Assembly: GCA_041649155.1 (NCBI GenBank)
Contig: JBAZNP010000001.1
Coordinates: forward strand, 302,564-366,563
Direction of reading: 5' to 3'
DNA: 64,000 nt
From: Patescibacteria group bacterium
GTDB lineage: Bacteria > Patescibacteriota > UBA1384 > XYA2-FULL-43-10 > 1-14-0-10-43-13
Made by a program: the position numbers and the translations under genes. This document shows, piece after piece, positions 1 through 64,000 of this stretch. Numbering within the stretch: the first letter of the stretch is position 1; every line of letters starts with the position of its first letter. The notes under the pieces are model-generated. The model was given only the letters and a program-made list of their open reading frames with translations. It did no database searches and was not told the origin of the DNA.

Positions 1-1047
1 GGCCGTAAATCAAAATTATTTTCGATTTTCTTTGCAATTTCTTCATCTGAAATCTTACCAGTTTCAAAGCTATTCACATAGACAGAAAGTGGTTCTGGCT
101 TTCCAATTGCATAAGCAAGCTGCACTTCACATTTATCAGCCAAACCGGAGGCAACAATACTTTTTGCCACCCATCTGGCTGAATATGCTCCAGAACGGTC
201 AACTTTTGAGGGATCCTTACCAGAAAAAGCACCGCCGCCATGACGGGCATAGCCGCCGTATGTATCGACAATTATCTTTCGACCAGTCAAGCCAGTGTCC
301 CCTTCCGGACCGCCGATTACAAATTTACCGGTTGTATTAACGTATATCTTAGTTTTTGAGTCAATTTTGTAGCCATAATCACGAAGAACAGGTTCAATAA
401 CTTTATGAGTTATCTCCTCTTTTAATTTCTTCTGCTCCTTATATTCATCATGCTGAGTGGCAACAAGCACAGTATCAATTCTTGCAGGTTTGCCGTCTAT
501 GTATTCAACCGTCACCTGAGTCTTGCCATCTGGCCGGAGACCTTTAACTATGTTTTTTTTGCGAACTTCAGCTAGTCTCTGGGCTATTCTTTGAGCTAAA
601 ATAATAGGAAGGGGCATAAGCTCCGGAGTTTCATTGCAAGCATAGCCAAACATGAGACCTTGATCGCCAGCACCCAGATGCTCCAAATCTTCTTTTACAA
701 TTTTACCGCTTTCTAATTTTTTAAAGCTATCAACACCTTGAGCTATGTCAGAAGACTGTTCTTTAATGGCGGTCATAACGCCAGAAGTCTGATGATGAAA
801 ACCACAACCATCGTAACCGATATCTTTAATTACCCCTCTGGCGATTTTTGCCATATCAACATAGGCATTTGTTGTAACCTCACCGGCAATGATACAAACC
901 CCATTAGTAAGTAATGTTTCAACTGCCACTCTAGATTTTTCGTCCTTTTCCAACAACGCATCCAAAATAGCATCGGAGATTTGATCAGCCATTTTGTCAG
1001 GATGTCCTTCTGTTACCGATTCAGAAGTAAAAAGTCTCTTTTCCATA
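1..1047 (-). CDS. metK: S-adenosylmethionine synthetase (MetK), C-terminus truncated by the window start
   Basis: My own reverse-strand translation gives the N-terminus [31 protein letters not shown] and the internal signature [21 protein letters not shown]. The gene is absent from the ORF track because it runs off the window edge. Confidence 0.9.
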
Positions 1048-1049
1048 TG

Positions 1050-1212
1050 CTTTCCTTTCAAAAAAACACGCCATCGGCGTGAAATTAATTATCTTGCCTT
1101 AAGGCTTGGACTTAGCACCTTGTCCTGACTTGTTCAGGATAATCCTGAGCATCGTCGAAGGACGGGTTGCTGGACGGTCACAGGGCCAATTCCCTACCGT
1201 CACTCTTGATAA
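1050..1212 (-). promoter_or_regulatory. SAM-I (S-box) riboswitch aptamer plus intrinsic terminator in the metK 5' leader
   Basis: Reverse complement reads UUAUCAAGAGUGACGGUAGGGAAUUGGCCCUGUGACCGUCCAGCAACC...GGUGCUAAGUCCAAGCCUUAAGGCAAGAUAA. This matches the SAM-I consensus: a P1 helix UUAUC/GAUAA, GGCCC...GCAACC and GGUGCUAA. A perfect hairpin CACGCCGAUGGCGUG followed by UUUUUUU lies just before the RBS AAAGGAAAG. Confidence 0.75.
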
Positions 1213-1241
1213 ATATATTCAGTTGTTAATGTTATGGTAAC
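1212..1241 (-). promoter_or_regulatory. Possible sigma70-like promoter for metK (TTACCA-17-TATATT)
   Basis: Hexamers read on the minus strand and placed just upstream of the riboswitch 5' end. The match to consensus is weak. Confidence 0.25.
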
Positions 1242-1331
1242 AGACATTGAGCTTCTGAGTCAACTTGTCTGATCTTGTCTAATCATTTTTTTTACTGTAC
1301 CTTTAAATTAGAAATTTAATTGCACATATTC

Positions 1332-2021
1332 ATGAAACTAGCCATTGTTATACCAGCCTATAACGAAGAAAAAACCCTGCAGAAAGTCTTAGATTCCATT
1401 CCTTGGAATATTTTAGGGATCAAAGAAGTAGTCACCATTGTAATCGATGATGGGTCTACCGACAAAACTTACGAGATAGCAAAAATTCATGCCACATATA
1501 CTCTAAAACATGTGATAAACCTTGGAGTGGGAGCAGCGACTATCACGGGAATTGAAATGGCAAAAAAACTAGGAAACGATATTGTCGTTACAATGGATGC
1601 TGACGGACAGCACAATGCCATGGATTTGCCAAAACTGATTAAACCAATAATCGACGGTGAAGCTGATATAGTGATTGGAAGCAGAATGTTTAATGTACAA
1701 GGAATGCCACATTTAAAAATCTTTGGCAACTGGATGATGAATTTTATCACTTTAATTATTTTTCGTAGATGGGTCACAGATTCACAATCAGGCATGAAAG
1801 CATTATCTGCTAGAGCCCTAAAAAACATGAGGCTACACTCAAAGGGTTATGAAATTTGTTCTGAAATAATCGGTGACGCCAAAGAAAAAAGGCTAAAACT
1901 AGTTGAAATACCGATTGAAACTATATATTCCAAGTACTCAAAAACAAAAGGTCAGAATGTTTTCAATGCAGTGAACATATTTACTCGAATACTATTTTTT
2001 AAAGTCACTGGGAGAAAATAA
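1332..2021 (+). CDS. GT2 glycosyltransferase, polyprenol-phosphate sugar synthase (DPM synthase/GtrB-like)
   Basis: N-terminal VIPAYNEE...DDGSTD and DADGQH motifs typical of GT2 DPM synthase-like enzymes. The track ORF at 1320 starts with TTG; ATG at 1332 is the more likely start. Confidence 0.8.
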   Translation: MKLAIVIPAYNEEKTLQKVLDSIPWNILGIKEVVTIVIDDGSTDKTYEIAKIHATYTLKHVINLGVGAATITGIEMAKKLGNDIVVTMDADGQHNAMDLPKLIKPIIDGEADIVIGSRMFNVQGMPHLKIFGNWMMNFITLIIFRRWVTDSQSGMKALSARALKNMRLHSKGYEICSEIIGDAKEKRLKLVEIPIETIYSKYSKTKGQNVFNAVNIFTRILFFKVTGRK

Positions 2022-2374
2022 TGATAATTATAGTAAAATTACTTTCAATAATTTTAGGATTAATGGTTATATCTAAAACCTACCATGATTTTAGAAAAAG
2101 CAGAGAAAGTATAACCATGTTCCTTTTCTGGACAATAGCATGGATAGGAATTATATTTGTTTCTCTCTTTCCAGAAATAGTTGATGAAATTATCAGCTTA
2201 TCACAAGGTCAAAGAATCGGAACTGGAACATTCTTCGGTATTGCAATAATATTTTTATTCTTTGTAATTTACCGAATTTACATAAAAGCTGACCGCATTG
2301 AAAGAGATCTTGCAGAAGTTGTGAGACAGGTCGCAATAAAGAAAACTAGCTCCATCAATCGGAGAAAGAAATGA
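2021..2374 (+). CDS. Small 3-TM membrane protein (DUF2304-like partner of polyprenol-P sugar synthases)
   Basis: 117 aa, hydrophobic. ATGA overlap with the upstream GT2 gene suggests translational coupling. Confidence 0.45.
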   Translation: MIIIVKLLSIILGLMVISKTYHDFRKSRESITMFLFWTIAWIGIIFVSLFPEIVDEIISLSQGQRIGTGTFFGIAIIFLFFVIYRIYIKADRIERDLAEVVRQVAIKKTSSINRRKK

Positions 2375-3384
2375 TCTCAATAGTAATCGTTGGCTATAAT
2401 AGCAAAAAATATCTACCAGACTGTTTGTTTAGTATTTTTAAATCCAAATATAATAAATTTCGAGTGATCTTCGTTGACAATCACTCATCGGATAATTCAT
2501 CTGAATATGTAAAGAAGGTATTTAAAGAAGTGGTGGTAATTGAAAGCGAAAAAAACCTGGGATTCGCTAGTGGAAATAATCTGGGAATCAAGAAGGCGTT
2601 AGAACTAAAATCGGATTATATTTTTCTACTAAATCCTGACACAGTCATCGATGAGGATTGCCTTTCAAGTCTCATAAAAAATGCAAACGACCGAACTATT
2701 TTGCAACCATTGATTTTATTGTTCAAGAATGGTAAAAAAACCAATATAGTAAATACTGCAGGAGGCTATTTAAACTTTCTGGGTTTCAGCTATTGTGGAG
2801 GTTATAAGAATCCTTCAAGTAATTTTCAATCCACTCAAGAAATTATTGTAGCAAGCGGTGCTGGTGTATTTATACCCAATAAGGTTTTTAAAGAAATCGG
2901 GGGGTTTGATGAACTTTTTTTTATGTATCATGAAGATGTTGATCTTTTCTGGAGAGCTAGGCTTGCCGGTTATAAGATAATGCTCCTTCCTTCAGCAAAA
3001 ATGTGGCATAAATATGAATTCTCTCGAAATAAAAAGAAATTCTTTTATTCAGAAAGAAATCGTTTGCTTTTTTTGTTTAAAAACTTCAGCATTAAAATGA
3101 TATTGGTGGTTTTACCTGCACTAATTATTAGTGATATATTGATGATTTTATTCTCGATTAAAGAAGGTTGGTTTGGTTACAAACTTAGATCATACTTTAG
3201 CCTCATTTCTCTTTTCCCGCACGTCGTAAAAGAAAGAATGATTACGAAACACAAAGTTTCTTACCATGATTTAAAATTACTAATTGATTCAGAAATTTCT
3301 TTTTCAGAAGTTAAGATTCCCGCCTTAAAACTATATAATCTGTTTAATACCTATTATTGGTCAACCGTTAAGAAATTAATTTAG
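2371..3384 (+). CDS. GT2 family glycosyltransferase
   Basis: ISIVIVGYNS...FVDNHSSD...DED motifs and a C-terminal membrane segment. Overlaps the upstream gene by 4 nt. Confidence 0.8.
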   Translation: MISIVIVGYNSKKYLPDCLFSIFKSKYNKFRVIFVDNHSSDNSSEYVKKVFKEVVVIESEKNLGFASGNNLGIKKALELKSDYIFLLNPDTVIDEDCLSSLIKNANDRTILQPLILLFKNGKKTNIVNTAGGYLNFLGFSYCGGYKNPSSNFQSTQEIIVASGAGVFIPNKVFKEIGGFDELFFMYHEDVDLFWRARLAGYKIMLLPSAKMWHKYEFSRNKKKFFYSERNRLLFLFKNFSIKMILVVLPALIISDILMILFSIKEGWFGYKLRSYFSLISLFPHVVKERMITKHKVSYHDLKLLIDSEISFSEVKIPALKLYNLFNTYYWSTVKKLI

Positions 3385-3390
3385 AGCAAG

Positions 3391-4530
3391 ATGAGCAAAG
3401 AAAAGAAAACTAGAATCGCCCATGTTTCAGCTGTTTTTGTAAGAAATGGAGGCGGAACCGGCCAAGCATGCTATCAGTTGGTCTCAAAATTGAATAAAAT
3501 GCCTGACTTAGAAGTTGAGGTTTTTTTGCCCGCATCTCAAAAACAAAGTTCTGAAATTGAAAAAGAAGTAAAGATAAACTACATCGAACCTCATTTCTCA
3601 TTCGGCAACAGTGCCCTTATTCCCCGATTAACCAATCAGCTTAAAGGTTTTGACATTATTCATTTGCATTATCCTTTTTTCGGTGGAGCAGAATATGTTC
3701 AAAAAGCCTCTTCAAAATTTGATATTCCCTATATAATCACTTTTCACACTGATACTGTTTTCCAAAGCATCGTTCTGACAACAATTTTAAAGATTTATAA
3801 TTTTATTTACCAAAAAAAGATTATTAGTGATGCTACTAAAGTAATTGGGGTTACTAAGTCCCATTTAAATAGCTCTTCTATAGCCAATCTCGCAAATAAG
3901 GCCAAAAAAGTTTTTATTCCGAATGGTGTTGCTGACATTTTTTTCACCAAGCAAAGATTCAAGCAACAAATCAACAAAAACAAAGCATGTTTAACTCTCG
4001 GATTTTGCTCTGTTATTGATAACGCACATTATTATAAAGGCTTAGAGATATTAATGGAGGCTATTAAGGATATTGATGCAAAATTATTAATTTGCGGTGA
4101 CGGCAATCTCTTGTCTCACTACAAAAAAGTTTCTTATGGTCTTGGAGTCAATGCTAAATGCCATTTTCTTGGTGCACTGGAGAGCGAAAAACTAGTTGAT
4201 TTTTATGATTCTATAGATATTTTAGTTTCGCCTTCGACAATTGCTGAATCGTTTTCAATAGTCAATATTGAATCTCTCTCTAGGGGAAAACCTATAATCA
4301 CCGCTTCTTGGCCAGCTACAAAAGAGATCGCACAATCTTTTCCTGCAGGTTATTATAATCTACTAACCGAAATTACTCCAAAGGCAATTGAAAATAAAAT
4401 CAATGAAGTTGCTTCTAATTTAGAGAGTTTTAAGCCGCAAGAAGCTTTGGTGATTAATGTGACCCGCGATCAATATAATTGGGGAAATATATCAAAAAAA
4501 ATAGTTAGGGAGTATCTTAATGTTCATTAA
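3391..4530 (+). CDS. GT4 family glycosyltransferase (GT-B retaining type)
   Basis: 379 aa. Architecture and a C-terminal EX7E-like region (ESFSIVNIESLSRGKP) match GT4. Confidence 0.7.
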   Translation: MSKEKKTRIAHVSAVFVRNGGGTGQACYQLVSKLNKMPDLEVEVFLPASQKQSSEIEKEVKINYIEPHFSFGNSALIPRLTNQLKGFDIIHLHYPFFGGAEYVQKASSKFDIPYIITFHTDTVFQSIVLTTILKIYNFIYQKKIISDATKVIGVTKSHLNSSSIANLANKAKKVFIPNGVADIFFTKQRFKQQINKNKACLTLGFCSVIDNAHYYKGLEILMEAIKDIDAKLLICGDGNLLSHYKKVSYGLGVNAKCHFLGALESEKLVDFYDSIDILVSPSTIAESFSIVNIESLSRGKPIITASWPATKEIAQSFPAGYYNLLTEITPKAIENKINEVASNLESFKPQEALVINVTRDQYNWGNISKKIVREYLNVH

Positions 4531-6445
4531 TCTTCAAGACATATTCGCAATTTGCAAAATATTTTTAATACTATTTTTGAGTTGTTTTGCGTTTTACTAC
4601 CCGCTCGTTTTTCTAACTAAAAATAGAAAGATATCTGCTGGTCTATCAATACCCATATCCTTGTCATTTGAAATAATTATTGGTTATATTTTTTATACTC
4701 TTGGAACCATCAAACAGTTTCCTATATACTACTTACTTTTAATCATTGTTCTTAACATAGTTTTTACCATTCTAATTAGGCAAAAAAGAATTGTGATTAA
4801 AGAAAAGGTTATAAACCTTAACTATAAGAACTTTTTCTTGATGGCCATGTTGGCAATACCAGTACTATTCACGCGTTTTTATGATGCCATTAAAAATGTT
4901 GCTCCAGGCGGTATCGATACGTTTGCTCACATCGCTCTGCTAAAGCAACTAGATGAAATCGGTTACTTGGGTGATACTTTTTATGCTCCAGGTTTTCACC
5001 TGATCATGTATCCCCTCACAAGATTTGTAGACTATGCTGACATTTATCGATTTGCAGGCCCCGCGATAGGAGTAATAATCGTTTTATCTTTTTGGCTGAT
5101 TATGAGATTAATCCTTAAAAATAAGATTGTCTTAGTTGTTGCTGTGTTATTATTATGCCTTCCGGTTTTCAATCAATTAATTCTTCAAATGATCTATTTT
5201 TTTCCTTCAGCTCTAACATTCACATTTTTACTCGGTTCAATTTATCTTCTCCTTTCTCCTAAAGAACTTTCTACAAAATTGAAACTACTGCTCTACTTAA
5301 TCATTTCTATTGGGATATCATTTTCTGTGCCTTATTTTTTTATTGAATATATCGTAGCAATTTTAGCTTTAGTTATTATTTCGATTTTTGCCTCATTTCG
5401 CGATCCTAAATACAAAAAGTTTCTATTCATTGTCTTTTTTATAATATCTTGTTTCGGACTATTTCTTTCTTTAGGTCATGTTTATCTGCAGACGAAACTT
5501 CATAAAGGAGGTTTCCCCGAAATTGCAATTGCCAAAAATCAAGGAGGAAAAATTGTTAGCAGTATAAATACCGATATAGATGATGCTAAGACAGATAATA
5601 AATTAGGACTAGTAGCAAAAAACAGCTTTAATGTTTGCGCCTTCTTATCAAAAGGACTTTTTGCAAAAAAATATCTTTTTCCTGTTTGCCAGACAGGGAA
5701 AGATGTATTAAATATCAAAAATATTCGTGAGCCAGCAGGTTTACTATCTGTGGGAGCCTATTTATGGATTGTTGTTTCGTTGCTTATGCTTTTTTATGGA
5801 ATAAAGAGACGAGACCAGAAGAAAGTCGTTTTTGCTGTTTTTAGCTTGGTTTACGGAATATCAACCCAAACTGGAATTTTAGAAATGAGCTATTATCGCG
5901 GTCGTAGCGGCTGGTATCTTCTCTTTCTGTCGATATTAGGCATATCATCTATAATAGATGAATTACCGCTGAAGAAAATTTCAAAACCAGTATGCTTTTT
6001 TTCTATTCTATTATACCTTCTCGCCTTCACATCTCCACCTGTTTTTTATCGTGCCTATTTCACAGAACCGTTTCTTGTCGCATACAACGCAATAAAAGAA
6101 AACCCTCAAGACAAATTAGTATTCATCACAAATCAGAAAAATTTAACCTTATTGTCAGACAATGTTTCTGTGCTAAACTTACAAAAAACCTCGCTTAATC
6201 AAATAAGTTCAAAAGAGAAAGCATTTGTTGTGTTAGATAAGAAATTCTTTCAAAAAGATCCCGTTCTCTCTCAACAAGCATTATCAATTGATAAGGGATA
6301 TAAACAATTTAGTTCGCAACAAAAACTCCAACAAAAAATACAAGAAAACACTAATTCAGAAATAAAATCCTCCCTTGAATTTTCCAATTATGCGATCTAC
6401 TGGGAAAACGATAATATAGAAGTTTATCAACTAAAGAAAGAGTAA
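4520..6445 (+). CDS. Polytopic membrane protein, putative GT-C fold glycosyltransferase (ArnT/PMT-like) using a polyprenol-P-sugar donor
   Basis: 641 aa with ~11-13 predicted TM helices followed by a soluble C-terminal domain. The context (GT2 polyprenol-P sugar synthase plus small membrane protein upstream) supports the call. No motif-level proof. Confidence 0.4.
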   Translation: MFINLQDIFAICKIFLILFLSCFAFYYPLVFLTKNRKISAGLSIPISLSFEIIIGYIFYTLGTIKQFPIYYLLLIIVLNIVFTILIRQKRIVIKEKVINLNYKNFFLMAMLAIPVLFTRFYDAIKNVAPGGIDTFAHIALLKQLDEIGYLGDTFYAPGFHLIMYPLTRFVDYADIYRFAGPAIGVIIVLSFWLIMRLILKNKIVLVVAVLLLCLPVFNQLILQMIYFFPSALTFTFLLGSIYLLLSPKELSTKLKLLLYLIISIGISFSVPYFFIEYIVAILALVIISIFASFRDPKYKKFLFIVFFIISCFGLFLSLGHVYLQTKLHKGGFPEIAIAKNQGGKIVSSINTDIDDAKTDNKLGLVAKNSFNVCAFLSKGLFAKKYLFPVCQTGKDVLNIKNIREPAGLLSVGAYLWIVVSLLMLFYGIKRRDQKKVVFAVFSLVYGISTQTGILEMSYYRGRSGWYLLFLSILGISSIIDELPLKKISKPVCFFSILLYLLAFTSPPVFYRAYFTEPFLVAYNAIKENPQDKLVFITNQKNLTLLSDNVSVLNLQKTSLNQISSKEKAFVVLDKKFFQKDPVLSQQALSIDKGYKQFSSQQKLQQKIQENTNSEIKSSLEFSNYAIYWENDNIEVYQLKKE

Positions 6446-6450
6446 AAAAA

Positions 6451-7251
6451 ATGAAACTAACAATTGTAACACCGAGCTATAATCAAGGACAATTTATTTC
6501 CGATACACTTCAAAGTATTTTGAGGCAGGAATTAGATTTTGAATTAGAGTACCTTATATTTGATGCTGTCTCAACAGACGATACTAAAGAAATAGTTTCT
6601 AAGTACTCCCAGAAATTTAAGAAAAAAGACATCGACTTTAGATTTATTTCGGAAAAAGATAAAGGGCAATCTGATGCAATTAATAAGGGTTGGAAAGTAG
6701 CAACCGGCGATATTATTACCTATATTAATTCCGATGATTATTATGAGCCAAATGCTTTAGCACGGGTTATTAGATATTTTCAGGCCAATCCAGAAATTAA
6801 CTGGGCTTATGGCGGTTGCAATTTAGTTAGCGAGAATGGCCATGTTTATTCCACATCAAAACCAAAAAAATATTCAAAAAACCAACTATTAAATTACTGT
6901 AATATTCCTCAACCAGCCTGTTTTTTTAGAAAAAAGACATTGAAGCAATGTGGTATGATGCGAGAGGACTTACACTTAGGAATGGATTATGATCTTTGGC
7001 TACGATTTGCAGAAAAATATCCTGCTGGAATAATGGATTTTGTTGTAGCAAACATGCGCCATCAATCCAGCGGGAAAACTGGCAGTCAATCAATGGCCAG
7101 CTTAAAAACTGTATATGCTTTAGCAAAACAACATTCCACTCCTTACAGCTGGCGCCGATTATCTCAAAGTTATTATTTTATGAGAGGCTGGTTAGTAACA
7201 AAGTTTGGTTTAGATATAACAAAAAGGATTGAAAAGAGCTCAAAAAAATAA
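6451..7251 (+). CDS. GT2 family glycosyltransferase
   Basis: LTIVTPSYNQGQFI...SDD motifs. Confidence 0.8.
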   Translation: MKLTIVTPSYNQGQFISDTLQSILRQELDFELEYLIFDAVSTDDTKEIVSKYSQKFKKKDIDFRFISEKDKGQSDAINKGWKVATGDIITYINSDDYYEPNALARVIRYFQANPEINWAYGGCNLVSENGHVYSTSKPKKYSKNQLLNYCNIPQPACFFRKKTLKQCGMMREDLHLGMDYDLWLRFAEKYPAGIMDFVVANMRHQSSGKTGSQSMASLKTVYALAKQHSTPYSWRRLSQSYYFMRGWLVTKFGLDITKRIEKSSKK

Positions 7252-7254
7252 TGC

Positions 7255-7283
7255 TTGACTACTAGTTTCCGGTTAAGATAATA
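7255..7283 (+). promoter_or_regulatory. Sigma70-like promoter TTGACT-17-ATAATA
   Basis: Located immediately upstream of the 7312 CDS, whose start is preceded by a GGGAG ribosome-binding site. Confidence 0.35.
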
Positions 7284-7311
7284 TGTTTTTATTAAAAATG
7301 GGAGAAAAAAT

Positions 7312-8397
7312 ATGAAAAAGAGCGCACTCGTCTGTGGAGCAGGTGGATTCATCGGCAGCCATTTAGTTAAATTTTTAAAAAATGAAGGATTTTGGGTTAG
7401 AGGAGTAGATATAAAAAAACCAGAATTTAGTGATAGCGCAGCCGATGAATTTATCATCGGCGACCTTAGAGATCAAATGGTTTGTAGAAAGATACTAGAT
7501 ATGCCTTTCGATGAAGTATATCAACTAGCTGCAGATATGGGCGGTGCTGGATACATTTTCTCCGGAGAACACGACGCTGATGTAATGCACAACTCTGCTC
7601 AAATCAATTTGAACATAGTAGATCTAAGCCAGAAAATGAAAGTTAAGAAGATATTTTACTCATCCTCAGCCTGTATTTATCCTGCTTACAATCAAACAGA
7701 CCCAAACAATCCGAAATGCTCTGAGGAATCTGCCTATCCGGCTGCACCAGATAGCGAATATGGCTGGGAAAAGCTTTTTAGCGAGAGAATGTATCTTTCT
7801 TATCACCGTAACTATAATCTGAATATACGTATCGCTAGATTCCATAATATCTTCGGCCCAGAGGGTTCATGGAATAACGGAAAAGAAAAAGCTCCTGCAG
7901 CAATCTGCCGCAAAGTGGCAGAAGCTAAAGATGGAGGAGAAATAGAAATTTGGGGCGATGGCAAACAAACACGTTCCTTTCTTTATATTGATGAATGTCT
8001 TAAAGGGATTAGACGGCTCATGGATTCCGACTTTATTGGTCCAGTTAATATTGGATCTGAAGAAATGGTTACTATAAACCAATTAGCTGAAATGGCTATG
8101 AGTATTGCTGGGAAAAAATTGAAATTCAAACACATTTCGGGACCGCTCGGAGTCAGAGGAAGAAATTCGGATAACAATCTAATAAATAAAAAAATAAATT
8201 GGGCTCCTTCTGAACCACTTCGAGCAGGACTTGAGAAAACTTACAGATGGATTAACGCTAATGTAATTGCTAGTGATATAAATGCGCTTTGGATAAAAAA
8301 GCTAAAAAATGCGAACACTGATCCTAACAGCATCAGTTTGATATTAGGCCCGTCGGGTACGCAAGTCGCTCTTTTGGGAGATAACATAAATCAATAA
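7312..8397 (+). CDS. NAD-dependent nucleotide-sugar epimerase/dehydratase (extended SDR)
   Basis: N-terminal GAGGFIGSHL Rossmann motif and YxxxK region. 361 aa. Confidence 0.75.
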   Translation: MKKSALVCGAGGFIGSHLVKFLKNEGFWVRGVDIKKPEFSDSAADEFIIGDLRDQMVCRKILDMPFDEVYQLAADMGGAGYIFSGEHDADVMHNSAQINLNIVDLSQKMKVKKIFYSSSACIYPAYNQTDPNNPKCSEESAYPAAPDSEYGWEKLFSERMYLSYHRNYNLNIRIARFHNIFGPEGSWNNGKEKAPAAICRKVAEAKDGGEIEIWGDGKQTRSFLYIDECLKGIRRLMDSDFIGPVNIGSEEMVTINQLAEMAMSIAGKKLKFKHISGPLGVRGRNSDNNLINKKINWAPSEPLRAGLEKTYRWINANVIASDINALWIKKLKNANTDPNSISLILGPSGTQVALLGDNINQ

Positions 8398-8522
8398 TTT
8401 CTTGGAATCTACTTGAAAAGCCAGTTCTTCGATTAAAAAACTTAATATAATATAATGAGTTCTTTAGTTTTTTTACTAAGAAGAATTTTAAAGGAAAATA
8501 TTGCTGAAACCACCAACTGAGC

Positions 8523-9224
8523 TTATTTTTTCCTTAATGAGCGTTTGAAATTCTTAATATCATATGTAGACGAGTAGTTCTCCTTAAGCCATGTGATGTC
8601 TTTATTCCACCATTTGTTCTTTAGTAAGAATTCTATGTCTTTGTTGCTAAATCGATAGCGTATCAATTTAGCTGGAACACCGCCCATAATTGCGTAAGGG
8701 GGCACATCCTTCGTTACTACTGCCCCAGCTCCGATAATCGCTCCATCGCCTATTGTAACGCCATCCAGAACTATTGAATTTGCACCAATCCAAACATCAT
8801 TTCCAATTATTATTAATTTACTCTCTTCAAAGTGATCATTTTCGGCGAAGGACAAACCACACTGTTTTTTTGTAGAATAAAAAATTGGATGAGTAGAGAC
8901 ATAAACACTGGCCGGATGCATTCCTAGTCCACATTGAACGTTTTGAGCTATTGAACAAAATTTTCCTACTTTAGTATTAGCCATATTTGTATTACTTGAT
9001 ACATAAGTGAAATCTCCCAACTCCACTTTTGATAACAGGGAATAATCATATAACGTATTATTCTTCCCAAATTTACAATTATAAGCACAGGCCAAATAGC
9101 CTATTCTTAAATTTTGTCGTCTATACTTGAACTCTAGCAGTAAAGCGTTTAGTGAGCGCTTAACATAAACACTAAATGGATTTGTAATTAACTTATTCAT
9201 TGATATCCAGCCTTTCAAAAGCAT
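8523..9224 (-). CDS. Left-handed beta-helix (hexapeptide) acetyltransferase
   Basis: Hexapeptide repeats near the C-terminus: IIIGNDVWIGANSIVLDGVTIGDGAIIGAGAVV. Confidence 0.75.
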   Translation of the reverse strand: MLLKGWISMNKLITNPFSVYVKRSLNALLLEFKYRRQNLRIGYLACAYNCKFGKNNTLYDYSLLSKVELGDFTYVSSNTNMANTKVGKFCSIAQNVQCGLGMHPASVYVSTHPIFYSTKKQCGLSFAENDHFEESKLIIIGNDVWIGANSIVLDGVTIGDGAIIGAGAVVTKDVPPYAIMGGVPAKLIRYRFSNKDIEFLLKNKWWNKDITWLKENYSSTYDIKNFKRSLRKK

Positions 9225-10071
9225 CTATAAATGATTTTGGGCTAATATTATATACCTTTGTATTTAACTCTTTCGAGTACTTCTCTAATTCAATGTATGA
9301 TTTAAACATCCTAGAGAGGTCCCTAAAAAGATTGTACATTTGATAAGGTTTCGTTTCACCAGGATCTTCGTAGAAAAGTTGATGTTCAATTTTGTCCTTT
9401 TCATAAAATCGAGAATATTTCATATAAAGAGTATTGTCTTTGCTAATTTCTATGTTTTCATGCCAAGAATGGTCTGCTCCTGCAAGATAAATTTTTCTGA
9501 AACCAAGTTTCAGAGTGACAAAAACAGACATGACTAAAACATTCTGCGCTGATGGCATCGCCAAATCCAGATTATAGAAAAAATGTCTTAGTTTTTCAGA
9601 ACCATATACTTCGGTTGTATTGATATAGAAGATACTGATTCTAGGATTGAGTTCTGGAAGGTTCAAAAAATAATTCCATTTCCGGGCAGCCACCGGCAGA
9701 ATGAGTGTCATTTTCCAATCAGCCGTTTTCATTGAATCCAAACACTGCTCAAGTCTTTTTTTGTGCTTTTCTGAATTATCCTTTGACCAGAAAACAGGAT
9801 CCGCTAATACATAGTATCTTGGTTTTAATACCTTAAAGTCAGGTGAACCAGCAAAATCATTTACGCATAATAAATACTTATTTCTTAAAATTTTTTTCCC
9901 TTTAGTTAGCACATGGTTGAGCGAGGGTCCATTCCCTAAAATTACACATTGTTTTTTGGTGTTCTTTTTATTAGTTCTAATAGGCCTGACTAGTCTTGAA
10001 AATAATATTACTGCTACCGCTGATTTCAGTAAGTTGATCGGTCCTCTGACAATGCGAATAATTTTATCCAT
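9193..10071 (-). CDS. DUF115/MAF_flag10-like protein, putative nonulosonic-acid glycosyltransferase
   Basis: CVILGNGPSLN motif. Sits in a glycan cluster beside TagF-like genes. Weak assignment. Confidence 0.35.
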   Translation of the reverse strand: MDKIIRIVRGPINLLKSAVAVILFSRLVRPIRTNKKNTKKQCVILGNGPSLNHVLTKGKKILRNKYLLCVNDFAGSPDFKVLKPRYYVLADPVFWSKDNSEKHKKRLEQCLDSMKTADWKMTLILPVAARKWNYFLNLPELNPRISIFYINTTEVYGSEKLRHFFYNLDLAMPSAQNVLVMSVFVTLKLGFRKIYLAGADHSWHENIEISKDNTLYMKYSRFYEKDKIEHQLFYEDPGETKPYQMYNLFRDLSRMFKSYIELEKYSKELNTKVYNISPKSFIDAFERLDINE

Positions 10072-11452
10072 TTCCCTTCTTGTCCATCTCTATAGATAAT
10101 TCATTAATTGCCTTTATTATCCTTTCTCCTGACTTGCCATCAAGCATACCCCATTCCGAAGCGATTGATTTCTGAATCTTTTCTAATTTCGCAAAGTATC
10201 CCTGGTCATTTGCAATTTTCGACATTTCTTTAATGAAATCGTCTTTTAAATCTACAGTCACTACCCCATCAACTTTTTTATAATCATCATAATTATAATG
10301 GTAGACATCATAATTAATTACAGGTTTTCCGCAAGTAACTGCCCATTGGATAGTAGCAGATATACATGCTACAAAAATATCACATAAGGGAATTAAATTA
10401 ATAATAGATTCTTGAATAATCTTAACCTTCCATTTTTTTTCTATATAGCAAATATCTTTATATTCAGCAGAAGGGTGTAAAGATATAATAATATTGTAAT
10501 TTGTAAATTTAGAAATCGTTTCAACCCAAAATTCTACAAGCTTTTTATAACTTTTAAATTCGCAAACGTTCACTCTAGATCCATGCAACATATCTGGTGG
10601 TATAGCGCATAAAATAATAGGTTTTTGTGGATCTAAATTAAATTTTAGATAAGCCTCTTTCTTCCTCTTGGTTGAATTGTCGATGTTATTCGCCAAAACA
10701 TCATCCGATAATGAACCGACCACTTTTATCTTCTCCTCAGTCAATCCCTCTCTAACCATATAACGATGCATTGCCTTGCTTTCAGCTAGAATAATATCTG
10801 CATAACCGCTGTTTAAGGCCCACGGTTTAGGCGGAACAATTTTGAATAACTTTATTGCTAAGATCTTAGACGCCGGCCATCTCAGCAATTTCTTTTTTTT
10901 ATGTTCATAAACCCATTTACTATCCAGCAAACCAATCAGTTTATTTAATGGACGCTTAAGATCAAAATCAGGATTTTTATAATAAGCTTCCGCTGCCTCT
11001 TTGGCTCCGGCCATCCAAGAAGGGATTATTACCGAAGGAATTCTAAGTAAATGGCCGACTTTGATAAATATCTCTGTATTGTAACCTATATTATCACCGG
11101 CAAGTATAATAACAGATGGTTTAACTTTTAAAATAAAGGTCTTTATGGATTTTGTTTCGTTCAAATAGTAAGAAATATCAGAGATAAATCTACTGATAAA
11201 TAGTCTGCTAAAGATATAACAAATTATTTTTACAAATTTGTTGGTTTTTTTTCCCTCTGCCCGGCTGTACCCAACCACATAATGCAATCTTTCTTTTTTG
11301 CATACAAGTAAATCTCTATCGATTGTCGGATAATGCATTGGGAAATATAAAATAGGATTATAGTGAAATCGTTTGAACAATTTTACTACTTCAAGAAGAA
11401 TAGTAAAATAAGTCATTGTATTTATTACGAATATAATAGTTTTGTTTTTCAT
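10064..11452 (-). CDS. TagB/TagF-like or capsule-polysaccharide biosynthesis family protein
   Basis: 462 aa. C-terminal pattern CDIFVACISATIQWAVTCGKPVI resembles the DxLITDYSS region of CDP-glycerol glycerophosphotransferases. Weak. Confidence 0.35.
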   Translation of the reverse strand: MKNKTIIFVINTMTYFTILLEVVKLFKRFHYNPILYFPMHYPTIDRDLLVCKKERLHYVVGYSRAEGKKTNKFVKIICYIFSRLFISRFISDISYYLNETKSIKTFILKVKPSVIILAGDNIGYNTEIFIKVGHLLRIPSVIIPSWMAGAKEAAEAYYKNPDFDLKRPLNKLIGLLDSKWVYEHKKKKLLRWPASKILAIKLFKIVPPKPWALNSGYADIILAESKAMHRYMVREGLTEEKIKVVGSLSDDVLANNIDNSTKRKKEAYLKFNLDPQKPIILCAIPPDMLHGSRVNVCEFKSYKKLVEFWVETISKFTNYNIIISLHPSAEYKDICYIEKKWKVKIIQESIINLIPLCDIFVACISATIQWAVTCGKPVINYDVYHYNYDDYKKVDGVVTVDLKDDFIKEMSKIANDQGYFAKLEKIQKSIASEWGMLDGKSGERIIKAINELSIEMDKKGNG

Positions 11453-12696
11453 AACATTAATTTATTTGATAATATCTTTAAAGATTTTACTGTATTAGGA
11501 TAAGTAAAATTAAAAAAACTATGAAATTCCTTTGACCTAAAAGAATCTTTTGCTATCGCTCTTTTAAGGTAATCTCTGCTGCTTATTACTTCTATATAAG
11601 GAGAAAAATCATCATAAGGAATTAAACTATGCTGCCCCTTTTTAATATTATAGTTAATGAAGAATGTTTTATCGCAGATATGTTTTGCTTCAATACACAT
11701 AAAAGACATAACAGAAATGCAGATATGAGATTTTTTTATTAATGTATAATTATCAACTTCGTTATATTTAACAATCTTGCACTTCTTAGAATTTATAAAA
11801 ATGTTATATTTATTTAAATCTTCTCGTGGATGGACTTTAACATATAAAACATAGCCATCTTCAATAACAGAAAGAATTTCTTTGATATAAAAAATGTCAT
11901 CAACTATTCCCCCATGAGCAGTGAAATAGGTAATTATTTTAGGATCTTTTTGAGGCCTATATTTTAGCTTTTTGATTGCATCAAGATGAGGGAATCCACC
12001 CTCTACATAATTTAACTTTTTATTGATCAAAAATGCCTTTCTTACATTCCTATGAAATGTGCTGGGGTAAAAATAATAATCACATAAAACATTATTATGA
12101 TTTATGCCATCTATAAATGAATATTCGATTTTTATTGTTTTAATTCCCATCTCTTTAGCTTTCAGAATTACTGCGACGTTTATTGGATCTATATCATTTT
12201 CTGTAATTAGCACCTTGTTTGTTTTATTAAATAAAGAAGAATTGTAGTAAACTAAAAAGTCAAAAAGGCTATTCCAGCATAACAGAGCATCTTTCTTATT
12301 TAGGTTGCTTCTAACTAAAAATTTACATACCCTAAAAAAATCTAGCGTCACCTTAAGGAACAAGGGGAAATTGATTTTCTTGTTATATCTTTGCGTCATC
12401 ACAAGACCGCAATGTAATTCCGAACTTAATTGCTGATCTTGTTTACTATTTCCCAAAACTAAAACCTTGTTCGGATTATTTATATCAGGTCTAACGAATA
12501 GTATTGAGATAAATTTAGGTACTAACCTAACAATACCTTTAATCGCATCTAAATGTCCTAACTGGCTTTTTGTTATATAAACGCAGTAGTGAGTCCTGAT
12601 AGACAATAAGGAATCATATATGAAAGAGTTGCTTTTCTGGGAAAAAAGCAACTTATCAAAATCTTTAAATTTTTGTTTTATCTCTAAATCGAACAT
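11449..12696 (-). CDS. TagB/TagF-like or capsule-polysaccharide biosynthesis family protein (paralogue of the preceding gene)
   Basis: 415 aa with a similar C-terminal pattern. Overlaps the neighbouring gene by 4 nt. Confidence 0.3.
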   Translation of the reverse strand: MFDLEIKQKFKDFDKLLFSQKSNSFIYDSLLSIRTHYCVYITKSQLGHLDAIKGIVRLVPKFISILFVRPDINNPNKVLVLGNSKQDQQLSSELHCGLVMTQRYNKKINFPLFLKVTLDFFRVCKFLVRSNLNKKDALLCWNSLFDFLVYYNSSLFNKTNKVLITENDIDPINVAVILKAKEMGIKTIKIEYSFIDGINHNNVLCDYYFYPSTFHRNVRKAFLINKKLNYVEGGFPHLDAIKKLKYRPQKDPKIITYFTAHGGIVDDIFYIKEILSVIEDGYVLYVKVHPREDLNKYNIFINSKKCKIVKYNEVDNYTLIKKSHICISVMSFMCIEAKHICDKTFFINYNIKKGQHSLIPYDDFSPYIEVISSRDYLKRAIAKDSFRSKEFHSFFNFTYPNTVKSLKILSNKLML

Positions 12697-12721
12697 AAAA
12701 ATTAAGATCAGACTGCAATCA

Positions 12722-13213
12722 TCATTTAACCATTGTTACATGTATCCCATCGATGATGTTACTAAGGAATCTTGATACAAATTTTAATAATCTTTGACTT
12801 CTAAATATTCTTTTTGCATATGCATCATAAGTTAATTTAATACTTTCAATTTTAAAGCGGCATTTTGTATAATAACCTTTTCTTTTCCCAGTATAAAAAT
12901 CCCAACTGTATTCATTAAAAAAAGAAACATGCTGTGGGTCAGTAATTGAATGGAAGTGATTCCAATATACAGTTACTATTTTAACCTTTCCTCCTTTTTT
13001 CAATATTCTATAAACCTCTTCCATAACCTTAATAGAATCTGGAAGATGCTCAATAATATTATTGAGATAAACTAAATCATAGCTATTGCTTTTAATGGGC
13101 CACGGGTAGGAATTCAGATCATGTACGATATCAACTCCAGGCAAAGCAGCGCAGTCTATACCAATCGCACCTTCAACCTTAGCATCTCCACAACCCACAT
13201 CTAAAATTTTCAC
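12722..13213 (-). CDS. Class I SAM-dependent methyltransferase
   Basis: ILDVGCGDAK motif I. Confidence 0.7.
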   Translation of the reverse strand: MKILDVGCGDAKVEGAIGIDCAALPGVDIVHDLNSYPWPIKSNSYDLVYLNNIIEHLPDSIKVMEEVYRILKKGGKVKIVTVYWNHFHSITDPQHVSFFNEYSWDFYTGKRKGYYTKCRFKIESIKLTYDAYAKRIFRSQRLLKFVSRFLSNIIDGIHVTMVK

Positions 13214-13214
13214 A

Positions 13215-14195
13215 TTACCTCCGACTTCTTGTTATATTGATAATTGTTTTCTTTATTTTAAGTTTTGTATTCCGCCAAAAAACCTTTAGAATTATTTTTT
13301 CTGGTTTTATATATTTTAACCAATCAGGATTAACTTTTTTAGCCCATTCTCTGAATTCATGAAGGTCTACTTTTTTATTTTCCATAAGGTAAAGGAGGTT
13401 ATCGTTTACACAGGCTTGTTGAAACTGGTTTGGCTCAAGATATTTTACCACTCCCTTTGCTTGTGTTTCAGCAGATCTTACTTTTTCGTGCTCCTCTATG
13501 TCCATATTCAAACTAACACTATTTATTTTCCTACCAAATGGACTTTTTTTATGCATCACTTGATGGTAATGAAAGGTATCTTCTATTTTACCATGCTTAA
13601 ATCCACCTTTCTCAATCAAGCTGGCAAATACAAAATCTTCCTGTCTATATACATAGTCATCATCTATCTTCTCTAAGCCCTCTTCAAAAGCAGCTTTGCG
13701 ACCCATTTGGCTGCCTGCATATGGTCTAATCTTATCCACTAAGTCATACTCCGCCATAACGGTCATTCTCATCGGACAACCAAACCAATCGTATTCCGAT
13801 TGATGAGACTTCATTCTATTAAACCACCCTGGCGGCAGATAAACATCGGAATGAGGATATATAAACCATTCTGTATCAACTTCTTCTATTAATTTGCGGA
13901 TACTATAGCCCAACGATTTATATTTTTTATGGTCAATTACTTTTACTCTAGGGAATTTTTTCGCTATTTTTATTGAGTCATCAATACACCCGCCATCTCC
14001 AATTAATAATCTGTTAATCGGTATTTCTCGATAAAGTGAGTTCAAATTTACTTCCCAAAGTTCGTTAGTGTGAATAATTGGGATAATTACATCAACCGCA
14101 TCTTTGGAATCACTGGTAAATCTATCACAAAAAGGAGTATCAGTGTAATACTTTTGAAAAATAGATGCTGTTGTATCTTTTTCTTTAGGCATCAA
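13215..14195 (-). CDS. Putative GT2-like glycosyltransferase
   Basis: VDVIIPI...LLIGDGGCIDDS region. Confidence 0.45.
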   Translation of the reverse strand: MMPKEKDTTASIFQKYYTDTPFCDRFTSDSKDAVDVIIPIIHTNELWEVNLNSLYREIPINRLLIGDGGCIDDSIKIAKKFPRVKVIDHKKYKSLGYSIRKLIEEVDTEWFIYPHSDVYLPPGWFNRMKSHQSEYDWFGCPMRMTVMAEYDLVDKIRPYAGSQMGRKAAFEEGLEKIDDDYVYRQEDFVFASLIEKGGFKHGKIEDTFHYHQVMHKKSPFGRKINSVSLNMDIEEHEKVRSAETQAKGVVKYLEPNQFQQACVNDNLLYLMENKKVDLHEFREWAKKVNPDWLKYIKPEKIILKVFWRNTKLKIKKTIINITRSRR

Positions 14196-15114
14196 TATTT
14201 CTTTCCTCTATCTCTAATAGTATCCTTACCATTTGAGGAAAATCAACTGTAGGGCTCCAGCCGGTTTTCGTTGTTAACTTTTTAGAATTACCGACTAATG
14301 ATCTTTTCTGTCTTTTAACAATGTCTTTGTCTTCAACCACATACTTTTCCCAATCCATACCTAGGCAATCAAAAGCCGTTTTAACGAAATCCAATACGGT
14401 CTTTTTCACTCCCGTAGCCACAATAAAATCGTCAGGTCTGTCTAAATTTAATATCTTGTAAAAAGCATCTATATAATCAGGCGCATATCCCCAATCCGTT
14501 TCTGCTGATAGGTTTCCCACTACTAATCTCTGTTTCTCGCCCTTTTTTATCGCAATCGCGTTTTTGATTATTTTTTTTGATAAAAAGTTATCTGTCCTAT
14601 AATTCGATTCGTGGTTATATAGGATTCCCACTGAAGCAAAAACGTTATATTCGTCTCGATATAACTTGCAAAGCTCTGCTCCATCCTGTTTTGTTATTCC
14701 GTAAATACATTTGGGGCTGTACGGCGTTGCTTCATCTTGCATGCTTGTATCTGTGCCAGCAAAAACAAGGGACGAAGAAGCATAAAATATTTTAGTGTTT
14801 TTTGAGCAAACTCTTATGGCTTCCAAGAAGTTGGCTAATCCAAATACGTTTACTTCATAACTCTGTTTTATCAATTCTAGTTGATTTTCGTCTTTTTCCT
14901 CAGAAGAATGATGATATGCTGCCAGATAATAGATTTCGTTTGGCTTATGTTTTTTTACCAGTTTAAAAACCTCATCGCTTTTTGTAATATCAATATCTGA
15001 AGTTTTAATCTTTTTACCAACACCAATTAAAGAATAATTCTTACTTAGCAGATAATCTGTTAAAATTCTCCCATCTTGCCCCTCAGAACCAATAATGATA
15101 GCAAGTTTTTTCAT
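14185..15114 (-). CDS. GDP-4-dehydro-6-deoxy-D-mannose reductase (Rmd)-like SDR
   Basis: N-terminal IIGSEGQDGRIL resembles the GMD/RMD GxxGQDG motif. 309 aa, shorter than Gmd. Confidence 0.55.
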   Translation of the reverse strand: MKKLAIIIGSEGQDGRILTDYLLSKNYSLIGVGKKIKTSDIDITKSDEVFKLVKKHKPNEIYYLAAYHHSSEEKDENQLELIKQSYEVNVFGLANFLEAIRVCSKNTKIFYASSSLVFAGTDTSMQDEATPYSPKCIYGITKQDGAELCKLYRDEYNVFASVGILYNHESNYRTDNFLSKKIIKNAIAIKKGEKQRLVVGNLSAETDWGYAPDYIDAFYKILNLDRPDDFIVATGVKKTVLDFVKTAFDCLGMDWEKYVVEDKDIVKRQKRSLVGNSKKLTTKTGWSPTVDFPQMVRILLEIEERNIDA

Positions 15115-16358
15115 TATACTATGTTAATTTTTGGTAAAGGAAAGATAAAATGCCCATTAGATGAAAGATAATCTTGTTCTCTCCGTAGTATGTTTTCTTT
15201 GAAATGCCAGGGAAGAACCATGAAGTAATCAGGATTTAATTTTTTAGCCTCTTCTTCAGAAATAATAGGAATTAAAGAACCTGGGGTAAATCTACCAAAT
15301 TTGTATTCATTAACTTCAGCGATATAAGGAACATCTTTTTCCGATAAGTTACAATATTGAAGAATAACATTACCTTTAGTTGAAGCCCCGTACCCAATTA
15401 CCTTTTTCCCTTTGGATCTTAGATCATTTAAGAAATCTATAAGGTCTTTTTTGTGTTTTTCGACTTGTTTTTCAAATCCTCTAAAAACATCAATTTCTGA
15501 GTATCCTTCTTTCTTTTCTTTTTCTAAGATCTGATTAACTTTTGGACTTTCAGTAAATTTTGAGTTTCTTTTAGCTAGTGTTAGACAAAAGCTAGCTCCA
15601 TTAATCTCATTGAATTCCACATCGACGATCTTAAAACCAACCTTATCTACCATCCACTTGATTTGTTTTAAAGCATAATATTCGAGATGTTCATGACAAA
15701 CCGTATCATAAGACACATTCTCAATCATTTTAGGCATATAGCTCTGTTCTAAAATCCAAATGCCCTCGTCATCAAGAACTTCGTAAATTTCCTGCATAAA
15801 CTGAGTAGGATTTTCTAGATCATAAAACATAGCGATTGAAGTGACCACCTTGGCTTTATCTTCTGAAAAATCTTTCAATCTCGATGCAGAAAAGAAATCA
15901 GGGATATGTTTAATATGAGGAGGATAATATTCTTTAAATTTTTCTGAAGTAGGATCAATTCCTACTAGCTGTAAATTCTTATTTTTGTACGCTTTTAATA
16001 GAGTCGAGTCATTGCTAGCTATATCAACTACCAGATCTTTATCTTTAAGATTGATCGTTTTCTCTATTCTTTCTACAATTAATCCAAGATGATCAACCAT
16101 AGACTTATTTAAGCTAGAACGATAACCATAATTTTCGCCGTATAACAGGCTCAAATTATAATTATGTTTGAGCTGAAGCAGACCACAAGCATTTGGATTA
16201 GCTTGATCATCGCATTTAACTAACTCGAGCGGGCCCTTCTCAACCTCTTGATCTTTCTTGGGAAAGACACCGGTTAAGGCCTGATTTCCTAAATTTAATA
16301 CTGGAACCAGTTTATGATTACCACAAATTCTACAGTTTTTTATCTCTTCGTAAATCAC
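15114..16358 (-). CDS. Sugar C-methyltransferase (TylC3/NovU-like) with an N-terminal zinc-ribbon
   Basis: CRICGNHKLVPVLNLGNQALTG zinc-ribbon, followed by a methyltransferase domain. Confidence 0.65.
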   Translation of the reverse strand: MIYEEIKNCRICGNHKLVPVLNLGNQALTGVFPKKDQEVEKGPLELVKCDDQANPNACGLLQLKHNYNLSLLYGENYGYRSSLNKSMVDHLGLIVERIEKTINLKDKDLVVDIASNDSTLLKAYKNKNLQLVGIDPTSEKFKEYYPPHIKHIPDFFSASRLKDFSEDKAKVVTSIAMFYDLENPTQFMQEIYEVLDDEGIWILEQSYMPKMIENVSYDTVCHEHLEYYALKQIKWMVDKVGFKIVDVEFNEINGASFCLTLAKRNSKFTESPKVNQILEKEKKEGYSEIDVFRGFEKQVEKHKKDLIDFLNDLRSKGKKVIGYGASTKGNVILQYCNLSEKDVPYIAEVNEYKFGRFTPGSLIPIISEEEAKKLNPDYFMVLPWHFKENILRREQDYLSSNGHFIFPLPKINIV

Positions 16359-17311
16359 TTCGCAATTCCTCCGATTATTTTATAGAATTCAATATTTTTG
16401 ACCTGCTCTTTTATTGAACATAATTTTTTTGTTTGATTACTTAAAAAAGCGTCTACCTGTCTGTAAAGGCCTGGTTTATACAAATTGTCCAGTTTTTCAT
16501 CCATCGCTACTTCATCGATAGCAACTGAACCGATATTCTGAATCTGCAATTTTTCCATTGGTCGAAAAATTAGACGGTGTTTCTTGGTTAATATTTCAAC
16601 GCTCCAGCGCCCAGGGGACTCCCAATTCGCTTGATAAGAGAAAAGTGCACCGTTTTTAGCTTTGCCCGAACCAACAAAAATAGATGCTCTAGGATGCCAG
16701 TTTAGACCGCCTGCTGTATAAGCAGAAATTTTTTCAGGATCTCCACCAAGGAAAAAGGCTAAATCGATTACATGAGTTGAATTATGTAAAAACCACTCTT
16801 CTTTAACGCCTGGAGCTTTTTTTAAATCTGCTATCACATGGCTCCATTCAGTAAACTCAAAATTAAACGAAGTGACGCCACCATCTTTTTTAATTATTTT
16901 CTCAGCAGCAATTGTAGAAGCATAAAAACGGCGGTTATATCCGACATAAACTTTCGCTTGTTTTTTTTGAGCTAGATTGGCTACTTTTTGTATTTGCTGA
17001 TAATCAAAACCGCCCGGCTTCTCAACCAATATGTCCTTGAAGCCACTTTTTAAAAGCTCAATTGTAACATTGCCGATCTCATTTTCGCTTACAGCAACAA
17101 TCGCCTTTTTCGGGTAATCTTTATTTTCCTTAAGCCATTTGGTAATGCCGCCAACAATAACTTCAAGGTTTGTTGCTTTTTTAAAAGCATTAGCTGATTC
17201 ATTGCCACGCCCAATAACAACAATGTTTTGTTTCAAACTTTTTAATACTTTGGCATATTCTAAAGCCATTGGACCGGTTCCTACGAGCAAAATTTTTTGG
17301 TTATTTTTCAT
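16355..17311 (-). CDS. Gfo/Idh/MocA family oxidoreductase
   Basis: N-terminal Rossmann KILLVGTGPMALEYAKVL and overall architecture. Confidence 0.65.
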   Translation of the reverse strand: MKNNQKILLVGTGPMALEYAKVLKSLKQNIVVIGRGNESANAFKKATNLEVIVGGITKWLKENKDYPKKAIVAVSENEIGNVTIELLKSGFKDILVEKPGGFDYQQIQKVANLAQKKQAKVYVGYNRRFYASTIAAEKIIKKDGGVTSFNFEFTEWSHVIADLKKAPGVKEEWFLHNSTHVIDLAFFLGGDPEKISAYTAGGLNWHPRASIFVGSGKAKNGALFSYQANWESPGRWSVEILTKKHRLIFRPMEKLQIQNIGSVAIDEVAMDEKLDNLYKPGLYRQVDAFLSNQTKKLCSIKEQVKNIEFYKIIGGIAK

Positions 17312-17316
17312 GATTG

Positions 17317-18291
17317 TTATGTAAATGGATAATAATCGAACTTATCTTTTGAGTTTTTATTCAAGAAGTTTCTTAATGGCTCAAGCAACAAAAGGTGAAG
17401 TTTGGCTGATTCATCAAATTTTGGCAGAATGCATTTGCCGTTTTTTAAAAGATCTTCAACTATTTGAGCTGTTCTTTCGCTCTGAAATGGAATTGGCGCT
17501 TCAATTTCTTTCCATTGCCAACCATCCTTTTCTCTTGATATCCATGCCTTTTGTTCAGATTCCTTAGAAACGCAACGGCATTTATCCGATGTTATCTCAA
17601 CAACAACAGGTAATTCACCTTCTGGAAAGCAAGTGAAACTGCCAGAGCTTCCGTTTTTGAAAATTATATTTATAGTGCCATTAAACTCAAGGAATCCTTT
17701 TCGTTTGCTCTCAATTGGCTTCTTTGTTAACCCTGATGTTTCTATTTTGTAGTCAGTGCAGTCGGAAAGAAAAGCCATGTGATCAATGTAATGTATGGCG
17801 TTTGTAATAAGACCGTATTGGCTGCCAGTTACAGAATATGTAATTAAACTGTTAGAAAGAGTTTTTTTAATATTAAAATAAAAGGGCATGCTTCTCATAC
17901 TACAGTTCACCCATGCAATGCTTTTCTTTTTTTTGAGTAATTTCCCAACAACAGCATAATCTTCAAATTTTTGAAAAAGAAGTTTCTCCAGAATAAAGTG
18001 TTTGACTGTTTTATTCCTAAGAAGTTCCTCTACCACTTGCCGTCTAACATTTGAACTGGTTGGAATAATAGCAATATCAATTTCTTCCAGCTCATTATTT
18101 ATTTTATTCAGATACTTTATTGAGTGTTTAACGTCGCCATCAGGTATTAAATCATACCTCTCCTTGGCAGTTTCGAGCGAAGCTGGAAAAGGATCTACCA
18201 CAGTAATATTCAGTGGAGTTTTTACATTTTTAAGGGCTTGAAGATGTCTGCTTCCAAGTTGTCCTGCTCCAATTATATAAATATTCTTCAT
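17317..18291 (-). CDS. Gfo/Idh/MocA family oxidoreductase
   Basis: N-terminal IYIIGAGQLGSRHLQAL. Confidence 0.6.
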   Translation of the reverse strand: MKNIYIIGAGQLGSRHLQALKNVKTPLNITVVDPFPASLETAKERYDLIPDGDVKHSIKYLNKINNELEEIDIAIIPTSSNVRRQVVEELLRNKTVKHFILEKLLFQKFEDYAVVGKLLKKKKSIAWVNCSMRSMPFYFNIKKTLSNSLITYSVTGSQYGLITNAIHYIDHMAFLSDCTDYKIETSGLTKKPIESKRKGFLEFNGTINIIFKNGSSGSFTCFPEGELPVVVEITSDKCRCVSKESEQKAWISREKDGWQWKEIEAPIPFQSERTAQIVEDLLKNGKCILPKFDESAKLHLLLLEPLRNFLNKNSKDKFDYYPFT

Positions 18292-18425
18292 AATGATTTT
18301 ACAATCCTCTATTGTGCAGCTTCATTATTACATTTTTACTCATGATAAATCAATCCTTCATAAAAGCGAAAAGCGGGCCAATTAAGACTCGCTTTTCGGT
18401 TCTCCCTTCCATTTGTAGTTATTGT

Positions 18426-19550
18426 TTACATGAACTGGCGCATGATCTCGTCAGCAATCCGCTCTGCATTACCGCCGTTGGCCTTGATATGCTCGATCTG
18501 GTTCGGCATAAGTTGCTCTCCCAGCTTTCCGCTGTAGCCCAAGCTGAGCAGACGAGTAAGTTCGTCGAGACTGTCCGCGTAGCCGCAGGCACCTAGTTCA
18601 CAAAGCGGAAAACCTCCCATAAGACCTTTGGTCACATCGAGCCATTCCTGCATGCCGGTCTTCGGGAAGAGAAGAGCAAGGTTCTGCTTTCTCCATGCTG
18701 CGCTTTCGATCAGTGTGGTAGTAAACGCGCCGGTAATAAGATCAGACGCTGCGATGAGGTCCCGCACATTGTAAGCAGGACCGGTGCAGTCAAGATACTT
18801 GCCCTTGTCCCAGCGAGCAAAAGAAGCGCACGCCACTTTCCACTCCTCCCGCTCATGCTCCCATTTCCCGTCCTTGTCTCTTTCTAGAAGCATTGCCGGA
18901 TGCTGGCGAGCGATCAGGGTAACCGGCTGGTTAGCCTCAATGATTCCGGCAACCAGCTCCGCGAAGACCTCTCCAGTACGGTTAAGCTGCCCTGCAAAGA
19001 GCACTACGGTCTCGTCACTGCCAATTGCGAGGCCTTCTCGTGTCCTCTTGCCCAGGGCGTCAATCTCAGTTAGTTCACAATTGTAACCGTCCAAATACGG
19101 CCAACCCTCGATGAAAGTATCCGAGATCGGCATTCTAGGGAAAGTAATATGCGCCAGCTCAGCATCAAGCTTATCGTTGCAGAAAACGCCGGTGGGCACG
19201 ATCGTGCTCCAGTCATCCTTCTTATAGATTCCGGAGCCCCAGAAGTCGGTCTGCAGGTTGACCGGGCAGGTTATCCCCCTGCGCTTCATCTCCCGCACCA
19301 CCTCGAGTGAAGGCAAACGGTCGTTGCAGTCGATCGCACCATAGAACAGGTCGATCTCTCCGCAGGAGTCAAGGGCCTCTTCGGCTGTCGTATATGGCAG
19401 AAATTCGATTCCCGCCTTCGCCAGCGCATCGGTTGCCGGACCGACAGCATAAGAAATCACCTCGACCCCTCGCTGACGTAGAACTTGAACAACCGGACCG
19501 ACATTGTTTGCCGGACCAGCATCAAAACATGCCGATAAGATCTTCACCAC
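18426..19550 (-). CDS. Hypothetical protein in a GC-rich (~55%) gene, possibly a GT-B/TagF-like fold
   Basis: Clean 374-aa ORF whose base composition differs sharply from the neighbours. C-terminal DLITGAFTTTLIESAAW resembles the TagF-family signature. No confident function. Confidence 0.5.
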   Translation of the reverse strand: MVKILSACFDAGPANNVGPVVQVLRQRGVEVISYAVGPATDALAKAGIEFLPYTTAEEALDSCGEIDLFYGAIDCNDRLPSLEVVREMKRRGITCPVNLQTDFWGSGIYKKDDWSTIVPTGVFCNDKLDAELAHITFPRMPISDTFIEGWPYLDGYNCELTEIDALGKRTREGLAIGSDETVVLFAGQLNRTGEVFAELVAGIIEANQPVTLIARQHPAMLLERDKDGKWEHEREEWKVACASFARWDKGKYLDCTGPAYNVRDLIAASDLITGAFTTTLIESAAWRKQNLALLFPKTGMQEWLDVTKGLMGGFPLCELGACGYADSLDELTRLLSLGYSGKLGEQLMPNQIEHIKANGGNAERIADEIMRQFM

Positions 19551-19633
19551 AATATTCCCTCCGTTCGTTAGTCAATAAAACAATTGACTTGTCTTATTGC
19601 CAAGCGAATAATAACATAAAAGTTCTTTTTTGT

Positions 19634-20863
19634 CTAGTCGTCAATCCCATCTAGATTCACTGTATGGCGAAGCTTCCATTCTGAACCGACTTTTTTCCAG
19701 AGATGGGGAGAGCGAGCTTTATCACAAAGTTCAAGAAAACGTTCTGGCTTCATTTCAAGATAGTCCATAATTTCCTGAAAATATCGATCAGGGAACTCGC
19801 CATCAAATTTCCTGACCAGAGCTTGGCCTTCTTCGCGGGTTAAATGTTTGTTTCTAATCTCTTGAGAAGCATCATAAGTCGCACGACCAATGCCGAACTT
19901 CATGAAAGTAGTATAATAGTGCAAATCATCAATCTTATCGTCAATGCTGTTGTATTTGCTGTATGTGCCTTGTGTTCGAAACGGACGAGCCTTAAATCCT
20001 GTATTTTCGACAGCATAATAATAGACTTCCTGCGGAGTCCACTTAAGATAATAGCCTAAATAATGAACCTCTATGTTTGATTTTTCAAGTTCATTATGGT
20101 TAGCTGGCAAGAAAGCCATCAAATCCGCTGTATCAACCTTGTATTTTTCTTTTAACTCTTTAATAGAGACTCCGCCCAAATAAACATCGTCAATGCTTTT
20201 CATGCTAAAGTATGATTTATCTCTTAGTGATGAGGCATTATCGGCTATAGGATTACCATACTCAGCCTCGTTTTCTCCATAAAAAATAAGGGGAATATCA
20301 TACTTTAGAGCAATTTTGGGGCCAATATTTTTCTGCCCCAAAATGAACGTTTGGAATGGATGAAGCAAATTCTCAATCGAAAGTTTAGTTAGAAGTTTCA
20401 TCACCCGACCATTTTGCTTGAAAGTAATATTGTCAAAACCACCGATTTCAATCCAATTTTTCCAGTTTTTATAACCATAATCCGTATAAAGAATTGGGGG
20501 CCAAGTAACGGTTAATGGATGCATTCCATATTTATATTTAAGCACATGAGCCTGAAAGGCGCTGTCTTTTCCGCCGCTGCCTGGAACAATGCAATCATAG
20601 GAACCATCATTTTTACGATGTTTATCAAGAAGTTTAACTAACTCCTCTTCACGTTTTTTCCAATCAATCTGCTCTTTAACCTCAGCCTGACGACAAGCAT
20701 CGCAAACTCCTTCTTGATCCATATTTAAAGTAGTCTTTTTGCTTGATTTTGTATGTTTAAACTCTGGTGTTGAAGCAGGTCTCTGGTTGGAAGTCACGCA
20801 TTTAGTACAAAAAACTACTTTTTCCGGCAGTCCGTAGTACGTCTTAGGCTTGTCTTTACTCAT
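19634..20863 (-). CDS. N-acetyl sugar amidotransferase (PseA/WbuX family, PP-loop ATP pyrophosphatase)
   Basis: PP-loop CIVPGSGGKDS, N-terminal Cys cluster, and HisH/HisF paralogues immediately downstream. Confidence 0.85.
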   Translation of the reverse strand: MSKDKPKTYYGLPEKVVFCTKCVTSNQRPASTPEFKHTKSSKKTTLNMDQEGVCDACRQAEVKEQIDWKKREEELVKLLDKHRKNDGSYDCIVPGSGGKDSAFQAHVLKYKYGMHPLTVTWPPILYTDYGYKNWKNWIEIGGFDNITFKQNGRVMKLLTKLSIENLLHPFQTFILGQKNIGPKIALKYDIPLIFYGENEAEYGNPIADNASSLRDKSYFSMKSIDDVYLGGVSIKELKEKYKVDTADLMAFLPANHNELEKSNIEVHYLGYYLKWTPQEVYYYAVENTGFKARPFRTQGTYSKYNSIDDKIDDLHYYTTFMKFGIGRATYDASQEIRNKHLTREEGQALVRKFDGEFPDRYFQEIMDYLEMKPERFLELCDKARSPHLWKKVGSEWKLRHTVNLDGIDD

Positions 20864-20879
20864 TTTTATTCTCCTTGAA

Positions 20880-21548
20880 TTACTTTATTGTCTTTGCCCA
20901 ATTTTGATATATCTTAATCCCTTCACCAGCACTTTTCTCAGGATGAAATTGGGTAGCGAAAATATTATTTTTTTTAATACTGGAACAATATTTAATCCCT
21001 TCATAATCGGTCAGGGATAATATGTCCTCTGAATCGGAAGGTTTTACAAAAAAAGAATGAACAAAATACATGAATTCTCCGGGAGCTGTGTCAGATAAAG
21101 GCGAGTTACTCCAATAGTTTTTGTCATTATTAGGCGGGACTATTTGATTCCAACCAATTTGTGGTACTTTAATAACTTGTCCTTGATCATTATGAGTTGG
21201 AAATTTAACTACCCTCCCTTTCACTAAATCTAGACCTTTATGTAATCCAAATTCTTCGCTCTCAGAGAATAAGAGCTGTAACCCCAAACATACACCCATA
21301 AAAGGCTTACCGCTCTTTACAAAATCCCTAATAGGATCAATCAGCTCCATAGCTTTAATATTTTCCATCGCCTCACCAAATGCACCAACTCCAGGCAGAA
21401 TCGCACCGTCTGCTTTTAAGATTTCGTCTTTATCAGAAGTAATTTTTGAATCAAGGCCGATAAAAGAACAGGCATGCTGTACGCTATATAAATTGCCGGC
21501 CTTATAATCAATAATTGCAATCTTTTTCTTTTTTTTATCACTAGTCAT
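20880..21548 (-). CDS. Glutamine amidotransferase, HisH-like (WbuY-type)
   Basis: Class I GATase motifs GVCLGLQ and HPE. Confidence 0.85.
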   Translation of the reverse strand: MTSDKKKKKIAIIDYKAGNLYSVQHACSFIGLDSKITSDKDEILKADGAILPGVGAFGEAMENIKAMELIDPIRDFVKSGKPFMGVCLGLQLLFSESEEFGLHKGLDLVKGRVVKFPTHNDQGQVIKVPQIGWNQIVPPNNDKNYWSNSPLSDTAPGEFMYFVHSFFVKPSDSEDILSLTDYEGIKYCSSIKKNNIFATQFHPEKSAGEGIKIYQNWAKTIK

Positions 21549-21551
21549 TTT

Positions 21552-22433
21552 CTATTCCTTAATCTTGTATCGGCAATTAATACCATGAGCATGCAAATGA
21601 CTCTTAATCTCGCTTAAATCACAGGGTTTTATGTGTCCAAATTCTTTACCGCTTTTAAGGAATTCTATATTACCCTCTGTGCTATAATCGCCATCTTTTA
21701 TGTTTTTTCTAATAAAATCATAATGGAGAACGGAGGCCACAGCCACAGCATTTGCACCGCCATCTTTTACAACCTTTTCAATGTCAGTAGCATTTCCTGT
21801 TCCGCCATGAGCGATAACAGGAATTGAGACTGAATTAGCTACTTTTTTCACAAGATCCAAGTCAAAGCCCTTTCCCGTTCCTTCATTATCAACCGAGGTA
21901 AGAACTATTTCACCGGCTCCTAATTCTTCGACTTTTTTAGCCCAATCAAAAACTTCAACACCAGTATATTCTCTGGCATTGTCCGTATAAGCAAGATATG
22001 TGCCATCGGCCTGTTTAATTGCCTCAATCGCAACAACTATTGTTGATGAACCAAATATTCTTGAAGCCTCTTTGATAATCTCGGGGGTTTTTATTGCAGC
22101 TGTATTGAGACAGACTTTATCAGCGCCTGCCCTCAAAGCTTCTCTAATATCATCAACCGTTCTTATGCCACCACCAACAGTGAGAGGGATAAAGATCTCT
22201 TTCGCTGTACGAGTGATTATATCCTTTAAACTGTTTCTTTCATAAAGAGAGGCGACAACGTCCATATACATCAGTTCATCAGCGCCATTTTCATAATAAT
22301 ATTTAGCAAACTGCTCCGGTTTACCTAAAACCCTTAAGCCCTCAAGATGAATGCCTTTAACTAAGTTTGGCCCCTTAATATCCAACCTGGCAATTACTCT
22401 AATATTTTGCATTACTAAAATGATCCTTAACAA
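21552..22433 (-). CDS. Imidazole-glycerol-phosphate synthase cyclase subunit HisF-like (WbuZ-type)
   Basis: (beta/alpha)8 HisF signatures LDIKGPNLVKG...GGGIR...GADKV. The true start is probably the internal M at ~22412. Confidence 0.85.
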   Translation of the reverse strand: MLRIILVMQNIRVIARLDIKGPNLVKGIHLEGLRVLGKPEQFAKYYYENGADELMYMDVVASLYERNSLKDIITRTAKEIFIPLTVGGGIRTVDDIREALRAGADKVCLNTAAIKTPEIIKEASRIFGSSTIVVAIEAIKQADGTYLAYTDNAREYTGVEVFDWAKKVEELGAGEIVLTSVDNEGTGKGFDLDLVKKVANSVSIPVIAHGGTGNATDIEKVVKDGGANAVAVASVLHYDFIRKNIKDGDYSTEGNIEFLKSGKEFGHIKPCDLSEIKSHLHAHGINCRYKIKE

Positions 22434-23427
22434 ATTGTATTAATAATTCATACCCCATCACTTCACATTTATCGCTTCTGAAATATTTGTTAGATGTTGG
22501 AATAAAATCGCTATGCGGTTTTCCCCTAGATAGGCAATACATCTCATTATTTTCATAAAGGCATTCAAGCTCTTCTTCAACCATCAAAAGCTCATACATT
22601 TTTTCTCCGTTGATCTTCCCTATCGTATCAATTTTTATATTATCTGGTTTATGACCAAAATCAGGTGCCAGAACTTCAATCATCGCCTTAGCTAAATCTT
22701 TAATTTTAATCACTGGCATTTTTAGAATAAAAAGTTCACCGCCCTTTGACATTAGAGCCGCTTTTAAAACTAGTTCTGCTGCATCCGGTATCCTCATCAT
22801 AAAACGAGTCATTTTTCCATCCGTTAGGGTAACAGGCCCCCCTTTTTTTATTTGCTCATGAAAAATTGGGGCTACCGAACCTCGTGAACCAAAAACATTA
22901 CCAAATCGAACAGCTGAGAAAACAGTTTTATGATCGCCTTTATAATATTCTGCCGAAAGTGTAATTTTCTCTGCCAAGAGTTTCGTAGCGCCCATCACAT
23001 TGACAGGCATAGCTGCTTTATCCGTACTAACATGCACAAATTTTTCTACGTCAACAGAACGTGCGGCTTCAACCAGATTTTGAACCCCTAAAACATTGGT
23101 TTTAACAGCTTCGAAAGGATTTGACTCACAGAGTCCGACATGTTTCATGGCGGCAGCATTAAAAACAATGTCGGCACCCTCCATAGCTAAGAATACTCGA
23201 TCGCGATCTCTTACATCTCCAATCAAGAAAGTCACTTTACCAAGTGGCAGATATTGTAGCTCTCGTTTGAGCAAGAATTGTTTATGTTCATCACGAGAAA
23301 AAACTCTAACTTGTTTAACTGGATACTTGAGCAACCGTCTAACTATCTCACTACCAATTGAACCAGTTCCTCCCGTGACCAAAACAACTTTATCTTTAAA
23401 AAACCTTGTGAACTCTTTTTCGATCAT
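22399..23427 (-). CDS. UDP-GlcNAc 4,6-dehydratase (PseB/LegB/CapD-like)
   Basis: VLVTGGTGSIGSEIVRRLL plus polysaccharide-biosynthesis-protein architecture. Confidence 0.85.
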   Translation of the reverse strand: MIEKEFTRFFKDKVVLVTGGTGSIGSEIVRRLLKYPVKQVRVFSRDEHKQFLLKRELQYLPLGKVTFLIGDVRDRDRVFLAMEGADIVFNAAAMKHVGLCESNPFEAVKTNVLGVQNLVEAARSVDVEKFVHVSTDKAAMPVNVMGATKLLAEKITLSAEYYKGDHKTVFSAVRFGNVFGSRGSVAPIFHEQIKKGGPVTLTDGKMTRFMMRIPDAAELVLKAALMSKGGELFILKMPVIKIKDLAKAMIEVLAPDFGHKPDNIKIDTIGKINGEKMYELLMVEEELECLYENNEMYCLSRGKPHSDFIPTSNKYFRSDKCEVMGYELLIQFVKDHFSNAKY

Positions 23428-24545
23428 TTCTTTACCTTTAAGAGATTAGATTTTAATCGTTTTACCACATAATCAATCTCTTTATCAGTTAGTTTATTAT
23501 AAAACGGCAAAGCAATAGTTCTCTCAGAAACTGCTTCAGTTTTAAGAAAGTCGCCTTTCTTAAAACCATATTCTTTAAGGTAAGGCTGCAAATGAATGGC
23601 CGGAAAATAAACATTACAGCCAATACCATCAGCTTTTAGCAACTCAATAAGGTGATCTCTTTGTTTGCTTGAATAACTGGAGTTAAGTCTAATAACGTAG
23701 ACGAACCAGCTTCTTTTAATTTTATCAGAATCTGATGGAGGAAGAATTATCTCGTTAGTTCCCGCCAAAGCTTTATTATATTTTTGTGCAATCTTTTTTC
23801 TCTTATCCAATAAATCAGAAATTCTATCCAGTTGAGCTAAACCTAGAGCACAATTAATATCACTTAATCTGTAATTGTAACCAAGACGATTGTGAGACAA
23901 CCATGCCATAGTATCGCGTCCCTGATTTCTGAGGCTTTTTGCTGTCTCGGCAATTTTTTTATTATTCGTTACCAACATTCCGCCTTCGCCAGTTGTCATT
24001 TGTTTATTTGGGTAAAATGCAAAAACAGCACAGTCACTAAAAGTGCCTGCTTTTTTCTTGTCAATCTCAGCTCCAATTCCCTCGCAGGCATCTTCAATAA
24101 CATAAAGGTTATGCTTCTTTGCAATTTGTCTAATTTTTAACATGTTGGCCGGATAACCGAACACATGAACAGGGATAATTGCTTTTGTTTTCTTTGTTAT
24201 CTTAGATTCAATCTCATTTTCATCGATATTCAATGTATCTAGATTTATATCAACAAAAACCGGTTTGGCTCGTTCAAACAAAAAGCAGTTAGTTGAAGCA
24301 ACAAAACTAAAAGGAGTAGTTATAACTTCATCACCGTCTTTTATATCTAGGGCACGAATGCAAAGATGTAGAGCGCTGGTACCGCTATTTAGGGCAACTG
24401 CATACTTTGTGTCAATATATTTAGCAAATTTTTCTTCAAACTCAGGTAATTTTGGACCAAGACTTAAATAGCTTGTCTTTAACACAGAGACAACAGCCTC
24501 TATTTCCTTCTTTGTAATATCAGGACCAGAAAGTGGAATGTTCAT
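23424..24545 (-). CDS. DegT/DnrJ/EryC1/StrS family nucleotide-sugar aminotransferase (PseC/LegC-like)
   Basis: PLP fold and family motifs. Confidence 0.85.
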   Translation of the reverse strand: MNIPLSGPDITKKEIEAVVSVLKTSYLSLGPKLPEFEEKFAKYIDTKYAVALNSGTSALHLCIRALDIKDGDEVITTPFSFVASTNCFLFERAKPVFVDINLDTLNIDENEIESKITKKTKAIIPVHVFGYPANMLKIRQIAKKHNLYVIEDACEGIGAEIDKKKAGTFSDCAVFAFYPNKQMTTGEGGMLVTNNKKIAETAKSLRNQGRDTMAWLSHNRLGYNYRLSDINCALGLAQLDRISDLLDKRKKIAQKYNKALAGTNEIILPPSDSDKIKRSWFVYVIRLNSSYSSKQRDHLIELLKADGIGCNVYFPAIHLQPYLKEYGFKKGDFLKTEAVSERTIALPFYNKLTDKEIDYVVKRLKSNLLKVKK

Positions 24546-24937
24546 TTTTTAACCTCTTTTTTAATCTTTATGGGAACTCCGAAAGCAACGCTGTTTGCCG
24601 GTACATCTTTATTAACAAAAGAAAAAGCGCCAACTACTGCATTTTCACCAATAGTAACCCCTGGCATGACGACAGAATGACTACCCAAACAAGCGCCTTT
24701 TTTAAGATGAACCTTTCCGCTTTTTTCGTCAATAGTTGAGACTGAATAGATTGAACAATGAGAACCGATCTGAACCTCGTCCTCAATGATAACCCCTTTT
24801 TTAGCATTAATATAAGTAAAAGCACCAATATCGGTCATTTTACCTAACAAAAAACTATCAATATTTTGAACCACCCAATTGTACTTGGTCGGTTTACCAT
24901 CCTCAATTTTTGGATATTGCCAGTTGCTAAATCTCAT
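24542..24937 (-). CDS. Hexapeptide-repeat N-acetyltransferase (LegH/PglD-like, short)
   Basis: 131 aa LbH repeats: GENAVVGAFSFVNKDVPANSVAFGVP. Confidence 0.55.
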   Translation of the reverse strand: MRFSNWQYPKIEDGKPTKYNWVVQNIDSFLLGKMTDIGAFTYINAKKGVIIEDEVQIGSHCSIYSVSTIDEKSGKVHLKKGACLGSHSVVMPGVTIGENAVVGAFSFVNKDVPANSVAFGVPIKIKKEVKK

Positions 24938-24945
24938 TTTCTCTC

Positions 24946-26121
24946 CTAATAGGTAATTTGCTTTGATAATAAGTCATTTCCCAAAGGTGTTTTTTCTAAA
25001 ACAGCAACAATGCGCTGGCTAGCCTTGCCATCACCGTAGGGATTATGATTAGGATTCTTTTCCTTTTTTGCTATCGTACCATACTCAAGAGCTTTTTTGA
25101 TAGCTTTTATAATTTGTTTTTCATCATAATCAACATCTACAACATTAGACGCACGTTCTCGATTGTTCTGCCGCGAGCCGATATTTACGACAGGGAGACC
25201 AAAAGAAGGTGCTTCGATTATTCCACTTGAAGAATTACCAATGAGGACATCTGACGACTTTAGAAAACCGAGGTAATCCTTGTGCGGAACATTCTTCATC
25301 AAATTAAAAAAAGAAGTATCTCGATAACTCTCTAATATTTTTATAATTTTTTGGCCGCCGGCATCAGAGTTGGGATAAATTACCAATGTCTGAGAATTAA
25401 AAGATGCCACGGCTTCAACAATCTTTTTAACATTATTCTCCAAAACATCTAATTCTGAAGCAACAGGATGTTGGATTAGAATAAACAATGATTTATCTTG
25501 ATTAAAATTATATTTCTTGAATAATTTTGATTTTTCAGGCAAAACCTCATTCAAGATACAATCAAGAGATGGAGCACCAGAAATGTGAACGTTCTCCTTT
25601 TTTTCGCCAAGTTTAATTATTCTTTCTTTAGCCTTTTTTGTCGCAGCAAAATGAATATGAGAAAGTTTGGTTATAGCATGACGAATAACTTCGTCGATAT
25701 GGCCAGAGACTTCACCACCATGAATATGAGCAACGGAAATACCAAGATAATTCGCAGCTATGGCACCGGCTAACATTTCTCCACGATCGCCTAGAACAAC
25801 AAGAATGTCAGGCTTATATTTTTTGAATACATCAGCAAACCTATTTATTGCCTCCCCTACAAAATGAGCCATGGAGATACCATCATCTTCCATGCCGATA
25901 GCCACCTCTGCAGTAACAGGAAAGCCATCTTTTTTTATTTCATCTATGGTTCGGCCGAACTGCGGCAGTAGATGCATCCCTGTCACAACTAATTGAAGTT
26001 CAAGCTTATCTGATAATTCAACTGCCTTCATTACAGGCGTTAAGATTCCATAGTCAGCTCTTGTTCCCGTAATAAAACATATTTTTCTTCTATTTTTTTT
26101 CATTATGAAAGATTTTCCCAA
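24946..26121 (-). CDS. UDP-N-acetylglucosamine 2-epimerase, hydrolysing type (NeuC/LegG-like)
   Basis: ICFITGTRADYGIL and HxxGG motifs typical of NeuC. Confidence 0.85.
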   Translation of the reverse strand: MGKSFIMKKNRRKICFITGTRADYGILTPVMKAVELSDKLELQLVVTGMHLLPQFGRTIDEIKKDGFPVTAEVAIGMEDDGISMAHFVGEAINRFADVFKKYKPDILVVLGDRGEMLAGAIAANYLGISVAHIHGGEVSGHIDEVIRHAITKLSHIHFAATKKAKERIIKLGEKKENVHISGAPSLDCILNEVLPEKSKLFKKYNFNQDKSLFILIQHPVASELDVLENNVKKIVEAVASFNSQTLVIYPNSDAGGQKIIKILESYRDTSFFNLMKNVPHKDYLGFLKSSDVLIGNSSSGIIEAPSFGLPVVNIGSRQNNRERASNVVDVDYDEKQIIKAIKKALEYGTIAKKEKNPNHNPYGDGKASQRIVAVLEKTPLGNDLLSKQITY

Positions 26122-27836
26122 AGCAATGGCTCGTCTTTTTTAATAATCTTAATTGCTTTCATCCCAATTATTTTGTCAAAAAATTCAGGTTTTATTCCAG
26201 TTTCAGGCCTCTTAATCACAAGCATTTCATCTGAAATTTTTTCACTTTTTTTTATATCACGATTAGCAAAGATGCTTTTCCTGGCCACTCTCCTTACATT
26301 AAGTTCTGATTCACACAACTTCTTATTTCCATCGCCTATCGCTTTCTCTATATTTCGTATTGCCTTTACAAGCTCTTTCAACTCTTCAGGATTTATTGAA
26401 GCCTTATGATCTGGACCGATCATCTTCTTATCTAAAGTGAAGTGTTTTTCAACCACACGTGCACCCAGTGCTGCAGCTGCAATTGATGCTTCTAGCCCGA
26501 TTGTATGATCTGAATATCCAATAAGTGTCCCAAATTTCTGCTTCAAAGCTTTCATAGCCTTTAAATTAACTGTATCGTGACTGGCTGGATAACTTGAAGT
26601 GCAGTGAAGCAAAATTAGCTGCTTGTTTTCCTTAGTAATAATGTCAACAGCACTTGAAATCTCCTCTATTGTTGACATCCCGGTTGAGAGGATAATTGGT
26701 TTTCCGAACTTAGCAACTTGTTTAAGTAGCTGTGTGTTAGTCAAATCTCCAGAACCAATTTTAAAAGCTGGAACATCTAATTCATTTAGAAAATCCGCAC
26801 TTCTAGGATCAAAAGGAGTTGAAAGAAAAATGATTTTCTTTTCATCGCAATACTTTTTTAATTCCCTAAATTCGCCTTCAGATAATTCTAACTCTTTCAA
26901 CATTTCAAATTGGGTTTTATTAGAGAATTCATCTTTCTGATACTCTGCCTTTGGTGCATCCAGAGATACAAGAAGTTCCGTATTAAATGTTTGGAATTTC
27001 ACCGCGTTTGCGCCAGCTTCCAATGCAGCATCAACCATTTTCTTAGCGATTTCTAAACTGCCATTATGGTTAACTCCCACTTCAGCTATAATAAAGATTC
27101 CGTCACTGAGTGAAAAGTTGGAAATATTATTTTCGAATAACTTTTCAAACATGATTTCTGCAATATTAAAATCAATTGCTTCATCAATATCTACCGACCT
27201 TTCCCGAGGCATAACAATCGCAGAAAGGTTAGAATGATCTGTTAGTTTGCCTTCTTCTAATATGACTTCACGACGGGTAACATAAATTGCACCGTTAAGT
27301 CGATAGGCTTCGGGCAAATCCTGACTTTGAGCATTAATATTATGAACTTTTAATAATGGTTTGGCCTTGTTCTTTTCCAACTGATACATCCATTCTGGCC
27401 GTTCGCTAATTTCACAAACCGAAACACAAGAATTTGTTTTTGTCTCAATCAATCTGTTAATAGCCAAATCAATATCCTCTGTCTGAATAAGAGGAGTAGT
27501 TGGTTGTATCAGAACAACAATGTCATATTTGCTATCGTTCTTCTGTTCGACTAAGTTTAAAGCATGTAATATAACTTGAAAAGTTTTCGCTGTGTTAGTG
27601 GCTAACTCAGCTGGACGAATAAAAGGAATTTCTGCTCCCCATTCTTCTGAGATTTTAGCAATTTCTTTATCATCAGTAGAGACAATAACGCGATCGATAA
27701 AATTCGAGCCCAAAGCTGCACCAATTGCATGAGCAATAAGTGGCTTTCCAGCCAATGTCTTAATATTCTTTCCAGGCAAACGTTGAGAACCACCTCTAGC
27801 AGGAATAATTGTTAAGATTTTATGATTTTTTATCAT
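26103..27836 (-). CDS. Bifunctional fusion: CMP-nonulosonic acid synthetase (NeuA/LegF-like, N-terminal) plus nonulosonic acid synthase (NeuB/LegI-like, C-terminal with SAF domain)
   Basis: N-terminal ILTIIPARGGSQRLPGKNIK cytidylyltransferase. C-terminal FIIAEVGVNHNGSLEIAKKMVDAA NeuB TIM barrel. All in one 577-aa ORF. Confidence 0.8.
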   Translation of the reverse strand: MIKNHKILTIIPARGGSQRLPGKNIKTLAGKPLIAHAIGAALGSNFIDRVIVSTDDKEIAKISEEWGAEIPFIRPAELATNTAKTFQVILHALNLVEQKNDSKYDIVVLIQPTTPLIQTEDIDLAINRLIETKTNSCVSVCEISERPEWMYQLEKNKAKPLLKVHNINAQSQDLPEAYRLNGAIYVTRREVILEEGKLTDHSNLSAIVMPRERSVDIDEAIDFNIAEIMFEKLFENNISNFSLSDGIFIIAEVGVNHNGSLEIAKKMVDAALEAGANAVKFQTFNTELLVSLDAPKAEYQKDEFSNKTQFEMLKELELSEGEFRELKKYCDEKKIIFLSTPFDPRSADFLNELDVPAFKIGSGDLTNTQLLKQVAKFGKPIILSTGMSTIEEISSAVDIITKENKQLILLHCTSSYPASHDTVNLKAMKALKQKFGTLIGYSDHTIGLEASIAAAALGARVVEKHFTLDKKMIGPDHKASINPEELKELVKAIRNIEKAIGDGNKKLCESELNVRRVARKSIFANRDIKKSEKISDEMLVIKRPETGIKPEFFDKIIGMKAIKIIKKDEPLLWENLS

Positions 27837-27844
27837 CAGATCCT

Positions 27845-29095
27845 TTAATTAGTCTGCTTTATCATTTTTGTTTCCCACTTCAAAAAAGGTTGCAATATGC
27901 CGTTCCGAGACGATTCATTAAAAAGCGATTTTGGCGTAGTACCATTATCAACAATATTAAACCGTATTGTTTCTACTCGGTCGAATATCTCATAAGGAAC
28001 TGAATTCGTGTTTAGCCCAACGTTGACATTATAAGTATCAATGTTCAACCACTTAGCAGGCACCACCAGATCAGTTTGATAATATCCTGGTTTACGCTCA
28101 TTTTGTAGTTCTGGGCTTAGGTCATAGTCAGTGCTGCAAAGAACAGTTATCCCATCCATTGTTTGCAATGAAATCCAAACCAGGGCATTTTTAATAGCTT
28201 CATTAACCTCATACTCGACCCTTATGATTGCCTCTTCATTATAATTAATATTTTCAGAAATATTTCTTATTTGCGGGTTTAATTGAACCTTTCTTAAATT
28301 CATTTTTTTTCTAGGGTCTCTTTTCTGCTTATAAATTTTACCCTTTGTAAAACCTGAAACTAAATATTTCTTAATAACCTCTGACGAAGGTCCACTGGCA
28401 ATAATCTTCCCATGTTCGAGCATTATAGATCGTTGGCAAAGACGATTCACTGCTTCTAAATTATGACTTACAAATATGACCGTTCGACCGCCTTTTGCAA
28501 CATCTTGCATTTTACCTAAGCATTTTTTCTGAAATTGAATATCTCCAACTGCTAAAACTTCGTCTACAATCAATATCTCTGGCTCCAAATGAGCTGCAAC
28601 AGCAAAAGCAAGACGAACGTACATTCCAGATGAATAACGTTTTACTGGAGTGTCAAGAAACTTTTCAATTTCAGAAAAAGCAACAATTTCATCAAATTTG
28701 CGTCTTATTTCTCGCTGAGTCATTCCAAGTATAGCACCATTTAAAAAAATGTTTTCGCGACCAGTGAGCTCTGGGTGAAAACCAGTGCCAACCTCCAAAA
28801 GAGAGGCCACGCGGCCACGCATCCTAATTTTCCCTTCAGTAGGAGGAGTAATTTGAGATAAAATTTTTAAAAGAGTACTTTTGCCTGCACCGTTTCTCCC
28901 AATAATGCCAACTGTCTCTCCTTGATTTACCTCAAAATTTAATCCGCTTAGAGCTTTAAAACTCTCTTTAGGAGAAACTCTTTTTTTAAAATCAAACAAT
29001 CCGGCTATAGAATCACGCAAAGAGTGATAGGGCTCTACTGCACCTATCTTATAGACTTTTTCCAAGTTTTCGACTTTTATTATTGCTTCAGACAT
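27845..29095 (-). CDS. ABC transporter ATP-binding protein, Wzt-like, with C-terminal glycan-binding domain
   Basis: Walker A GRNGAGKST, signature LSGG-like YSSGM, Walker B ILIVDE. A ~170-aa C-terminal extension is present. Confidence 0.85.
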   Translation of the reverse strand: MSEAIIKVENLEKVYKIGAVEPYHSLRDSIAGLFDFKKRVSPKESFKALSGLNFEVNQGETVGIIGRNGAGKSTLLKILSQITPPTEGKIRMRGRVASLLEVGTGFHPELTGRENIFLNGAILGMTQREIRRKFDEIVAFSEIEKFLDTPVKRYSSGMYVRLAFAVAAHLEPEILIVDEVLAVGDIQFQKKCLGKMQDVAKGGRTVIFVSHNLEAVNRLCQRSIMLEHGKIIASGPSSEVIKKYLVSGFTKGKIYKQKRDPRKKMNLRKVQLNPQIRNISENINYNEEAIIRVEYEVNEAIKNALVWISLQTMDGITVLCSTDYDLSPELQNERKPGYYQTDLVVPAKWLNIDTYNVNVGLNTNSVPYEIFDRVETIRFNIVDNGTTPKSLFNESSRNGILQPFLKWETKMIKQTN

Positions 29096-29110
29096 TTTAC
29101 CACTCTTCCT

Positions 29111-29971
29111 TTAAAGAACATCGGCAAGAAAACGCTCGGTTTTTCTAAAATAGAAAATTCCGATTAATAAGAATATTATACTAACCAGAAATGAATATAA
29201 CAGAATTTGGAAATTAATCGCTTCGGTTTTTAATAATGATGCTCTGGCAGTCGTAATAACTCCGGTCATAGGATTTAAATACATAAGCCATTGGAACTTT
29301 GCAGGGATAATGCTTACCGGATAAATAACCGGTGTAACAAATAGTAAAGTTTGAATCATGAAAGGCAGAACATATCTTACATCCCTAAATTTTGCGTTCA
29401 AAGCAGAGAGTAATAGCCCTAATCCTGCTGCGCCAAGAAAAGATATTAACAACAGAACAGGGATTAATATCACTCCGATAACAGTGGGGGTAAAATGATA
29501 ATAGATCATCAAAGCAAAAAGAATAAGTAGGGCAAAAAGAAAATCTATTGCAGGAGTAACTGTGGTCGCAAACGGTAATAAAAGACGAGGGAAGTAAACT
29601 TTCTTAATTATCCCCTCGTTAGCGATCAAACATTCACTGGCCGAAGTGAGAGAAATTGAAAAGTAATTCCATAGTAATAATCCTGTATAAACAAATATCG
29701 GGTATGGAATATTTTCAGAAGGAATCTTTGCAAAGCTGCCAAAGAAAATAGAAAAGACTACCATAGTTATGAATGGTTGAAAAATTGCCCAAGCTATTCC
29801 AAGAATAGTTTGTTTATATTTGACTTTTACATCCCTCCAAGCAAAAATATAGAGCAATTCCCTATACCGCCAAACTTCCGGTAAGTTGAGATCTATTAAC
29901 CCTCTCGGCGGTTTTATTTCGTAACAAACTTCTTTTGCTTTCATCAACGTAATTTCTCTTAAATTAACCAC
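29111..29971 (-). CDS. ABC-2 type polysaccharide exporter permease (Wzm-like)
   Basis: 286 aa with 6 predicted TM helices, adjacent to Wzt. Confidence 0.8.
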   Translation of the reverse strand: MVNLREITLMKAKEVCYEIKPPRGLIDLNLPEVWRYRELLYIFAWRDVKVKYKQTILGIAWAIFQPFITMVVFSIFFGSFAKIPSENIPYPIFVYTGLLLWNYFSISLTSASECLIANEGIIKKVYFPRLLLPFATTVTPAIDFLFALLILFALMIYYHFTPTVIGVILIPVLLLISFLGAAGLGLLLSALNAKFRDVRYVLPFMIQTLLFVTPVIYPVSIIPAKFQWLMYLNPMTGVITTARASLLKTEAINFQILLYSFLVSIIFLLIGIFYFRKTERFLADVL

Positions 29972-29973
29972 AT

Positions 29974-31104
29974 TTACCAGCGGCTATTATTAATAGTTAT
30001 TGTCGAGGCATTTTCAATAAAGACTCCATTTGCTCTTGCTCTCTCTTTTTCAGCCCTACTGATAAGTGGCATTTCTTTTTTCTCAGATTGGTAGTCACTT
30101 TCAGTCATTAATTTAATTAATTCTTGAAATTTTACTTTTGGCTCCCAACCAAGCTCTTTTTTAGCTTTGGAAAAATCACCGATTAGTAAATCCACTTCTG
30201 CCGGTCTAAAATAATTAGTATCTATCCTCACTATCGTTTTTCCTGAATCAATATTTACCCCGACTTCATCAGAGCCTTGACCTTGCCATTTAATATTTAA
30301 TCCTAAATATTTTGCTGCCACTTCAACACATTCTCTGACTGAATGAGTTTCGTTGGTTGCTATAACAAAATCATCCGCTTTTTCTTGTTGTAGCATCAAC
30401 CACATTGCCTCGACATAATCTTTTGCATAACCCCAATCTCTTCTAGCTTCAAGATTTCCAAGATAAATGCACTCTTGTAGTCCTAATTTAATACGTGCTA
30501 ATCCTTGAGTAATTTTTCTAGTTACAAAAGCCTCTCCGCGTCTAGGCGACTCGTGATTAAAAAGTATTCCGTTACAAGCAAAAAGATTGTAACTTTCTCG
30601 ATAATTTTTTGTTATCCAATATGCATAAACTTTAGCACAACCATAAGGGCTTCTCGGATAAAAGGGCGTGGTTTCTTTTTGCGGCATTTCTACAACTTTT
30701 CCGAACATTTCACTACTTGAAGCTTGGTAGAACTTAGTGTTGATGCCTGACTCACGAATGGCGTCTAGGATTCTAAGAGTTCCAAGCCCGGTAGTGTCGC
30801 CAGTGTATTCTGGAATATCAAAGCTAACTTTAACATGGCTCTGGGCTCCAAGATGGTATATTTCATCTGGTTTAATTTTTTCTATTAGCCTACTAATGCT
30901 GCTTGCATCAGATAGATCTCCATAGTGAAGAAATAATTTTATATCTTTCTCGTGAAGGTCTTTATGAAGATGATCTATTCTGCTCCTGTTAAAGGAAGAT
31001 GATCGACGAACCAGCCCATGTACTTCATACCCTTTTTCAAGTAAAAACTCGGCTAGGTATGAGCCGTCTTGTCCAGTGATTCCAGTTATGAGCGCTCTTT
31101 TCAT
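29974..31104 (-). CDS. gmd: GDP-mannose 4,6-dehydratase
   Basis: [27 protein letters not shown] is the canonical GMD N-terminus. Confidence 0.9.
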
Positions 31105-31189
31105 CCAATCTCCAAAGCTTTATATGATACCCTTAATTACTAGTCAATAGTAACAAAAGATTCCTTTAAATTCAAATGAAAGCTTTGAG

Positions 31190-31223
31190 ACACAAAAAGG
31201 TCTGGCGCAAATGCGCCAGACCT
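31190..31223 (-). terminator. Rho-independent terminator for the HD-domain gene
   Basis: Perfect hairpin AGGTCTGGCGC-AAAT-GCGCCAGACCT, followed on the minus strand by UUUUUGUG. Confidence 0.65.
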
Positions 31224-31246
31224 ACTATTTTAAATTCGCCGACTGC

Positions 31247-31948
31247 TCACTCAGTAACAGCGAATTTTTTGACGAGGTGCCTGTTTAGCATCTCACCAGT
31301 TTCAAAACCGGCCATTTTGGCCAATTCATCGAGAATCTCTGAGGCGATCCTCTCCTGAGCTTTAATATAAGTCTCGCCAAGTAAGTCTTGACCCTCCGTA
31401 AGTAACCACGGATAACGCTCCCTTAACCCTTCGATGCGGTCTCGAAGCATGACTACCTCTGTTCCATCGTTTCCGCCGCAGAGATCATCTGCTACGTGAA
31501 AGATCTTCTCCTCGATAGTGGCGCCACACTGATTGAAGTAGTTAAGTGAGGCATGTCCAGACAGAGCTGACATCCGTGTGATCTTTGGGTTAATCCCGAT
31601 CTCATGTAGCCACGCCGTTTGCTCTTCGGCTGCCTGTGTGAAAGCAGCACATTTCTCCATACCGCTGGCGATCAACTCTTCAGCTCTTGCTCTCTCTACT
31701 TTCTTCTTTGCGTCATGAAGTATGGCAGCGAGGACGATATTACTCGAGTCGATTTGCGCCTCCATTGCAAGTGCCTCAGCGACCTCTGCTACTCTTACAC
31801 AGTGACGAGGAACATTGTTCCAGTCCGGATCTCCGAGAAGACCCGATTTCATCATTGCCCCAAAAGCCAGATCTTTTCCCTCTGCTGTGAGGCAGAGAAG
31901 GTTGAGTCGGTCAATATACCACTCATAATCGTCGAACAGCTTTCCCAA
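31247..31948 (-). CDS. HD-domain phosphohydrolase (GC-rich island)
   Basis: H..HD motif (AILHDAKK), helical protein of 233 aa. Composition is ~50% GC. Confidence 0.5.
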   Translation of the reverse strand: MGKLFDDYEWYIDRLNLLCLTAEGKDLAFGAMMKSGLLGDPDWNNVPRHCVRVAEVAEALAMEAQIDSSNIVLAAILHDAKKKVERARAEELIASGMEKCAAFTQAAEEQTAWLHEIGINPKITRMSALSGHASLNYFNQCGATIEEKIFHVADDLCGGNDGTEVVMLRDRIEGLRERYPWLLTEGQDLLGETYIKAQERIASEILDELAKMAGFETGEMLNRHLVKKFAVTE

Positions 31949-32020
31949 TTTACTTTCCTCTCTTTCGCTTGTGTTGCCACTCTCTATTATGGGCTTATGC
32001 TTGTACCATGTAACAAAACC

Positions 32021-32572
32021 TTAAATGTGTTGCTGGTGCCTGAGACTCAAAACCGCCTGGGCGCACTGCTTCACCGCTCCATGGAATTCACCTTCTAAGA
32101 TTTCTTTGGGCGAAGCCCATTGGGCTTCACTGTATTCATTGTTGTGTGCGATCGCATTTTTCTCAGAATCGCTGATTATCGCAAACATGACAATCGAAAT
32201 GGCATGTGTCCCATTTTCCTGCGGAGATTGAGCTCTCTTGCTCCAAACAGTGGAAAAAACTGTCAGAAAACTAAATCTCTCTGGAGCAATGTCCAAATTC
32301 AGCTCCCTTTTGGCGTTCCTCTGCGCTGTCTCTTCAAAACTCTCTCCTGGCCGCATCCTGCCGCCAATGATCCACCAGTCCTTCTGAGGAAACTGGTCTC
32401 TTTTGCCCAGCAGGATCTTACCGTCGTTAACAAGAACAAGATCGACACAGGATATCACCAAGGAGTCCAGTGCTCTCCCATATTCCCTAGCTCTCATAAA
32501 ACGAAAACGAGATATAAAACCGTTCTCAATGTAGTGACCAATTTTTACACATACTACATTTACTATGTTCAC
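32021..32572 (-). CDS. NUDIX hydrolase (GC-rich island)
   Basis: Nudix box GGRMRPGESFEETAQRNAKRELNL. The true start is probably the internal M at ~32497. Confidence 0.75.
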   Translation of the reverse strand: MNIVNVVCVKIGHYIENGFISRFRFMRAREYGRALDSLVISCVDLVLVNDGKILLGKRDQFPQKDWWIIGGRMRPGESFEETAQRNAKRELNLDIAPERFSFLTVFSTVWSKRAQSPQENGTHAISIVMFAIISDSEKNAIAHNNEYSEAQWASPKEILEGEFHGAVKQCAQAVLSLRHQQHI

Positions 32573-32663
32573 GTAAAATCACCCGCCCTTGTTTGTATTT
32601 CCGCACGATCGCGGACTTATCCATATACCATAAAAGTGTTAAATTGTCAAAGATTTTCTTGAC

Positions 32664-32700
32664 AACTAGCGTCAAATATGTAAATATATTGAGTCCACAT
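32664..32700 (+). promoter_or_regulatory. Putative promoter with inverted-repeat operator TTGACAACTAGCGTCAA
   Basis: TTGACA followed at 17 nt by an A/T-rich -10 hexamer, overlapping a 5-7-5 inverted repeat. GGAGGAG RBS before the ATG at 32719. Confidence 0.3.
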
Positions 32701-32718
32701 CGGACGAGGAGGAGCATA

Positions 32719-33141
32719 ATGCCAATACCGGGAGTAAAAGTAGAAATCAATCCTGCTAACCACTCCGATGAACGTCGGAATATTATCGTGGTTAGCAACA
32801 GTTCAACCAACGATATCCCAGTAGGCCAAGTGAAGGTGCTAGTGATCAATCAGAAAGGAGGCGCTTGGCTTGGAGGAGAACGCGGACATTACCATGAGTA
32901 CGCAGAGACGTACACAGTCGCAAAGGGTACGGTCACTTTCTACCTTCAGTATGTCGATCAGCCAGAGATGCGACAAGTCGTAGAAGTCTATGAAGGAGAG
33001 AGGTTGACCATTCCCCAGCATGTAGCCCACAAAGTCTGGGCGCAGGAAAACGCTATATTCGTTGGCATTACGGAGCATCCCTATCTTGGGTCAGACCAAG
33101 ACATCTCCTTTGAGGTCCAGGCTACCGATGCTGACCGCTAG
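32719..33141 (+). CDS. Cupin/WxcM-like small beta-barrel protein, possible sugar ketoisomerase
   Basis: 140 aa beginning MPIPGVKVEINP with a strong RBS. His-containing beta-strand pattern. Low-confidence function. Confidence 0.4.
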   Translation: MPIPGVKVEINPANHSDERRNIIVVSNSSTNDIPVGQVKVLVINQKGGAWLGGERGHYHEYAETYTVAKGTVTFYLQYVDQPEMRQVVEVYEGERLTIPQHVAHKVWAQENAIFVGITEHPYLGSDQDISFEVQATDADR

Positions 33142-33165
33142 ACGGTAGCACCTCAACACCAGTGA

Positions 33166-33216
33166 GGCCACCAGTTCAACCATTAATAATGTGTTGCGGT
33201 GGCCTTTTCTCTTTTT
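33166..33216 (+). terminator. Putative intrinsic terminator
   Basis: GGCCACC...GGTGGCC stem with a large loop, followed by TTTTCTCTTTTTC. Confidence 0.4.
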
Positions 33217-33281
33217 CAGATATTTATTGAATACTTAGCGCCAATTTGATATCTTTTAATCATATAAATAAAGGAGTCTAT

Positions 33282-34166
33282 ATGAAAGGTATTATTTTAG
33301 CTGGTGGGAGCGGTACCCGTCTCTATCCAATGACAATGGCAATGAGTAAGCAGCTTTTGCCGGTATACGACAAGCCAATGGTTTATTATCCTCTTTCTGT
33401 TCTTATGCTGGCTGGCATTAAAGATATCTTAATAATTTCAACTCCTCACGATCTGCCAAATTTTAAAAAATTATTAGGCAATGGTTCAAATTATGGAATC
33501 AACCTTTCCTATGCCGAGCAACCTTCTCCAGACGGATTAGCCCAAGCTTTTCTAATCGGCGAAGAATTCATCGGAGATGATGATGTTGCCTTAATTTTAG
33601 GTGATAATATTCTCTACGGTAGTGGCTTAACCGGTCTTTTAAAAGAGGCCGTTGAAAATAAGGGCCGCGCTACAATTTTCGGATATTATGTAAACGATCC
33701 GGAGCGATTTGGTATTGTAGAGTTCGATAAATCCGGTAAAGTTTTGTCAGTCGAGGAGAAGCCAACCGATCCAAAAAGCAACTACTGCATTATCGGCCTG
33801 TATTTTTATGATAACAAGGCTGTGCAGAATGCTAAAAAAGTTAAACCGAGCAACCGTGGAGAACTGGAAATCACAGCGCTAAATCAAATCTACCTGGACG
33901 AGGGCAAACTTGATGTTAAATTACTTGGACGTGGCTTTGCATGGCTCGACACTGGAACAGTTGACTCTTTGGTGCAAGCCAATGAATTCATACGAATTGT
34001 TGAAGAAAGACAAAATGTAAAGGTTGCGGCTCTTGAAGAAATTGCCTACAACAACGAATGGATTTCAAGAGAAGAATTGCTTGAAGCTGCAGACCGATAT
34101 GGTAAATCACCTTACGGCGCATATCTTAAAAAAGTGGCCGAAGGCAAAGCCCAAATTACACAGTAG
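33282..34166 (+). CDS. rmlA: Glucose-1-phosphate thymidylyltransferase
   Basis: [18 protein letters not shown] is the canonical RmlA N-terminus. Confidence 0.9.
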
Positions 34167-34181
34167 AATTGAGGAATGTTT

Positions 34182-34727
34182 ATGAAAATTGAAAAGACAA
34201 AATTGGATGGTGTTTTTATTATAGAGCCAGACGTTTTCGGAGATGATCGCGGCTGGTTTACAGAATCTTACAATAAACAAAGATTGAGAGATTTTGGGAT
34301 TGACATTGATTTCGTGCAAGACAATCACTCTTTCAGCTCTCAAAAAGGAACTCTGCGTGGACTTCATTTTCAAAATAGTCCTCACGCACAATCCAAACTT
34401 ATCAGATGCACAAAAGGAGAAGTACTTGACGTTGCAGTTGATATACGAAAAGAATCCTCTACTTACAAACAATGGATTTCCGTTGAACTAACAGAAAAAA
34501 ACAATAAGCAACTCTTTATACCAAAAGGGTTCGCTCATGGATTTATCACGCTCACAGACAATGTTGAATTTCAATACAAAGTTGATGAATATTATAACAA
34601 GGAAGCCGATCGAAGCATTCTATATGACGATCCCGAAATTGATATCGATTGGCAACTAGATGATTTAATACTGTCCGACAAAGATAAAGATGCGCCTTTG
34701 CTTAAGGACAGTGATTGTAATTTTTAG
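34182..34727 (+). CDS. rmlC: dTDP-4-dehydrorhamnose 3,5-epimerase
   Basis: RmlC cupin motifs: FIIEPDVFGDDRGWF...RGLHFQ. Confidence 0.85.
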   Translation: MKIEKTKLDGVFIIEPDVFGDDRGWFTESYNKQRLRDFGIDIDFVQDNHSFSSQKGTLRGLHFQNSPHAQSKLIRCTKGEVLDVAVDIRKESSTYKQWISVELTEKNNKQLFIPKGFAHGFITLTDNVEFQYKVDEYYNKEADRSILYDDPEIDIDWQLDDLILSDKDKDAPLLKDSDCNF

Positions 34728-34736
34728 GAGAAAATA

Positions 34737-35750
34737 ATGAAAATCTTAGTTACCGGCGGTGCCGGATTTATTGGTTCAAACTTTATTCTTCACATGATGA
34801 AGAAATATCCCGACTACAAAATAGTTAATTTGGATAAGTTAACTTACGCTGGAAATCTGGATAACTTAAAGTCTGTTGAAAATAATCCAAATTATACTTT
34901 TATCCATGGAGATATTTGCAATCGGGATACAGTCGAAAAAGCAATGGATGGGTGCGATATGGTCGCTCACTTTGCAGCCGAATCACACGTTGACCGTTCA
35001 ATCACCGGACCGGCAATTTTTGTTGAAACAAACGTGATAGGAACTCAGGTTTTGCTTGACGTTGCCAAAGAAAAGAAGATTAAGCGTTTTCACCATGTAT
35101 CGACGGACGAGGTATTTGGAACACTCCCTTTGGATAATCCTGAAAATAAGTTTAACGAGAGCACTCCATATCAACCACACTCACCCTACTCCGCTTCAAA
35201 AGCAGGATCAGATCATATCGTTCGCGCTTATTTTGACACTTACGAATTGCCCGTAACCATTTCAAACTGCACTAATAATTACGGGCTTTACCATTTTCCG
35301 GAAAAAGCAATTCCCCTCTTCATTACAAATGCGATGCAGGACAAGCCGCTGCCAATTTACGGCTCAGGAAAAGCAATCAGGGATTACTTATTCGTGACCG
35401 ATCATTGCGAGGCAATAGATTTAATTATGCACAAAGGTAAAGTCGGCGAAACATATTGCGTCGGTGGCGATTCCGAGAAAAACGGTATCGAAGTAGCTGA
35501 TACTGTTTTGAAGTTATTAGAAAAGCCGCTATCCTTAAAAACATATGTGGAAGACCGCAAAGGCCACGATATGCGCTATGCTATGGACCACTCAAAAATC
35601 ACACGGGAATTGGGCTGGAAACCATCTGTGACCTTTGATGAAGGTATTAGAATTACTATTGAATGGTATAAAATGAACGAGGGCTGGTGGAAAAATATTG
35701 TTTCAGGAGAATATCTAGACGCCAACCGAGAACAAGCAAACAATAAATAA
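34737..35750 (+). CDS. rmlB: dTDP-glucose 4,6-dehydratase
   Basis: MKILVTGGAGFIGSNF...YSASK. Confidence 0.9.
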   Translation: MKILVTGGAGFIGSNFILHMMKKYPDYKIVNLDKLTYAGNLDNLKSVENNPNYTFIHGDICNRDTVEKAMDGCDMVAHFAAESHVDRSITGPAIFVETNVIGTQVLLDVAKEKKIKRFHHVSTDEVFGTLPLDNPENKFNESTPYQPHSPYSASKAGSDHIVRAYFDTYELPVTISNCTNNYGLYHFPEKAIPLFITNAMQDKPLPIYGSGKAIRDYLFVTDHCEAIDLIMHKGKVGETYCVGGDSEKNGIEVADTVLKLLEKPLSLKTYVEDRKGHDMRYAMDHSKITRELGWKPSVTFDEGIRITIEWYKMNEGWWKNIVSGEYLDANREQANNK

Positions 35751-35813
35751 TTTTAGCTATTTATTGTATTATCATTTCGACTCCTTGGCTTTGTCCAAGG
35801 GTGGAGAAATCTT

Positions 35814-36590
35814 ATGAATAAATTAACCTATAAAAGATCCCTCCACTCCGGTCGGGATGACACATTTATGAAAAAAATATTACTTGGCCTGACCACAACT
35901 CCCGGTTCTGATTGGCGAGAAAAAGTTAAAGAAATTGACGAACTTGGTATTAAGGAAATTGCATTGTTTCCGACTTTTTTAAAACACGAGGAAAGGAAAA
36001 TTCTTTACAACCTTCTTGAGAAATCTAAAATTAAATTAATTCCACATGTTCACATAAGAACAGACATGGACGTCGAAGAAGTGATTTATCTGAAAGAAAG
36101 ATTCGGTTCATATTTATTTAATACGCATGCCAATCCTGAATGGATAAATAAAATACTTGAATATAAAAAGGCCAATCTTAAAATCTTTTTGGAGAATACT
36201 AGTTTATTGTGCCTACAAGAGATTGAAAAACACATTAGAGAAGTGGACGGCCTCTGTTTGGATTACTCTCATTGGAAAAGCAAAAAGCTATTGAGAGAAG
36301 AAGACTATGATTTACTAATGAAAAGACTAGTCGATCATAATAAAATCGGCTGTTGCCACATATCGGCAATCTACAATAAACCAAAAGAAATGAGCTGGAG
36401 CACCGAAAGTCCTCATTACTCTGGGCATTACATGTATAAATTATCTGATCTGGATTACATGAAAAGTTATGTGCAATACTTGCCAGAAATTATTAGCATT
36501 GAGCTTGAAAATTCATTTGAGGAGCAGTTAAAGGCAAAAGAATATGTTGAAAAGCTGATAACAATGAACGGTCAGAAGCAACCTATTTAA
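35814..36590 (+). CDS. Hypothetical protein, possibly a TIM-barrel sugar-modifying enzyme, inserted in the rml operon
   Basis: 258-aa ORF. Likely start is MKKILLGL at 35868. No recognisable motif. Confidence 0.4.
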   Translation: MNKLTYKRSLHSGRDDTFMKKILLGLTTTPGSDWREKVKEIDELGIKEIALFPTFLKHEERKILYNLLEKSKIKLIPHVHIRTDMDVEEVIYLKERFGSYLFNTHANPEWINKILEYKKANLKIFLENTSLLCLQEIEKHIREVDGLCLDYSHWKSKKLLREEDYDLLMKRLVDHNKIGCCHISAIYNKPKEMSWSTESPHYSGHYMYKLSDLDYMKSYVQYLPEIISIELENSFEEQLKAKEYVEKLITMNGQKQPI

Positions 36591-36593
36591 TGT

Positions 36594-36621
36594 GTCATCC
36601 CAGACTTGATCTGGGATCCAG
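36594..36621. repeat. Family-A palindromic repeat unit (GTCATCCCAGA-CTTGA-TCTGGGATCCAG)
   Basis: Hairpin with an 8-bp stem. Same unit type as 61900, 44305 and 45315. Confidence 0.7.
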
Positions 36622-36624
36622 AAT

Positions 36625-36942
36625 ATGAAAAATTACTTTGTCTATATCCTGACAAGCAGAAGAAACGGCACATTATATATTGGCGTTACGAATAATTTAA
36701 TTAGAAGAGTTTGGGAACACAAAGAAAAATTAGTTGATGGTTTTACAAAAAAGTATGACATTAATAAATTGGTTTATTATGAAATGACCACGGATATTGA
36801 AGCAGCAATTAGCAGAGAGAAACTGTTAAAATCTTGGAATAGAAAGTGGAAAATGGAATTAATTGAGAAGGTAAATCCAAACTGGAATGATTTATATGAT
36901 GAATTGGTAAATACTGGATCCTCGGGTCAAGCCCGAGGATGA
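36625..36942 (+). CDS. GIY-YIG nuclease family protein (UPF0213/YhbQ-like)
   Basis: YFVYILTSRRNGTLYIGVTNNLIRRVWEHK is the GIY-YIG motif. The last 9 codons are encoded by the flanking palindromic repeat. Confidence 0.8.
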   Translation: MKNYFVYILTSRRNGTLYIGVTNNLIRRVWEHKEKLVDGFTKKYDINKLVYYEMTTDIEAAISREKLLKSWNRKWKMELIEKVNPNWNDLYDELVNTGSSGQARG

Positions 36943-36943
36943 C
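36916..36943. repeat. Family-A palindromic repeat unit, inverted orientation (GGATCCTCGGG-TCAAG-CCCGAGGATGAC)
   Basis: Its reverse complement differs by 1 nt from the unit at 44305-44332. Confidence 0.7.
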
Positions 36944-36985
36944 GAAGTGGAGTTTATGATGACGATATAAAAAAGGAGTTAAACC

Positions 36986-37864
36986 ATGAAACAAAAAGTC
37001 TTAGTTACCGGCGCTAAAGGCCAGCTTGGTAAGAAAATAATAGAAATGCTGGGCAATGATTATGAATTAGTTCTAACAGATTCAGAGGAGATGGATATTA
37101 CCGATAAAGAGAAGGTTTTTGAGGTTATTAGCGAAGTAAAACCTGACTTTATAATTCATGGAGCCGCATATACCAGAGTAGATGATGCAGAGGAAAAAAT
37201 CGATTTATGTCGCAAGATTAATGCCGAGGGATCAAAAAACGTCGCTCTTGCAGCCGAAGCAAATCATACAACATTGTTGTATATTTCAACCGATTTTGTG
37301 TTTGATGGAAAGAAAAAAGCTCCTTACACCGAAGAAGATGAGACTAATCCAGAGTCAATTTACGCAAAAACAAAATTGGAAGGCGAAAATTATGTCAGAG
37401 AATATTGTTCAAAATATTATATCTTCAGAACTGCATGGCTTTTTGGTGAGTTACCGGAAGGTCATCCTGGCACCAATTTCGTAGAAGCAATGCTTAAACT
37501 AGCATCGGAAAGAGATTCTTTAAATGTGGTAAGTGATCAAATCGGATCGCCAACATATACAGGAGATCTGGTTGCTGCAATGAAAAAAATTATCGAGAGT
37601 GATAATAGAGCTCCTTACGGAATTTATCATGTTTCAGGAATCGGAGAGGCTTCGTGGTTTGATTTCGCCAAAGAAATATTTAAACAGACAGATACTCAAA
37701 TCGACCTGAAACCAATTTTTTCCGATCAATATCCACAAAAAGCAAAACGACCTTCGTACTCATATTTAGACAAATCCAAGATAGAAAAGGCGCTAGACAT
37801 CAAAATTCGCCCCTGGCAAGAAATGCTACACGATTATTTACATAATCGGCTCAAAAATGAATAA
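36986..37864 (+). CDS. rmlD: dTDP-4-dehydrorhamnose reductase
   Basis: MKQKVLVTGAKGQLG, 292 aa, RmlD family. Confidence 0.85.
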   Translation: MKQKVLVTGAKGQLGKKIIEMLGNDYELVLTDSEEMDITDKEKVFEVISEVKPDFIIHGAAYTRVDDAEEKIDLCRKINAEGSKNVALAAEANHTTLLYISTDFVFDGKKKAPYTEEDETNPESIYAKTKLEGENYVREYCSKYYIFRTAWLFGELPEGHPGTNFVEAMLKLASERDSLNVVSDQIGSPTYTGDLVAAMKKIIESDNRAPYGIYHVSGIGEASWFDFAKEIFKQTDTQIDLKPIFSDQYPQKAKRPSYSYLDKSKIEKALDIKIRPWQEMLHDYLHNRLKNE

Positions 37865-37961
37865 CTAATTTACCGAATGACTAATAAGCTAATTATTCAA
37901 ATATTAGTAAATTCTCTATTAGAATAATTCGCCATCCATTCTTGAAAAAATAGCCTCAAGG

Positions 37962-38432
37962 CTATTTTTTGTATGTCCAAAGCTTGTTAGCGAAGAAATT
38001 CCAGAAAATGGCTGCTGCTGAAGCAGCTACTAAAGGATAAAAATCCTGAGCGCTAATCGTCTTGCCAAGAAGGGCAATATCATTGAACGTAAAGTTATTT
38101 AGGAAATATCTAAATACAAAATAGTTCACTCCCCAGCCAATCAAGCTAACAACTATAAATTTGATAAAAATTTTGCCAGTTTCACTCACTTTGTCTTTCT
38201 TTACGCCAACACTTTTTTGATATTCTTTTTTAAAAGTCCAGATAGTATTCCATAAATATGAATTAAGAACCGCCACCGCAAAGGAAATTGCTTTTACCGT
38301 TGGTTTCGCGCTTGACTGTGTAATGATATAACCGGCAACAATGTAATAGACTATCCAGTCAACCGCAGTATTGGAGACACCGACTATTCCGAACTTTATA
38401 AATTGAACTATTCCCTCGCTTTTTTTCTCCAT
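37962..38432 (-). CDS. GtrA family membrane protein
   Basis: FIKFGIVGVSNTAVDWIVYY N-terminus with 4 TM helices. Confidence 0.7.
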   Translation of the reverse strand: MEKKSEGIVQFIKFGIVGVSNTAVDWIVYYIVAGYIITQSSAKPTVKAISFAVAVLNSYLWNTIWTFKKEYQKSVGVKKDKVSETGKIFIKFIVVSLIGWGVNYFVFRYFLNNFTFNDIALLGKTISAQDFYPLVAASAAAIFWNFFANKLWTYKK

Positions 38433-38551
38433 TTTTCTCCCTTGCTTAATATTAATTACATTTTATACTAAAATAAGAGACAATAAAACGCCGGATTTGA
38501 CGTCAGTAATGTTTTCAATATACAATCTAAGTAGCTAAACGGAGGAGAATT

Positions 38552-39307
38552 ATGCTTGATGTTAAAATCGAGAAAATTTTGCCGGTAACTGAAGCAAGAG
38601 ATTCTTTTAATAAGTTGATTGATGAGGTGGAAAGCAGCGACGAACTTTATGTATTAACAAAAAACGGCAAGCCTGCTGCCGTATTAGTAGGCGTACATCA
38701 TTTAGAAAAATTAACCGGAACAAGCGAGGAGGAATTAATGGATCAAACAAATCAAAATGCAGCCAGTGATGCAAATGCAGTGCCTGTCACAACAGATGAC
38801 ACCACGCAAACAATAAGTGCTACACCGGCAACCGACATGCCAGAGCAATCAACGGAGGAGGCAACTCCCCCTATAGTTCCTGCGGTCGAAGAAAATAATT
38901 CGGCAATGCCTTTACAATCCGCTATGACAAATAACTCTGCAGAGGAAACCGCTCCTTTAACATCGGCAGCGCCAATTGAAAATATTGCTGCTGAAACTCC
39001 GATCACTGAACCGCAAACATCAGGAGCTACTGCTGATCCTTTGAGCAGTATTAATCAAACTGCTAGTGAGGCGACAACAGCACCTGCTAATAATGCCCCC
39101 GTCGAAGATCCGCTTGATTTTTTAAGCGATAATTCTGACCCGATATCACTAGCCTCAGAAGGTCCTGTATCGGCTCCCGATGCCGCAATGAGCGCTCCAG
39201 CTGCAATGCCAACCGAGGCGCCAGCAGCAACAGAACCAGCACCGGCAGCCCCTGTTCCAACCACAGAAACACCGGCTAATCCGACAACTCCCCCGATTGG
39301 TCAGTAG
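38552..39307 (+). CDS. Phd/YefM antitoxin-like N-domain fused to a ~190-aa Ala/Pro/Thr/Glu-rich disordered tail
   Basis: N-terminal ILPVTEARDSFNKLIDEVESSDELYVLTKNGKPAAVLVGVHHLEKL matches the Phd/YefM fold signature. The remainder is low complexity. Confidence 0.55.
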   Translation: MLDVKIEKILPVTEARDSFNKLIDEVESSDELYVLTKNGKPAAVLVGVHHLEKLTGTSEEELMDQTNQNAASDANAVPVTTDDTTQTISATPATDMPEQSTEEATPPIVPAVEENNSAMPLQSAMTNNSAEETAPLTSAAPIENIAAETPITEPQTSGATADPLSSINQTASEATTAPANNAPVEDPLDFLSDNSDPISLASEGPVSAPDAAMSAPAAMPTEAPAATEPAPAAPVPTTETPANPTTPPIGQ

Positions 39308-39336
39308 TTTGTAGTAAGTATTAAGAGATATAATTT

Positions 39337-39366
39337 AAAAACCTTCGGTGATCCGAAGGTTTTTAA
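39337..39366. terminator. Bidirectional intrinsic terminator AAAAACCTTCGG-TGAT-CCGAAGGTTTTT
   Basis: Perfect 12-bp stem flanked by A and T runs, lying between convergent genes. Confidence 0.75.
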
Positions 39367-39505
39367 ATTAGAAGAGATAAGAGACAAATAGAAATTAATT
39401 TTTAAATCCTAATTTCTAATGTCAAACAAAATATCAAATGCTTAAATAATTTAGAAATTTGGAATTTAGATTTTTGTTTGTAATTTGTTATTTGGATTTT
39501 GAAAT

Positions 39506-40138
39506 TTAACTAGTTGTTGCTTCTTTTTTTGTGTGTTTGATATGTCTTAATACAAATAAAACCACGCAAGCAACAACAAGTATTCCAATGGCCATGTCAA
39601 AATTATGCAACTTTTCCCGTATCAGTTCCCAATTATTGCCCATCTTTATTCCTAACCAAGCAAAAAGTGCAGTCCAAGGCAAAGCACCCAAAGTCGTGTA
39701 AATTGAAAATCTTTTTACATCCATTTTTGATATGCCGGCCGGAAAAGAAATGTAGGTTCGGACAACTGGCAAAAGTCTTCCAAAGAAAACAGTCAGATCA
39801 CCATATTTTGCGAACCATCTGTCAGCCAGATCAAGATCGTGTTTTGAAATTAAAATATATTTACCATATTTTTCAATTAATGGACGACCACCTTTGTAAC
39901 CAATCCAATAAGCCAGAAGAGAGCCAGCTAAATTACCCAGAGTTCCCATTACAACAATTAGCCAGAAAAGCATTTTTCCGTCAGCAACCAAAAAACCGGA
40001 AAAAGGCATAATCACTTCTGAAGGCATTGGAATTCCGCAAGATTCAAGCATCATCAAAAGAAAAATACCCGGATATCCAAGAATTCCGATTGTGTGAACT
40101 ACAAACTGCGCTAGAATATCGATAATGTCTGTAACCAT
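39506..40138 (-). CDS. DedA/SNARE-associated family membrane protein
   Basis: GYPGIFLLMMLESCGIPMPSE motif. Confidence 0.8.
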   Translation of the reverse strand: MVTDIIDILAQFVVHTIGILGYPGIFLLMMLESCGIPMPSEVIMPFSGFLVADGKMLFWLIVVMGTLGNLAGSLLAYWIGYKGGRPLIEKYGKYILISKHDLDLADRWFAKYGDLTVFFGRLLPVVRTYISFPAGISKMDVKRFSIYTTLGALPWTALFAWLGIKMGNNWELIREKLHNFDMAIGILVVACVVLFVLRHIKHTKKEATTS

Positions 40139-40145
40139 TGTTCTC

Positions 40146-41144
40146 CTAGTCCTGAATTAGGTTAATAATTAACTTAATTATAGCATCTTTTTCTCTTGGA
40201 TTGCTCGAAGCAACAAGCAAAGCCAACGCCACTAACGTACGATCAGAAATTTTTGTTTCACCATTTTCTTTAAACAGAAAATTGTTCTTTTCTAAAAAAT
40301 ATAAGAATAAAAGCGACCCAATACGCTTATTGCCGTCAGAAAAAGGGTGGTCTTTTATTACAAAATACAATAAATGAGCTGCCTTTCCCTCGACTGAACC
40401 ATATAAATCTTCTCCACCAAAGGTCTGATAAAGATTGCCAATAATACCCTCAAACTGATGGTCCCTTTCAGAGCCGAAAAGATCGCCAACAATTTTCTTG
40501 GCGATTAAATCATCTTTTAGTCTGTCAATAATTTCACGACATTTGTAATACTTGAGAGCAAATTTAGCTTTCTTTTGCTTTTTAATTTCGATTTTGTTTT
40601 CATCATACTCACCCAGCACTTTCCATGTTTTGGAATACCTTTCGATGACATCTAGAATTTCTTGTTCGTGACCAGTAAGTTCAACTTGTTTCGCTTTTTC
40701 TGTAATAAATCTAATGATCGATTGAACCTCTTTAAATTTTTTATCGTTGATTGCGTAACCTTTGACTAAATAATTGCGCAGCGTTTTGGTCGCCCAGACA
40801 CGAAAATCAGTCGCTTTTTTAGAACTAACACGATATCCAATAGATAAAATCATATCCAAATTATAGAACTTAGTGTCATAAACCTTCCCGTCACTGGCAG
40901 TTATCCGGAATTTCCGGATAACTGAATTCTCTTCCAACTCTGCCTCTTTAAAAATGTTCTTTATATGCTCATTGATCGTTCGAACATCTTTACCAAAAAC
41001 TTCCCCAATTTGTTTTTGCGTCAGCCACACAGTCTCATCTTGGATTTTTGTCTTAATTTCAATGTTACCAGACTTCGATTTGTAAATTATTAATTCCCCT
41101 TCTTGCTTCATAATTCCTTCTTTTTTAAGTATATTGTAACACAA
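40146..41144 (-). CDS. RhuM-family N-domain fused to a Doc/Fic toxin-like domain
   Basis: N-terminal RhuM-like HTH region (WLTQKQIGEVFGKDVRTINEHIKNIF). C-terminal Doc-type motif HPFSDGNKRIG. The real start is probably the internal M at ~41111. Confidence 0.65.
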   Translation of the reverse strand: MCYNILKKEGIMKQEGELIIYKSKSGNIEIKTKIQDETVWLTQKQIGEVFGKDVRTINEHIKNIFKEAELEENSVIRKFRITASDGKVYDTKFYNLDMILSIGYRVSSKKATDFRVWATKTLRNYLVKGYAINDKKFKEVQSIIRFITEKAKQVELTGHEQEILDVIERYSKTWKVLGEYDENKIEIKKQKKAKFALKYYKCREIIDRLKDDLIAKKIVGDLFGSERDHQFEGIIGNLYQTFGGEDLYGSVEGKAAHLLYFVIKDHPFSDGNKRIGSLLFLYFLEKNNFLFKENGETKISDRTLVALALLVASSNPREKDAIIKLIINLIQD

Positions 41145-41187
41145 AACACGCCTAAGCCGCTTAATACTTGATATAAAATACCAAATA

Positions 41188-43494
41188 TTAGCCTTTAGGC
41201 CATTTTGAGATCATTATTGACTCACAAAGTTCTGGATAAATATTCCTAAGCTCCTGCCAGACTGCTTCAGTTACAAAAGGCACAAATGGATGAAGCATTA
41301 TAAGAGTTTCCGAGAGAACTTTTATTAGTACCTTTTTAGTTGTCAGTTGTAAGCCGTGCCTACCGGCAGGCAGGTTGTCAGTTGTAAGTTGCGTTTTAGC
41401 AACTTCGATATACTCATCGCAGAAATCATGCCAGAAATAGTCATAAATTTCCTCGCCGGCATGAGAGAAACGAAATTCGTTCAATTTTTTAGTGATGGAT
41501 TTTTTAACTTCTTCATGCTTTTTCAAAATCTCTTTGTCTGGACCAGTCAATATTTTTTCGTCAATATTCAAATTAGTAACTTTTGTTTCGCCGATTTTTC
41601 CGCTTTGAATGTCGCCTTCAGATACTCGTAGCATTACAAAACGAGAAGCATTCCAAATCTTATTTGAAAAATTACGGTAGCCTTTAATTTTTGCTTCACC
41701 AAGCGCAACGTCCTGTCCCGGTGTCGAACCGACAACCAAAGCCATTCGCAGAGCATCTGTGCCGTACTTATCGATAATATCCAAAGGATCCAAAACATTG
41801 CCAAGAGACTTGCTCATCTTTCGATTATGCTCATCCCGAACCAGACCGTGAAGATATACCGTTTCAAAAGGAACCTCTCCTGTTAGCTCTAGTCCCATCA
41901 TGATCATTCGAGCAACCCAGAAAAATAAAATATCGTAACCGGTTTCAAGCACATTTGTCGGATAAAAAGATTTTAAATCATTTGTTTCTTGTGGCCAACC
42001 TAAGGTTGAAAATGGCCACAAAGAAGACGAAAACCAAGTGTCTAAGACATCTTCGTCTTGCTCCCAATTTTCAATATCTTTCGGCGGCTCGACACCGACG
42101 TAAATATTGTCCTGACCCTGACAGGATTTCTCGCCTTCATTCATCCGCCCAACGGCGGGTTCTGAATGGGTCGAAATGACATCTTGGAATTTGGGATTTG
42201 GGACTTCATTAGAAATTAGAAATTCGGAATTAGAAATTCCCCGTCTGTACCAGACGGGTATCTGATGTCCCCACCAAAGTTGGCGAGAGATGCACCAATC
42301 ACGAATGTTGTCCATCCAGTGAAAATATACTTTTTCAAAACGCTCCGGAATTATTTTGATTTGTCCGGATCTTACAGCCTCTTTGGCTTTTTCTGCCAAA
42401 GGCGCCATTTTTACGAACCACTGCAAAGAAGGAAGGGGCTCAATTGTGCCGCCACATCGATAACAAACGCTCAAATTATTTGTATAATCCTCTTCTTTTT
42501 CGAGCAAATCGTTTTCTTTGAAATATTGAATTAATTTCTCTGCCGCTTCCTTTGTTTTTAAACCTTGATATTTGCCGGCCTCTTCAGTCATTCTGCCATT
42601 TTCATCTATGACTTTGATTTTTTCAAGTTTATGATCTTCGGACATCTTCCAGTCAGTCATTGAATGAGCTGGTGTTACACCAACTGCGCCGGTACCAAAT
42701 TTTTCATCAATTGACCTATCGGCAATAATTTTGATCTTACGCTTAACGCCGTCAAGATCAATTTCATATTCTTTACCGATAAATTCTTTGTATCGCTTAT
42801 CGTTCGAGTTAACAGCAACGGCCACATCACCAAGCTTGGTTTCCGGTCTCGTAGTCGCGATTGTTATCGGGAAATTTTTATCATATTTGAAATAATAAAG
42901 TTTTGATGACTTTTCAATGTGTTCAACCTCGTCATCAGCAATAGCCGTGTGGCATTTCGGGCACCAGTTAACAATGTAATTACCTCGATAGATAAGGCCT
43001 TTTTTATAAAGCCTGGTGAATGCTTCATTAACTGCCTTGTTTAATCCTTCATCAAGGGTAAATCTTTCCCTTGACCAATCACAGGATGAACCAAGCCGGC
43101 GAAGCTGATTTGTAATCGCATTACCATGCTCCTCTTTCCACTTCCAAACCTCCTCAACAAATTTGTCCCTACCGATTTCGTTTTTGTTAATGCCTTTTTT
43201 GCGAAGAGATTTATCAACCACAGTTTGAGTGGCAATGCCAGCGTGATCTGTGCCGGGAAGCCAAAGCGATGGCTCGCCCAAAAGGCGATGGTATCTAGTT
43301 AAAATATCTTCAAGAGTTGAAAACATGGCATGACCAAGGTGAAGTTTGCCGGTTACATTCGGAGGCGGCATCATGATTGTGAACGGCTTGCCATCCAGAT
43401 TCACTTCAGGTTTAAAATAGCCGGATTTTTCCCAGTTATTATAGATCTTCTCTTCAAATTTTTGCGGCTCGTAAGCCTTAGAAATTTCTTTCAT
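41188..43494 (-). CDS. valS: Valyl-tRNA synthetase, carrying a ~47-aa in-frame repeat-derived insertion
   Basis: HIGH-like PPPNVTGKLHLGHA, KMSKS, DVLDTWFSS. The track ORF extends to 43617, but its first 41 codons are translations of the intergenic repeats. The true start MKEISKAYEP is at 43494. Confidence 0.9.
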   Translation of the reverse strand: MKEISKAYEPQKFEEKIYNNWEKSGYFKPEVNLDGKPFTIMMPPPNVTGKLHLGHAMFSTLEDILTRYHRLLGEPSLWLPGTDHAGIATQTVVDKSLRKKGINKNEIGRDKFVEEVWKWKEEHGNAITNQLRRLGSSCDWSRERFTLDEGLNKAVNEAFTRLYKKGLIYRGNYIVNWCPKCHTAIADDEVEHIEKSSKLYYFKYDKNFPITIATTRPETKLGDVAVAVNSNDKRYKEFIGKEYEIDLDGVKRKIKIIADRSIDEKFGTGAVGVTPAHSMTDWKMSEDHKLEKIKVIDENGRMTEEAGKYQGLKTKEAAEKLIQYFKENDLLEKEEDYTNNLSVCYRCGGTIEPLPSLQWFVKMAPLAEKAKEAVRSGQIKIIPERFEKVYFHWMDNIRDWCISRQLWWGHQIPVWYRRGISNSEFLISNEVPNPKFQDVISTHSEPAVGRMNEGEKSCQGQDNIYVGVEPPKDIENWEQDEDVLDTWFSSSLWPFSTLGWPQETNDLKSFYPTNVLETGYDILFFWVARMIMMGLELTGEVPFETVYLHGLVRDEHNRKMSKSLGNVLDPLDIIDKYGTDALRMALVVGSTPGQDVALGEAKIKGYRNFSNKIWNASRFVMLRVSEGDIQSGKIGETKVTNLNIDEKILTGPDKEILKKHEEVKKSITKKLNEFRFSHAGEEIYDYFWHDFCDEYIEVAKTQLTTDNLPAGRHGLQLTTKKVLIKVLSETLIMLHPFVPFVTEAVWQELRNIYPELCESIMISKWPKG
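42110..42262. repeat. Composite palindromic repeat insertion inside valS (GC-rich hairpins plus TTAGAAATT motif)
   Basis: Hairpins CCCGTCTG-TAC-CAGACGGG and GGAATT-AGA-AATTCC, plus a GAAATGAC terminus. They encode RGISNSEFLISNEVPNPKFQDVISTHSEPAVGRMNEGEKSCQGQ between the conserved WY and DNIYVG. Confidence 0.7.
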
Positions 43495-43542
43495 CACAAT
43501 TAAAATATCACAAGAGAGCTTTAAGCGCCAGAACCAATATTT

Positions 43543-43615
43543 GTCATTCCCGTGTAGACGGGAATCTACTAAAAGATATAAAACTATCTTGGATCCCCGC
43601 CTTCGCGGGGATGAC
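43543..43615. repeat. Family-A composite element (two inverted hairpin units plus 21-bp spacer), intergenic between valS and tsaD
   Basis: GTCATTCCCGTGTAGACGGGAATCTAC ... GGATCCCCGCCTTCGCGGGGATGAC. Confidence 0.8.
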
Positions 43616-43632
43616 ATGGAAAATAAGAAATG

Positions 43633-44832
43633 TCATATCTCTAAATTTGAATTGATTTCAATGTCTTTCCATGTTGAAATATTTTTCTTTTGAATATGGT
43701 AGTAAGCCGCTAGCCCGATCATTGCGGCATTATCACCACATAAATTTTTAGGCGCAGGTAAAAATTTTATACTGTTATCTGTTATCTGTATTCTGTATGC
43801 TAACTCGCTTCTCAAGCGAGTATTGGCAGCAACTCCTCCGGCCAGCACAACTGCTTTCGGCTCAAATTTCTCCACTGCCCTCATCGTTTTTGTAACCAGC
43901 ACATCAACAACAGCATCCTCAAAAGCAGCACAGATCTCTTCCTTTTGATCTTCCGAAATTAATCCCTGCTTTCTTGAATCAATCACTTTCTGGAGTACTG
44001 CAGTCTTAAGCCCAGAGAAAGAAAAGTTAAAAGTTCCATTATTCAGGATTGGTCTCGGAAAAATAATCCCTTCTCTGCCCTCTACCTTCCCCTTTCTACT
44101 TCTAAACTTGCTTGCGAGCTTAGAAACCACTGGTCCACCTGGATAGCCTAGCCCGAGCAACTTAGCCACCTTATCAAAAGCTTCGCCTGCCGCATCGTCT
44201 AAAGTCTGCCCGATCGTTTCGTATTCTCCATGATCTTTCATAAGTGTCAGCGAAGTATGACCGCCACTTACAGTTAATGATAAGACTGGAAATTGACACG
44301 AAGTGTCATCCTCGGGCTTGACCCGGGGATCCACTAATAGTAGATTCCCGCCTTCGCGGGAATGACAATAAGCGAAAGCGGAGTATATGTGTCCTTCTAT
44401 GTGATTTACGGGAATAATCGGCTTATCCAAAGAATAAGCCGTGGCCTTTGCAGCATTAAATCCGACTAAAAGAGATCCGATTAAACCTGGACCATTAGTA
44501 ACGGCAATGTGAGTGATATCATTCTGAAGCACTTTTATAGCCTCAGAATAGTTACTAGTTCCTAGTTTCGAATCATTAGAATCCTTGTAACTAGTGACTT
44601 GTAGCTTGTTACTCGCCTGAATCAATGCTTCCGTTATCACTGGAATAATATTTTCCATATGAGCACGACTGGCCACTTCAGGTACGACTCCGCCTGTTAT
44701 CGCATGCAAATCGACTTGAGAATTTACAATATTTGATAGAACAATAGGATTGCCATCTTTTTCGCCAATTACAGAAGCAGCCGTCTCATCGCAGCTCGTC
44801 TCAATAGCTAATATTTTAATATCTTTTTTCAT
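43633..44832 (-). CDS. tsaD: tRNA N6-adenosine threonylcarbamoyltransferase TsaD/Kae1, carrying in-frame repeat insertions
   Basis: ILAIETSCDETAASV...GGVVPEVASRAH...NGPGLIGSLLVG...SGGHTSL. At 399 aa it is ~60 aa longer than a typical TsaD. Confidence 0.85.
   Translation of the reverse strand: MKKDIKILAIETSCDETAASVIGEKDGNPIVLSNIVNSQVDLHAITGGVVPEVASRAHMENIIPVITEALIQASNKLQVTSYKDSNDSKLGTSNYSEAIKVLQNDITHIAVTNGPGLIGSLLVGFNAAKATAYSLDKPIIPVNHIEGHIYSAFAYCHSREGGNLLLVDPRVKPEDDTSCQFPVLSLTVSGGHTSLTLMKDHGEYETIGQTLDDAAGEAFDKVAKLLGLGYPGGPVVSKLASKFRSRKGKVEGREGIIFPRPILNNGTFNFSFSGLKTAVLQKVIDSRKQGLISEDQKEEICAAFEDAVVDVLVTKTMRAVEKFEPKAVVLAGGVAANTRLRSELAYRIQITDNSIKFLPAPKNLCGDNAAMIGLAAYYHIQKKNISTWKDIEINSNLEI
43771..43800. 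repeat. Family-C repeat copy (ACTGTTATCTGTTATCTGTATTCTGTATGC) inside tsaD
   Basis: Near-identical to 60617-60647. Inverted copy at 45554-45580. Confidence 0.6.
44305..44366. repeat. Family-A composite element inserted in-frame within tsaD
   Basis: GTCATCCTCGGGCTTGACCCGGGGATCCAC TAATAGTA GATTCCCGCCTTCGCGGGAATGAC. Translated as ...AYCHSREGGNLLLVDPRVKPEDDTSCQF... Confidence 0.8.
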
Positions 44833-44844
44833 AAATAATGATTT

Positions 44845-44866
44845 GAGCCCCGACGTGTCGGGGCTC
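44845..44866. terminator. GC hairpin GAGCCCCGAC-GT-GTCGGGGCTC, possible terminator or attenuator between convergent gene ends
   Basis: Perfect 10-bp stem. The flanking T run is only moderate. Confidence 0.35.
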
Positions 44867-44891
44867 TGTTCTTTGCCGACATGTAGTAATG

Positions 44892-45194
44892 TTAATATGC
44901 ATTCTTGCTTGCTTTAAGTTTCTTGTTTAGCCGCATATGGTCGATTAATATTCCCAACACCAGCCCAATGATAATCTCTGCTAGATACCAAGACCCGATT
45001 GAAACATGAAGTACCATCGTCCCCACGATAAGCGCACCGAATGGTAGCAGAAAGAAAACATGATAAGAGTATCTGTTGAAATCAAGCGACAAGATGCCAC
45101 CCTGTTTTGGGCTCACACTTATAAACTCTCCAAAACGTACAAACAATACTCCAAGCACTAGTGCGCTTAAAATTACAAAAACTTGAATTGCCAC
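44892..45194 (-). CDS. Small hydrophobic membrane protein, function unknown
   Basis: 100 aa with 3 predicted TM helices. Confidence 0.4.
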   Translation of the reverse strand: MAIQVFVILSALVLGVLFVRFGEFISVSPKQGGILSLDFNRYSYHVFFLLPFGALIVGTMVLHVSIGSWYLAEIIIGLVLGILIDHMRLNKKLKASKNAY

Positions 45195-45314
45195 TATAGC
45201 ACCTCTCTGTCGACACTAAAACTATACCATTTACGCTCGATTAAAGCAACGAAGTTTGTTGGTTATCCTCCCCTCGACTTGCTAGGGCTAATTTGATACT
45301 CTAAAAGTGACGTA

Positions 45315-45381
45315 GTCATCCCCGCGAAGGCGGGGATCCATAAAACTATTTATATAGATTCCCGATCAGGTCGGGAATGAC
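45315..45381. repeat. Family-A composite element overlapping the annotated start of the femAB-like gene
   Basis: GTCATCCCCGCGAAGGCGGGGATCCA TAAAACTATTTATATA GATTCCCGATCAGGTCGGGAATGAC. Confidence 0.8.
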
Positions 45382-46375
45382 ACATGGAATGAATTCATCA
45401 ATCTATCAAACCCCCGAGTGGGAACAATTCAAGCTTAAAACCGGATACGAGAAAAGCTACCGTATTGAAGACATTTTAGTATTGCAAAAAAAGTTACCTT
45501 TCGGCAGAACCATGCTTTACTCACCAATGGTGAGCGAGCACCAGCTCGCTGGTATTCAGAATGCAGATAACAGAATACAGAAAGATTTTGTAACTGGAAT
45601 AAAAAAGGTTGCGGAAGAAAATAATGCAATATTTTATCGCTTAGAATTAGATATTCCAAAAGAACTTTCCACTTTCCACTTTCCACTTTCCACTCGAAAC
45701 TTTCAAAAAAGTTTCGAAGAGATGCAGCCTGAAAATAATTGGGTGGTTGATATTACAAAAACCGAAGATGAAATACTGGCTCAAATGAAGCAAAAAGGCC
45801 GATACAACATTAGAGTGGCAGAGAAAAACAATATCGAGATAACATCATCAGACAAAGCTGGGAAAGAACTGGATGTTTTTTACGATCTGTATTCAAAAAC
45901 CGGCAAACGAAAAGGCGTTACCTATAGAGGCAAGGCATATTTCGAAAATCTGCTTGATATTTTAGGCAAAATTGACTATGCTAGAACGTACGCCGCTACA
46001 GCAAAAATCAACAGTAAAACTGTTCCCCTTGCTGCTGCTGTCATAATTTTTTATAAAAAAGAAGCGCTCTACCTCTACGGCGGATCAAGCGACGAATATA
46101 AAAATTTGATGGCTCCTTACCTTCTCCACTGGAAAATCATGCTTGATGCGAAAGAAAAGAGAATTGAAAAATACAATTTTCTAGGCGTGGCTCCCGCCGG
46201 AACAAGCCCTCTGGGCGAGGCCACTGACGACCCTTCCCATCCATGGGCCGGCATCACAAGATTCAAAAAACAATTTGGCGGTGAACAGAAAGATATTCTG
46301 GGCAGTTACGATTTAATCCTGAAGCCGCTTGAGTATCAATTGTTTAAAATAGCAGAAAAAATAAGACGCAAATAA
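45377..46375 (+). CDS. FemAB-family peptidoglycan aminoacyltransferase
   Basis: KQKGRYNIRVAEKNNIEI and YLLHWKIMLDAKEKRIEKYNFLGV match FemXAB signatures. The true start is probably the ATG at 45389, because the track start lies in the repeat. Confidence 0.65.
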   Translation: MTHGMNSSIYQTPEWEQFKLKTGYEKSYRIEDILVLQKKLPFGRTMLYSPMVSEHQLAGIQNADNRIQKDFVTGIKKVAEENNAIFYRLELDIPKELSTFHFPLSTRNFQKSFEEMQPENNWVVDITKTEDEILAQMKQKGRYNIRVAEKNNIEITSSDKAGKELDVFYDLYSKTGKRKGVTYRGKAYFENLLDILGKIDYARTYAATAKINSKTVPLAAAVIIFYKKEALYLYGGSSDEYKNLMAPYLLHWKIMLDAKEKRIEKYNFLGVAPAGTSPLGEATDDPSHPWAGITRFKKQFGGEQKDILGSYDLILKPLEYQLFKIAEKIRRK

Positions 46376-46481
46376 TTTAAAATTTTTATTTATTAATTTT
46401 TATTCAATTTTTAATGTTCCAATGTTTAAGAATTTAAAATTAGAATTTGATTAGAAATTAGATATTAAGAATTAGAAATTT

Positions 46482-47807
46482 ATGAAGCTTCTTTCTAAGC
46501 TCCTATCTCGATCAACAAAAAATAAACTCCACCTTCTAAAAGCTAAGGTGGCTAATTTTCAGTCTGGTTATCCATCCAAAAAAATCAAGGTTATTGGCGT
46601 GACCGGCACAAAAGGTAAAACTTCAGTATGTAACATGATCGCCTCTGTTCTCGATGCAGCCGGTATAAAGAATGCCATGGAAACAACCATCAACACTAAG
46701 ATCGGCGACAAAGTAACTCCTCACAAAACAAAAACCAGATGGGTTACCACTCCTCCAGCTTCAGTCGTCCAAAAATTCCTGAAAGAAGCAGTTAAGGAAG
46801 GATGTGAATACGCAATTTTAGAAGTCTCCTCTCAGGCAATCGATCAAAATCGAATTTACGGTATCGATTTTGATGTTCTGGTTTATACCAACTTGTCACA
46901 TGAGCACATGGAATATCACAAAACAAGAGAAAATTATTTAGCAGCAAAGTTAAAGCTTTTTATCGATAATCCCGAAGCCAAATCAGTAGTAAATATGGAT
47001 GACGCGAACTGGACCAAATTTCATGGTCTACCAGCAAGAGAAAAGTTTTTGTACTCCGTAAAAAAATCAGTTGATCACGGCATTGTGGCTAGAAAAATTT
47101 TACCAAGCGCAAATAGTATCACCTTTACAGCTGCCTATGAGAACGGACAGAACACTGTAAATTTGAATTTACCCGGTGTGTTTAATGTGCAAAATGCTTT
47201 GGCCGCCTTCTGTGCCGGACTGGCTTTAAATATTGATCCCGAGAAAATCAAGAAGGGTCTCGAGAGTATTGAACTAATCTCTGGTCGGATGGAAGCAATT
47301 AAAGTTTCCAAAGATCAGGATTTCACGGTAATAGTAGATTATGCTCACAATGCTGACTCATTAAAGAATGTCTATGAAACAATCCGTGAAGGAATGAAAA
47401 ACTCCGGAGGAAGATTGATCGCTGTCTTAGGAGCTACCGGCAGAAGAGATGCCACGAAACGGCCAATAATGGGAGCATTGGCTGGCCGATATGCTGACTT
47501 GGTGATTTTTACCGACGAAGATCCATACGACGAAGAGCCTTCTGCAATCATTGAAGAAGTGGCTGAAGGAATTCATAAGGGAGCAAAGAAAAAACATCAA
47601 TGGAGGCTGCACAGAAACTATTGGAAAGTTCTCGACAGAGCACAGGCAATTCACAAAGCAATAAAAGAAGCACAAAAAAATGATGTTGTCGTAATCACAG
47701 GCAAAGGGGCAGAGGAAGTAATGGCAGTCGGCCTTGATAAATTTATTCCTTTTTCAGATCGCAAAATCGCAAAAGAAGAACTCTCTAAAAGATTTCCAAC
47801 CATGTAA
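46482..47807 (+). CDS. Mur ligase family protein (MurE-like)
   Basis: VIGVTGTKGKTS P-loop and Mur ligase middle and C-terminal domain pattern. Confidence 0.65.
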   Translation: MKLLSKLLSRSTKNKLHLLKAKVANFQSGYPSKKIKVIGVTGTKGKTSVCNMIASVLDAAGIKNAMETTINTKIGDKVTPHKTKTRWVTTPPASVVQKFLKEAVKEGCEYAILEVSSQAIDQNRIYGIDFDVLVYTNLSHEHMEYHKTRENYLAAKLKLFIDNPEAKSVVNMDDANWTKFHGLPAREKFLYSVKKSVDHGIVARKILPSANSITFTAAYENGQNTVNLNLPGVFNVQNALAAFCAGLALNIDPEKIKKGLESIELISGRMEAIKVSKDQDFTVIVDYAHNADSLKNVYETIREGMKNSGGRLIAVLGATGRRDATKRPIMGALAGRYADLVIFTDEDPYDEEPSAIIEEVAEGIHKGAKKKHQWRLHRNYWKVLDRAQAIHKAIKEAQKNDVVVITGKGAEEVMAVGLDKFIPFSDRKIAKEELSKRFPTM

Positions 47808-47880
47808 TTGACCGCTCGTTAGTTACTGATATTTGAATATCAAACTTACATATTAAACCACGATTATCAGGCGTTAGGTA

Positions 47881-47918
47881 TTGACAAGTCGTGGCTTTTT
47901 TGGTACAATGATATAATT
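47881..47918 (+). promoter_or_regulatory. Strong sigma70-like promoter TTGACA-17-TACAAT with extended GATATAAT
   Basis: Near-consensus hexamers. A small ORF lies 58 nt downstream. Confidence 0.5.
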
Positions 47919-47975
47919 TATTGTTCGAACTTGTTAAATGTTTGAAGAATAAAAAATATTAAAATTAAAAATATT

Positions 47976-48137
47976 ATGTCAAAAACAAAAAATTTAAAAA
48001 CAAATAACACAAACCCTGGAATATGTCGTATTGAAGAAATCAAATCGACTATTTCTTCCCTAAAACCTCAGGTTTGCCAAGCAGAAGTCTATGAAACCTG
48101 GGACAATATTTTTGAAACCAACGAGAACGATCAATAA
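47976..48137 (+). CDS. Small ORF (53 aa; MSKTKNLKTNNTNPGICRIEEIKSTISSLKPQVCQAEVYETWDNIFETNENDQ)
   Basis: Translated by hand. Too short for the ORF track. Follows the strong promoter. Contains two Cys. Confidence 0.25.
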   Translation: MSKTKNLKTNNTNPGICRIEEIKSTISSLKPQVCQAEVYETWDNIFETNENDQ

Positions 48138-48139
48138 TC

Positions 48140-48273
48140 AAGACACAAGATACAATCAACCAATTAAATCTCAATGCTCAATTAATCAATGTTCAAACGT
48201 TTGAATCTTTGGTGATTGATTGTTGAATATTGTTTGGTTATTGTTCCTTGTCTCTTGTATCTTGCTTGTCTCC
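48140..48273. repeat. Family-D element: inverted heptamer-iteron arrays around a central palindrome TTCAAACGTTTGAA
   Basis: AAGACAC AAGATAC ... TTCAAACGTTTGAA ... CTTGTCT CTTGTAT CTTGCTT. About 80% identical to the copy at 63284-63416. Overlaps the 3' end of the recombinase gene. Confidence 0.7.
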
Positions 48274-49329
48274 TAACAAGCTCTTGCCGTGAAACTTTTG
48301 GTGTATTTCTCTTAAATGCTGATCGGTGACATGGGTATAAACCTGAGTGGTTGTTATCGAAGAGTGGCCAAGAAGTGACTGTACGCTTCTAATATCAGCT
48401 CCAGAAATTAACAAGTCAGTTGCAAAAGAATGTCTCAAGGTGTGAGGTGAAACCTTTTTGGCCAATCCTGCTCTTGTTGAATATTTTTTAACAATTCGCT
48501 CAATGGACCTAACCGTTAATCTCGTTTCTTTATTGGATAAGAATAAAGGAGGACTATTCTTCGAGGTCGATTTATCGGCCGAGAAGTTCTCCTGATAGTT
48601 CTCATCTTTCAGATTCGAACAATAGCCTCTCTCTTCCAAATATTCCTTTGTTGAACTTATTGCGCTCATTGACAAAAAAACGACTCTAAGCTTTTTACCT
48701 TTACCCAAGACAGCAATCTCGCCTCTTTCAAAATTTAAATCAGAAACATTTAATGAAGCAAGTTCTGACACTCTCATGCCGGTAGAAAATAAGATTTCCA
48801 GAATTGCACGATCTCGCAAACCAGAGGTAGAGTTTGTGTTAGGAGCATTTAAAATCGAATTCATTTCCTCTGATTCTAGAAAAGTAATTTCTCTGTCTCC
48901 TGTCTTTGCAACCGATACCTTTTCCGGAGACAAAGAACCTATGCCCCTAAAAGCCAGATACCGCAAAAAAGCCCTCAGCGCTAAAATATGATAATTCTGA
49001 GTCGATTTTTTTAGTTCCTTGCCATATCGATCCAGCAGGCGATTTACATGCAAGCGATATTGGCGAACAGCTTCCTGATCAATATCAGCAGGAGCAAGCT
49101 CTAATTTTTCATTTACCATTTTACATTGATCATTTATTTTGTCATTTATCATTTGATCATTTGGGTTTATTTCGGATTTCGGATTTCGGATTTCGGATTT
49201 ATAAGTTTCTAACCAAGTTAGAAACTTAGTAAGGTATCTATCGTAACCAGAAATGGTCAGGGCGGACCGCCCTTTGTCAAGTTCGCAGTATTCTAAGAAT
49301 TCTCTTTTGAGATTAAACAGATCAGGCAT
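48238..49329 (-). CDS. Tyrosine site-specific recombinase (XerC/XerD/integrase family) with a low-complexity N-terminal insertion
   Basis: Catalytic motifs RVSELASL, HTLRHSFATDLL and GHSSITTTQVYTHV. Confidence 0.85.
   Translation of the reverse strand: MPDLFNLKREFLEYCELDKGRSALTISGYDRYLTKFLTWLETYKSEIRNPKSEINPNDQMINDKINDQCKMVNEKLELAPADIDQEAVRQYRLHVNRLLDRYGKELKKSTQNYHILALRAFLRYLAFRGIGSLSPEKVSVAKTGDREITFLESEEMNSILNAPNTNSTSGLRDRAILEILFSTGMRVSELASLNVSDLNFERGEIAVLGKGKKLRVVFLSMSAISSTKEYLEERGYCSNLKDENYQENFSADKSTSKNSPPLFLSNKETRLTVRSIERIVKKYSTRAGLAKKVSPHTLRHSFATDLLISGADIRSVQSLLGHSSITTTQVYTHVTDQHLREIHQKFHGKSLLGDKQDTRDKEQ
49169..49200. repeat. Heptanucleotide tandem repeat (ATTTCGG) x4.6 inside the recombinase coding sequence
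   Basis: tatttcggatttcggatttcggatttcggattt, encoding ...NPKSEIRNPKSEI.... Confidence 0.8.
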
Positions 49330-49332
49330 GGA

Positions 49333-49884
49333 CTATTCCCAATCTTTCTCAAGTTTTTGCACAATTTTACGGGCAAAAACGCCGGATATTATACCAATAA
49401 TAGCTCCACCGATTACATCTGAAGGATAATGGAGTCCAGTGCCAACCCTGCTAATAGCTACTAGTATTGCCAAGATAAATAAAACAGCACCTAATTTACG
49501 ATGACCATAAAGGAAAATGCTGGTTGCAATAGCAAACGCAATGTAAGTATGACTTGAAGGAAAAGAGAGGTCATCCACTCGTAGTCCTGCAGTATAAGGC
49601 ATAACTAAATCGGCATGAGCAATATAAGGCCTTGGTCTTTGCCATAAAATTGAAATTACAACATCCATAAATCCGGCAATACCCAATGCCAAAAAACCGC
49701 AGAAAAAAGCTTTAATCTTTTTGTTCCAAATCAAATAAGTGAATGATAAAAAGAAAAAAACAATCCCATACTTTGCAAAAAAATAAAACAGGACTTCGTA
49801 AAAAATCCTATTTTTACTAATTTCATATAGGTAAAAATAAGAATTAAAATCATACGCTCTTATTTGTTCCAAAACTTGTTGCAT
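49333..49884 (-). CDS. PAP2 family phosphatase
   Basis: PSSHT and SRVGTGLHYPSDV motifs. Confidence 0.75.
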   Translation of the reverse strand: MQQVLEQIRAYDFNSYFYLYEISKNRIFYEVLFYFFAKYGIVFFFLSFTYLIWNKKIKAFFCGFLALGIAGFMDVVISILWQRPRPYIAHADLVMPYTAGLRVDDLSFPSSHTYIAFAIATSIFLYGHRKLGAVLFILAILVAISRVGTGLHYPSDVIGGAIIGIISGVFARKIVQKLEKDWE

Positions 49885-49942
49885 AAATTAATTCTATGAG
49901 TTCAAGGTACAAAAAGCAACTGGTTTGTGATAAAATAAATAC

Positions 49943-50749
49943 ATGATAGAAGTATATCGATCTTTAATCATTGGAGCCGTTCAAGGTGTAACGGAATTTT
50001 TACCGATTTCGTCGTCGGCCCATTTGGTACTCGTGCCATATATCTTTAATTGGGATTATAAGGGCTTGAGTTTTGATATCGCCCTTCATTTTGGCACCGT
50101 AATTGCAATAGTAGCCTATTTTTGGAAAGACTGGATGGTTTTAATAAAGTCGGCAGCCAGCAGTCGGCAGCCAGCAGATAGTGACCCAGCAAAATATCCA
50201 AAAAATCTTCTTTGGCAGATAATAATTGCAACGATTCCCACAGCTATTATTGGTTATTTAATAAGTGATTACGTAGAAAGTACTTTTCATTCGCCAATTT
50301 TACTTGCATCCAATTTGGTTATATTTGGCATAATCTTATATTTAGTTGATCTTTTTACAAAAACAAGCAGTCAAATTTCCAACATTGGCTACAAACAAAC
50401 ATTTACTGTTGGTCTAGCTCAATGTCTGGCTTTAATTCCCGGCGTGTCACGCTCCGGAATTACAATGATTGCTAGCCGATCACTTGGCCTCGACAGAGAA
50501 AACGCCGCCCGATTTTCTTTCTTATTGGGTACTCCAGCTATGATCGGAGCATTCATATTTGATATTAAGGACTTACCCCTAAGCTCAATAAATTTGCCAT
50601 TCATTTTAGGGGTAATTTCATCAACATTTTTTGGTTTTCTGACAATTAAATATTTGTTACAATATTTAAAGAGGGGCAATTTTTCTGTATTTATGTGGTA
50701 CCGGATCCTGCTTGCAGGAATAGTTCTAGCGATTTATTTTGCAAGATAA
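49943..50749 (+). CDS. uppP: Undecaprenyl-diphosphatase
   Basis: GVTEFLPISSSAHL and ISRSGITM motifs. Confidence 0.9.
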   Translation: MIEVYRSLIIGAVQGVTEFLPISSSAHLVLVPYIFNWDYKGLSFDIALHFGTVIAIVAYFWKDWMVLIKSAASSRQPADSDPAKYPKNLLWQIIIATIPTAIIGYLISDYVESTFHSPILLASNLVIFGIILYLVDLFTKTSSQISNIGYKQTFTVGLAQCLALIPGVSRSGITMIASRSLGLDRENAARFSFLLGTPAMIGAFIFDIKDLPLSSINLPFILGVISSTFFGFLTIKYLLQYLKRGNFSVFMWYRILLAGIVLAIYFAR

Positions 50750-50760
50750 GATCGTTCACG

Positions 50761-50805
50761 AAGATACAAGATAGCAAGAAACAAATTACAAACAAATACA
50801 AATAT
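50761..50805. repeat. Family-D heptamer-iteron array (AAGATAC AAGATAG CAAGAAAC AAATTAC ...) immediately upstream of the four-helix-bundle gene
   Basis: Matches the forward arm of the elements at 48140 and 63284. Confidence 0.55.
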
Positions 50806-50809
50806 TCAA

Positions 50810-51178
50810 ATGTCAAATAATCCAAACGATAAAAAAGAATTCAATTTAGAGGAAAGAACAACAGAATTTGCAAAAAGAGTTATCAGATTGTGTAAATCGA
50901 TACCAAGAAATCCTATAAATGATCGCATTACAGGACAATTGACCGGAAGTTCTGGATCGGTAGGAGCAAATTATCGAGAAGCAAATGATGCACTTGGTAA
51001 GAAGGATTTTATTCTAAGGATTAAGATTTCAAGAAAAGAAGCGAAAGAGGCCATTCATTGGTTAGAATGTTTAAAAGAAGCTAACAATGAAGGATACTAT
51101 CAAGAAATCAATTGCTGTATAAAAGAAGCAACTGAACTGAAGAACATTTTATCTTCAATACTTAATAAAGTCTGTTAA
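50810..51178 (+). CDS. Four-helix-bundle protein (23S rRNA IVS protein / Avd-like family)
   Basis: TGQLTGSSGSVGANYREANDA and KISRKEAKEAIHWL motifs typical of the TIGR02436-type family. Confidence 0.7.
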   Translation: MSNNPNDKKEFNLEERTTEFAKRVIRLCKSIPRNPINDRITGQLTGSSGSVGANYREANDALGKKDFILRIKISRKEAKEAIHWLECLKEANNEGYYQEINCCIKEATELKNILSSILNKVC

Positions 51179-51193
51179 TTGGATATTGAAAAT

Positions 51194-51236
51194 TGTTCCT
51201 TGTTTGTAATTTGTATCTTGTAACTTGTTTCTTAAA
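51194..51236. repeat. Family-D heptamer-iteron array, reverse arm, downstream of the four-helix-bundle gene
   Basis: aattgttccttgtttgtaatttgtatcttgtaacttgtttctt. Shares attgttccttgt and tgtatcttgtaacttgt with 48241-48270 and 63381-63416. Confidence 0.55.
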
Positions 51237-51246
51237 AGGAATCGAA

Positions 51247-51918
51247 ATGGATCAATCTTTAAAAAATAACTTGAATAAACCTTCAGCCAAAAACGATAAA
51301 AAACTACCATTGTGGCTTCGTTGGGTAATTTTGATTGCACTTGTAGTTTTAATATTTTTACTTTTGTTTTTACTGATAAAGCCGCTCCGAACCTACTCGG
51401 CACAAAAATACATCACAGAAGGAGATCAATATTTAGCCAATAAAGAATATTTGCATGCTGACTTGGCCTACGATAAAGCACTTACTCTTTTTCCGAGCAG
51501 TAAAGCAGCCGAAGAAAGAAAGACTTTAAACAAAGAGGCTTCTCAAAATGTTTTGGTTCTGGAAGATTTTTACAAATCAAATAACTTTAATAGTCAGAAA
51601 GAAAAGCTTGATGAGGCAACCGCTTTTCCAACAAATGAGACTGAGGCGGTTAAACTCTCAAAACAATTAATCGAAGAAAACGAATACCAATTAGCCATCA
51701 TTCCTGCTAAAACCGCAACCGAAATGGCGCCGGATTATAAAGACGCGTGGATTTATCTCGGCATCTCCAACTTAAAAACCGCCGAATTAGCGGACTTAAC
51801 CTCAAGTGTTCAAGCCGGATATATTAGCAAAGCAAAAGAAGCTTTTGAAAAAGCAAAACAAATCGATCCAGAATCAAAGACAGTGGATGATTATTTAGAT
51901 TCAATAGATAAATTGTAG
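51247..51918 (+). CDS. Membrane-anchored TPR-like repeat protein
   Basis: N-terminal TM helix (LWLRWVILIALVVLIFLLLFLLI) followed by helical repeats. The track ORF begins upstream at 51193. Confidence 0.5.
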   Translation: MDQSLKNNLNKPSAKNDKKLPLWLRWVILIALVVLIFLLLFLLIKPLRTYSAQKYITEGDQYLANKEYLHADLAYDKALTLFPSSKAAEERKTLNKEASQNVLVLEDFYKSNNFNSQKEKLDEATAFPTNETEAVKLSKQLIEENEYQLAIIPAKTATEMAPDYKDAWIYLGISNLKTAELADLTSSVQAGYISKAKEAFEKAKQIDPESKTVDDYLDSIDKL

Positions 51919-51975
51919 CTCACGTTCTAATATTGATATCTGTTATCTAGCATCTGATTACTAACTTGGGGAGGG

Positions 51976-53022
51976 GTGATGCGAATAAAACTTATCTATA
52001 AAACACTTATTAATACAATTCTAGTTCTATCTTTGTTAATTAATATTTTAGTTATTAATGTCCCAAGATCTCATGCAGAAGATTTTGCCGTGTTTATATC
52101 TATTGGATCTAATCCAGCAGGAGCAACTGTAAAAGTTGACGGAAAGACCCTCCGAGATGTTTATACTCTTGGTTATGTTACAGATACATACGGCGGAGAA
52201 AGTTGTTTTGCATTAAGAGACCCAAGTAAAGCAAAGGAGTACTCACTTGAAGTTTCTTACCCTGGTTACAAAAGTTACACAAAAAAATTTGATCTGGCCT
52301 TGAATATAATAACGGATGAATGGGCAGCAGAAACAGAAGTTGATAAGCCTAAACCATGCACAAGTTCCACAAAAAGCAGTACTATCGATCTTGGAACTGT
52401 TAAACTTAGTAAGAATACAGAAGCAACAACTCCCAAAGGATCAGTGATTAAGGAATCATCTGGTGACACAGGAGCTTCCCAAGACGCTACCGGACTATCC
52501 ATTCCAACACTAAAAGCTACTGTCCAGCTGTATGAAAACGGTGTTGGAAAAATTAATTTAAACTGGTCTCCCCCAACAAAGCTGCCTTCTGGTGCGACTA
52601 TTTCCGGATATGAAATATCAAGAGGTTCTCCAGACAATAGTAACGCTAACGCTCAAAATAATATGGTAGAAATTGGACAATCAACCACCACCTCTTTTAC
52701 AGATACAGTTGCCGGCAGTCAGACTTATAATTACCAGGTATCATATAATCTATCAAACGGAGATGGCGGCGATTCTTCGAATATTTTGTCCATTACTCTT
52801 ACTAATAACGATATTCAGTTTAATAAATTTATAGTGCAAAACGTCCAGGAAAATACAGACGTAGACTATTGCCCTGGATCCAAGCTTTCACAACCAGCCA
52901 CATGGTTTGCTAGCAGTTTATGCGGACTAGGAGTAGTGCTTTGGAAAGCAGGAGAAAGCCTTATGGATTTCGCCCAAAAACAACTTTTAGCTGTATTAGG
53001 TTACACCAAAACAGGCTATTAA
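51976..53022 (+). CDS. Secreted protein with PEGA-like and fibronectin type III-like domains
   Basis: Signal peptide, then PAGATVKVDGK...PGYKSYTK (PEGA-like), then WSPPTKLPSGATISGYEISRG (Fn3-like). Confidence 0.45.
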   Translation: MMRIKLIYKTLINTILVLSLLINILVINVPRSHAEDFAVFISIGSNPAGATVKVDGKTLRDVYTLGYVTDTYGGESCFALRDPSKAKEYSLEVSYPGYKSYTKKFDLALNIITDEWAAETEVDKPKPCTSSTKSSTIDLGTVKLSKNTEATTPKGSVIKESSGDTGASQDATGLSIPTLKATVQLYENGVGKINLNWSPPTKLPSGATISGYEISRGSPDNSNANAQNNMVEIGQSTTTSFTDTVAGSQTYNYQVSYNLSNGDGGDSSNILSITLTNNDIQFNKFIVQNVQENTDVDYCPGSKLSQPATWFASSLCGLGVVLWKAGESLMDFAQKQLLAVLGYTKTGY

Positions 53023-53035
53023 GTTATAAATAATC

Positions 53036-55873
53036 ATGATTAGAAATATTAAAACATACAAAAAGACTCTGTTTGTTGCTTTCATATGCTTCATTCTTTC
53101 TGCTTGCTTATTTTCATTTGCTCCGAAAGCTCATGCCGCCTTTCAAATAGAGCCGATATATTCAGTTTTAAAAAATACTGACTCAGGCACAGGCCAACAA
53201 ATTAAAGAAATTTGGAGCAAAATAATTACTTATGTTAATTATTTTATTATTGCAGTGCTAATATTTGTTGCTTTTGCACAGATACTTCGCATTAATGTTA
53301 ATACGTATGGAATAAAAAAAATTCTTCCAGCCCTTTTACTCGCCATAATTGCAGCCAATTTTAGTTTTTTGTTCTGTCGATTACTTGTCGATCTGGCAAA
53401 TGTCACCTTGAGTCTGTTTATTGAAAACCCAGTTGACCATTCTGCTCTTTCGGCTAATTTTAGTGGAAGCTGGGCCAATCCTACAAATGCTTTGGAAGAT
53501 GGTAGCGTCGGAGACATAGTTTGGTTTATGATATCACAACTATTTGTTATAGTTGGCGCTGTTTTAGTACTTATTCTAGCGTATCTTTTTATTATTAGGA
53601 TTTGGATGGTTTACTTTCTAGTTGTCCTTGCCCCTCTTGCTTTTATGTCTACAGTCCTGCCTGCCACAAAAAGCCTTTTCAATCAGTGGTGGAGCAACTT
53701 TGCCAAATGGGTTTTCATGCCGGTAGTTTCAGTATTCTGGATATGGCTAGGCAATCAATGGGTGGGATCAATTAAGAATGATTCTATGATGAGCTATGTC
53801 TTTGCTGGAGTCTGTTACTATCTGGCAATCACCACTCCGTTCAAGATGGGTGGAGCGATAATGAGCGGCTGGGCCAATTTTGGCAAAAAAGCATACAACA
53901 ACTGGGCTACCAGAAAAGCAAAGGAGAAGTGGGTTGATCCTGCAATACAAGAAGTTAAAGATAACGCAATGTCTTGGTACAGATCACAAGGAAGCGGACA
54001 TAAATATAACCCGATTGGCATGATTGCCAGACGAGGAAAGAGAGTTGAAGACAGAAGAAAAGACGCGACAGAAAGAGCAGCAGCATGGGATAATACCCTC
54101 TACAGAGAAGCAATGGGTGGCAAAGAAGGCCAATATTTAAGCAAAGCCAAACAAGAAGCCATAGGAAAACGTAAAGCTGACATTAGTTCTCTATTAGGCG
54201 AAAAAGAATGGATGGAGCAACATTTAGAGGAACTTCACCTGGGAACAGAAGCTGGGAAGGAAGATTTAGACAGCCGCGTTCAGTTTTATTTTAGAACACA
54301 AGGCACCGATAAGGCAGTGGAAAGACTGAATTCTCAAGCGAAAGCTGATGTGCTGGCAGAGGAACCAGGCGAAGGGCAAGGAGACTTTTTCAAGAACCAA
54401 AATTACGTCCATTGGTACAAAAAATGGGTTGAAGAAAATGCGAAAAACAGACCTGCTGTTGCTTCGGCAAAAAAACTTGAGGCTGATATCCTATCAGATA
54501 CATATCTTGATGCAGCGAAACTCAATCTAACTCTTTTGGGCTATAAAGCTTCAAAAAATACTTTGATCGACGTAGAAAAAATCCTGAAGGATCCAACATC
54601 CCTACCAGAAGAAGAGAGAAACAAACTAGAAAAAAAATACCGTATTGGCAATATCGCACAACTTAGCGGGGCCGAAAGAAAGTCTTTAACGACAATATAT
54701 CAAGAGACAAAGAAGAAAAATGATCTTGCAGAATCCGACTTTAGTCTGCAAAGTGCCGCTCTTTTAAAGAAATATGCAAAGACGGACAGTCAGGGAAATG
54801 TTGTTGGGTTTAAAGGCATGTCAGATATTTTAGAGAAAATGTGGAAGGATCAAAATGGTAATTTTACCACCAGCATAAATAAAGTTAGAGAGATGGCTGA
54901 TGTGAACGGAATTTCAGAAGCTGCAAAAGGTATGTGGAATGACAGGCTAGCAAAAGAGCTGGCCAACGACCACAACGAAGAACTCAGGGCGACCCAATCA
55001 AAACGTTCTAGTCTTGGCGCCGAGATCTATCTTCAAACCGAGATGCCTGCTGATTATGAACTTCATCTACAAGGAAGAGATGGCGCTATAATCGGCTCAA
55101 GAAGCAAAAAGGTTTATGCCGAAGTCAACCACTCAACAAAGGCAGCTCCGCAAAATCCCGAAACAGCAACAATTTATCAGCTAAAAGGCGAACAAGAAGC
55201 CAGAATCGCTTCAACCGATTGGGAAAGAGGAAAAGCTTCAAGAGATGTCTTGTCAAGCTCTGTTGCTGAAGCCTTGGAAAAATTTATGAAAAGTAGTCAA
55301 ACTCTCAACAAAGCTACTACAAATGCGATGGAAAAAATGGCCAACGAAATTGCTAAATCACAAAATGTTTCTGCCGAAAAATTAAAGGGATTTGTTGAGA
55401 CCTATAAGAAAAAAACAGATTTCACCGAAGAAGAAAAAACAAAGATGAAACAATACCAAGAAGAAACACTTAAAGATATTGCAAGCGATTTTTATAACAT
55501 AAAGGGGACAAAAAAAGAAGCTGGGTACAACCAGAACATTCATGTTTATCATGATGAAACAGGCAACCTAAAAGTTAGCTTACTAGACAGTGTTAACAAA
55601 GATAGCGCCCAAGGTGCCCTAAAGCAACAAGCTGAGATAGCCAGCATATTAAACACATCAATTATTAATCATACTTCAAGAAGCGGACCGGGCGCCGATG
55701 CCCGAAACGGTTTAATGGCTAGAAGGATCTTAGCAACTCCGGTTGTAAACACAGAAGCACATGTTGCATTTTATGAAAAACCCTACCTGCCTCCAAAGAT
55801 TGTATCTGAAAAAGAGATTGAAGAATATGGAGACGAACCAATAGAATTTAAAGAATTCGGAGAAAATGCATGA
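53036..55873 (+). CDS. VirB6/TrbL/TcpH-like polytopic membrane protein with a long charged coiled-coil C-terminal domain
   Basis: Signal peptide, ~7 TM helices in the first ~300 aa, then ~640 aa of K/E-rich hydrophilic sequence. This is the architecture of Gram-positive VirB6 analogues. No sequence-level proof. Confidence 0.45.
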   Translation: MIRNIKTYKKTLFVAFICFILSACLFSFAPKAHAAFQIEPIYSVLKNTDSGTGQQIKEIWSKIITYVNYFIIAVLIFVAFAQILRINVNTYGIKKILPALLLAIIAANFSFLFCRLLVDLANVTLSLFIENPVDHSALSANFSGSWANPTNALEDGSVGDIVWFMISQLFVIVGAVLVLILAYLFIIRIWMVYFLVVLAPLAFMSTVLPATKSLFNQWWSNFAKWVFMPVVSVFWIWLGNQWVGSIKNDSMMSYVFAGVCYYLAITTPFKMGGAIMSGWANFGKKAYNNWATRKAKEKWVDPAIQEVKDNAMSWYRSQGSGHKYNPIGMIARRGKRVEDRRKDATERAAAWDNTLYREAMGGKEGQYLSKAKQEAIGKRKADISSLLGEKEWMEQHLEELHLGTEAGKEDLDSRVQFYFRTQGTDKAVERLNSQAKADVLAEEPGEGQGDFFKNQNYVHWYKKWVEENAKNRPAVASAKKLEADILSDTYLDAAKLNLTLLGYKASKNTLIDVEKILKDPTSLPEEERNKLEKKYRIGNIAQLSGAERKSLTTIYQETKKKNDLAESDFSLQSAALLKKYAKTDSQGNVVGFKGMSDILEKMWKDQNGNFTTSINKVREMADVNGISEAAKGMWNDRLAKELANDHNEELRATQSKRSSLGAEIYLQTEMPADYELHLQGRDGAIIGSRSKKVYAEVNHSTKAAPQNPETATIYQLKGEQEARIASTDWERGKASRDVLSSSVAEALEKFMKSSQTLNKATTNAMEKMANEIAKSQNVSAEKLKGFVETYKKKTDFTEEEKTKMKQYQEETLKDIASDFYNIKGTKKEAGYNQNIHVYHDETGNLKVSLLDSVNKDSAQGALKQQAEIASILNTSIINHTSRSGPGADARNGLMARRILATPVVNTEAHVAFYEKPYLPPKIVSEKEIEEYGDEPIEFKEFGENA

Positions 55874-56760
55874 TTTTTGAACTTTCCGATTTTGATAGAA
55901 TAAAAAAATACTCTTTTATTATGGAAGAGAAAACTTTTGCTGAATTGCAAGAATATATTTCTTCGCTGTCTAAACAAGAGTTTTATTTAATTTGGTCGTT
56001 TATCTTTGGATCTGAAATTTTTGGCGAGATTTCTTCTCACAAGATAAAACTGACCGAATTTTTAGCCAAAGAGAATAATGTCAAAATTATGTCAGAGGAT
56101 GCAACAAGAATAGTTTTTACTATTGCCATGTATTACAAATCCGGCTTTAATGCGATAAACAAAGCTTTAGAAAATGAAGTCGGCTCATTGTTCCAACTTT
56201 CAGAGTCTTATAATTCAAATGGCCGCATTGTCACATGGCAGACAATTGCCAAAAGAGCTTTTGAAATCAGAAACGGCATACAAAATCACGCATATCTTTT
56301 AGTGAAAGACTCTGTTAAAGAAGTTATGAGTTACTATAAAATCGACAACCATAAGGATGCCGAGGCAATAGAAAAATTACTCTCACTATCTCTTGAGATA
56401 TTGAAGGTATTTGTCTTAAAAAAGGATTTTTCGTTTAAAGATGCGGAATCTAAAGATTTGTTTGTAAAAATAGAACACTTTTATTCCATGACAAACCATC
56501 TGAAGATGGACATCGAATCCCTGAAAAATGAGGAAAGTTACGATAAAGTTCTAACATACATTGTAAATATGAGGAATGTTTTTCAAGCAAAATTGCATTT
56601 AATTAATCAAAAAATGCCATTAAATGATTATACCGCGGCTCAAAATTTTATTATAAAAAACATGGCGAGAAAAGAAATGGACCGGTATTTGAGTCTGGAA
56701 GAAATTAACCGATTGGGCATAAAACTTGATAGGCTGCAGCCGTCACAGCCCAAAGCATAA
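55870..56760 (+). CDS. Hypothetical all-alpha cytoplasmic protein, translationally coupled to the VirB6-like gene
   Basis: ATGA overlap with upstream gene. No TM segments. 296 aa. Confidence 0.4.
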   Translation: MIFELSDFDRIKKYSFIMEEKTFAELQEYISSLSKQEFYLIWSFIFGSEIFGEISSHKIKLTEFLAKENNVKIMSEDATRIVFTIAMYYKSGFNAINKALENEVGSLFQLSESYNSNGRIVTWQTIAKRAFEIRNGIQNHAYLLVKDSVKEVMSYYKIDNHKDAEAIEKLLSLSLEILKVFVLKKDFSFKDAESKDLFVKIEHFYSMTNHLKMDIESLKNEESYDKVLTYIVNMRNVFQAKLHLINQKMPLNDYTAAQNFIIKNMARKEMDRYLSLEEINRLGIKLDRLQPSQPKA

Positions 56761-56770
56761 AGGAGAACAT

Positions 56771-57088
56771 ATGGAAAATGAACACGGGTTATCACCTAAA
56801 GATATGGGCATTGATAATGAAGAAGAAACACAAATAGTAACAGGGCAAGAAGATTTGTCTTCGCTAAATAACGGAATTCATATCGAAAACGAAGCGACTC
56901 CAGTAAATGAAGCCGTGGAACATACAGCAAGTCAAAATGAACATACGGCCCAAAGGCCTGTAATGGGCGGAGAAATCCCAAAATCCTCTCCCCGACCAAC
57001 TATCGGAAATGAAAGCGTGATGAAAGATTTTGCAGATATTGCCGAAGGAATTGAAAAAGAGTCAGGCTTGGACAACTTGTCAAAATAG
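56771..57088 (+). CDS. Small acidic hypothetical protein
   Basis: AAGGAG RBS 6 nt upstream of ATG. 105 aa, E/N/G-rich. Confidence 0.35.
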   Translation: MENEHGLSPKDMGIDNEEETQIVTGQEDLSSLNNGIHIENEATPVNEAVEHTASQNEHTAQRPVMGGEIPKSSPRPTIGNESVMKDFADIAEGIEKESGLDNLSK

Positions 57089-57240
57089 ATTCTTAGTTTA
57101 AGTTAGCATTTAATTTTTGTCTTCTTTTAAAGATTTTTTTTGTGATATAATTAATACAGAAATGGATGGCAAACATCAACTAGAGTAAAGCCCCAGCTAG
57201 ATAACCCCCATGGGATATCAAGCGGGGCATGGAGGAGTAA

Positions 57241-57645
57241 TTGCAGTTTAAGGTTCCGCAAAATATAGACATGCAGGACAGAATCTTGGGGCCTCTTACC
57301 ATGATTCAGTTTATTTATGCTGTAATCGGCAGTGGAATTTGTTACGCAATTTTTAGTACAGTTCCTAAACCTTTTTCATTTGTGCTCATTCTACCAATAG
57401 CATTATTCGTACTAGCTCTAATTTTTCTAAAAATAAACGAACGCCCTTTTCTAGATTTTTTATTCTCACTTTCCGCCTTCATGACCACACCCAAAAATCG
57501 TGTCTGGCAGCACGATGTTGCGTCCAATTTAAGCGTGGAAATCTATCAATCCAGCCCAATAAATCAAAATAACAATATTCAAACGAAGCAGTTTACCCAT
57601 GAGCAAATACAGGAAATGGCCAAACGAATTGATCAAAAAAGATAA
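57241..57645 (+). CDS. PrgI/VirB3-like small membrane protein
   Basis: TTG start with a GGAGGAG RBS. Two TM helices (GPLTMIQFIYAVIGSGICYAIF; FVLILPIALFVLALIFL). Positioned just upstream of VirB4 as in Gram-positive T4SS loci. Confidence 0.5.
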   Translation: MQFKVPQNIDMQDRILGPLTMIQFIYAVIGSGICYAIFSTVPKPFSFVLILPIALFVLALIFLKINERPFLDFLFSLSAFMTTPKNRVWQHDVASNLSVEIYQSSPINQNNNIQTKQFTHEQIQEMAKRIDQKR

Positions 57646-57670
57646 CTAATCATGTAGGTTTGTTAAAAAA

Positions 57671-58627
57671 ATGGCAAATAATGTAGGTAGCACACAATCG
57701 AATATCAAAATTGCAGGCATAAAAGACGGTATTGTTTTTTTGGAAGACGGAGGTTACCGCGTAATCTTGTCATGTTCAACGGTTAATTTTGCTCTTAAAA
57801 GCGAACAGGAACAAAATTCATTGGTTTTCCAATATCAGAGCTTTCTGAATTCACTCCATTTTCCTATTCAAATTGTTATGCAGTCAAAGAAACTCGATTT
57901 AACGCCCTATCTTCAGAAAGTAAATAACTTAAAAGAGAAACAAACGAATGAACTGATCAAAATGCAAGCTACTGACTACATTGATTTCGTAGGCAATTTG
58001 ATTAATGTAGCGAATATTATGAAGAAGAATTTCTATGTGGTCATCCCCTACCAGCCACTTTCTCTCACTAAAGGATCAATGTTTGACAAGATATTTAAAA
58101 AACCGGCAGCAGGCCCACTCCGAGTCTCCGAAGAAGAACTTAAACGGCACAAAGAAGAATTGGTGCAAAGAGCCAATACAGTCGCTATGGGATTAGGAAG
58201 CATGGGCATACAGTGTGTTCAATTAAATACCGAGGAAATTATTGAATTGTTTTATAAGATATATAATCCGGAGATTTCAGGAAAAGAAAGATTGGGAGAC
58301 ACCGACAAATTGACCTCATCATTTATTACAAATGAGAAGGGCCAGCAAGCAGAAGAGCAAAAAACAGAGGAAACCGTGATTGATAATACAGCAATCGTGC
58401 AACAAAAACAGAAGCAAGATTCGCAAATTGCGCACAGACAAGATCTAAATCAGAATACAGATAACGCCGCATCCGACAAAGTCGAAGCAGGCGTCCCTGC
58501 TTCCGCAGAGCGGAATGCGGGACAAACAGCAGATAGTAGTAATCAGGGCACAGCCGCACTAACTCCAGTAAATCCACCAGCACAGGCAGAACAAACCAAC
58601 CAAACTGGGAATGGATTTGGAGCATAA
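57671..58627 (+). CDS. VirB4 N-terminal-domain-like protein with a ~100-aa disordered Q/E/T/N-rich tail (encoded separately from VirB4)
   Basis: IKDGIVFLEDGGYRVILSCSTVNFALKSEQEQNSLVFQYQSFLNSLHFPIQIVMQSKKLDLTPYL resembles the first ~150 aa of long Gram-positive VirB4 proteins (Tn916 Orf16/TcpF type). Confidence 0.45.
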   Translation: MANNVGSTQSNIKIAGIKDGIVFLEDGGYRVILSCSTVNFALKSEQEQNSLVFQYQSFLNSLHFPIQIVMQSKKLDLTPYLQKVNNLKEKQTNELIKMQATDYIDFVGNLINVANIMKKNFYVVIPYQPLSLTKGSMFDKIFKKPAAGPLRVSEEELKRHKEELVQRANTVAMGLGSMGIQCVQLNTEEIIELFYKIYNPEISGKERLGDTDKLTSSFITNEKGQQAEEQKTEETVIDNTAIVQQKQKQDSQIAHRQDLNQNTDNAASDKVEAGVPASAERNAGQTADSSNQGTAALTPVNPPAQAEQTNQTGNGFGA

Positions 58628-58742
58628 CATAATCAATAATTCCAAAATCCTAATGACTAATTACAAATAAAATGTCAAATGATTTAATGTCAAAAAACTC
58701 AGTAATTTGAAATTAGGATTTAGAAATTAGCAAATAATCAAG

Positions 58743-60566
58743 GTGAATATGGCAGACTTAGACAACAACACACAAAATACCTCTTCTGATCCTCGAGCCA
58801 TCGCTCAGGCAAATATAAAAAGCCGGGAAAACATGGCTGCTTTAGGCGTTTCTCCGGAAGAATTAGCCAAAGGCACTTCATCAATAAGAGATATCATCGC
58901 TCCGGCAGCTTTTGCCATTAACTCAAACTTTCTCCAAATAGGATCATTATTCACAAAAACCCTATTTGTTTTTACTTACCCCAGATACATTGAAACAAAT
59001 TGGCTTTCTCCTATTATTAATTACGACATAACGATTGATATGGGAATGTATATTCATCCGCTCGAATCAAAAGATGTAATGATGGACTTAAAGAAACAGG
59101 TCGGTAAGATCGAGTCGTCCATGATGATTGGACAAGAAAAAGGAGCTCCAAGGGATCCAGAAATGGAGACTGCATTAGGGGACGTGGAAGCTTTAAGAGA
59201 TGTTCTTCAACGAGGGGAAGTAAGACTTTTTCAATTCGGCCTATATTTTACGGTGTATGCCACCTCTCAAGAAGAGCTTAAGACCATTACCGAACAACTT
59301 GAATCAACATTGGGTGGTCTTTTAATTTACACAAAAGAAGCACTGTTCCAAATGGAGCAAGGGTTTACTTCCACTCTGCCCTTAATGATGGATGAGCTTA
59401 ACGTTTTGCGAAATTTTGATACTGGCTCTCTGTCCTCCACTTTCCCCTTCACCTCGACAGAATTAACTCAAGATGACGGAATTCTTTACGGAATAAACAG
59501 GCATAATAATTCGCTTATCATTTTTGACCGGTTTAACCTTGAAAACGCAAATGCAGTAGTCTTTGCTAAATCCGGCTCAGGTAAATCTTATTTTGTAAAA
59601 CTTGAAGCACTTAGATATTTAATGCTTGGAACCGATGTGATTGTAATTGATCCTGAGAATGAGTATAAAGCTCTCTCAGAAGCAGTCGGCGGAAGTTATC
59701 TTGAAATATCGCTAAATTCAGATAAAAGAATAAATCCTTTTGATTTGCCGGTCGGATCAGAAGAATCAGGCGAAGATGTCTTAAGATCAACAATCGCCTC
59801 TCTGCATGGCCTGATCAATTTGATGGTTGGAGGTTTAAATCCGGAAGAGGATGCTGTAATAGATAAAACCTTGTATGAAACATATGCCCTAAAAGACATT
59901 ACTACCGATCCGGAAAGCCAGAAAAATGAGCCGCCGTTAATGCAGGACTTTTACAATGTCTTATCAAATATGGCAGGAACAGAATCACTTCGGGCAAGAC
60001 TGTCGAAATATGTGGAAGGTACTTTTGCTTCGCTTTACAACCAAAAGACCAATTTTCAACTAAATCCTGGTTTCGTTGTTTTCTCTGTTCGCGATCTTGA
60101 GGAGCAGCTCAGGCCGGTAGCAATGTACACGATTTTGGATTACATTTGGACCAAAATACGAATGGACATGAAACAAAGAGTGATGATCATAGACGAGGCA
60201 TGGTGGATGATGCAATACGAAGATTCCGCCAAGTTCTTACATGGGCTTGCTAAAAGAGCAAGAAAGTATTACCTCGGCTTAACCATTATCAGTCAGGACG
60301 TGGAAGACTTTTTGGGAAGCAAATATGGCAAAGCAGTCGTGGCAAACTCTTCGATGCAGATTCTAATGAAGCAATCTACCGCATCAATTGACATTGTTTC
60401 CGAGGTATTTAATCTTACTGAAGGGGAAAAATATTTGCTTCTTGAATCAGATGTCGGAGAGGGCTTATTCTTTGCCGGCTTGAATCACGTGGCGATGAAA
60501 GTAGTGGCTTCATACACAGAAGACAAGATTATAAACACCGATCCGAGCAAAATGGTAGAAGGATAA
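58743..60566 (+). CDS. VirB4/TrsE/TraC-family type IV secretion ATPase
   Basis: Walker A FAKSGSGKSYF, Walker B VMIIDEAWWM, and the VirB4 N-domain pattern IRDIIAPAAF...FTKTLFVFTYPRYIETNWL. RBS AAGGTG. Confidence 0.8.
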   Translation: MNMADLDNNTQNTSSDPRAIAQANIKSRENMAALGVSPEELAKGTSSIRDIIAPAAFAINSNFLQIGSLFTKTLFVFTYPRYIETNWLSPIINYDITIDMGMYIHPLESKDVMMDLKKQVGKIESSMMIGQEKGAPRDPEMETALGDVEALRDVLQRGEVRLFQFGLYFTVYATSQEELKTITEQLESTLGGLLIYTKEALFQMEQGFTSTLPLMMDELNVLRNFDTGSLSSTFPFTSTELTQDDGILYGINRHNNSLIIFDRFNLENANAVVFAKSGSGKSYFVKLEALRYLMLGTDVIVIDPENEYKALSEAVGGSYLEISLNSDKRINPFDLPVGSEESGEDVLRSTIASLHGLINLMVGGLNPEEDAVIDKTLYETYALKDITTDPESQKNEPPLMQDFYNVLSNMAGTESLRARLSKYVEGTFASLYNQKTNFQLNPGFVVFSVRDLEEQLRPVAMYTILDYIWTKIRMDMKQRVMIIDEAWWMMQYEDSAKFLHGLAKRARKYYLGLTIISQDVEDFLGSKYGKAVVANSSMQILMKQSTASIDIVSEVFNLTEGEKYLLLESDVGEGLFFAGLNHVAMKVVASYTEDKIINTDPSKMVEG

Positions 60567-60572
60567 TTGGCA

Positions 60573-60647
60573 AGATAACAGCTGGACAGTTAGACAGTTT
60601 TACAGATAGCAGACCCACTGTTATCTGTCTAGCTGTATTCTGTATAC
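60573..60647. repeat. Family-C inverted repeat (AGATAACAGCTGGACAG ... ACTGTTATCTGTCTAGCTGTATTCTGTATAC) upstream of the M15 hydrolase gene
   Basis: Right arm near-identical to 43771-43800. Confidence 0.6.
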
Positions 60648-60658
60648 TTATTTAAAGG

Positions 60659-61831
60659 ATGGGGATGGATAAAAAAGACAGCAATATGAGCATTGCTAAA
60701 ACACTTACAGTCGCCAGTATTTTGTCTGTATTGGCGATAGTTGTGCTGGCAGTAAGCATCGCAGGGATGGGCTTTAAGGGCGAAGGAGAGCCTACGCCTT
60801 ATGGTGATGATGGAATAAAAGCTGGCGCAGGAGGCTGCTACCTGAAAGATGAGGCTTTTACTGATATTGGAACAATAAAAAGTGTCGATGATGTTTTTTC
60901 CAAGATTGGCAGTAACTACTCAGCTTTAAATAACGACAAAAATAAAGAAAACCTTCAAAAAATAATTACCAGCTCAATAAATGCTGAAAACGGCACAAGC
61001 GTAAAAGGCATTAATCCTGCAATTTTAATTTCTTTTTATTACGGCGAACAAACCTTTGATCCAGATGATGATTACAAAGCATTCGGCTGCGGCCACTATT
61101 CAAAAGGAGCTAGTGACGCTGGTTTTGACAACCAACTAACTTGTGCCCTTCCCGCAATTAAAAAGGCCATAGAAAAAGATCCTGTTTACGACACACCTGC
61201 CGGCGAAAATACATGGACCCGTCTTCTTTATCATTATGTTGGGGGCGACAAAGATCACATAGTGGGCAAATATGCTTATGATGTTAAAAAACTAGGCTAT
61301 GTGTCAGATAGTAGCGAAGCTAGAATTCAGCTCTTAAATGATTTAGTGCCGGATCAAGTAACTTGCGAGGCCGCAGCAGGAAAAAGTATTTTCGCCAGCC
61401 TAGATCAAGTTCAAATGTATTTTGGTACGACCCCAGAGCAGATAAAAAAACACCTGGAAACAATGAATTTTATGGGACAGGATATAACTGTAAATGAAAT
61501 GATGGTGGATGATTTGAAAAACGTTGAGACAGCATTAAAGAAAATAAATTACAAGATAACCAGCATAGGGGCATATAATAATAGAGAAAATGTAAATAAC
61601 CCGGGGAATTCAAGTTCACATGCATTTGGATTAGCAATTGATATTAATCCCAGTGCAAATCCGAATGCGAAAAGGCCGACAGACAGTAAAGAACGAGATC
61701 CTTCTGCCTGCAAAACCGACATCCCTACGCAGGTAGTTAAAGCGTTTGAAGATAATAACTTTTTCTGGGGCGCAAAATTCAAGGACATTTGCGATCCAAT
61801 GCATTTCCAATATGGTGGAAACTGGCAATAA
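60659..61831 (+). CDS. Membrane-anchored peptidoglycan hydrolase, peptidase M15 (VanY/LAS) family
   Basis: N-terminal TM anchor. C-terminal zinc-ligand motifs SSHAFGLAIDINP and DPMHFQYGG. Confidence 0.7.
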   Translation: MGMDKKDSNMSIAKTLTVASILSVLAIVVLAVSIAGMGFKGEGEPTPYGDDGIKAGAGGCYLKDEAFTDIGTIKSVDDVFSKIGSNYSALNNDKNKENLQKIITSSINAENGTSVKGINPAILISFYYGEQTFDPDDDYKAFGCGHYSKGASDAGFDNQLTCALPAIKKAIEKDPVYDTPAGENTWTRLLYHYVGGDKDHIVGKYAYDVKKLGYVSDSSEARIQLLNDLVPDQVTCEAAAGKSIFASLDQVQMYFGTTPEQIKKHLETMNFMGQDITVNEMMVDDLKNVETALKKINYKITSIGAYNNRENVNNPGNSSSHAFGLAIDINPSANPNAKRPTDSKERDPSACKTDIPTQVVKAFEDNNFFWGAKFKDICDPMHFQYGGNWQ

Positions 61832-61850
61832 GGCAGGAAAACAAGCTGAA

Positions 61851-61870
61851 CCTGCCTGCCGGCAGGCAGG
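61851..61870. repeat. Perfect GC palindrome CCTGCCTGCC-GGCAGGCAGG after the M15 gene stop
   Basis: 20-bp perfect palindrome with no adjacent T-run. May be a terminator or another repeat unit. Confidence 0.4.
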
Positions 61871-61899
61871 GCTTGGGCAGCAAGCTAATCACATAATGC

Positions 61900-61997
61900 G
61901 TCATCCCAGACTGTGACTTGAGATCTGGGATCCAGTAGAGAATTCAACCTCACCTAGCCTCTCCTTCGAAAGGAGAGGAATTATATCAGAATGACAA
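61900..61997. repeat. Family-A composite element (~98 bp): GTCATCCCAGA...TCTGGGATCCAG, second hairpin CCTCTCCTT-CGAA-AGGAGAGG, then ...AGAATGAC
   Basis: Left unit near-identical to 36594-36621. Terminal GTCAT...ATGAC inverted ends. Confidence 0.65.
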
Positions 61998-62032
61998 TTG
62001 TCCCATAATTCATAATTCAAAATTCTAACCAT

Positions 62033-63280
62033 ATGAATGTTCATCTAAAAAAATTAACTTACAAAGTGTATATTGTCTCAGCGGTTATATTGATGGCAAT
62101 TGTTTTTGGAATTTGGGTTTTGACCAACTCATTTTTAAGCATCAAAGTATCACCTAGAGACGCATCTGTTTTCATTGACGGCGAACAAATAGAAGTAAAC
62201 AGTTTTGGCTTCGCCAAGGAGCGACTTTCTTTCGGCGAGCATCAAATAAAGATTGAACTGGACGGCTATGTTAGCATGATAAAATCAGTTATATTAAAAA
62301 GAGGAAGAACGAATAGTCAAAACATCACTCTTAAGACATTGCCAGCCACGGTAAAAATTGCAAATTTTGGCAGCTTTTTGACAAAAGGCGTTAATTCTGA
62401 TGAGTTTTTCTACCTTGGAAATGACGGAGGGGCAATTTTCAGAACAAAAATTCAGTTGAATGACAGCGGAATTGTAATTCCAACCAGCAATGCTATAACC
62501 AATTCAAATCTCTGGGGAATTAATGAAATAATCTGGTCGCCGAAGAAAGACTTAGCGCTCTTTAGAAAATCTGACGGCGTTTACTTGTTTGACTTCAAAA
62601 AATATGACTTTGTGAACCAGACGGAAACTTTGTGGGGCGAAAATGTCGGAAGCATTGCATGGGCGCCTGATGATTCCAAAATCGCCTATTACGCCTCAGA
62701 TGAAAAAACGCTCATTTTCTCTAACGCAGATAATTCGAGCAAAGAAAGAATTTTAAATCTTGAAAATATAGATATAACCAACCCAGTATTAAGATGGTCC
62801 CCTGATTCAGAATGGTTAGCCATAATCCCCAGAAATTCGAATAAAAATGACAATAAAATATACCTTTTAAATGCATATAGCAGAGTTATAAAACCGGTAA
62901 TCAACACTGGAAATAAACTGGATGTTACTTTTTCTCAAAATAATAAAATATTTTATTCCAGTTTAAGCCGCGGCACGCAAGGTTCTTCGACTATATCAAC
63001 CATAAACACAGATGGGACTGAGGATTCAGCTTTAAACCTTTACACCAATATAAATTGTATTTTAATGCTAGATCAGGGGGACAATATTTTAGCAGCTTCG
63101 CAAGACGGAGAAAGTCAAGAAGAGTCGATTTTCAAATTTAATATCAAAAATAACAAACAGGAAGATTTTTCAATCAAACTATCAGAAAACGAGTCAGTTA
63201 ATACGCTTTTGACCACAGTTGATGATAAAGTTGTAATTTACGAAACAGAAAGCGGAATTTACGCAGTAAATATAAATTAG
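62033..63280 (+). CDS. Membrane-anchored protein with PEGA-like domain and TolB-like beta-propeller repeats
   Basis: N-terminal TM helix. ISIKVSPRDASVFIDGEQ...GEHQIKIELDGYVS (PEGA-like). Repeated WSPD/WAPDD motifs as in TolB. Confidence 0.45.
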   Translation: MNVHLKKLTYKVYIVSAVILMAIVFGIWVLTNSFLSIKVSPRDASVFIDGEQIEVNSFGFAKERLSFGEHQIKIELDGYVSMIKSVILKRGRTNSQNITLKTLPATVKIANFGSFLTKGVNSDEFFYLGNDGGAIFRTKIQLNDSGIVIPTSNAITNSNLWGINEIIWSPKKDLALFRKSDGVYLFDFKKYDFVNQTETLWGENVGSIAWAPDDSKIAYYASDEKTLIFSNADNSSKERILNLENIDITNPVLRWSPDSEWLAIIPRNSNKNDNKIYLLNAYSRVIKPVINTGNKLDVTFSQNNKIFYSSLSRGTQGSSTISTINTDGTEDSALNLYTNINCILMLDQGDNILAASQDGESQEESIFKFNIKNNKQEDFSIKLSENESVNTLLTTVDDKVVIYETESGIYAVNIN

Positions 63281-63283
63281 TAA

Positions 63284-63416
63284 AAGATACAAGAAACAAG
63301 AAAGCAATGACCAAACAATATTCAATAATCAATCGTCAAAGACTCAAATGTTTGAATATTTTGAATTTGGATATTTGAGATTGTTTGTATCTTGTAACTT
63401 GTATCTTGTTTCTTAG
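63284..63416. repeat. Family-D element: inverted heptamer-iteron arrays around central TCAAATGTTTGA, no cargo
   Basis: AAGATAC AAGAAAC AAGAAAG ... TCAAATGTTTGA ... TGTATCT TGTAACT TGTATCT TGTTTCT. About 80% identical to 48140-48273. Confidence 0.7.
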
Positions 63417-63435
63417 TCAGCATGGGGAGGGGTAA

Positions 63436-64000
63436 TTGGCAGTAGGAGAGGAAAATAAAAAGAGAAAACTAGATATTGAGCAAAAACCGGATAGATTATC
63501 TGGCGGTTTTATAGGTGCCAAGCAAACCAATGATGGCTTCAAAAAAACATTGCCTGTTGATTCGCTGACTAAAAAATATACTGTTTCGGTCACAGAAAAA
63601 CACTTAATCGGCAAAGCGGGCGGATCTCAAAGGCCGTCTGCTCCCACAAACAGAAATGCTATTAAACAAGAGCTTTTAGACCAAGCGAAGAAAGACCTAC
63701 GACAAGCGCAGGGGTTATCTCGACAAAAACCAGAGGATGAATACGGAGGCGGACCAGCTCGAAGATCGTACCAATTGTCAAAGCAAGATCAAGACGGTTT
63801 TGCAGATAAAAATGATGAAATCTATTCTGATTTTGACGGTGAGAAACAGTCGCAGCAACGAAGAGATGGCCGTGCTCAAAACAATGGGCCGGTGAATGAT
63901 GATTCTCAAAAAAACCAACCCGAGGACGGGGATAATGATGACGGCTCCAAAGACGGCCCAAACATTAAAAACTCAATTGTAAACAGGGCAACTGATTATT
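63436..64000 (+). CDS. Partial (3'-truncated) hydrophilic low-complexity protein, possible TTG start
   Basis: Open frame to the window end, read by hand: LAVGEENKKRKLDIEQKPDRLSGGFIGAKQ.... GGGAGGGG lies 5 nt upstream of the TTG. The minus-strand track ORFs in this region look spurious. Confidence 0.3.
   Translation, partial: MAVGEENKKRKLDIEQKPDRLSGGFIGAKQTNDGFKKTLPVDSLTKKYTVSVTEKHLIGKAGGSQRPSAPTNRNAIKQELLDQAKKDLRQAQGLSRQKPEDEYGGGPARRSYQLSKQDQDGFADKNDEIYSDFDGEKQSQQRRDGRAQNNGPVNDDSQKNQPEDGDNDDGSKDGPNIKNSIVNRATDY

Follow-up and report, generated by a model that had tools for sequence, protein, structure and literature searches.

The gene examined here is valS, which encodes a valine--tRNA ligase and lies in a window of 64 kb (the whole stretch of DNA that was analysed) from a 799-kb genome. 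Its product had been named valyl-tRNA synthetase (ValRS) in a sequence-only reading of the same DNA, and this was borne out by Pfam (tRNA-synt_1, 8.8e-145; Anticodon_1, 1.6e-27), by a match at 1.9e-194 to the Thermus thermophilus enzyme in PDB entry 1GAX, and by intact catalytic motifs, HLGH at residue 52 and KMSKS at residue 559. The protein shows the features of a class Ia ValRS (a Rossmann catalytic domain with HIGH/KMSKS, CP1 editing, and an anticodon-binding helical domain) and is without a C-terminal coiled-coil domain. Exactly the same protein (P0001) is present in an NCBI metagenome-assembled genome (MAG) of a Patescibacteria group bacterium. The features of the gene and of the repeat-derived DNA within it are as follows.

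41188-43494, minus strand: valS, valine--tRNA ligase, 768 aa, host gene of the insert (Pfam and PDB matches)
42106-42246, minus strand: full variable segment, R417-N463 (47 codons), bounded by the conserved WY and IYVG, in frame and stop-free
42240-42258, no strand assigned: junction hairpin CCCGTCTG-GTA-CAGACGGG (coding strand), perfect 8 bp, DNA-fold z -4.65
42208-42238, minus strand: heptamer array 1, the 31-nt module AATTTCTAATTCCGAATTTCTAATTTCTAAT, encoding ISNSEFLISN; TRF period 7, 4.4 copies (ATTAGAA)
42184-42203, minus strand: heptamer array 2, (ATCCCAA)n on the coding strand, encoding PNPKFQ; TRF period 7, 2.9 copies (TTGGGAT)
42124-42181, minus strand: long imperfect palindrome TGTCATTTCGACC...GGCGAGAAATCC with inner hairpin CCGCC-GTTG-GGCGG, encoding VISTHSEPAVGRMNEGEKS; fold z -1.9, -2.4
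42110-42126, minus strand: small 3' hairpin TCCTG-TCAGGGT-CAGGA, encoding SCQGQ, which closes the GC-rich element (fold)
41341-41385, minus strand: second in-frame repeat insertion, hairpin CCTGCCTGCCGGTAGGCA (peptide LPAGRHG), with the 15-nt flanking direct repeat CTTACAACTGACAAC

Between Y416 and I464 the variable segment reads RRGISNSEFLISNEVPNPKFQDVISTHSEPAVGRMNEGEKSCQGQDN (47 codons). The same site holds 5 residues in E. coli ValRS (WY-DEAGN-VYVG), where about 6 had been estimated, and 3 residues in the shortest relatives (WY-KGE-EIYVG), so that the net excess is 41-44 aa; the in-frame insertion of about 47 aa that had been proposed is therefore real and near its stated size. The alignment with 1GAX breaks at this site, leaving 60 residues unaligned in the query versus 30 in the chain, and the T. 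thermophilus enzyme carries a different 30-residue segment here. The insert keeps the host frame, and both other minus-strand frames examined contain stops over 42105-42195. No promoter or terminator was found within the insert, and an Rfam E-value scan of 41000-45500 gave no match to it, the only hits being sub-threshold ones to FtrB on the family A units described below. The RNA fold of the entire 186-nt region reached a z of just -1.8. If translated, the insert would yield tryptic peptides such as GISNSEFLISNEVPNPK and FQDVISTHSEPAVGR.

The insert DNA is a nested composite of heptamer units, a GC-rich palindromic element, and a junction hairpin. All three hairpins quoted in the sequence-only reading are present at the insert, and two of them are GC-rich as described; the third, GGAATT-AGA-AATTCC (42226-42240), is an AT-rich side effect of the heptamer array. 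A standard inverted-repeat search missed the GC-rich hairpins owing to indels, and these were recovered by custom scans. The hairpin CCCGTCTG-TAC-CAGACGGG at 42240-42258 gave a DNA-fold z of -4.65, with none of 200 shuffles equally stable; the window has 11 loci with a perfect GC-rich hairpin of 8 bp, versus 0.27 expected. This hairpin had been taken for wholly inserted DNA, which was incorrect: its left arm consists of the conserved codons P413-V414-W415, and its right arm is formed by the first inserted codons (AGA CGG G). It is missing from the sister genomes L001, L003, and L005. The remaining hairpin, CCGCC-CAAC-GGCGG at 42145-42158, is the core of a longer imperfect palindrome (z = -1.9 to -2.4), and the fold of the main palindrome is modestly better than that of shuffles (z about -2).

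Eight degenerate heptanucleotide units, including the 31-nt module, lie at 42184-42238. What had been called "family B" consists of tandem arrays of heptanucleotides (TTGGGAT x2.9 and ATTAGAA x4.4). The sequence TTAGAAATT occurs 10 times in the window versus 3.4 expected, three of these within the insert. Head-to-tail heptamers are enriched, with 19 period-7 arrays in the window versus 2.6 expected, and such arrays are in frame in at least five genes of the window; the sister loci carry 22 (0.45 expected) and 11 (0.35 expected). The 31-nt module itself recurs in the window at 46450-46480 (28/31 match). In sister genome L001 it is found at the same site of ValRS, with 32/33 nt identical, as well as in an integrase and an intergenic leader, and in L003 it is found in TsaD. 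All 10 module codons are identical between the window and L001, versus 54.6% of codons gene-wide.

The heptamer module gave more than 119 genome matches, and 31 of 120 copies in GTDB representative genomes sit in long open frames. In other Patescibacteria it is in frame in UvrD, RecG, LeuRS, UvrC, an IleRS-type enzyme, a P-type ATPase, MnmA, and a Mur ligase, and the eight module host ORFs checked by Pfam are unrelated housekeeping enzymes. The in-frame copies are biased in strand, with 29 reading ISNS.FLISN versus 2 reading LEIRNLELEI. In many Patescibacteria copies (e.g. L029, L074, L090) the module is followed by the PNPKFQ-type (ATCCCAA)n continuation. The same 29-base heptamer pattern also lies within plain (AATTYCT)n arrays of Bacteroidota, Campylobacterota, and others, and thus the module could arise convergently and not by copying. 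Full-text literature searches found neither the module sequence nor its peptide.

The GC-rich palindromic element spans 42110-42181 (69-72 nt). From GTC (42180) to CAG (42112) it measures 69 nt, or 23 codons, and is set between GAT and GAC codons for Asp, which might be read as a target duplication. Its termini, TGTCAT...GAGAAATC, are as in the NTS/dRS3-like "Ssn-related" hairpin class, and it has a TGTCAT 5' tag, an ATTTCG...CGAGAAAT stem, and a C after the palindrome. The oriented 5' tag HGTCWY and the C after the palindrome, which mark Ssn-related motifs (SRM), are thus both found as TGTCAT...CGAGAAAT-C, while the complete SRM pattern as published (PMC11893778), HGTCWYN(0-2)YYVSBRHN(0-5)WNVSBRGN(0-2)RNCYNB gave no match at 42110-42181. 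Elsewhere in the window the pattern matched five times (43542, 44304, 45314, 44340, 36914) versus 0.1 in shuffles, and these five matches are the family A hairpins of the window (TGTCATTCCCGCGAAGGCGGGAATCTAC), one of which is in frame in TsaD. A terminus like that of family A had been claimed for the insert; termini and inner hairpin are indeed shared, but the element is not a plain copy.

Within 22 kb of L001 the termini TGTCATTTCGA...CGAGAAATC turn up three times, and more than 120 metagenome loci have them around variable palindromic interiors. The best relative of the ValRS hairpin is intergenic (L001:15729-15768), with 17/18 and 12/12 nt of the termini matching. In its exact form the ValRS hairpin variant occurs just once in the 64 kb of the window. 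Searches of two collections that do not include the source contig gave no matches either, for the exact inner hairpin with a free loop in GTDB representative genomes and for the exact hairpin 20-mer in JGI metagenome contigs. Multiple copies of the ValRS hairpin in the source genome are therefore unproven. At the 3' end of the hairpin element there is no clean inverted counterpart to its 5' end, TGTCATTTC, and a crude motif scan of the 64-kb window found no GIY-YIG (Ssn-like) ORF. Since the module and the hairpin termini both recur elsewhere, the earlier description of the insert as a composite of dispersed repeat classes is supported. We would refine it to an insert of two ages, as the hairpin part was found only in the source genome and the heptamer module also in the sister genome. 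In a UvrC of Berkelbacteria, the heptamer module is followed in frame by an NTS-type two-hairpin unit. A single composite mobile unit of module plus hairpins was considered and rejected, as a TGTCAT-type terminus lies within 150 nt of 4 of 120 module copies versus 4.8 expected.

The variable segment lies at a site that differs widely among relatives. It is empty in P0004, a ValRS of about 84% aa identity, and in the forms of 717-720 aa, in agreement with the earlier claim that close relatives lack the segment. The four nearest ValRS (about 83% aa identity) carry, respectively, the module plus hairpin, the module only, nothing, and other heptamers with a Zn knuckle; in sister genome L003 the site holds the unrelated heptamers (AAGAATC)n and (GATTCAA)n. 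More distant relatives have inserted domains of 140-170 aa, so that the site ranges from 0 to ~170 extra residues. A Pfam search with these 140-170-aa domains found no significant family; our guess is a PUA/ASCH-like fold. In the AlphaFold (AF2) model, which has a mean pLDDT of 90, values below 50 occur only at residues 431-459 (pLDDT ~35), between the strands 414-417 and 464-466 of a beta-hairpin. The tolerant surface loop postulated for the insert is supported both by this sole stretch of pLDDT below 50 and by the insertion hot spot in relatives.

Many ValRS of the clade have ISNS.FLISN-like peptides at this position, and the module persists there across branches 0.3-0.36 substitutions per site apart. 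Conservation of the segment in other ValRS, which the sequence-only reading had set as evidence against itself, was formally found for the ISNS.FLISN part; this conservation, however, is that of a DNA-level repeat which unrelated genes also carry, and not of a ValRS-specific peptide. A phmmer search of the 47-mer against 1.84 billion representative proteins returned one weak low-complexity match, so that conservation as a peptide is not seen. Neither a six-frame peptide search of the hairpin (3 word-sharing candidates, none scored) nor a search with a 45-aa peptide (no candidate) listed a relative; as the source protein P0001 was itself unlisted in both, these two outcomes carry little weight.

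At the second insertion site of ValRS, P0002 and P0003 carry NTS-type elements (VIPAKAGIQ...LDPRVKPEDD). An intergenic hairpin related to the second ValRS insert lies at 61851-61870.

Among known systems, the Rickettsia palindromic elements (RPEs; Ogata et al. 2000, summarised in PMC10969869) are likewise short palindromic repeats that sit in frame in unrelated housekeeping genes of a reduced-genome, host-dependent bacterium and are translated as an added peptide where the host protein fold permits. The ValRS insert shares with them that it is in frame, stop-free, palindromic or hairpin-forming, and placed at a predicted surface site compatible with the fold. It differs from them in being nested with heptanucleotide arrays; moreover, RPEs are about 100-150 bp and form defined families with a conserved peptide, whereas the ValRS hairpin is 69-72 nt and its peptide is without relatives. 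The Neisseria NTS/dRS3 hairpins, or "Ssn-related motifs", are partnered with GIY-YIG ssDNA nucleases (PMC11893778). The family A hairpins of the window (TGTCATTCCCGCGAAGGCGGGAATCTAC) are almost the NTS consensus, and the ValRS hairpin resembles NTS/SRM in its oriented TGTCAT tag, its A/T-then-G/C stem, and the C after the palindrome, but departs from them in its TTTCGA/CGAGAAA stem, an enlarged 37-nt interior, and the unmatched SRM pattern. No ssn gene was seen in the 64 kb of the window. In the published description NTS and SRM are extragenic and cluster near genes; copies read in frame within coding sequence of Patescibacteria are no part of it.

MITEs and REP/BIME (ERIC, BOX, Correia; RAYT-associated REPs) are, like the ValRS hairpin, small non-autonomous hairpin repeats with conserved ends, variable interiors, and occasional in-frame fusions (PMC10969869, PMC3733652). 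The two-hairpin unit of family A resembles an inverted pair of ends without cargo, as in MITEs; in the ValRS copy no clear terminal inverted repeats or target duplication could be made out, and no transposase was identified. For the heptamers, the promoters of hmw in Haemophilus influenzae carry 7-bp repeats. Heptanucleotide SSRs of this kind likewise consist of tandem 7-nt units in 5' leaders or genes, three of which preserve the frame. The ValRS-type arrays differ in that they are short and degenerate, draw on many kinds of unit, are fixed in frame, and show a recurrent 31-nt arrangement across the whole radiation, with no evidence of phase variation found. Finally, the CP3/zinc-knuckle insertions of class Ia synthetases (T. 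thermophilus ValRS, 1GAX; IleRS CP3, PMC7191050) occupy the same fold position, between the WWGH.IP.WY strand and DVLDTWFSS, and this segment is known to vary in length, topology, and zinc binding, the CP3 of the related IleRS differing in the latter two (PMC7191050). Those insertions are folded and lineage-stable, whereas the ValRS insert is predicted to be disordered, is repeat-derived, and differs among ~83%-identical relatives.

In our judgement the segment is probably selfish or slippage-derived DNA that accrued stepwise in a permissive loop of ValRS and would be translated as a disordered extension with no role in aminoacylation. Its best reading from the comparisons above is that of a translated, tolerated passenger insert in the CP3-equivalent loop, like the RPEs. 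In an older first step, a heptamer array with the Patescibacteria-wide module AATTTCTAATTCNNAATTTCTAATTTCTAAT would have come in 3-4 codons after the conserved WY, an event no younger than the divergence from the sister genome, unless it is recurrent; the frame reading ISNS.FLISN is the sole stop-free frame of the module that would be able to survive in a gene. In a second step, the 69-72-nt element of the TGTCAT...hairpin class (that of the Neisseria NTS/dRS3 "Ssn-related motifs"), known at this place from the source genome only, would have inserted at the 3' border of the array, with a length divisible by three. In a third step, the first two inserted codons would have become an exact inverted copy of the adjacent P-V-W codons, likely by template switching. 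The site would owe its tolerance of such inserts to its position at a beta-hairpin tip, within the peripheral subdomain equivalent to CP3 and distant in sequence from HIGH/KMSKS. The neutral passenger model leaves the strand bias of the module (29 versus 2) unaccounted for, and the module could have been retained at the same ValRS position for a reason.

A purely local origin, by heptamer slippage and template-switch or quasi-palindrome mutation with nothing imported from dispersed families, is in our view unlikely, even though varied period-7 arrays fill the genes and spacers of this lineage, L003 carries unrelated heptamers at the same ValRS site, and the 29-base pattern appears in arrays of unrelated phyla. 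The junction hairpin, as an inverted copy of neighbouring host codons, and the failure to find a second hairpin copy in the window, the GTDB representatives, or the JGI contigs also fit such an origin. It is harder to reconcile with a hairpin whose oriented TGTCAT tag and GAGAAATC end are characteristic of a widespread element class and which has an intergenic near-relative in the sister genome, with the imperfect order AATTTCT AATTCNN AATTTCT AATTTCT AAT recurring in unrelated genes and spacers of the same genomes, or with the identity of 10/10 module codons to L001.

We regard as rather improbable a strand-specific process of Patescibacteria that writes the same heptamer module (read as ISNS.FLISN) and NTS-type hairpins into the surface loops of essential proteins. 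Like NTS in Neisseria, the hairpins would act as Ssn-type recombination breakpoints, and the CP3 loop would be swapped as a cassette between lineages, making it a programmed diversification hot spot and not junk. Such an exchange would explain the four states in four ~83%-identical relatives, the patchy distribution over the tree of the "empty", "PPKDIENW", and Zn-knuckle alleles, and the whole-domain inserts at the same site.

It is very doubtful that the insert is a lineage-specific functional CP3 extension under selection (e.g. a tRNA- or partner-binding arm) in which the repeat-like DNA is incidental. The closest relatives are empty or have unrelated sequence at the site, the same module lies inside unrelated enzymes, the segment is predicted to be disordered (pLDDT ~35), its hairpin-encoded half is unique, and the codon-level identity points to a constraint on DNA and not on the peptide. 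These observations have to be set against the many ValRS of the clade with ISNS.FLISN-like peptides at this position, the whole folded domains inserted here in relatives, and the lack in this clade of the C-terminal coiled-coil of the longer T. thermophilus enzyme, for which compensation is conceivable. Least credible of all is that the segment is absent from the mature protein (an intervening sequence or ribosome bypass) or is an assembly artefact at a hairpin, since, for all the strong hairpins that flank and fill it and its occurrence in only one assembly, it is an exact multiple of three and stop-free with the two other frames examined over the hairpin region closed, has no Rfam match, lies on a 798,787-bp contig, and has its module half independently assembled at the same place in the sister genome (L001/L002). 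Known self-splicing introns and inteins are far larger than 141 nt.

With the segment taken as a tolerated passenger insert, repeat colonisation of coding sequence, best known from Rickettsia, would also shape essential translation enzymes of the Candidate Phyla Radiation (CPR). Neither heptanucleotide arrays with a recurrent 31-nt arrangement nor NTS/SRM-type hairpins read in frame were found described in such a role. As regards annotation, repeat DNA would account for many spurious N-terminal extensions and "low-complexity" stretches of CPR proteins. For the evolution of synthetases, the comparison pinpoints one loop that accepts from 0 to about 170 residues. Work on Ssn/NTS gains near-consensus NTS hairpins from Patescibacteria and from coding regions.

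The valyl-tRNA synthetase (ValRS) lies in ORF 41188..43617 on the minus strand, with Pfam matches to tRNA-synt_1 (8.8e-145) and Anticodon_1, similarity to T. thermophilus ValRS (1GAX; 1.9e-194), and the HLGH and KMSKS motifs at residues 52 and 559. Read from the start at 43494, the 768-aa product is identical to the NCBI protein of a Patescibacteria MAG (798,787-bp contig). Within it, 47 codons at 42106-42246, encoding RRGISNSEFLISNEVPNPKFQDVISTHSEPAVGRMNEGEKSCQGQDN, separate the conserved ...QIPVWY from IYVG...DEDVLDTWFSS; the same interval has 5 residues in E. coli and 3 in the shortest relatives, and the 1GAX alignment is broken exactly at this position. The insert is in frame without stops, and the two other frames examined over 42105-42195 are closed. 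The in-frame insertion of about 47 aa described in the sequence-only reading is borne out at this location. At its C-terminus, this ValRS clade (704-770 aa; window 41188-43494, minus strand) ends soon after the anticodon-binding domain and lacks a counterpart of the last ~150 residues (coiled-coil) of the T. thermophilus enzyme, the alignment stopping at chain residue 696 of 862.

Parts of the ValRS insert, on the coding strand
42240-42258: junction hairpin CCCGTCTG-GTA-CAGACGGG; left arm, the conserved P-V-W codons; right arm, the first inserted codons
42208-42238: heptamer array 1, 4.4 units of period 7
42184-42203: heptamer array 2, adjoining array 1, 2.9 units of period 7
42110-42181: GC-rich element, a long imperfect palindrome and then a small TCCTG...CAGGA hairpin

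Together the two heptamer arrays form eight degenerate units, and array 1 is the 31-nt arrangement AATTTCTAATTCNNAATTTCTAATTTCTAAT. The palindrome of the GC-rich element is TGTCATTTCGACC...GGCGAGAAATCC (core CCGCC/GGCGG), and the element spans 69 nt from GTC to CAG, or 23 codons, with one Asp codon on either side. The junction hairpin, absent from the sister genomes compared, folds more stably than its shuffles (z -4.65), and the window contains 11 loci with a perfect 8-bp GC-rich hairpin where 0.27 would be expected. Scans of the insert for a promoter, terminator or known RNA family found none. A second in-frame ValRS insert lies inside the anticodon-binding domain (41341-41385, minus strand), where a hairpin CCTGCCTGCCGGTAGGCA (LPAGRHG), similar to an intergenic one at 61851-61870, stands between copies of a 15-nt direct repeat CTTACAACTGACAAC that looks like a target duplication; two homologues (P0002, P0003) carry an NTS-type element there (VIPAKAGIQ...LDPRVKPEDD).

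The sequence-only reading had likened a terminus of the segment to family A. In the window, family A is a repeat unit of 62-73 nt with two inverted hairpins, TGTCATTCCCG-N6-CGGGAATC ... GGATCCCCG-N6-CGGGGATGACA.

Family A units in the window
43542-43615, plus strand: two-hairpin unit in the TsaD-ValRS spacer
44296-44367: unit in frame in TsaD
45314-45382: third unit

The family A hairpins are nearly the Neisseria NTS consensus, CGTCATTCCCGCGMAVGCGGGAATCYRG, and the published SRM ('Ssn-related motif') pattern is matched five times in the window against 0.1 expected (both PMC11893778). By sequence, the hairpin class would correspond to NTS/dRS3/SRM (PMC11893778), one defining test of which fails in the ValRS copy. 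Rfam FtrB (Francisella sRNA B, RF02748) matched family A units below threshold at 45, 34 and 27 bits (44288-44395, minus; 45293-45399, plus; 43579-43636, minus; gathering score 66), which suggests an overlap between this sRNA family and the hairpin-repeat class. The long ValRS ORF reads through the spacer unit, yielding an 809-aa call in JGI/ENA (N-terminus MSSPRRRGS...DSRLHGNDK; NCBI starts at 43494) whose extra N-terminal stretch appears to be an artefact of annotation. A solitary SRM-pattern hairpin, CGTCATCCTCGGGCTTGACCCGAGGATCCAG, at 36914-36944 (minus strand) overlaps the 3' end of ORF 36625..36942.

Kinship of the ValRS hairpin with family A holds in part: it shares the oriented TGTCAT tag and the C after the palindrome with family A and the NTS/SRM class, and a similar inner hairpin with family A, but differs in its TTTCGA/CGAGAAA stem and 37-nt interior and does not match the SRM pattern. 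Its fold scores z about -2 against shuffles, versus -4.3 and -6.1 for intact family A units. The nearest relative is an intergenic element of the sister locus L001, sharing 17/18 and 12/12 nt at the ends; three elements with these termini lie within 22 kb there, one in frame in an integrase. Elements that combine these termini with palindromic interiors of variable sequence occur at over 120 metagenome loci, across the whole range of GC content and mostly as two-hairpin units. The exact variant has no second copy in the window and none in the GTDB representatives or JGI metagenomes, two collections that do not include the source genome, and the hairpin-encoded half of the insert is present only in the window protein among 120 ValRS homologues.

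Period-7 tandem arrays characterise the window's lineage. Observed and expected numbers are 19 and 2.6 for the window, 22 and 0.45 for L001, and 11 and 0.35 for the sister locus L003. In the window they comprise many unit types and occur within the reading frames of at least five genes (ValRS, TsaD, a FemAB-like and an integrase-like gene, and one other), as well as directly 5' of several start codons.

Examples of heptamer arrays in the window
39448-39507
43767-43789
44549-44567
45557-45704
46450-46480
49104-49200
50148-50177
51204-51233
58704-58735
63385-63414

The 31-nt module is identical at 32/33 nt between the window and L001 ValRS genes, with identical codons at 10/10 conserved residues (54.6% gene-wide; chance ~0.002). 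It also precedes the Mur ligase gene in the window genome and in L001; the integrase of L001 and the TsaD of L003 contain it in frame. The Mur ligase copies (window 46440-46482; L001 5931-5990) abut the start codon in the orientation opposite to the gene, no obvious Shine-Dalgarno sequence is present at either, and the module may be a conserved leader element there. The integrase-family gene at 48238-49329 (minus strand) contains in-frame (ATTTATC)x8.6 and (ATTTCGG)x4.6 encoding NPKSEINPNDQMINDKINDQCKMV, and the L001 integrase (2531-3799) has a near-identical NDQM.NDKINDQC.MV stretch. TsaD (43633-44832, minus strand) carries a heptamer-derived insert at ~44527-44631 (about residues 68-102), absent from solved TsaD structures (6n9a), besides its in-frame NTS-type unit CHSREGGNLLLVDPRVKPEDDTS; with lengths of 451 aa in L003 and 585 aa in L001, TsaD is therefore also a repeat hot spot.

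In GTDB representative genomes, the module was found in at least 119 stretches. Among the matches listed, copies in Bacteroidota, Campylobacterota and other phyla are embedded in plain (AATTYCT)n arrays, those of Patescibacteria typically continue into ...AATCCCAAAT..., as in the window ValRS, and long open frames contain 31 of the 120 copies, 29 reading ISNS[KQE]FLISN and 2 read from the other strand (LEIRNLELEI), a bias seen despite one open frame on each strand. Host genes include UvrD, RecG, LeuRS, UvrC, an IleRS-type enzyme, a P-type ATPase, MnmA and Mur ligase. Given this number of stretches and variety of hosts, the heptamer repeats earlier named family B are real and widespread; the module may spread by copying, or arise anew through array dynamics. 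Full-text literature searches for the module sequence or its peptide found nothing, and broader ones on repeats within coding genes of Patescibacteria or the Candidate Phyla Radiation gave nothing relevant.

Among the 120 ValRS homologues, the interval that runs from WY to Q-D-x-DVLDTW is 21 to about 186 residues long. Some have nothing extra, others several kinds of heptamer-type low-complexity peptide or a Cys4 knuckle resembling that of T. thermophilus, and NTS-type peptides occur in at least six lineages (e.g. CHSGLDPES...RLRGNDK, VIPAKAGIQ). At exactly the same site, other Patescibacteria carry three unrelated kinds of 140-170-aa domain (P0024, P0054, P0092, P0099, P0102; P0109, P0112, P0116, P0119; P0056, P0089, P0115), with no significant Pfam matches. 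The four nearest proteins (~83% identity) show four different states, and because the flanking residues change in step with the state (EAPxGEGW, EPPKDIENW or a Zn knuckle), the sequences suggest segment exchange or repeated turnover. In the AlphaFold model (mean pLDDT 90), the one stretch below 50 is residues 431-459, flanked by strands 414-417 and 464-466. By position, the site would belong to the CP3-equivalent peripheral subdomain, which is also variable in the related IleRS (PMC7191050).

From the distribution of its parts, we infer an order of events. The heptamer module, common to the window genome and its sister L001, would have arrived in the ValRS loop first; the hairpin element, found only in the window genome, would have joined it second; and the junction palindrome would probably be a template-switch copy of adjacent codons. 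The same nesting, module then NTS-type unit, occurs in frame in a Berkelbacteria UvrC. Module and hairpin nevertheless do not generally travel as a pair, 4 of 120 GTDB copies among the matches listed being so paired against 4.8 expected, and the composites are therefore best explained as successive hits in tolerant sites. The closest counterparts are the Rickettsia palindromic elements, described in PMC10969869 as palindromic repeats in frame within unrelated housekeeping genes. The ValRS insert is most likely a passenger of a permissive loop, putatively translated and predicted to be disordered.

Follow-up and report, generated by a model that had tools for sequence, protein, structure and literature searches.

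The essential tRNA-modification gene tsaD of a Patescibacteria metagenome-assembled genome (MAG) was found to contain within its reading frame a 62-bp pair of convergent GC-rich hairpins with their tags facing outward. By their sequence these hairpins are CGTC/TGTC-tagged REPs (Di Nocera 2013), the same thing as the Ssn-related motifs (SRM/NTS; Chenal 2025). We consider it likely that this gene-less SRM dimer entered tsaD as DNA, was filtered for reading frame and loop position, and is probably translated as a loop of a functional TsaD. The window is the whole stretch of DNA that was analysed, 64 kb of a 799-kb contig, and all copy counts refer to it. The features discussed below, in window positions, are:

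36594..36943, + strand: complete SRM-ssn-SRM unit, with the left SRM at 36594-36620 (+) and the right SRM at 36915-36943 (-)
36625..36942, + strand: ssn-like gene, single-domain GIY-YIG nuclease of 105 aa (Pfam PF01541, E = 1e-15)
42124..42180, - strand: SRM-like tagged long hairpin (GTCATTTCG...CGAGAAATCC), in-frame within valS
43539..43637, unstranded: SRM pair B, a 99-nt block whose hairpins occupy 43543-43615 (alignment to L001; hairpin folds)
43633..44832, - strand: tsaD, 399 aa, uninterrupted ORF (Pfam, NCBIfam)
44294..44308, + strand: inverted tag copy just outside arm 1 (TGACA-CGAAG-TGTCA)
44304..44334, + strand: SRM arm 1 of the tsaD insert, which is pair C (SRM pattern match; ssDNA-fold hairpin)
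44340..44367, - strand: SRM arm 2 of the tsaD insert (SRM pattern match)
45315..45381, unstranded: SRM pair D (hairpin scan, folds, alignment to the closest relative)
61900..61934, + strand: lone SRM, an enlarged-loop variant of the one at the left of the ssn unit

A first-pass annotation of the window had described a 62-bp hairpin pair in the tsaD frame, and direct reading of the sequence agreed exactly: positions 44305-44366 hold two hairpin units, the first of 30 nt and the second of 24 nt, separated by 8 nt of AT-rich spacer, and the 399-aa ORF is unbroken. Arm 1 consists of the tag TGTC, a 9-bp stem (ATCCTCGGG/CCCGGGGAT, with one T.G pair on the + strand), the loop CTTGA, and the tail CCA, while arm 2, TGTCATTCCCGCGAAGGCGGGAATCTAC, has an 8-bp stem, the loop GAAG, and the tail CTA. 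Folded as ssDNA, the insert reached -19 kcal/mol (z = -4.6; SRM units across the window, z ~ -4.6 to -5.3), and its sense strand also formed two stable hairpins. The GC content of the insert was 0.58 versus 0.41 for the rest of tsaD. The element boundaries show a direct repeat of the tag (TGTCAT...TGTCA), and the inverted tag at 44294..44308, which encodes ..DTSCQ on the coding strand, is kept in all orthologous tsaD insertions. An extra inverted tag beside one end was also observed for each short element.

Several comparisons assigned the hairpins to a known family. Both arms match the degenerate SRM pattern HGTCWYN(0-2)YYVSBRHN(0-5)WNVSBRGN(0-2)RNCYNB (from PMC11893778), which occurred five times in the window with 0.13 matches expected from first-order Markov simulation, and by direct comparison arm 2 agrees with the Neisseria NTS consensus CGTCATTCCCGCGMAVGCGGGAATCYRG (PMC11893778) at 26 of 28 positions. 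The CGTC REPs carry a CGTC or TGTC tag, an 8- or 9-bp stem beginning with AT, a 4- or 5-nt loop, and a short CCA-like tail (PMC3733652), and on this description arm 2 was CGTC-1-like and arm 1 CGTC-3/4-like. A tag-plus-hairpin scan of the window found eight units in four convergent pairs against 0.4 expected. All eight clean units were built as TGTC, CGTC, or AGTC plus AT.. stem .. AT plus C, and all eight stood in opposite-orientation pairs, as did many of 120 foreign loci. The tag GTCATYCCCG, with one mismatch permitted, was present 10 times against 3.0 expected, a count reached in 0 of 100 shuffles. The exact 27-mer of arm 1 was found in at least 120 species-genome stretches from Alphaproteobacteria to Patescibacteria, often in convergent pairs, and dating of the insertion by hairpin identity was abandoned because of this conservation across phyla. 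An Rfam scan of the whole window returned nothing at the repeats or the tsaD locus, its sole match being a SAM riboswitch at 1086-1215.

Repeat comparison within the window paired arm 2 with 43541-43571, and arm 1 shared 94% identity across 32 nt with the SRM flanking the ssn gene (36912-36943). The copies listed in the first-pass annotation at 43543-43615 and 45315-45381 are true members of the family, while that at 61900-61997 proved to be half a member, with one SRM followed downstream by an unrelated hairpin (61958-61978) and then ..GAATGACA; the key copy at 36594-36943, which carries the GIY-YIG gene, had been missed. The 99-nt block of pair B is absent from the closest relative, is inserted in the last tsaD codons, and now supplies the tsaD stop. 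Pair D, likewise absent from the closest relative, lies in the divergent spacer between tsaD and femAB, directly upstream of the femAB-like gene. Of the three gene-less pairs in the window, one interrupts an essential gene while preserving its frame, and a second cuts short the 3' end of that gene. The long hairpin in valS adjoins an AT-rich repeat (42208-42237). A second candidate insertion that had been suggested at ~44545-44625 is a real length-variable region, but we rejected it as an insertion of the SRM kind since it is not palindromic, does not fold (z = -0.48), and occurs in the closest relative as well; its sole resemblance is to an AT-rich spacer repeat.

The partner gene of the tsaD repeat is the ssn-like gene, which encodes a predicted GIY-YIG nuclease. 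Its unit lies 7.4 kb from the tsaD insert, in which the flanking SRM arrangement is identical and the gene is missing, and the architecture of the unit is that of the NTS-ssnA-NTS unit (PMC11893778). The Pfam GIY-YIG domain spans residues 3-77 of 105. The right SRM contains the final eight codons together with the TGA stop (..GSSGQARG*), and with its last eight residues SRM-encoded the protein fits the ~94-aa single-domain GIY-YIG form of the Ssn family. Homologues with 65-82% identity were found in many phyla, most of them 94-105 aa long and many with SRM-encoded N- or C-terminal tails, and at six alphaproteobacterial loci an ssn homologue was located 7-36 nt from an identical 27-mer SRM. Residues Y7, Y18, and E65 of the window nuclease would sit one position off Y6, Y17, and E64, which were mutated in the Nm enzyme. 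A PDB sequence search for an Ssn structure found none.

Comparison with a lineage lacking the insert, as the first-pass annotation had suggested, was informative. The closest relative (P0002) encodes a TsaD 85% identical over its full length, its site is empty with an ordinary, ancestral-type 7-residue loop (AESDKEIEFP), and its 12.6-kb syntenic contig contains no SRM, versus three pairs in the corresponding 3 kb of the window. Orthologous insertions were present in five other tsaD alleles from independent assemblies (JGI, Logan, ENA), with the frame kept despite differing insert lengths. Between the window and P0003, the hairpin codons were identical at 20 of 21 conserved residues (95%) compared to 46% in the rest of the gene, with a dS of 2.5 outside the hairpins. 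The SRM-bearing tsaD alleles were dispersed across three or more clades, and every one of these clades also contained sister alleles free of SRMs. The bearers had in common the flank codons DDT[SM]C[QHR]FP, which do not belong to the element at other locations; the arm combinations L1R1, L2R1, and L2R2 were all represented among their inserts. Synonymous differences between the window tsaD and that of P0002 were clustered, to a degree reached in 0 of 5000 permutations, and the insert lies inside a divergent block of this comparison, within which no available SRM-bearing allele was specifically closer as a donor. Presence or absence at the tsaD site appears to have changed largely via homologous recombination between alleles. 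A metagenome scan for DNA encoding HIEGHIYSAFA yielded six loci, none from the same species and none with an SRM at the site. In comparisons of filled and empty sites, pairs C and D had no target-site duplication and pair B nothing beyond an ambiguous 'AT', and no defined end chemistry for SRM pairs was found.

To the protein, the insert contributes residues ~156-176, in the context ..HIEGHIYSAFAY-CHSREGGNLLLVDPRVKPEDD-TSCQFPVLSLTVSGGH, where the predicted product reads AYCHSREGGNLLLVDPRVKPEDDTSCQF. Only one of the six reading frames of the insert is stop-free, and tsaD uses that one, in which the encoded peptide is charged and hydrophilic (HSREGGNLLLVDPRVKPEDD). The in-frame gain had been put at ~21 residues; the gain is real and its net figure is +19 aa relative to the closest relative and ~+20 aa relative to T. 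maritima TsaD. The statement that this TsaD is ~60 aa longer than typical was borne out, the excess over solved bacterial TsaDs (327-343 aa) being ~56-70 aa. The product scored 362.5 bits against the TIGR03723 TsaD equivalog (cutoff 296.1), its AlphaFold2 model (pTM 0.83) matched E. coli TsaD in Foldseek with a TM of 0.85-0.88, and pLDDT fell below 50 solely at residues 78-89 and 156-177. The catalytic residues H144, H148, and D367 (the HxxxH metal site and the Asp of GDNAAM) were invariant in the TsaD alignment, and with a dN/dS of 0.12 tsaD is under purifying selection. Alignment and structure, which the first-pass annotation had proposed for placing the extra residues, put them in a loop modelled at low confidence; disorder is predicted for the segment, which is probably an extra surface-exposed loop of TsaD. 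The loop after the HxxxH metal-binding helix was expanded in most of 120 TsaD homologues, suggesting that in Patescibacteria it tolerates many kinds of insertion, and about 15 of the 120 carried SRM-type peptides, at no fewer than four sites. Because the single frame is open and the loop tolerant and predicted to be disordered, the insert would be translated as an extra TsaD loop, and we infer that it is carried there as a neutral passenger. It would persist in tsaD because it passed a strict filter, namely a stop-free frame, a hydrophilic peptide, predicted disorder, and a tolerant loop.

In-frame pairs were also found in other Patescibacteria, in valS (twice), a P-type ATPase, and a GT4 glycosyltransferase (verified with Pfam), and in a small sample of these organisms four of nine matches of one 27-mer were in-frame in real genes. 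The intragenic cases kept are from low-GC Patescibacteria only. An ORF-spanning test for intragenic SRMs in high-GC Alphaproteobacteria was uninformative due to long spurious ORFs.

Three explanations would deny that a mobile element is translated within a working TsaD. The extra residues might be an ancestral, lineage-specific TsaD loop that merely resembles the repeats, as could be argued from the five tsaD alleles with an insert at the exact site and identical flank codons. The first-pass annotation had named this as the outcome that would overturn its reading, and the evidence already contradicts it: the insert is missing from the closest relative and from the sisters of every allele that bears an SRM, all of which keep loops resembling those of distant homologues; the inserted DNA is the same as that of intergenic units of the window and of the 27-mer of unrelated phyla; and codon identity in the insert far exceeds that of the remaining gene. 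We therefore regard an ancestral loop as hardly credible. An assembly artefact or the mark of a pseudogene is very improbable; the window protein comes from one MAG contig only and repeats can be misassembled, but the orthologous insertions come from independent assemblies, and the ORF is intact, with constrained evolution, invariant catalytic residues, and a confidently modelled core. Removal after transcription or translation, in the manner of an intron or intein, would leave the insert absent from mature TsaD, and the two stable hairpins of the sense strand could be read in its favour. At 62 nt or 20 aa, however, the insert is far below known self-splicing introns or inteins, the Rfam scan was empty at the locus, and removal would not require a stop-free frame or lengths in multiples of three in five lineages, all of which makes such processing exceedingly implausible.

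The Neisseria and Wolbachia Ssn enzymes bind ssDNA hairpins strand-specifically and nick a few nt 5' of the tag (PMC11893778). By analogy, each arm of the tsaD insert would extrude as a hairpin when single-stranded, Ssn would bind it strand-specifically and nick a few nt 5' of its tag, and in a convergent pair the nicks would fall just outside the element on opposite strands. It is from this analogy that we infer recognition of the insert by Ssn and its mode of spread. A bolder proposal, which we offer tentatively and consider unlikely, is that SRM pairs are the mobile form of the CGTC REPs and of the RPE-4/-6-type 'protein-coding palindromes', with Ssn as the mobilising enzyme and homing-like spread from allele to allele in DNA-scavenging Patescibacteria. 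An Ssn nick beside the pair would then be followed by recombinational repair that copies the pair and a few flank codons into empty alleles, and if so, the conserved flank codons, the reshuffled arms, the mosaic tsaD, and the inverted-tag footprint would be its traces. A further, unlikely alternative holds that the tsaD pair is a domesticated, Ssn-dependent DNA signal, not a passive passenger; by steering ssDNA nicks to sites beside or within the essential gene, it would either limit replacement of tsaD by transforming DNA or drive its own homing-like spread between alleles. The NTS-gene-NTS arrangement of Neisseria lowers integration of transforming DNA in an SsnA-dependent manner (PMC11893778), pairs B and D bracket tsaD and pair C interrupts it, conservation of the hairpin DNA well exceeds that of synonymous sites, and the distribution is patchy, with common flank codons and a mosaic gene. 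The conservation, however, is equally explained by family-wide constraint on the SRM, with its 27-mer kept across phyla, the many unrelated insertions in the same loop point to tolerance and not function, and no donor tract could be identified among available SRM-bearing alleles. It is also improbable that the pair was mobilised independently of Ssn, by a RAYT or IS200-IS605 tyrosine transposase, by another transposase, or by slippage or template switching, with the nearby GIY-YIG gene merely sharing its repeats. Such a route draws on the boundary direct tag repeat, which recalls the cleavage-site logic of IS200/IS605, and on the literature, since what Chenal et al. (PMC11893778) demonstrated was a nuclease with an influence on transformation, rather than transposition, and Di Nocera et al. 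(PMC3733652) found no dedicated transposase or associated enzyme for the CGTC REPs. Against it, the tag is TGTC and not the GTAG of RAYT-associated REPs, and the GIY-YIG nuclease is the one protein family consistently flanked by the hairpins across phyla.

In the tiny genomes of Patescibacteria, essential genes exist in one copy each and insertions face severe filtering. Should the pattern extend genome-wide, it would amount to a natural experiment revealing the protein loops that can accommodate 20 extra residues, and the filled and empty sites would offer a tractable set for studying the movement of SRM pairs and the part that Ssn may play in it. In CPR MAGs the repeats also inflate and mis-start gene calls, as at the starts of valS and femAB and the stop of tsaD here, and account for much of the variation in length among CPR proteins. 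The first-pass annotation had presented the behaviour as new for CPR-type genomes. Our literature search found no description of such repeats (palindromic elements, MITEs) in Patescibacteria/CPR, and to that extent the claim stands, but the phenomenon itself was already known: intragenic REP dimers encoding 20-30 aa have been reported, including in tRNA-related genes (PMC3733652). Only the host lineage is new; the kind of element is known.

Among known systems, the SRM/NTS repeats with Ssn (PMC11893778) have in common with those of the window a tagged hairpin in many copies per genome, a ~100-aa GIY-YIG gene flanked by the motif, and convergent flanks; CPR are unmentioned in that paper. NTS are rarely intragenic (2% in N. 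meningitidis; PMC11893778), in contrast to the one in three gene-less pairs found in-frame here. The CGTC REPs (PMC3733652) resemble the tsaD insert in their tag, AT-starting 8-9-bp stems, 4-5-nt loops, CCA-like tail, and opposite-orientation dimers. Their survey recorded them in five phyla, chiefly in Alphaproteobacteria and with none from CPR, and did not describe an orthologous insert common to, and reshuffled among, diverged alleles of one gene. The REP/BIME repeats with RAYT are similar to SRM pairs in that tagged hairpins, often in inverted pairs, flank the gene of an enzyme that acts on ssDNA hairpins, but they combine a GTAG tag with an HUH tyrosine transposase instead of CGTC/TGTC with a GIY-YIG nuclease; a RAYT-associated REP was ruled out on the tag (TGTC/CGTC) and the repeat-flanked gene. 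Classical MITEs (Correia, ERIC, RUP) are likewise small, non-autonomous, and multi-copy, with inverted termini and occasional in-frame fusions. For SRM pairs, neither a transposase-bearing parent IS nor a consistent target-site duplication, the marks of a MITE in the strict sense, emerged from the comparisons made here; their gene-bearing relative encodes a predicted nuclease, and their 'terminal inverted repeats' are the two self-folding hairpins.

In behaviour the insert parallels the Rickettsia palindromic elements, of which RPE-1 is a selfish palindrome that enters housekeeping genes of unrelated kinds without breaking their frame, is compatible with fold and function, and is translated (Ogata et al. 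2000, 2002; PMC10969869). In-frame insertion of this type was seen here in tsaD, at a loop predicted to be disordered, and, in other Patescibacteria, in valS, the P-type ATPase, and the GT4 enzyme. RPE-1 is ~150 bp long with a conserved encoded peptide of 30-50 aa (PMC10969869), so the 62-bp size of the tsaD insert excludes RPE-1 itself, and kinship in sequence is not expected; the link is instead to RPE-4 and RPE-6, by classification in PMC3733652, where the CGTC-tagged REP superfamily includes both of these together with Neisseria dRS3. The RPE-like behaviour noted in the first-pass annotation, that of an in-frame mobile palindromic repeat belonging to an intergenic family, was upheld, and the analogy is closer than had been stated because RPE-4 and RPE-6 are grouped with the CGTC REPs.

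At 44305-44366 the window read GTCATCCTCGGG-CTTGA-CCCGGGGATCCAC, a spacer TAATAGTA, and GATTCCCGCC-TTCG-CGGGAATGAC, exactly the layout of two hairpin units and a spacer given in the first-pass annotation, and the segment lay, as also claimed there, in frame within a single unbroken ORF. This ORF was identified as tsaD by Pfam PF00814 (E = 5e-81, in three stretches) and TIGR03723 (362 bits, above its cutoff of 296). The insert had a GC content of 0.58 versus 0.41 for the remainder of tsaD, and as single-stranded DNA it folded with z = -4.6 on either strand. The hairpin motif in the window is not due to chance, with 10 occurrences of a 10-nt tag-plus-stem pattern (3.0 expected) and eight clean units in a tag-plus-hairpin scan (0.4 expected). 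These eight units formed four convergent pairs with tags (T/C/A)GTCAT facing outwards, and pairs B, C, and D were each 62-73 bp with AT-rich spacers:

43633-44832, minus strand: tsaD, 399-aa ORF, PF00814 and TIGR03723
36594-36943: pair A, two hairpins around a 105-aa GIY-YIG ORF
43543-43615: pair B, a pair of Ssn-related motifs (SRM), from the tag-plus-hairpin scan
44305-44366: pair C, the tsaD insert, an SRM pair from the same scan
45315-45381: pair D, an SRM pair from the same scan
44294-44308, 43616-43636, 45307-45319, 61992-62003: inverted tag copies (ATGACA-N-TGTCA) next to short SRM elements

Pair A had been missed in the first pass. By Pfam its ORF is a GIY-YIG nuclease (E = 1e-15), and the final eight codons and stop of the ORF fall inside the right hairpin. 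This hairpin and the tsaD arm at 44305-44336 shared 94% identity over 32 nt. Of the copies proposed earlier, two are pairs B and D, and the third (61900-61997) belongs to the family only in part: it starts with a single unit, whose loop is enlarged, and continues with a hairpin unrelated to the family.

Chenal et al. 2025 (PMC11893778) described the Neisseria hairpin NTS, CGTCATTCCCGCGMAVGCGGGAATCYRG (dRS3 extended), and defined the degenerate SRM. SsnA, a single-domain GIY-YIG protein of ~94 aa whose gene has NTS/SRM motifs on both sides, binds the hairpin as ssDNA only, cleaves strand-specifically a few nucleotides 5' of the tag, and reduces the recombination of transforming DNA that carries NTS (PMC11893778). 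The same hairpins were catalogued earlier by Di Nocera et al. 2013 (PMC3733652) as CGTC-tagged REPs, with a CGTC or TGTC tag, 8-9-bp stems with an AT start, 4-5-nt loops, and a CCA tail. They occur mostly as dimers, include Neisseria dRS3 and Rickettsia RPE-4/RPE-6, are already reported as intragenic dimers coding 20-30 aa, and "apparently lack a dedicated transposase" (PMC3733652).

Both arms of the tsaD insert matched the published SRM pattern (5 matches in the window versus 0.13 expected) and the CGTC-REP description, and the minus-strand arm departed from the Neisseria NTS consensus in the two outermost bases only, with 26 of 28 positions in agreement. The other arm contains a 27-mer (GATCCYCGGGTCAAGCCCGAGGATGAC) that recurred exactly in at least 120 stretches of species-representative genomes, from Rhizobiaceae, Brevundimonas, Mesorhizobium, Sulfurovum, Treponema, and Nitrospirae to Bacteroidetes, Muiribacteriota, Peribacteria, Saccharibacteria, and other Patescibacteria, frequently in convergent pairs of about 75-80 bp. 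In six alphaproteobacterial loci this 27-mer lay 7-36 nt from a homologue of the window nuclease. Homologues of this nuclease 65-82% identical to it came from Patescibacteria, Dadabacteria, Nitrospirota-like bacteria, Ignavibacteria, Thermotogota, and Proteobacteria, and many had N- or C-terminal tails that are translated hairpins (e.g., GSSGQARG, WIPAFAGMT, SFPRSL..ESR). Based on the pattern match, the NTS agreement, the CGTC-REP fit, the spread of the 27-mer, and the nuclease homologues adjoining it, we concluded that the tsaD insert is, by sequence, a gene-less SRM/CGTC-REP dimer; the window likewise holds a predicted cognate ssn-type unit, ssn being the GIY-YIG nuclease gene.

The insertion in tsaD is real. 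In an alignment of 26 TsaD homologues, the closest relative (P0002; 85% identical over its full length by BLASTP, 89% over aligned columns) read ..SAFA-ESDKEIE-FPLISLTV at the insert site, resembling the loops of distant homologues, and T. maritima TsaD had 8 residues there. No SRM was found in the 12.6-kb syntenic contig of P0002, compared with three pairs in the corresponding 3 kb of the window. Of the six frames in which the 62-nt element can be read, a single one is stop-free; it encodes HSREGGNLLLVDPRVKPEDD and is the frame that tsaD uses. AlphaFold2, run on the 26-sequence alignment, gave a confident TsaD fold (pTM 0.83; Foldseek TM 0.85-0.88, normalised to E. coli TsaD) in which pLDDT dropped below 50 in just two stretches, residues 78-89 and the insert itself (156-177). 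D367 and the two metal-binding histidines, H144 and H148, were invariant in the alignment, and dN/dS (0.12 versus P0002, 0.06 versus the homologue P0003) indicated purifying selection. In most of 120 TsaD homologues the loop after HIEGHIYS carried 10-50 extra residues, mostly translated AT-rich spacer-type repeats (ISNSEFLISN, EIRNPKSEIRN, FPISNFQFP, VESQKSVKSKVQG), which marks this loop as a general insertion hot spot in the clade as judged from the homologues; in-frame repeat capture seems general here, beyond SRMs alone. Taken together, the stop-free frame, the low-pLDDT loop, the purifying selection, and the hot spot suggest that the SRM pair is probably translated as an extra disordered loop of TsaD.

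Five alleles besides the window gene (P0003, P0006, P0009, P0036, and more loosely P0049) carried an SRM-type insert at the same codon. The downstream codons of the first four were alike, ..GA(T/C) GAC AC(T/A) NNN TGT C(A/G)N TT(T/C) CC (DDT[SM]C[QHR]FP), and since this flank was not found beside the same hairpin at the 27-mer loci of other genomes, the inserts are, on their flanking codons, orthologous rather than independent hits. In a neighbour-joining tree of 60 homologues, SRM-bearing alleles were spread over at least three clades, all of which also held SRM-free sisters; P0016, sister of P0009, retained an apparent decayed end (..CAG GAC GAT..), and the arms occurred in reshuffled combinations (CHSREGGNL+DPRVKPEDD, CHSEQSEES+DPRVKPEDD, CHSEQSEES+ILRLPLVAQDD). 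Between the window gene and P0003, conserved-residue codons were identical at 20 of 21 positions inside the element versus 129 of 280 (46%) elsewhere, with a dS of 2.5 outside it. Since these hairpins are also conserved in other phyla, we read this identity as family-wide sequence constraint, not as a sign of recency. The synonymous differences that separate the window gene from P0002 were strongly clustered (from 0-1 to 10-13 per 25 codons; none of 5000 permutations clustered as much), with the insert inside a divergent block at codons ~115-192. The scattered alleles, decayed end, reshuffled arms, and synonymous clustering suggest that alleles gain or lose the insert at this site through homologous recombination with one another, a reading that stays suggestive because no donor for the divergent block was identified among the SRM-bearing alleles compared.

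SRM-type peptides occurred in roughly 15 of the 120 TsaD homologues, at no fewer than four different sites, and in eight CPR loci of the 27-mer scan, 4 of 9 matches were in frame within Pfam-verified genes, all in the DPRVKPEDD frame: Saccharibacteria valS (two separate pairs), a P-type ATPase, and a GT4 glycosyltransferase. The valS pairs (locus L123, MAG CAYILA010000004.1, ORF 2775-5442, reverse) read ..SY[CHSRESGNLVAKDPRVKPEDD]KV.. and ..SSD[VIPDQIGNLSKDPRVKPEDD]SE.., and this gene also carried an AT-rich repeat insertion where the window valS has one. The window valS (minus strand) had, within 42067-42252, about 31 extra in-frame residues relative to T. thermophilus ValRS, made up of the AT-rich repeat ATTAGAAATTCGGAATTAGAAAT, with other copies at 39398, 46450, and 58705, all intergenic, and, at 42124-42180, a long tagged hairpin that is SRM-like. 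The short GC palindrome CTGCCGGCAGG (41359-41370 and 61855-61866) was present in intergenic DNA and also, with one mismatch, in frame within valS (LPAGRHG) at a place that T. thermophilus ValRS lacks; it is possibly a third small gene-entering repeat family.

Compared with the closest relative, pair B formed a 99-nt block (43539-43637) in the last tsaD codons, replacing the ancestral ..IGS(S/G)(T/A) tail and supplying the present stop TGA, while the old tail (IGSGA) remains untranslated just downstream (43521-43538). With pair C inside the gene, tsaD has here been struck twice by the SRM family. A second insertion proposed at 44545-44625 (residues ~70-97) was indeed length-variable, ~27 aa longer than in T. 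maritima TsaD, and of low confidence in the model; it was not palindromic, was also present in the closest relative, and weakly resembled an AT-rich spacer repeat at 63391-63408.

SRMs likely distort gene calls in such genomes. Mechanical ORF starts ran into repeats at 43497-43617 and 45377-45389: the longest valS ORF began within pair B, where homology places the start at MKEISKAY near 43497, and the femAB-like ORF started at the ATG of the SRM tag ATGACA, where the relative's homology suggests 45389. Between tsaD and femAB lay a GC-rich terminator-like hairpin (44845-44866) and a 100-aa hydrophobic ORF (44892-45194, minus strand), both absent from the closest relative's syntenic region. A full-length SAM-I riboswitch (Rfam RF00162, 56 bits) was found at 1086-1215 on the minus strand.

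All short elements in the window had, past one of their ends, an inverted tag copy at a distance of 2-14 nt from the pair, so that the inserted block is bounded by direct TGTCA repeats (TGTCAT...ATGACA-N-TGTCA). At the 27-mer loci compared in other genomes this extra tag was only sporadic; it could be a truncated third unit, an end-processing footprint, or a cleavage-site repeat.

The analysis shows what the repeat is, that a nuclease gene is its partner, how frame and loop act as a filter, that the host gene is under selection, and that the insert is orthologous and patchily distributed. According to the published work, hairpins of this kind are ssDNA recognition sites for Ssn, which nicks 5' of the tag; a convergent pair would then be nicked just outside the element, on opposite strands. 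The resident Ssn presumably recognises the window copies, and the SRM pair would be a near-neutral passenger at the protein level, its spread and loss at tsaD probably proceeding via recombination.

The kind of element is already known, and there is no new kind of system here; what is new is the host lineage and some detail, namely an essential gene with an orthologous, reshuffled insert and an intragenic rate that is high. The literature searched gave no report of SRM/CGTC-REP elements in CPR/Patescibacteria, in line with the first-pass statement that, to its author's knowledge, such RPE-like behaviour had not been described for CPR-type genomes. By sequence and context the tsaD element agreed with both SRM/NTS and CGTC-tagged REPs and failed as a GTAG/RAYT-type REP. 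The original interpretation as a MITE/RPE-like element was essentially right, with MITE apt at least in a loose sense, and the element can be named more precisely as an SRM/CGTC-REP dimer. In N. meningitidis only 2% of NTS are intragenic (Chenal et al., PMC11893778), versus the 4 of 9 27-mer matches in the CPR loci, and in behaviour the element is like the RPEs of Rickettsia; the classification in PMC3733652 places two of these, RPE-4 and RPE-6, in the same superfamily.

Follow-up and report, generated by a model that had tools for sequence, protein, structure and literature searches.

Few machines have been established as essential to the epibiotic life of Patescibacteria, and the T4SS is one of them. 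In Southlakia epibionticum, the one species in which essentiality for epibiotic growth was tested, the T4SS locus SEML1_0006-0019 is required for this growth and carries no recognisable relaxase or coupling protein (T4CP) (Wang et al. 2023, PMC10633639). The genes follow the order VirB6, NTF2-like, 0011, PrgI, TrsD, VirB4, M15-fold peptidase, lysozyme and PEGA protein, and Table S2 of the same work places an M15-fold peptidase and a PEGA-domain protein directly 3' of virB4 (PMC10633639). At the scale of the phylum, about 2,400 Patescibacteria genomes carry a chromosomal TrsD-PrgI-VirB4 arrangement with an extended VirB6 upstream and no relaxase (Quinonero-Coronel 2025, PMC12102498). A single clade inside MPF-FATA holds most of the Patescibacteria VirB4 proteins, with TrsD (specific to the pGO1 subclass), PrgI and VirB6 encoded nearby and relaxases nearly absent. 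VirB2-like pilins lie near virB4 in 1,135 assemblies, and proximity to dnaA/dnaN is frequent (PMC12102498).

Here we analyse a locus at the end of a 64-kb stretch of a Patescibacteria genome (the whole stretch is hereafter called the window). It is probably a chromosomal, vertically inherited T4SS of the Patescibacteria clade, derived from MPF-FATA, which is no longer tied to a relaxase and coupling protein and serves an epibiotic role rather than conjugation. Because relaxase-less copies have already been described across ultra-small Patescibacteria, the T4SS itself is known and ordinary; what looks undescribed is limited to a few accessory genes specific to the lineage. The locus comprises the following features:

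51193..51918, + strand: membrane-anchored TPR protein (sub-threshold Pfam TPR matches, TM prediction)
51976..53022, + strand: hypervariable exported protein (signal peptide, partial PEGA/prealbumin-like match)
53036..55873, + strand: extended VirB6-like polytopic channel subunit (family-level and structural evidence)
55870..56760, + strand: 296-aa soluble all-helical protein of a lineage-restricted family (no domain match)
56771..57088, + strand: 105-aa acidic protein, fast-evolving (no family match)
57241..57645, + strand: PrgI/VirB3-like two-TM protein (PF12666)
57671..58627, + strand: TrsD-like protein of 318 aa, VirB4 N-terminal domain (NCBIfam TrsD)
58743..60566, + strand: VirB4 ATPase (NCBIfam conju_CD1110, PDB 4ag5, Walker motifs)
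60659..61831, + strand: membrane-anchored cell-wall peptidase, Peptidase_M15_4 (Pfam, 60.3 bits)
62033..63280, + strand: membrane-anchored PEGA and TolB-like beta-propeller protein (Pfam PEGA, family profile)
63436..64000, + strand: first part of a 504-aa protein, continued beyond the window (TM, LAS/M15-like motifs)

A sequence-only reading had proposed a minimal T4SS-like module whose combination with PEGA, Fn3 and TolB-like proteins was, as far as it could tell, not a described architecture. The ORFs it named are all present on the + strand at the same coordinates, and the gene set and order that it gave hold for the genes it listed, but it overlooked the TrsD-like gene between PrgI and VirB4. 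Its claim of novelty does not stand, as Patescibacteria T4SSs are known (PMC12102498, PMC10633639) and the M15-fold and PEGA genes also follow virB4 in S. epibionticum. The Fn3 call, which rests on a ChitinaseA_N match at E=0.05, was not confirmed.

The window shares its backbone and gene order with the T4SS of S. epibionticum ML1 (SEML1_0006-0019, with neighbours 0004-0005, of which SEML1_0005 is the PEGA neighbour), which is likewise chromosomal with neither relaxase nor T4CP in the locus: an extended VirB6, PrgI, a TrsD-like protein, VirB4, an M15-fold peptidase, a further hydrolase and a PEGA-domain exported protein. Unlike the window, which has a single VirB6, no pilin and no NTF2-like protein, the Southlakia locus is adjacent to dnaA and encodes two VirB6-like giants, an NTF2-like protein of VirB8 type and, in six genes, VirB2-like pilins. 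Conversely, a TolB-like propeller on the PEGA protein and a hypervariable gene 5' of VirB6 are found in the window only. With the systems surveyed across the clade, the window has in common TrsD, PrgI/VirB3 and VirB6 beside an MPF-FATA-derived VirB4, the absence of a relaxase and the replacement of VirB1 by alternative peptidoglycan hydrolases, but it shows neither VirB2-like pilins near virB4 nor dnaA/dnaN proximity (PMC12102498). The VirB3-like/TrsD/VirB4 triplet is also that of the staphylococcal pGO1/pSK41 Trs system (TrsC-TrsD-TrsE) and of other MPF-FATA systems (pCF10 Prg/Pcf, the CTn2 CD1110 family), which are similarly devoid of an outer-membrane core. Those systems are plasmid- or ICE-borne and encode a relaxase, a T4CP, VirB8-like proteins and an SLT/CHAP VirB1-like hydrolase, whereas the window yielded no such gene and has an M15 peptidase as its hydrolase.

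As judged from sequence searches, the ATPase is a bona fide VirB4 of the MPF-FATA type, neither HerA nor FtsK. It scores 366 bits against NCBIfam conju_CD1110 (cutoff 325) and lower against TraC-F (180 bits), VirB4_CagE (124 bits) and CedB (53 bits). Its PDB matches are VirB4 and TrwK only, the best being the Gram-positive VirB4 4ag5 (1.9e-44), and it has a Walker A motif (AKSGSGKS) and a Walker B motif (VMIIDE, at residue 480). No HerA or FtsK match was obtained, and a DUF87 match (34.5 bits) is limited to the P-loop stretch. Nor is it a Ced-type ATPase by these searches, with 53 bits against a cutoff of 700 for CedB and 26 bits against 600 for CedD. The VirB4 call of the sequence-only reading is thus borne out, and the grouping with HerA/FtsK or another non-T4SS clade that it had named as fatal was not seen. 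Among the best 120 relatives listed (74-100% identity), almost all are labelled as Patescibacteria or unclassified MAGs; the same is true of the VirB4 proteins in 80 genome loci (53-93% identity), one of which is labelled Nevskiaceae.

The TrsD-like ORF matches NCBIfam TrsD at 3.7e-5, has a precomputed assignment to PF26593 (TraC-like) and ends in a low-complexity tail of ~100 aa. It aligns to positions 11-118 of the 752-position CD1110 VirB4 model and the VirB4 ORF to positions 172-732; on the Mbov_0397 VirB4 the corresponding stretches are 126-233 and 292-893. The two ORFs tile one VirB4 model, and VirB4 is on this alignment evidence split into a TrsD-like N-domain protein and a separate ATPase protein. 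The PrgI protein reaches 42.1 bits against PF12666 (cutoff 27) and has two predicted TMs, as the earlier PrgI/VirB3-like call had it. Co-occurrence across related genomes, which that reading had put forward as a check, was seen: the TrsD-like gene is found in 75 of the 80 related loci, and PrgI lies directly 5' of it in 70.

A VirB6-like polytopic gene is present near virB4. Its 945-aa product has a signal peptide, ~6 TM helices (residues ~50-285) and a helical C-terminal domain of ~650 aa that is probably cytoplasmic. Taken alone it scores 19.9-21.5 bits against Pfam TrbL, short of the threshold of 25.9, and family-level and structural evidence supports a VirB6 fold. The best PDB structural matches of the TM domain are TrwI/VirB6 (7o3v, 8rt9) and DotA (9ngy), at a sequence identity of 10-15% and TM-scores of only 0.41-0.46; the likeness is to the TrwJ/VirB5-TrwI/VirB6 stalk of R388 and to the Legionella DotA protochannel. 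The VirB6 analogue claimed from the sequence is upheld by these matches.

Two genes separate VirB6 from PrgI, and the earlier view that neither product has a recognisable domain agrees with our Pfam and NCBIfam searches. The first overlaps the VirB6 stop by 4 nt and encodes the 296-aa protein, which has no TM and no PDB match either; its family profile is likewise without a PDB or Pfam match. A full HMMER search of 1.84 billion proteins returned 36 representative clusters, all of ~290 aa, from which the family is judged to be real but small. The protein is 72-81% identical in the nearest relatives. Structure prediction, suggested for both this protein and the VirB6 analogue, was informative for the latter and unusable here (AF2 pLDDT 54, with three homologs in an alignment built by a word-indexed search). 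The 105-aa acidic protein is annotated in the public record and is 45-54% identical in loci L143 and L144. No VirB8-like protein was recognised by Pfam or NCBIfam; the proteins between VirB6 and PrgI have no TM and are predicted to be helical in a low-confidence model.

No relaxase or T4CP was found in the 64-kb window of this ~0.8-Mb genome, where essentially every ORF of at least 230 aa was covered, and a scan of small two-TM ORFs revealed no pilin-like candidate for VirB2. A pilin HMM matched neither the window nor any of the ~24 loci closest to it, but did match in L029-L036 and in Paceibacteria-type loci. The absences reported by the sequence-only reading are therefore confirmed at the scale of the window. 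Patescibacteria genomes commonly encode VirD4-like T4CP homologs at other sites (5,713 in 2,918 genomes; PMC12102498), so a distant T4CP, relaxase or pilin may lie outside the 64 kb.

These observations bear on whether the locus could be the conjugative T4SS of an integrative element, or its decayed remnant, with a relaxase and coupling protein located elsewhere or too divergent to be recognised. VirB4, PrgI, TrsD and VirB6 do descend from monoderm conjugation systems, a tyrosine recombinase (48238-49329) lies 2.6 kb upstream, T4CP homologs are often far from virB4 in the phylum, and a few genomes carry relaxases (PMC12102498). The flanks, however, consist of housekeeping and glycan-synthesis genes (LeuRS, TsaD, FemAB, Mur ligase, Xer-like recombinase, PAP2, UppP), and the recombinase, PAP2, UppP and the remaining flank are kept in the same order in related genomes, which speaks for a locus fixed in the chromosome and against an insertion; the order UppP-TPR-...-VirB6-...-VirB4 recurs in many genomes. 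GC content across the window is unremarkable, with no anomaly that would mark an insertion, and VirB4 identity tracks the relatedness of the genomes, in line with the rarity of inter-class transfer (PMC12102498). The T4SS of S. epibionticum is essential, but the T4CP homolog encoded far from it is not (PMC12102498). Together with the missing relaxase and T4CP, this makes a conjugative element very unlikely. The monoderm-type core, found without these two proteins in a small episymbiont-like genome, is probably not conjugative, and the sequence-only reading, which pointed to proposals of host interaction or DNA uptake instead of conjugation for such minimal systems, is right in its functional part. 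GC skew follows gene orientation, so no replication origin is inferred from it, and no dnaA was seen in the window.

The TPR gene is found 5' of VirB6 in 10 related loci, and its product, which has one TM (residues 44-62), is 84% identical in L143; it is at most a candidate component of the machine.

Downstream of VirB4, the M15 protein starts with a TM and ends in a Peptidase_M15_4 domain, with a domain of unknown fold between the two. The score of the peptidase domain, 60.3 bits against a cutoff of 25, vindicates the hydrolase call; the peptidase would be the functional analogue of VirB1. In other genomes, the slot downstream of virB4 is occupied by C39-like, Amidase_3 (with or without SLT) or M23 enzymes, and we did not find this use of unrelated cell-wall hydrolase families 3' of virB4 described in the literature that we searched. 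The N-terminal regions of the different hydrolases are connected by only weak hhalign links (67-96%), and the M15 family profile, which has no PDB relative, lends no support to an SLT-like middle domain. The conserved locus extends beyond the window end on the full contig. The 504-aa protein encoded there has a charged N-terminal region, a TM and C-terminal LAS/M15-like motifs (HANGRAVDLD ... SHIHIDI); its match to Peptidase_M15_3 reaches an E-value of 0.19 only, and its L001 homolog scores 26.8 bits against M23 (cutoff 28.7). We also considered a pilin fusion for this protein and rejected it, as the pilin HMM gave no match and LAS-peptidase motifs were found instead. Its gene is followed by one for a 2492-aa secreted protein that contains a hydrolase-type motif.

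This density of peptidoglycan hydrolases (the M15 gene, the second LAS-like gene and the motif in the giant protein) is unusual, and together with the surface proteins conserved in the locus and the lack of recognisable substrate-recruitment parts it could point to an envelope-remodelling or surface-assembly module, which would act in cell-wall turnover, or would export or anchor the giant protein and the surface proteins encoded next to it. We regard this as highly improbable, since all four parts of a T4SS membrane translocon (VirB3, VirB4, VirB6, TrsD) are present and highly conserved, the surface proteins have Sec signals or anchors of their own, and hydrolases are normal T4SS accessories. 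In the T4SS that we favour, VirB4/TrsD would dock on PrgI and VirB6 and energise a cytoplasmic-membrane translocon, and the M15/LAS peptidases would open the cell wall locally in the role of VirB1.

The protein at 62033-63280 passes the Pfam PEGA cutoff (23.8 bits against 20.8). TolB is sub-threshold for the single protein, but the family profile matches the TolB propeller at 4e-8, in keeping with the TolB-like call of the sequence-only reading. This PEGA-propeller family comprises 62 ORFs, 60 of them in loci L001-L080, mostly 3' of virB4. In a reverse test on metagenomes, virB4 was upstream in 23/23 informative loci carrying the PEGA-propeller gene; the scan used a narrower PEGA-propeller alignment, as the broad alignment of 61 sequences has no conserved stretch. 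The hydrolases and the PEGA-propeller gene accompany virB4 also in loci with a different upstream context, and in Paceibacteria-type loci the latter adjoins VirB2-like pilin genes. This linkage partly reflects shared synteny among related genomes and is not proof of physical association. PEGA, TolB or propeller neighbours are not mentioned in the text, or in part of the supplement, of the clade survey (PMC12102498), and we did not find the PEGA-propeller gene described as a tight virB4 neighbour in the literature searched.

A second PEGA-domain protein had been proposed at 51976-53022, where the match proved partial and covers 18 residues only. This exported protein, whose gene ends 14 nt 5' of the VirB6 gene, has no full-length homolog in 141 loci. 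What is conserved is a C-terminal module of ~50 aa (residues ~297-347) with two invariant cysteines (299 and 316), and an HMM of this module recovers all the positional equivalents without any further match. Relatives with a VirB4 of 95-96% identity carry a different ectodomain in its place. A short conserved C-terminal module combined with a replaced ectodomain is the pattern expected of a host-specificity determinant, and we did not find such a protein described in the literature searched. In the virB gene order, virB5 lies directly upstream of virB6. The exported protein has no detectable similarity to VirB5, and the analogy is positional only. The module was also compared with the VirB2 pilin hairpin, which was rejected (hhalign probability 0.3%, profile without a PDB match).

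Exported or membrane-anchored surface proteins lie on both sides of the core. Two of them, the PEGA-propeller protein and the hypervariable product of the gene just 5' of VirB6, would form the extracellular, host-facing part of the machine. Tentatively, and with the balance tilted against it, we propose that in the T4SS of Berkelbacteria-type Patescibacteria an undescribed extracellular part stands in for a pilin array encoded beside virB4: a VirB6-docked, strain-swapped VirB5-like subunit for host recognition and the PEGA-propeller protein, together setting host range. The two-cysteine C-terminal module of the cassette-like exported protein may dock to VirB6, with a PEGA-propeller that travels with virB4 across several Patescibacteria classes. 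This architecture is a guess, because neither a VirB8-like (NTF2) protein nor a VirB2 pilin was found in the window.

By analogy with S. epibionticum, the machine would serve epibiotic interaction with a host bacterium and translocate macromolecules on contact with it; the function is read across from a single species of Saccharimonadia, and the pilin array of its T4SS is absent from the window. Protein export to the host is our best guess for the substrate route, followed by the main alternative, in which nucleic acid of the host is imported. The latter would make the locus a ComB/Ced-like uptake machine supplying host DNA or RNA to a nucleotide-auxotrophic epibiont, a variant of the epibiotic reading rather than an exclusive alternative to it. 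Nucleotide synthesis is absent from Patescibacteria, comEC is dispensable in S. epibionticum where the T4SS is essential, and T4SS-mediated uptake has been proposed in reviews (PMC11665869, PMC12857230); feeding on host RNA is reported in a 2026 preprint, along with tubular structures at the interface that are possibly T4SS pili. The weak similarity of our VirB4 to the archaeal DNA-import ATPase CedB goes in the same direction, but that score is far under the family cutoff and the best match is a conjugative VirB4. With no pilin and no recognisable DNA-binding or nuclease component in the locus, and a direction of transport that cannot be read from sequence, we hold uptake to be rather unlikely.

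The locus adds nothing to the identity of the T4SS, and points instead to candidates for its host-facing parts: the PEGA-propeller protein, which is as tightly linked to virB4 as the core genes, and the gene next to VirB6.

Deposited gene starts are at 58749 for VirB4, 60665 for the M15 gene, 51979 for the first PEGA gene and 51247 for the TPR gene. A promoter and terminator scan gave counts equal to those of shuffled controls. The PrgI gene is absent from the deposited gene calls (ENA record); it has a TTG start and a GGAGG ribosome-binding site at 57231-57235, and an extended -10-like sequence, TGATATAAT, lies upstream of it at 57143-57151.

From 51.2 kb to the window end, ORF calling places all sizeable ORFs on the + strand, closely spaced or slightly overlapping. 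Among them are the genes for the membrane translocon of a monoderm T4SS (VirB3, a split VirB4 and VirB6), so that the sequence-only reading was right to see a T4SS here. The locus has a chromosomal position and dedicated cell-wall peptidases, with no DNA-processing genes nearby in the 64-kb window.

Genes of the T4SS locus, with the evidence for each
51193-51918, +, TM-anchored TPR protein (domain search, TM prediction)
51976-53022, +, 348-aa exported protein (weak, partial PEGA match)
53036-55873, +, 945-aa polytopic protein, putatively VirB6-type (family-level evidence)
55870-56760, +, soluble 296-aa protein without domains (Pfam/NCBIfam search)
56771-57088, +, soluble protein without domains (Pfam/NCBIfam search)
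57241-57645, +, PrgI/VirB3-like two-TM protein (PF12666, 42 bits)
57671-58627, +, 318-aa TrsD-like protein (NCBIfam TrsD, 3.7e-5)
58743-60566, +, VirB4 (NCBIfam conju_CD1110, 366 bits)
60659-61831, +, TM-anchored Peptidase_M15_4 protein (60 bits)
62033-63280, +, TM-anchored PEGA plus beta-propeller protein (domain search, family profile)
63436 onward, +, start of a 504-aa gene that continues past the window end

The earlier ORF list had left out the TrsD-like gene and was otherwise correct, including the two proteins without recognisable domains between VirB6 and PrgI. The protein at 51976, called an exported PEGA protein, is exported, its PEGA match being weak and partial; a proposed Fn3 domain had ChitinaseA_N at E = 0.05 as its sole basis and was not confirmed.

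The VirB4 score on conju_CD1110 exceeds the cutoff (325 bits) as well as the scores on F-type TraC, VirB4_CagE and CedB, and both Walker motifs, A (AKSGSGKS) and B (VMIIDE), are preserved. Membership of an FtsK/HerA clade was the alternative to this identity. In a PDB search the nearest solved structure was the Gram-positive-type VirB4 4ag5 (1.9e-44), followed by TrwK, and no HerA or FtsK chain was among the matches. On the 752-position conju_CD1110 model, the TrsD-like ORF covers positions 11-118 and VirB4 covers 172-732; since they cover successive parts of one model, the two genes tile one ancestral VirB4. A sequencing artefact does not explain this split: the same two genes occur in 75 of the best 80 genome loci around virB4 from related genomes. 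The PrgI gene has a TTG start five bases 3' of GGAGG, and its Pfam alignment begins at residue 4. It is uncalled in two public records of the locus (L081, with an identical VirB4, and L143, from one of the two nearest relatives), and automated annotation thus under-reports VirB3 here.

The 945-aa protein by itself falls under the Pfam TrbL threshold. TrbL is matched by 14 of its 37 positional homologs (best 7.7e-9) and TrbL_4 by two; database homologs carry PF19590 TrbL_3, some being named TrbL or VirB6, and the top PDB match of the family profile is TrwI, the VirB6 of R388 (E = 0.0038). These matches support the earlier VirB6-like call over an unrelated membrane protein and point to a VirB6-type channel subunit. 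Its C-terminal ~650 residues, helical and following a Lys/Arg-rich stretch past the last TM helix, are probably cytoplasmic.

As the sequence-only reading had stated, relaxase, coupling protein and pilin are missing from the window: domain scans of essentially every other ORF from about 230 aa upward found neither of the first two, and we found no small two-TM pilin-like ORF and no match to a VirB2-like HMM in the 64 kb. Nor was any window ORF recognised as an NTF2-like candidate for VirB8.

The architecture had been thought undescribed, yet the same backbone appears in two published studies. VirB4 occurs in 2,417 of 3,035 Patescibacteria genomes, nearly all in one clade nested in MPF-FATA, with TrsD as its most frequent companion, PrgI/VirB3 and VirB6 nearby, relaxases almost absent and VirB1 replaced by other hydrolases (Quinonero-Coronel et al., 2025, PMC12102498). 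In Southlakia epibionticum the homologous locus, without recognisable relaxase and T4CP, is essential for epibiotic growth by Tn-seq; its order is VirB6-like (0013), NTF2-like (0012), 0011, PrgI (0010), TrsD-like (0009), VirB4 (0008), Hedgehog/DD-peptidase (M15) fold (0007), lysozyme/cysteine peptidase (0006), PEGA-domain exported protein (0005) and prealbumin-like protein (0004), every one of which scored essential (Wang et al., 2023, PMC10633639, Table S2). The window shares this backbone, including an M15 peptidase and a PEGA protein 3' of virB4, although the Southlakia PEGA protein is shorter than ours. Patescibacteria T4SSs are also covered in a 2025 review (PMC12857230). Our observations on accessory genes are modestly novel leads within a described architecture, not a new system.

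Metagenomes are very rich in VirB4 relatives at 74-96% identity (8,000 scored candidates). By record title only, without a tree, the best 80 genome loci are Patescibacteria or unclassified MAGs, with one titled Nevskiaceae, and the closest named ones are Berkelbacteria. After ORF calling and clustering, the PrgI-TrsD-VirB4 order proved invariant across the 80. Berkelbacteria-type loci (VirB4 62-93% identical) read UppP, TPR protein, exported variable protein, VirB6, soluble variable protein(s), PrgI, TrsD, VirB4, hydrolase(s), PEGA-propeller, ~500-aa membrane protein and a giant secreted protein, the last kept in 29 related loci. Beyond the PEGA-propeller gene (window 63436-64000 and onward; L081 14688-21818) come a TM protein of 504 aa bearing LAS/M15-like motifs and then a 2492-aa secreted protein, which contains an S-x-H-x-x-G-x-A-x-D motif and has no match in a Pfam search.

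Directly 3' of virB4, unrelated hydrolase families alternate by genome (window and 42 related loci): M15_4 in the window, and Peptidase_C39_2, Amidase_3 with or without SLT, or M23 elsewhere. This slot, with its putative VirB1 role, shows non-orthologous replacement. The window M15 protein carries, in its middle domain, an invariant G-x-N-P-A...E motif, perhaps of transglycosylase type.

The call of a PEGA/TolB-like exported protein at 62033-63280 was borne out by a TM anchor, a PEGA match and a family profile matching the TolB propeller at 4e-8. Clustering grouped 62 member ORFs (60 in the 80 loci), and the gene stays 3' of virB4 even in loci with a different upstream context. When metagenome contigs were fished with the PEGA-propeller alone (homologs with 30% identity or more and 4.5 kb or more of sequence before them), virB4 lay upstream on the same strand in all 23 qualifying loci. 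In Paceibacteria-/Kaiserbacteria-type loci (L048-L080) it adjoins VirB2-like pilin genes (T4SS_pilin, 25.8 bits; for example L071 14118-14858 and L067 14208-14618); the window's clade has no pilin within 10 kb of virB4. This neighbour goes unmentioned in the accessible part of the 2025 survey (PMC12102498), and our literature search returned no paper linking PEGA domains with T4SSs.

The gene upstream of VirB6 is hypervariable. Across 141 loci the 51976-53022 protein lacks any full-length homolog, and all its positional equivalents share a C-terminal module of ~50 residues. Among the ORFs called in the genome loci, an HMM built from nine of these recovered five further equivalents (E 1e-10 to 4e-5) and no other ORF. 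The module has two invariant Cys (window residues 299 and 316), then a helix-loop-helix ending S/A-I/L/V-G; its profile had no PDB match, and a VirB2 hairpin was rejected (hhalign probability 0.3%). The two nearest relatives have a VirB4 of 95-96% identity to the window's, and every other compared locus gene is 45-93% identical. The ectodomains of the equivalents (L143 3195-4400; L144 1485-3128) are unrelated to each other and to the window's (401, 547 and 347 aa). Only the last ~50 residues align, with 66% identity for L143 (BLASTP) and by module alignment only for L144. Collinear DNA identity to L143 (73-85%) disappears precisely in the interval 51896-53128.

The family of the 296-aa protein is small and uniform in length, at 36 representative clusters out of 1.84 billion proteins. 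The protein has no predicted TM segment and no Pfam or PDB relatives, and its AF2 model was too poor for use. Other clades fill the slot with other soluble families, some of them interrelated but unrelated to this one.

We propose that VirB4/TrsD hexamers would dock on PrgI and VirB6 and power the channel, as family roles suggest, while the peptidases would open a way through the wall of the epibiont itself or possibly of the host. Linkage suggests that the PEGA-propeller and the hypervariable protein may be outward-facing parts, the latter perhaps a host-recognition subunit that differs between strains and is held in place through the conserved C-terminal module. Its gene sits relative to VirB6 as virB5 does relative to virB6 in classical operons, a likeness of gene position. 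By analogy with Southlakia, the system probably serves epibiotic growth, not conjugation. Function in Patescibacteria is described in the literature as "completely unknown", with effector export and nucleic-acid import as the stated hypotheses; the direction of transport is beyond what sequence can decide.

The rest of the window holds a ~35-kb glycan-biosynthesis region (1320-37864) with several glycosyltransferases, RmlA/B/D-like enzymes, GDP-mannose dehydratase, a NeuB plus cytidylyltransferase (CMP-transferase) fusion (nonulosonic acid), DegT aminotransferase and an ABC-2/Wzt exporter, and housekeeping genes (LeuRS, TsaD, FemAB, Mur ligase, Xer-like recombinase, PAP2, UppP). Amid the latter lie a Phd/YefM antitoxin-domain protein (38552-39307) and a RhuM plus Fic/DOC protein (40146-41144). 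GC content is broadly uniform, rising to 0.42-0.47 at 18-20 kb and 30-34 kb in the glycan region. A SAM riboswitch (RF00162) lies at 1086-1215 (-; 56 bits, gathering score 44).

A "23S rRNA-intervening-sequence protein" four-helix-bundle gene (PF05635) at 50810-51178 is missing from L143 and is thus an indel; such genes occur at varying positions inside T4SS loci L011, L013-L016, L018, L020, L045, L059, L071, L074, L078 and L080. Selfish elements are also inserted in relatives' loci, leaving the genes undisrupted: Bro-N and GIY-YIG endonuclease genes in L144 (7254-8005), between a small unknown ORF and PrgI, and an IS200-type transposase in L004 (1823-2458).
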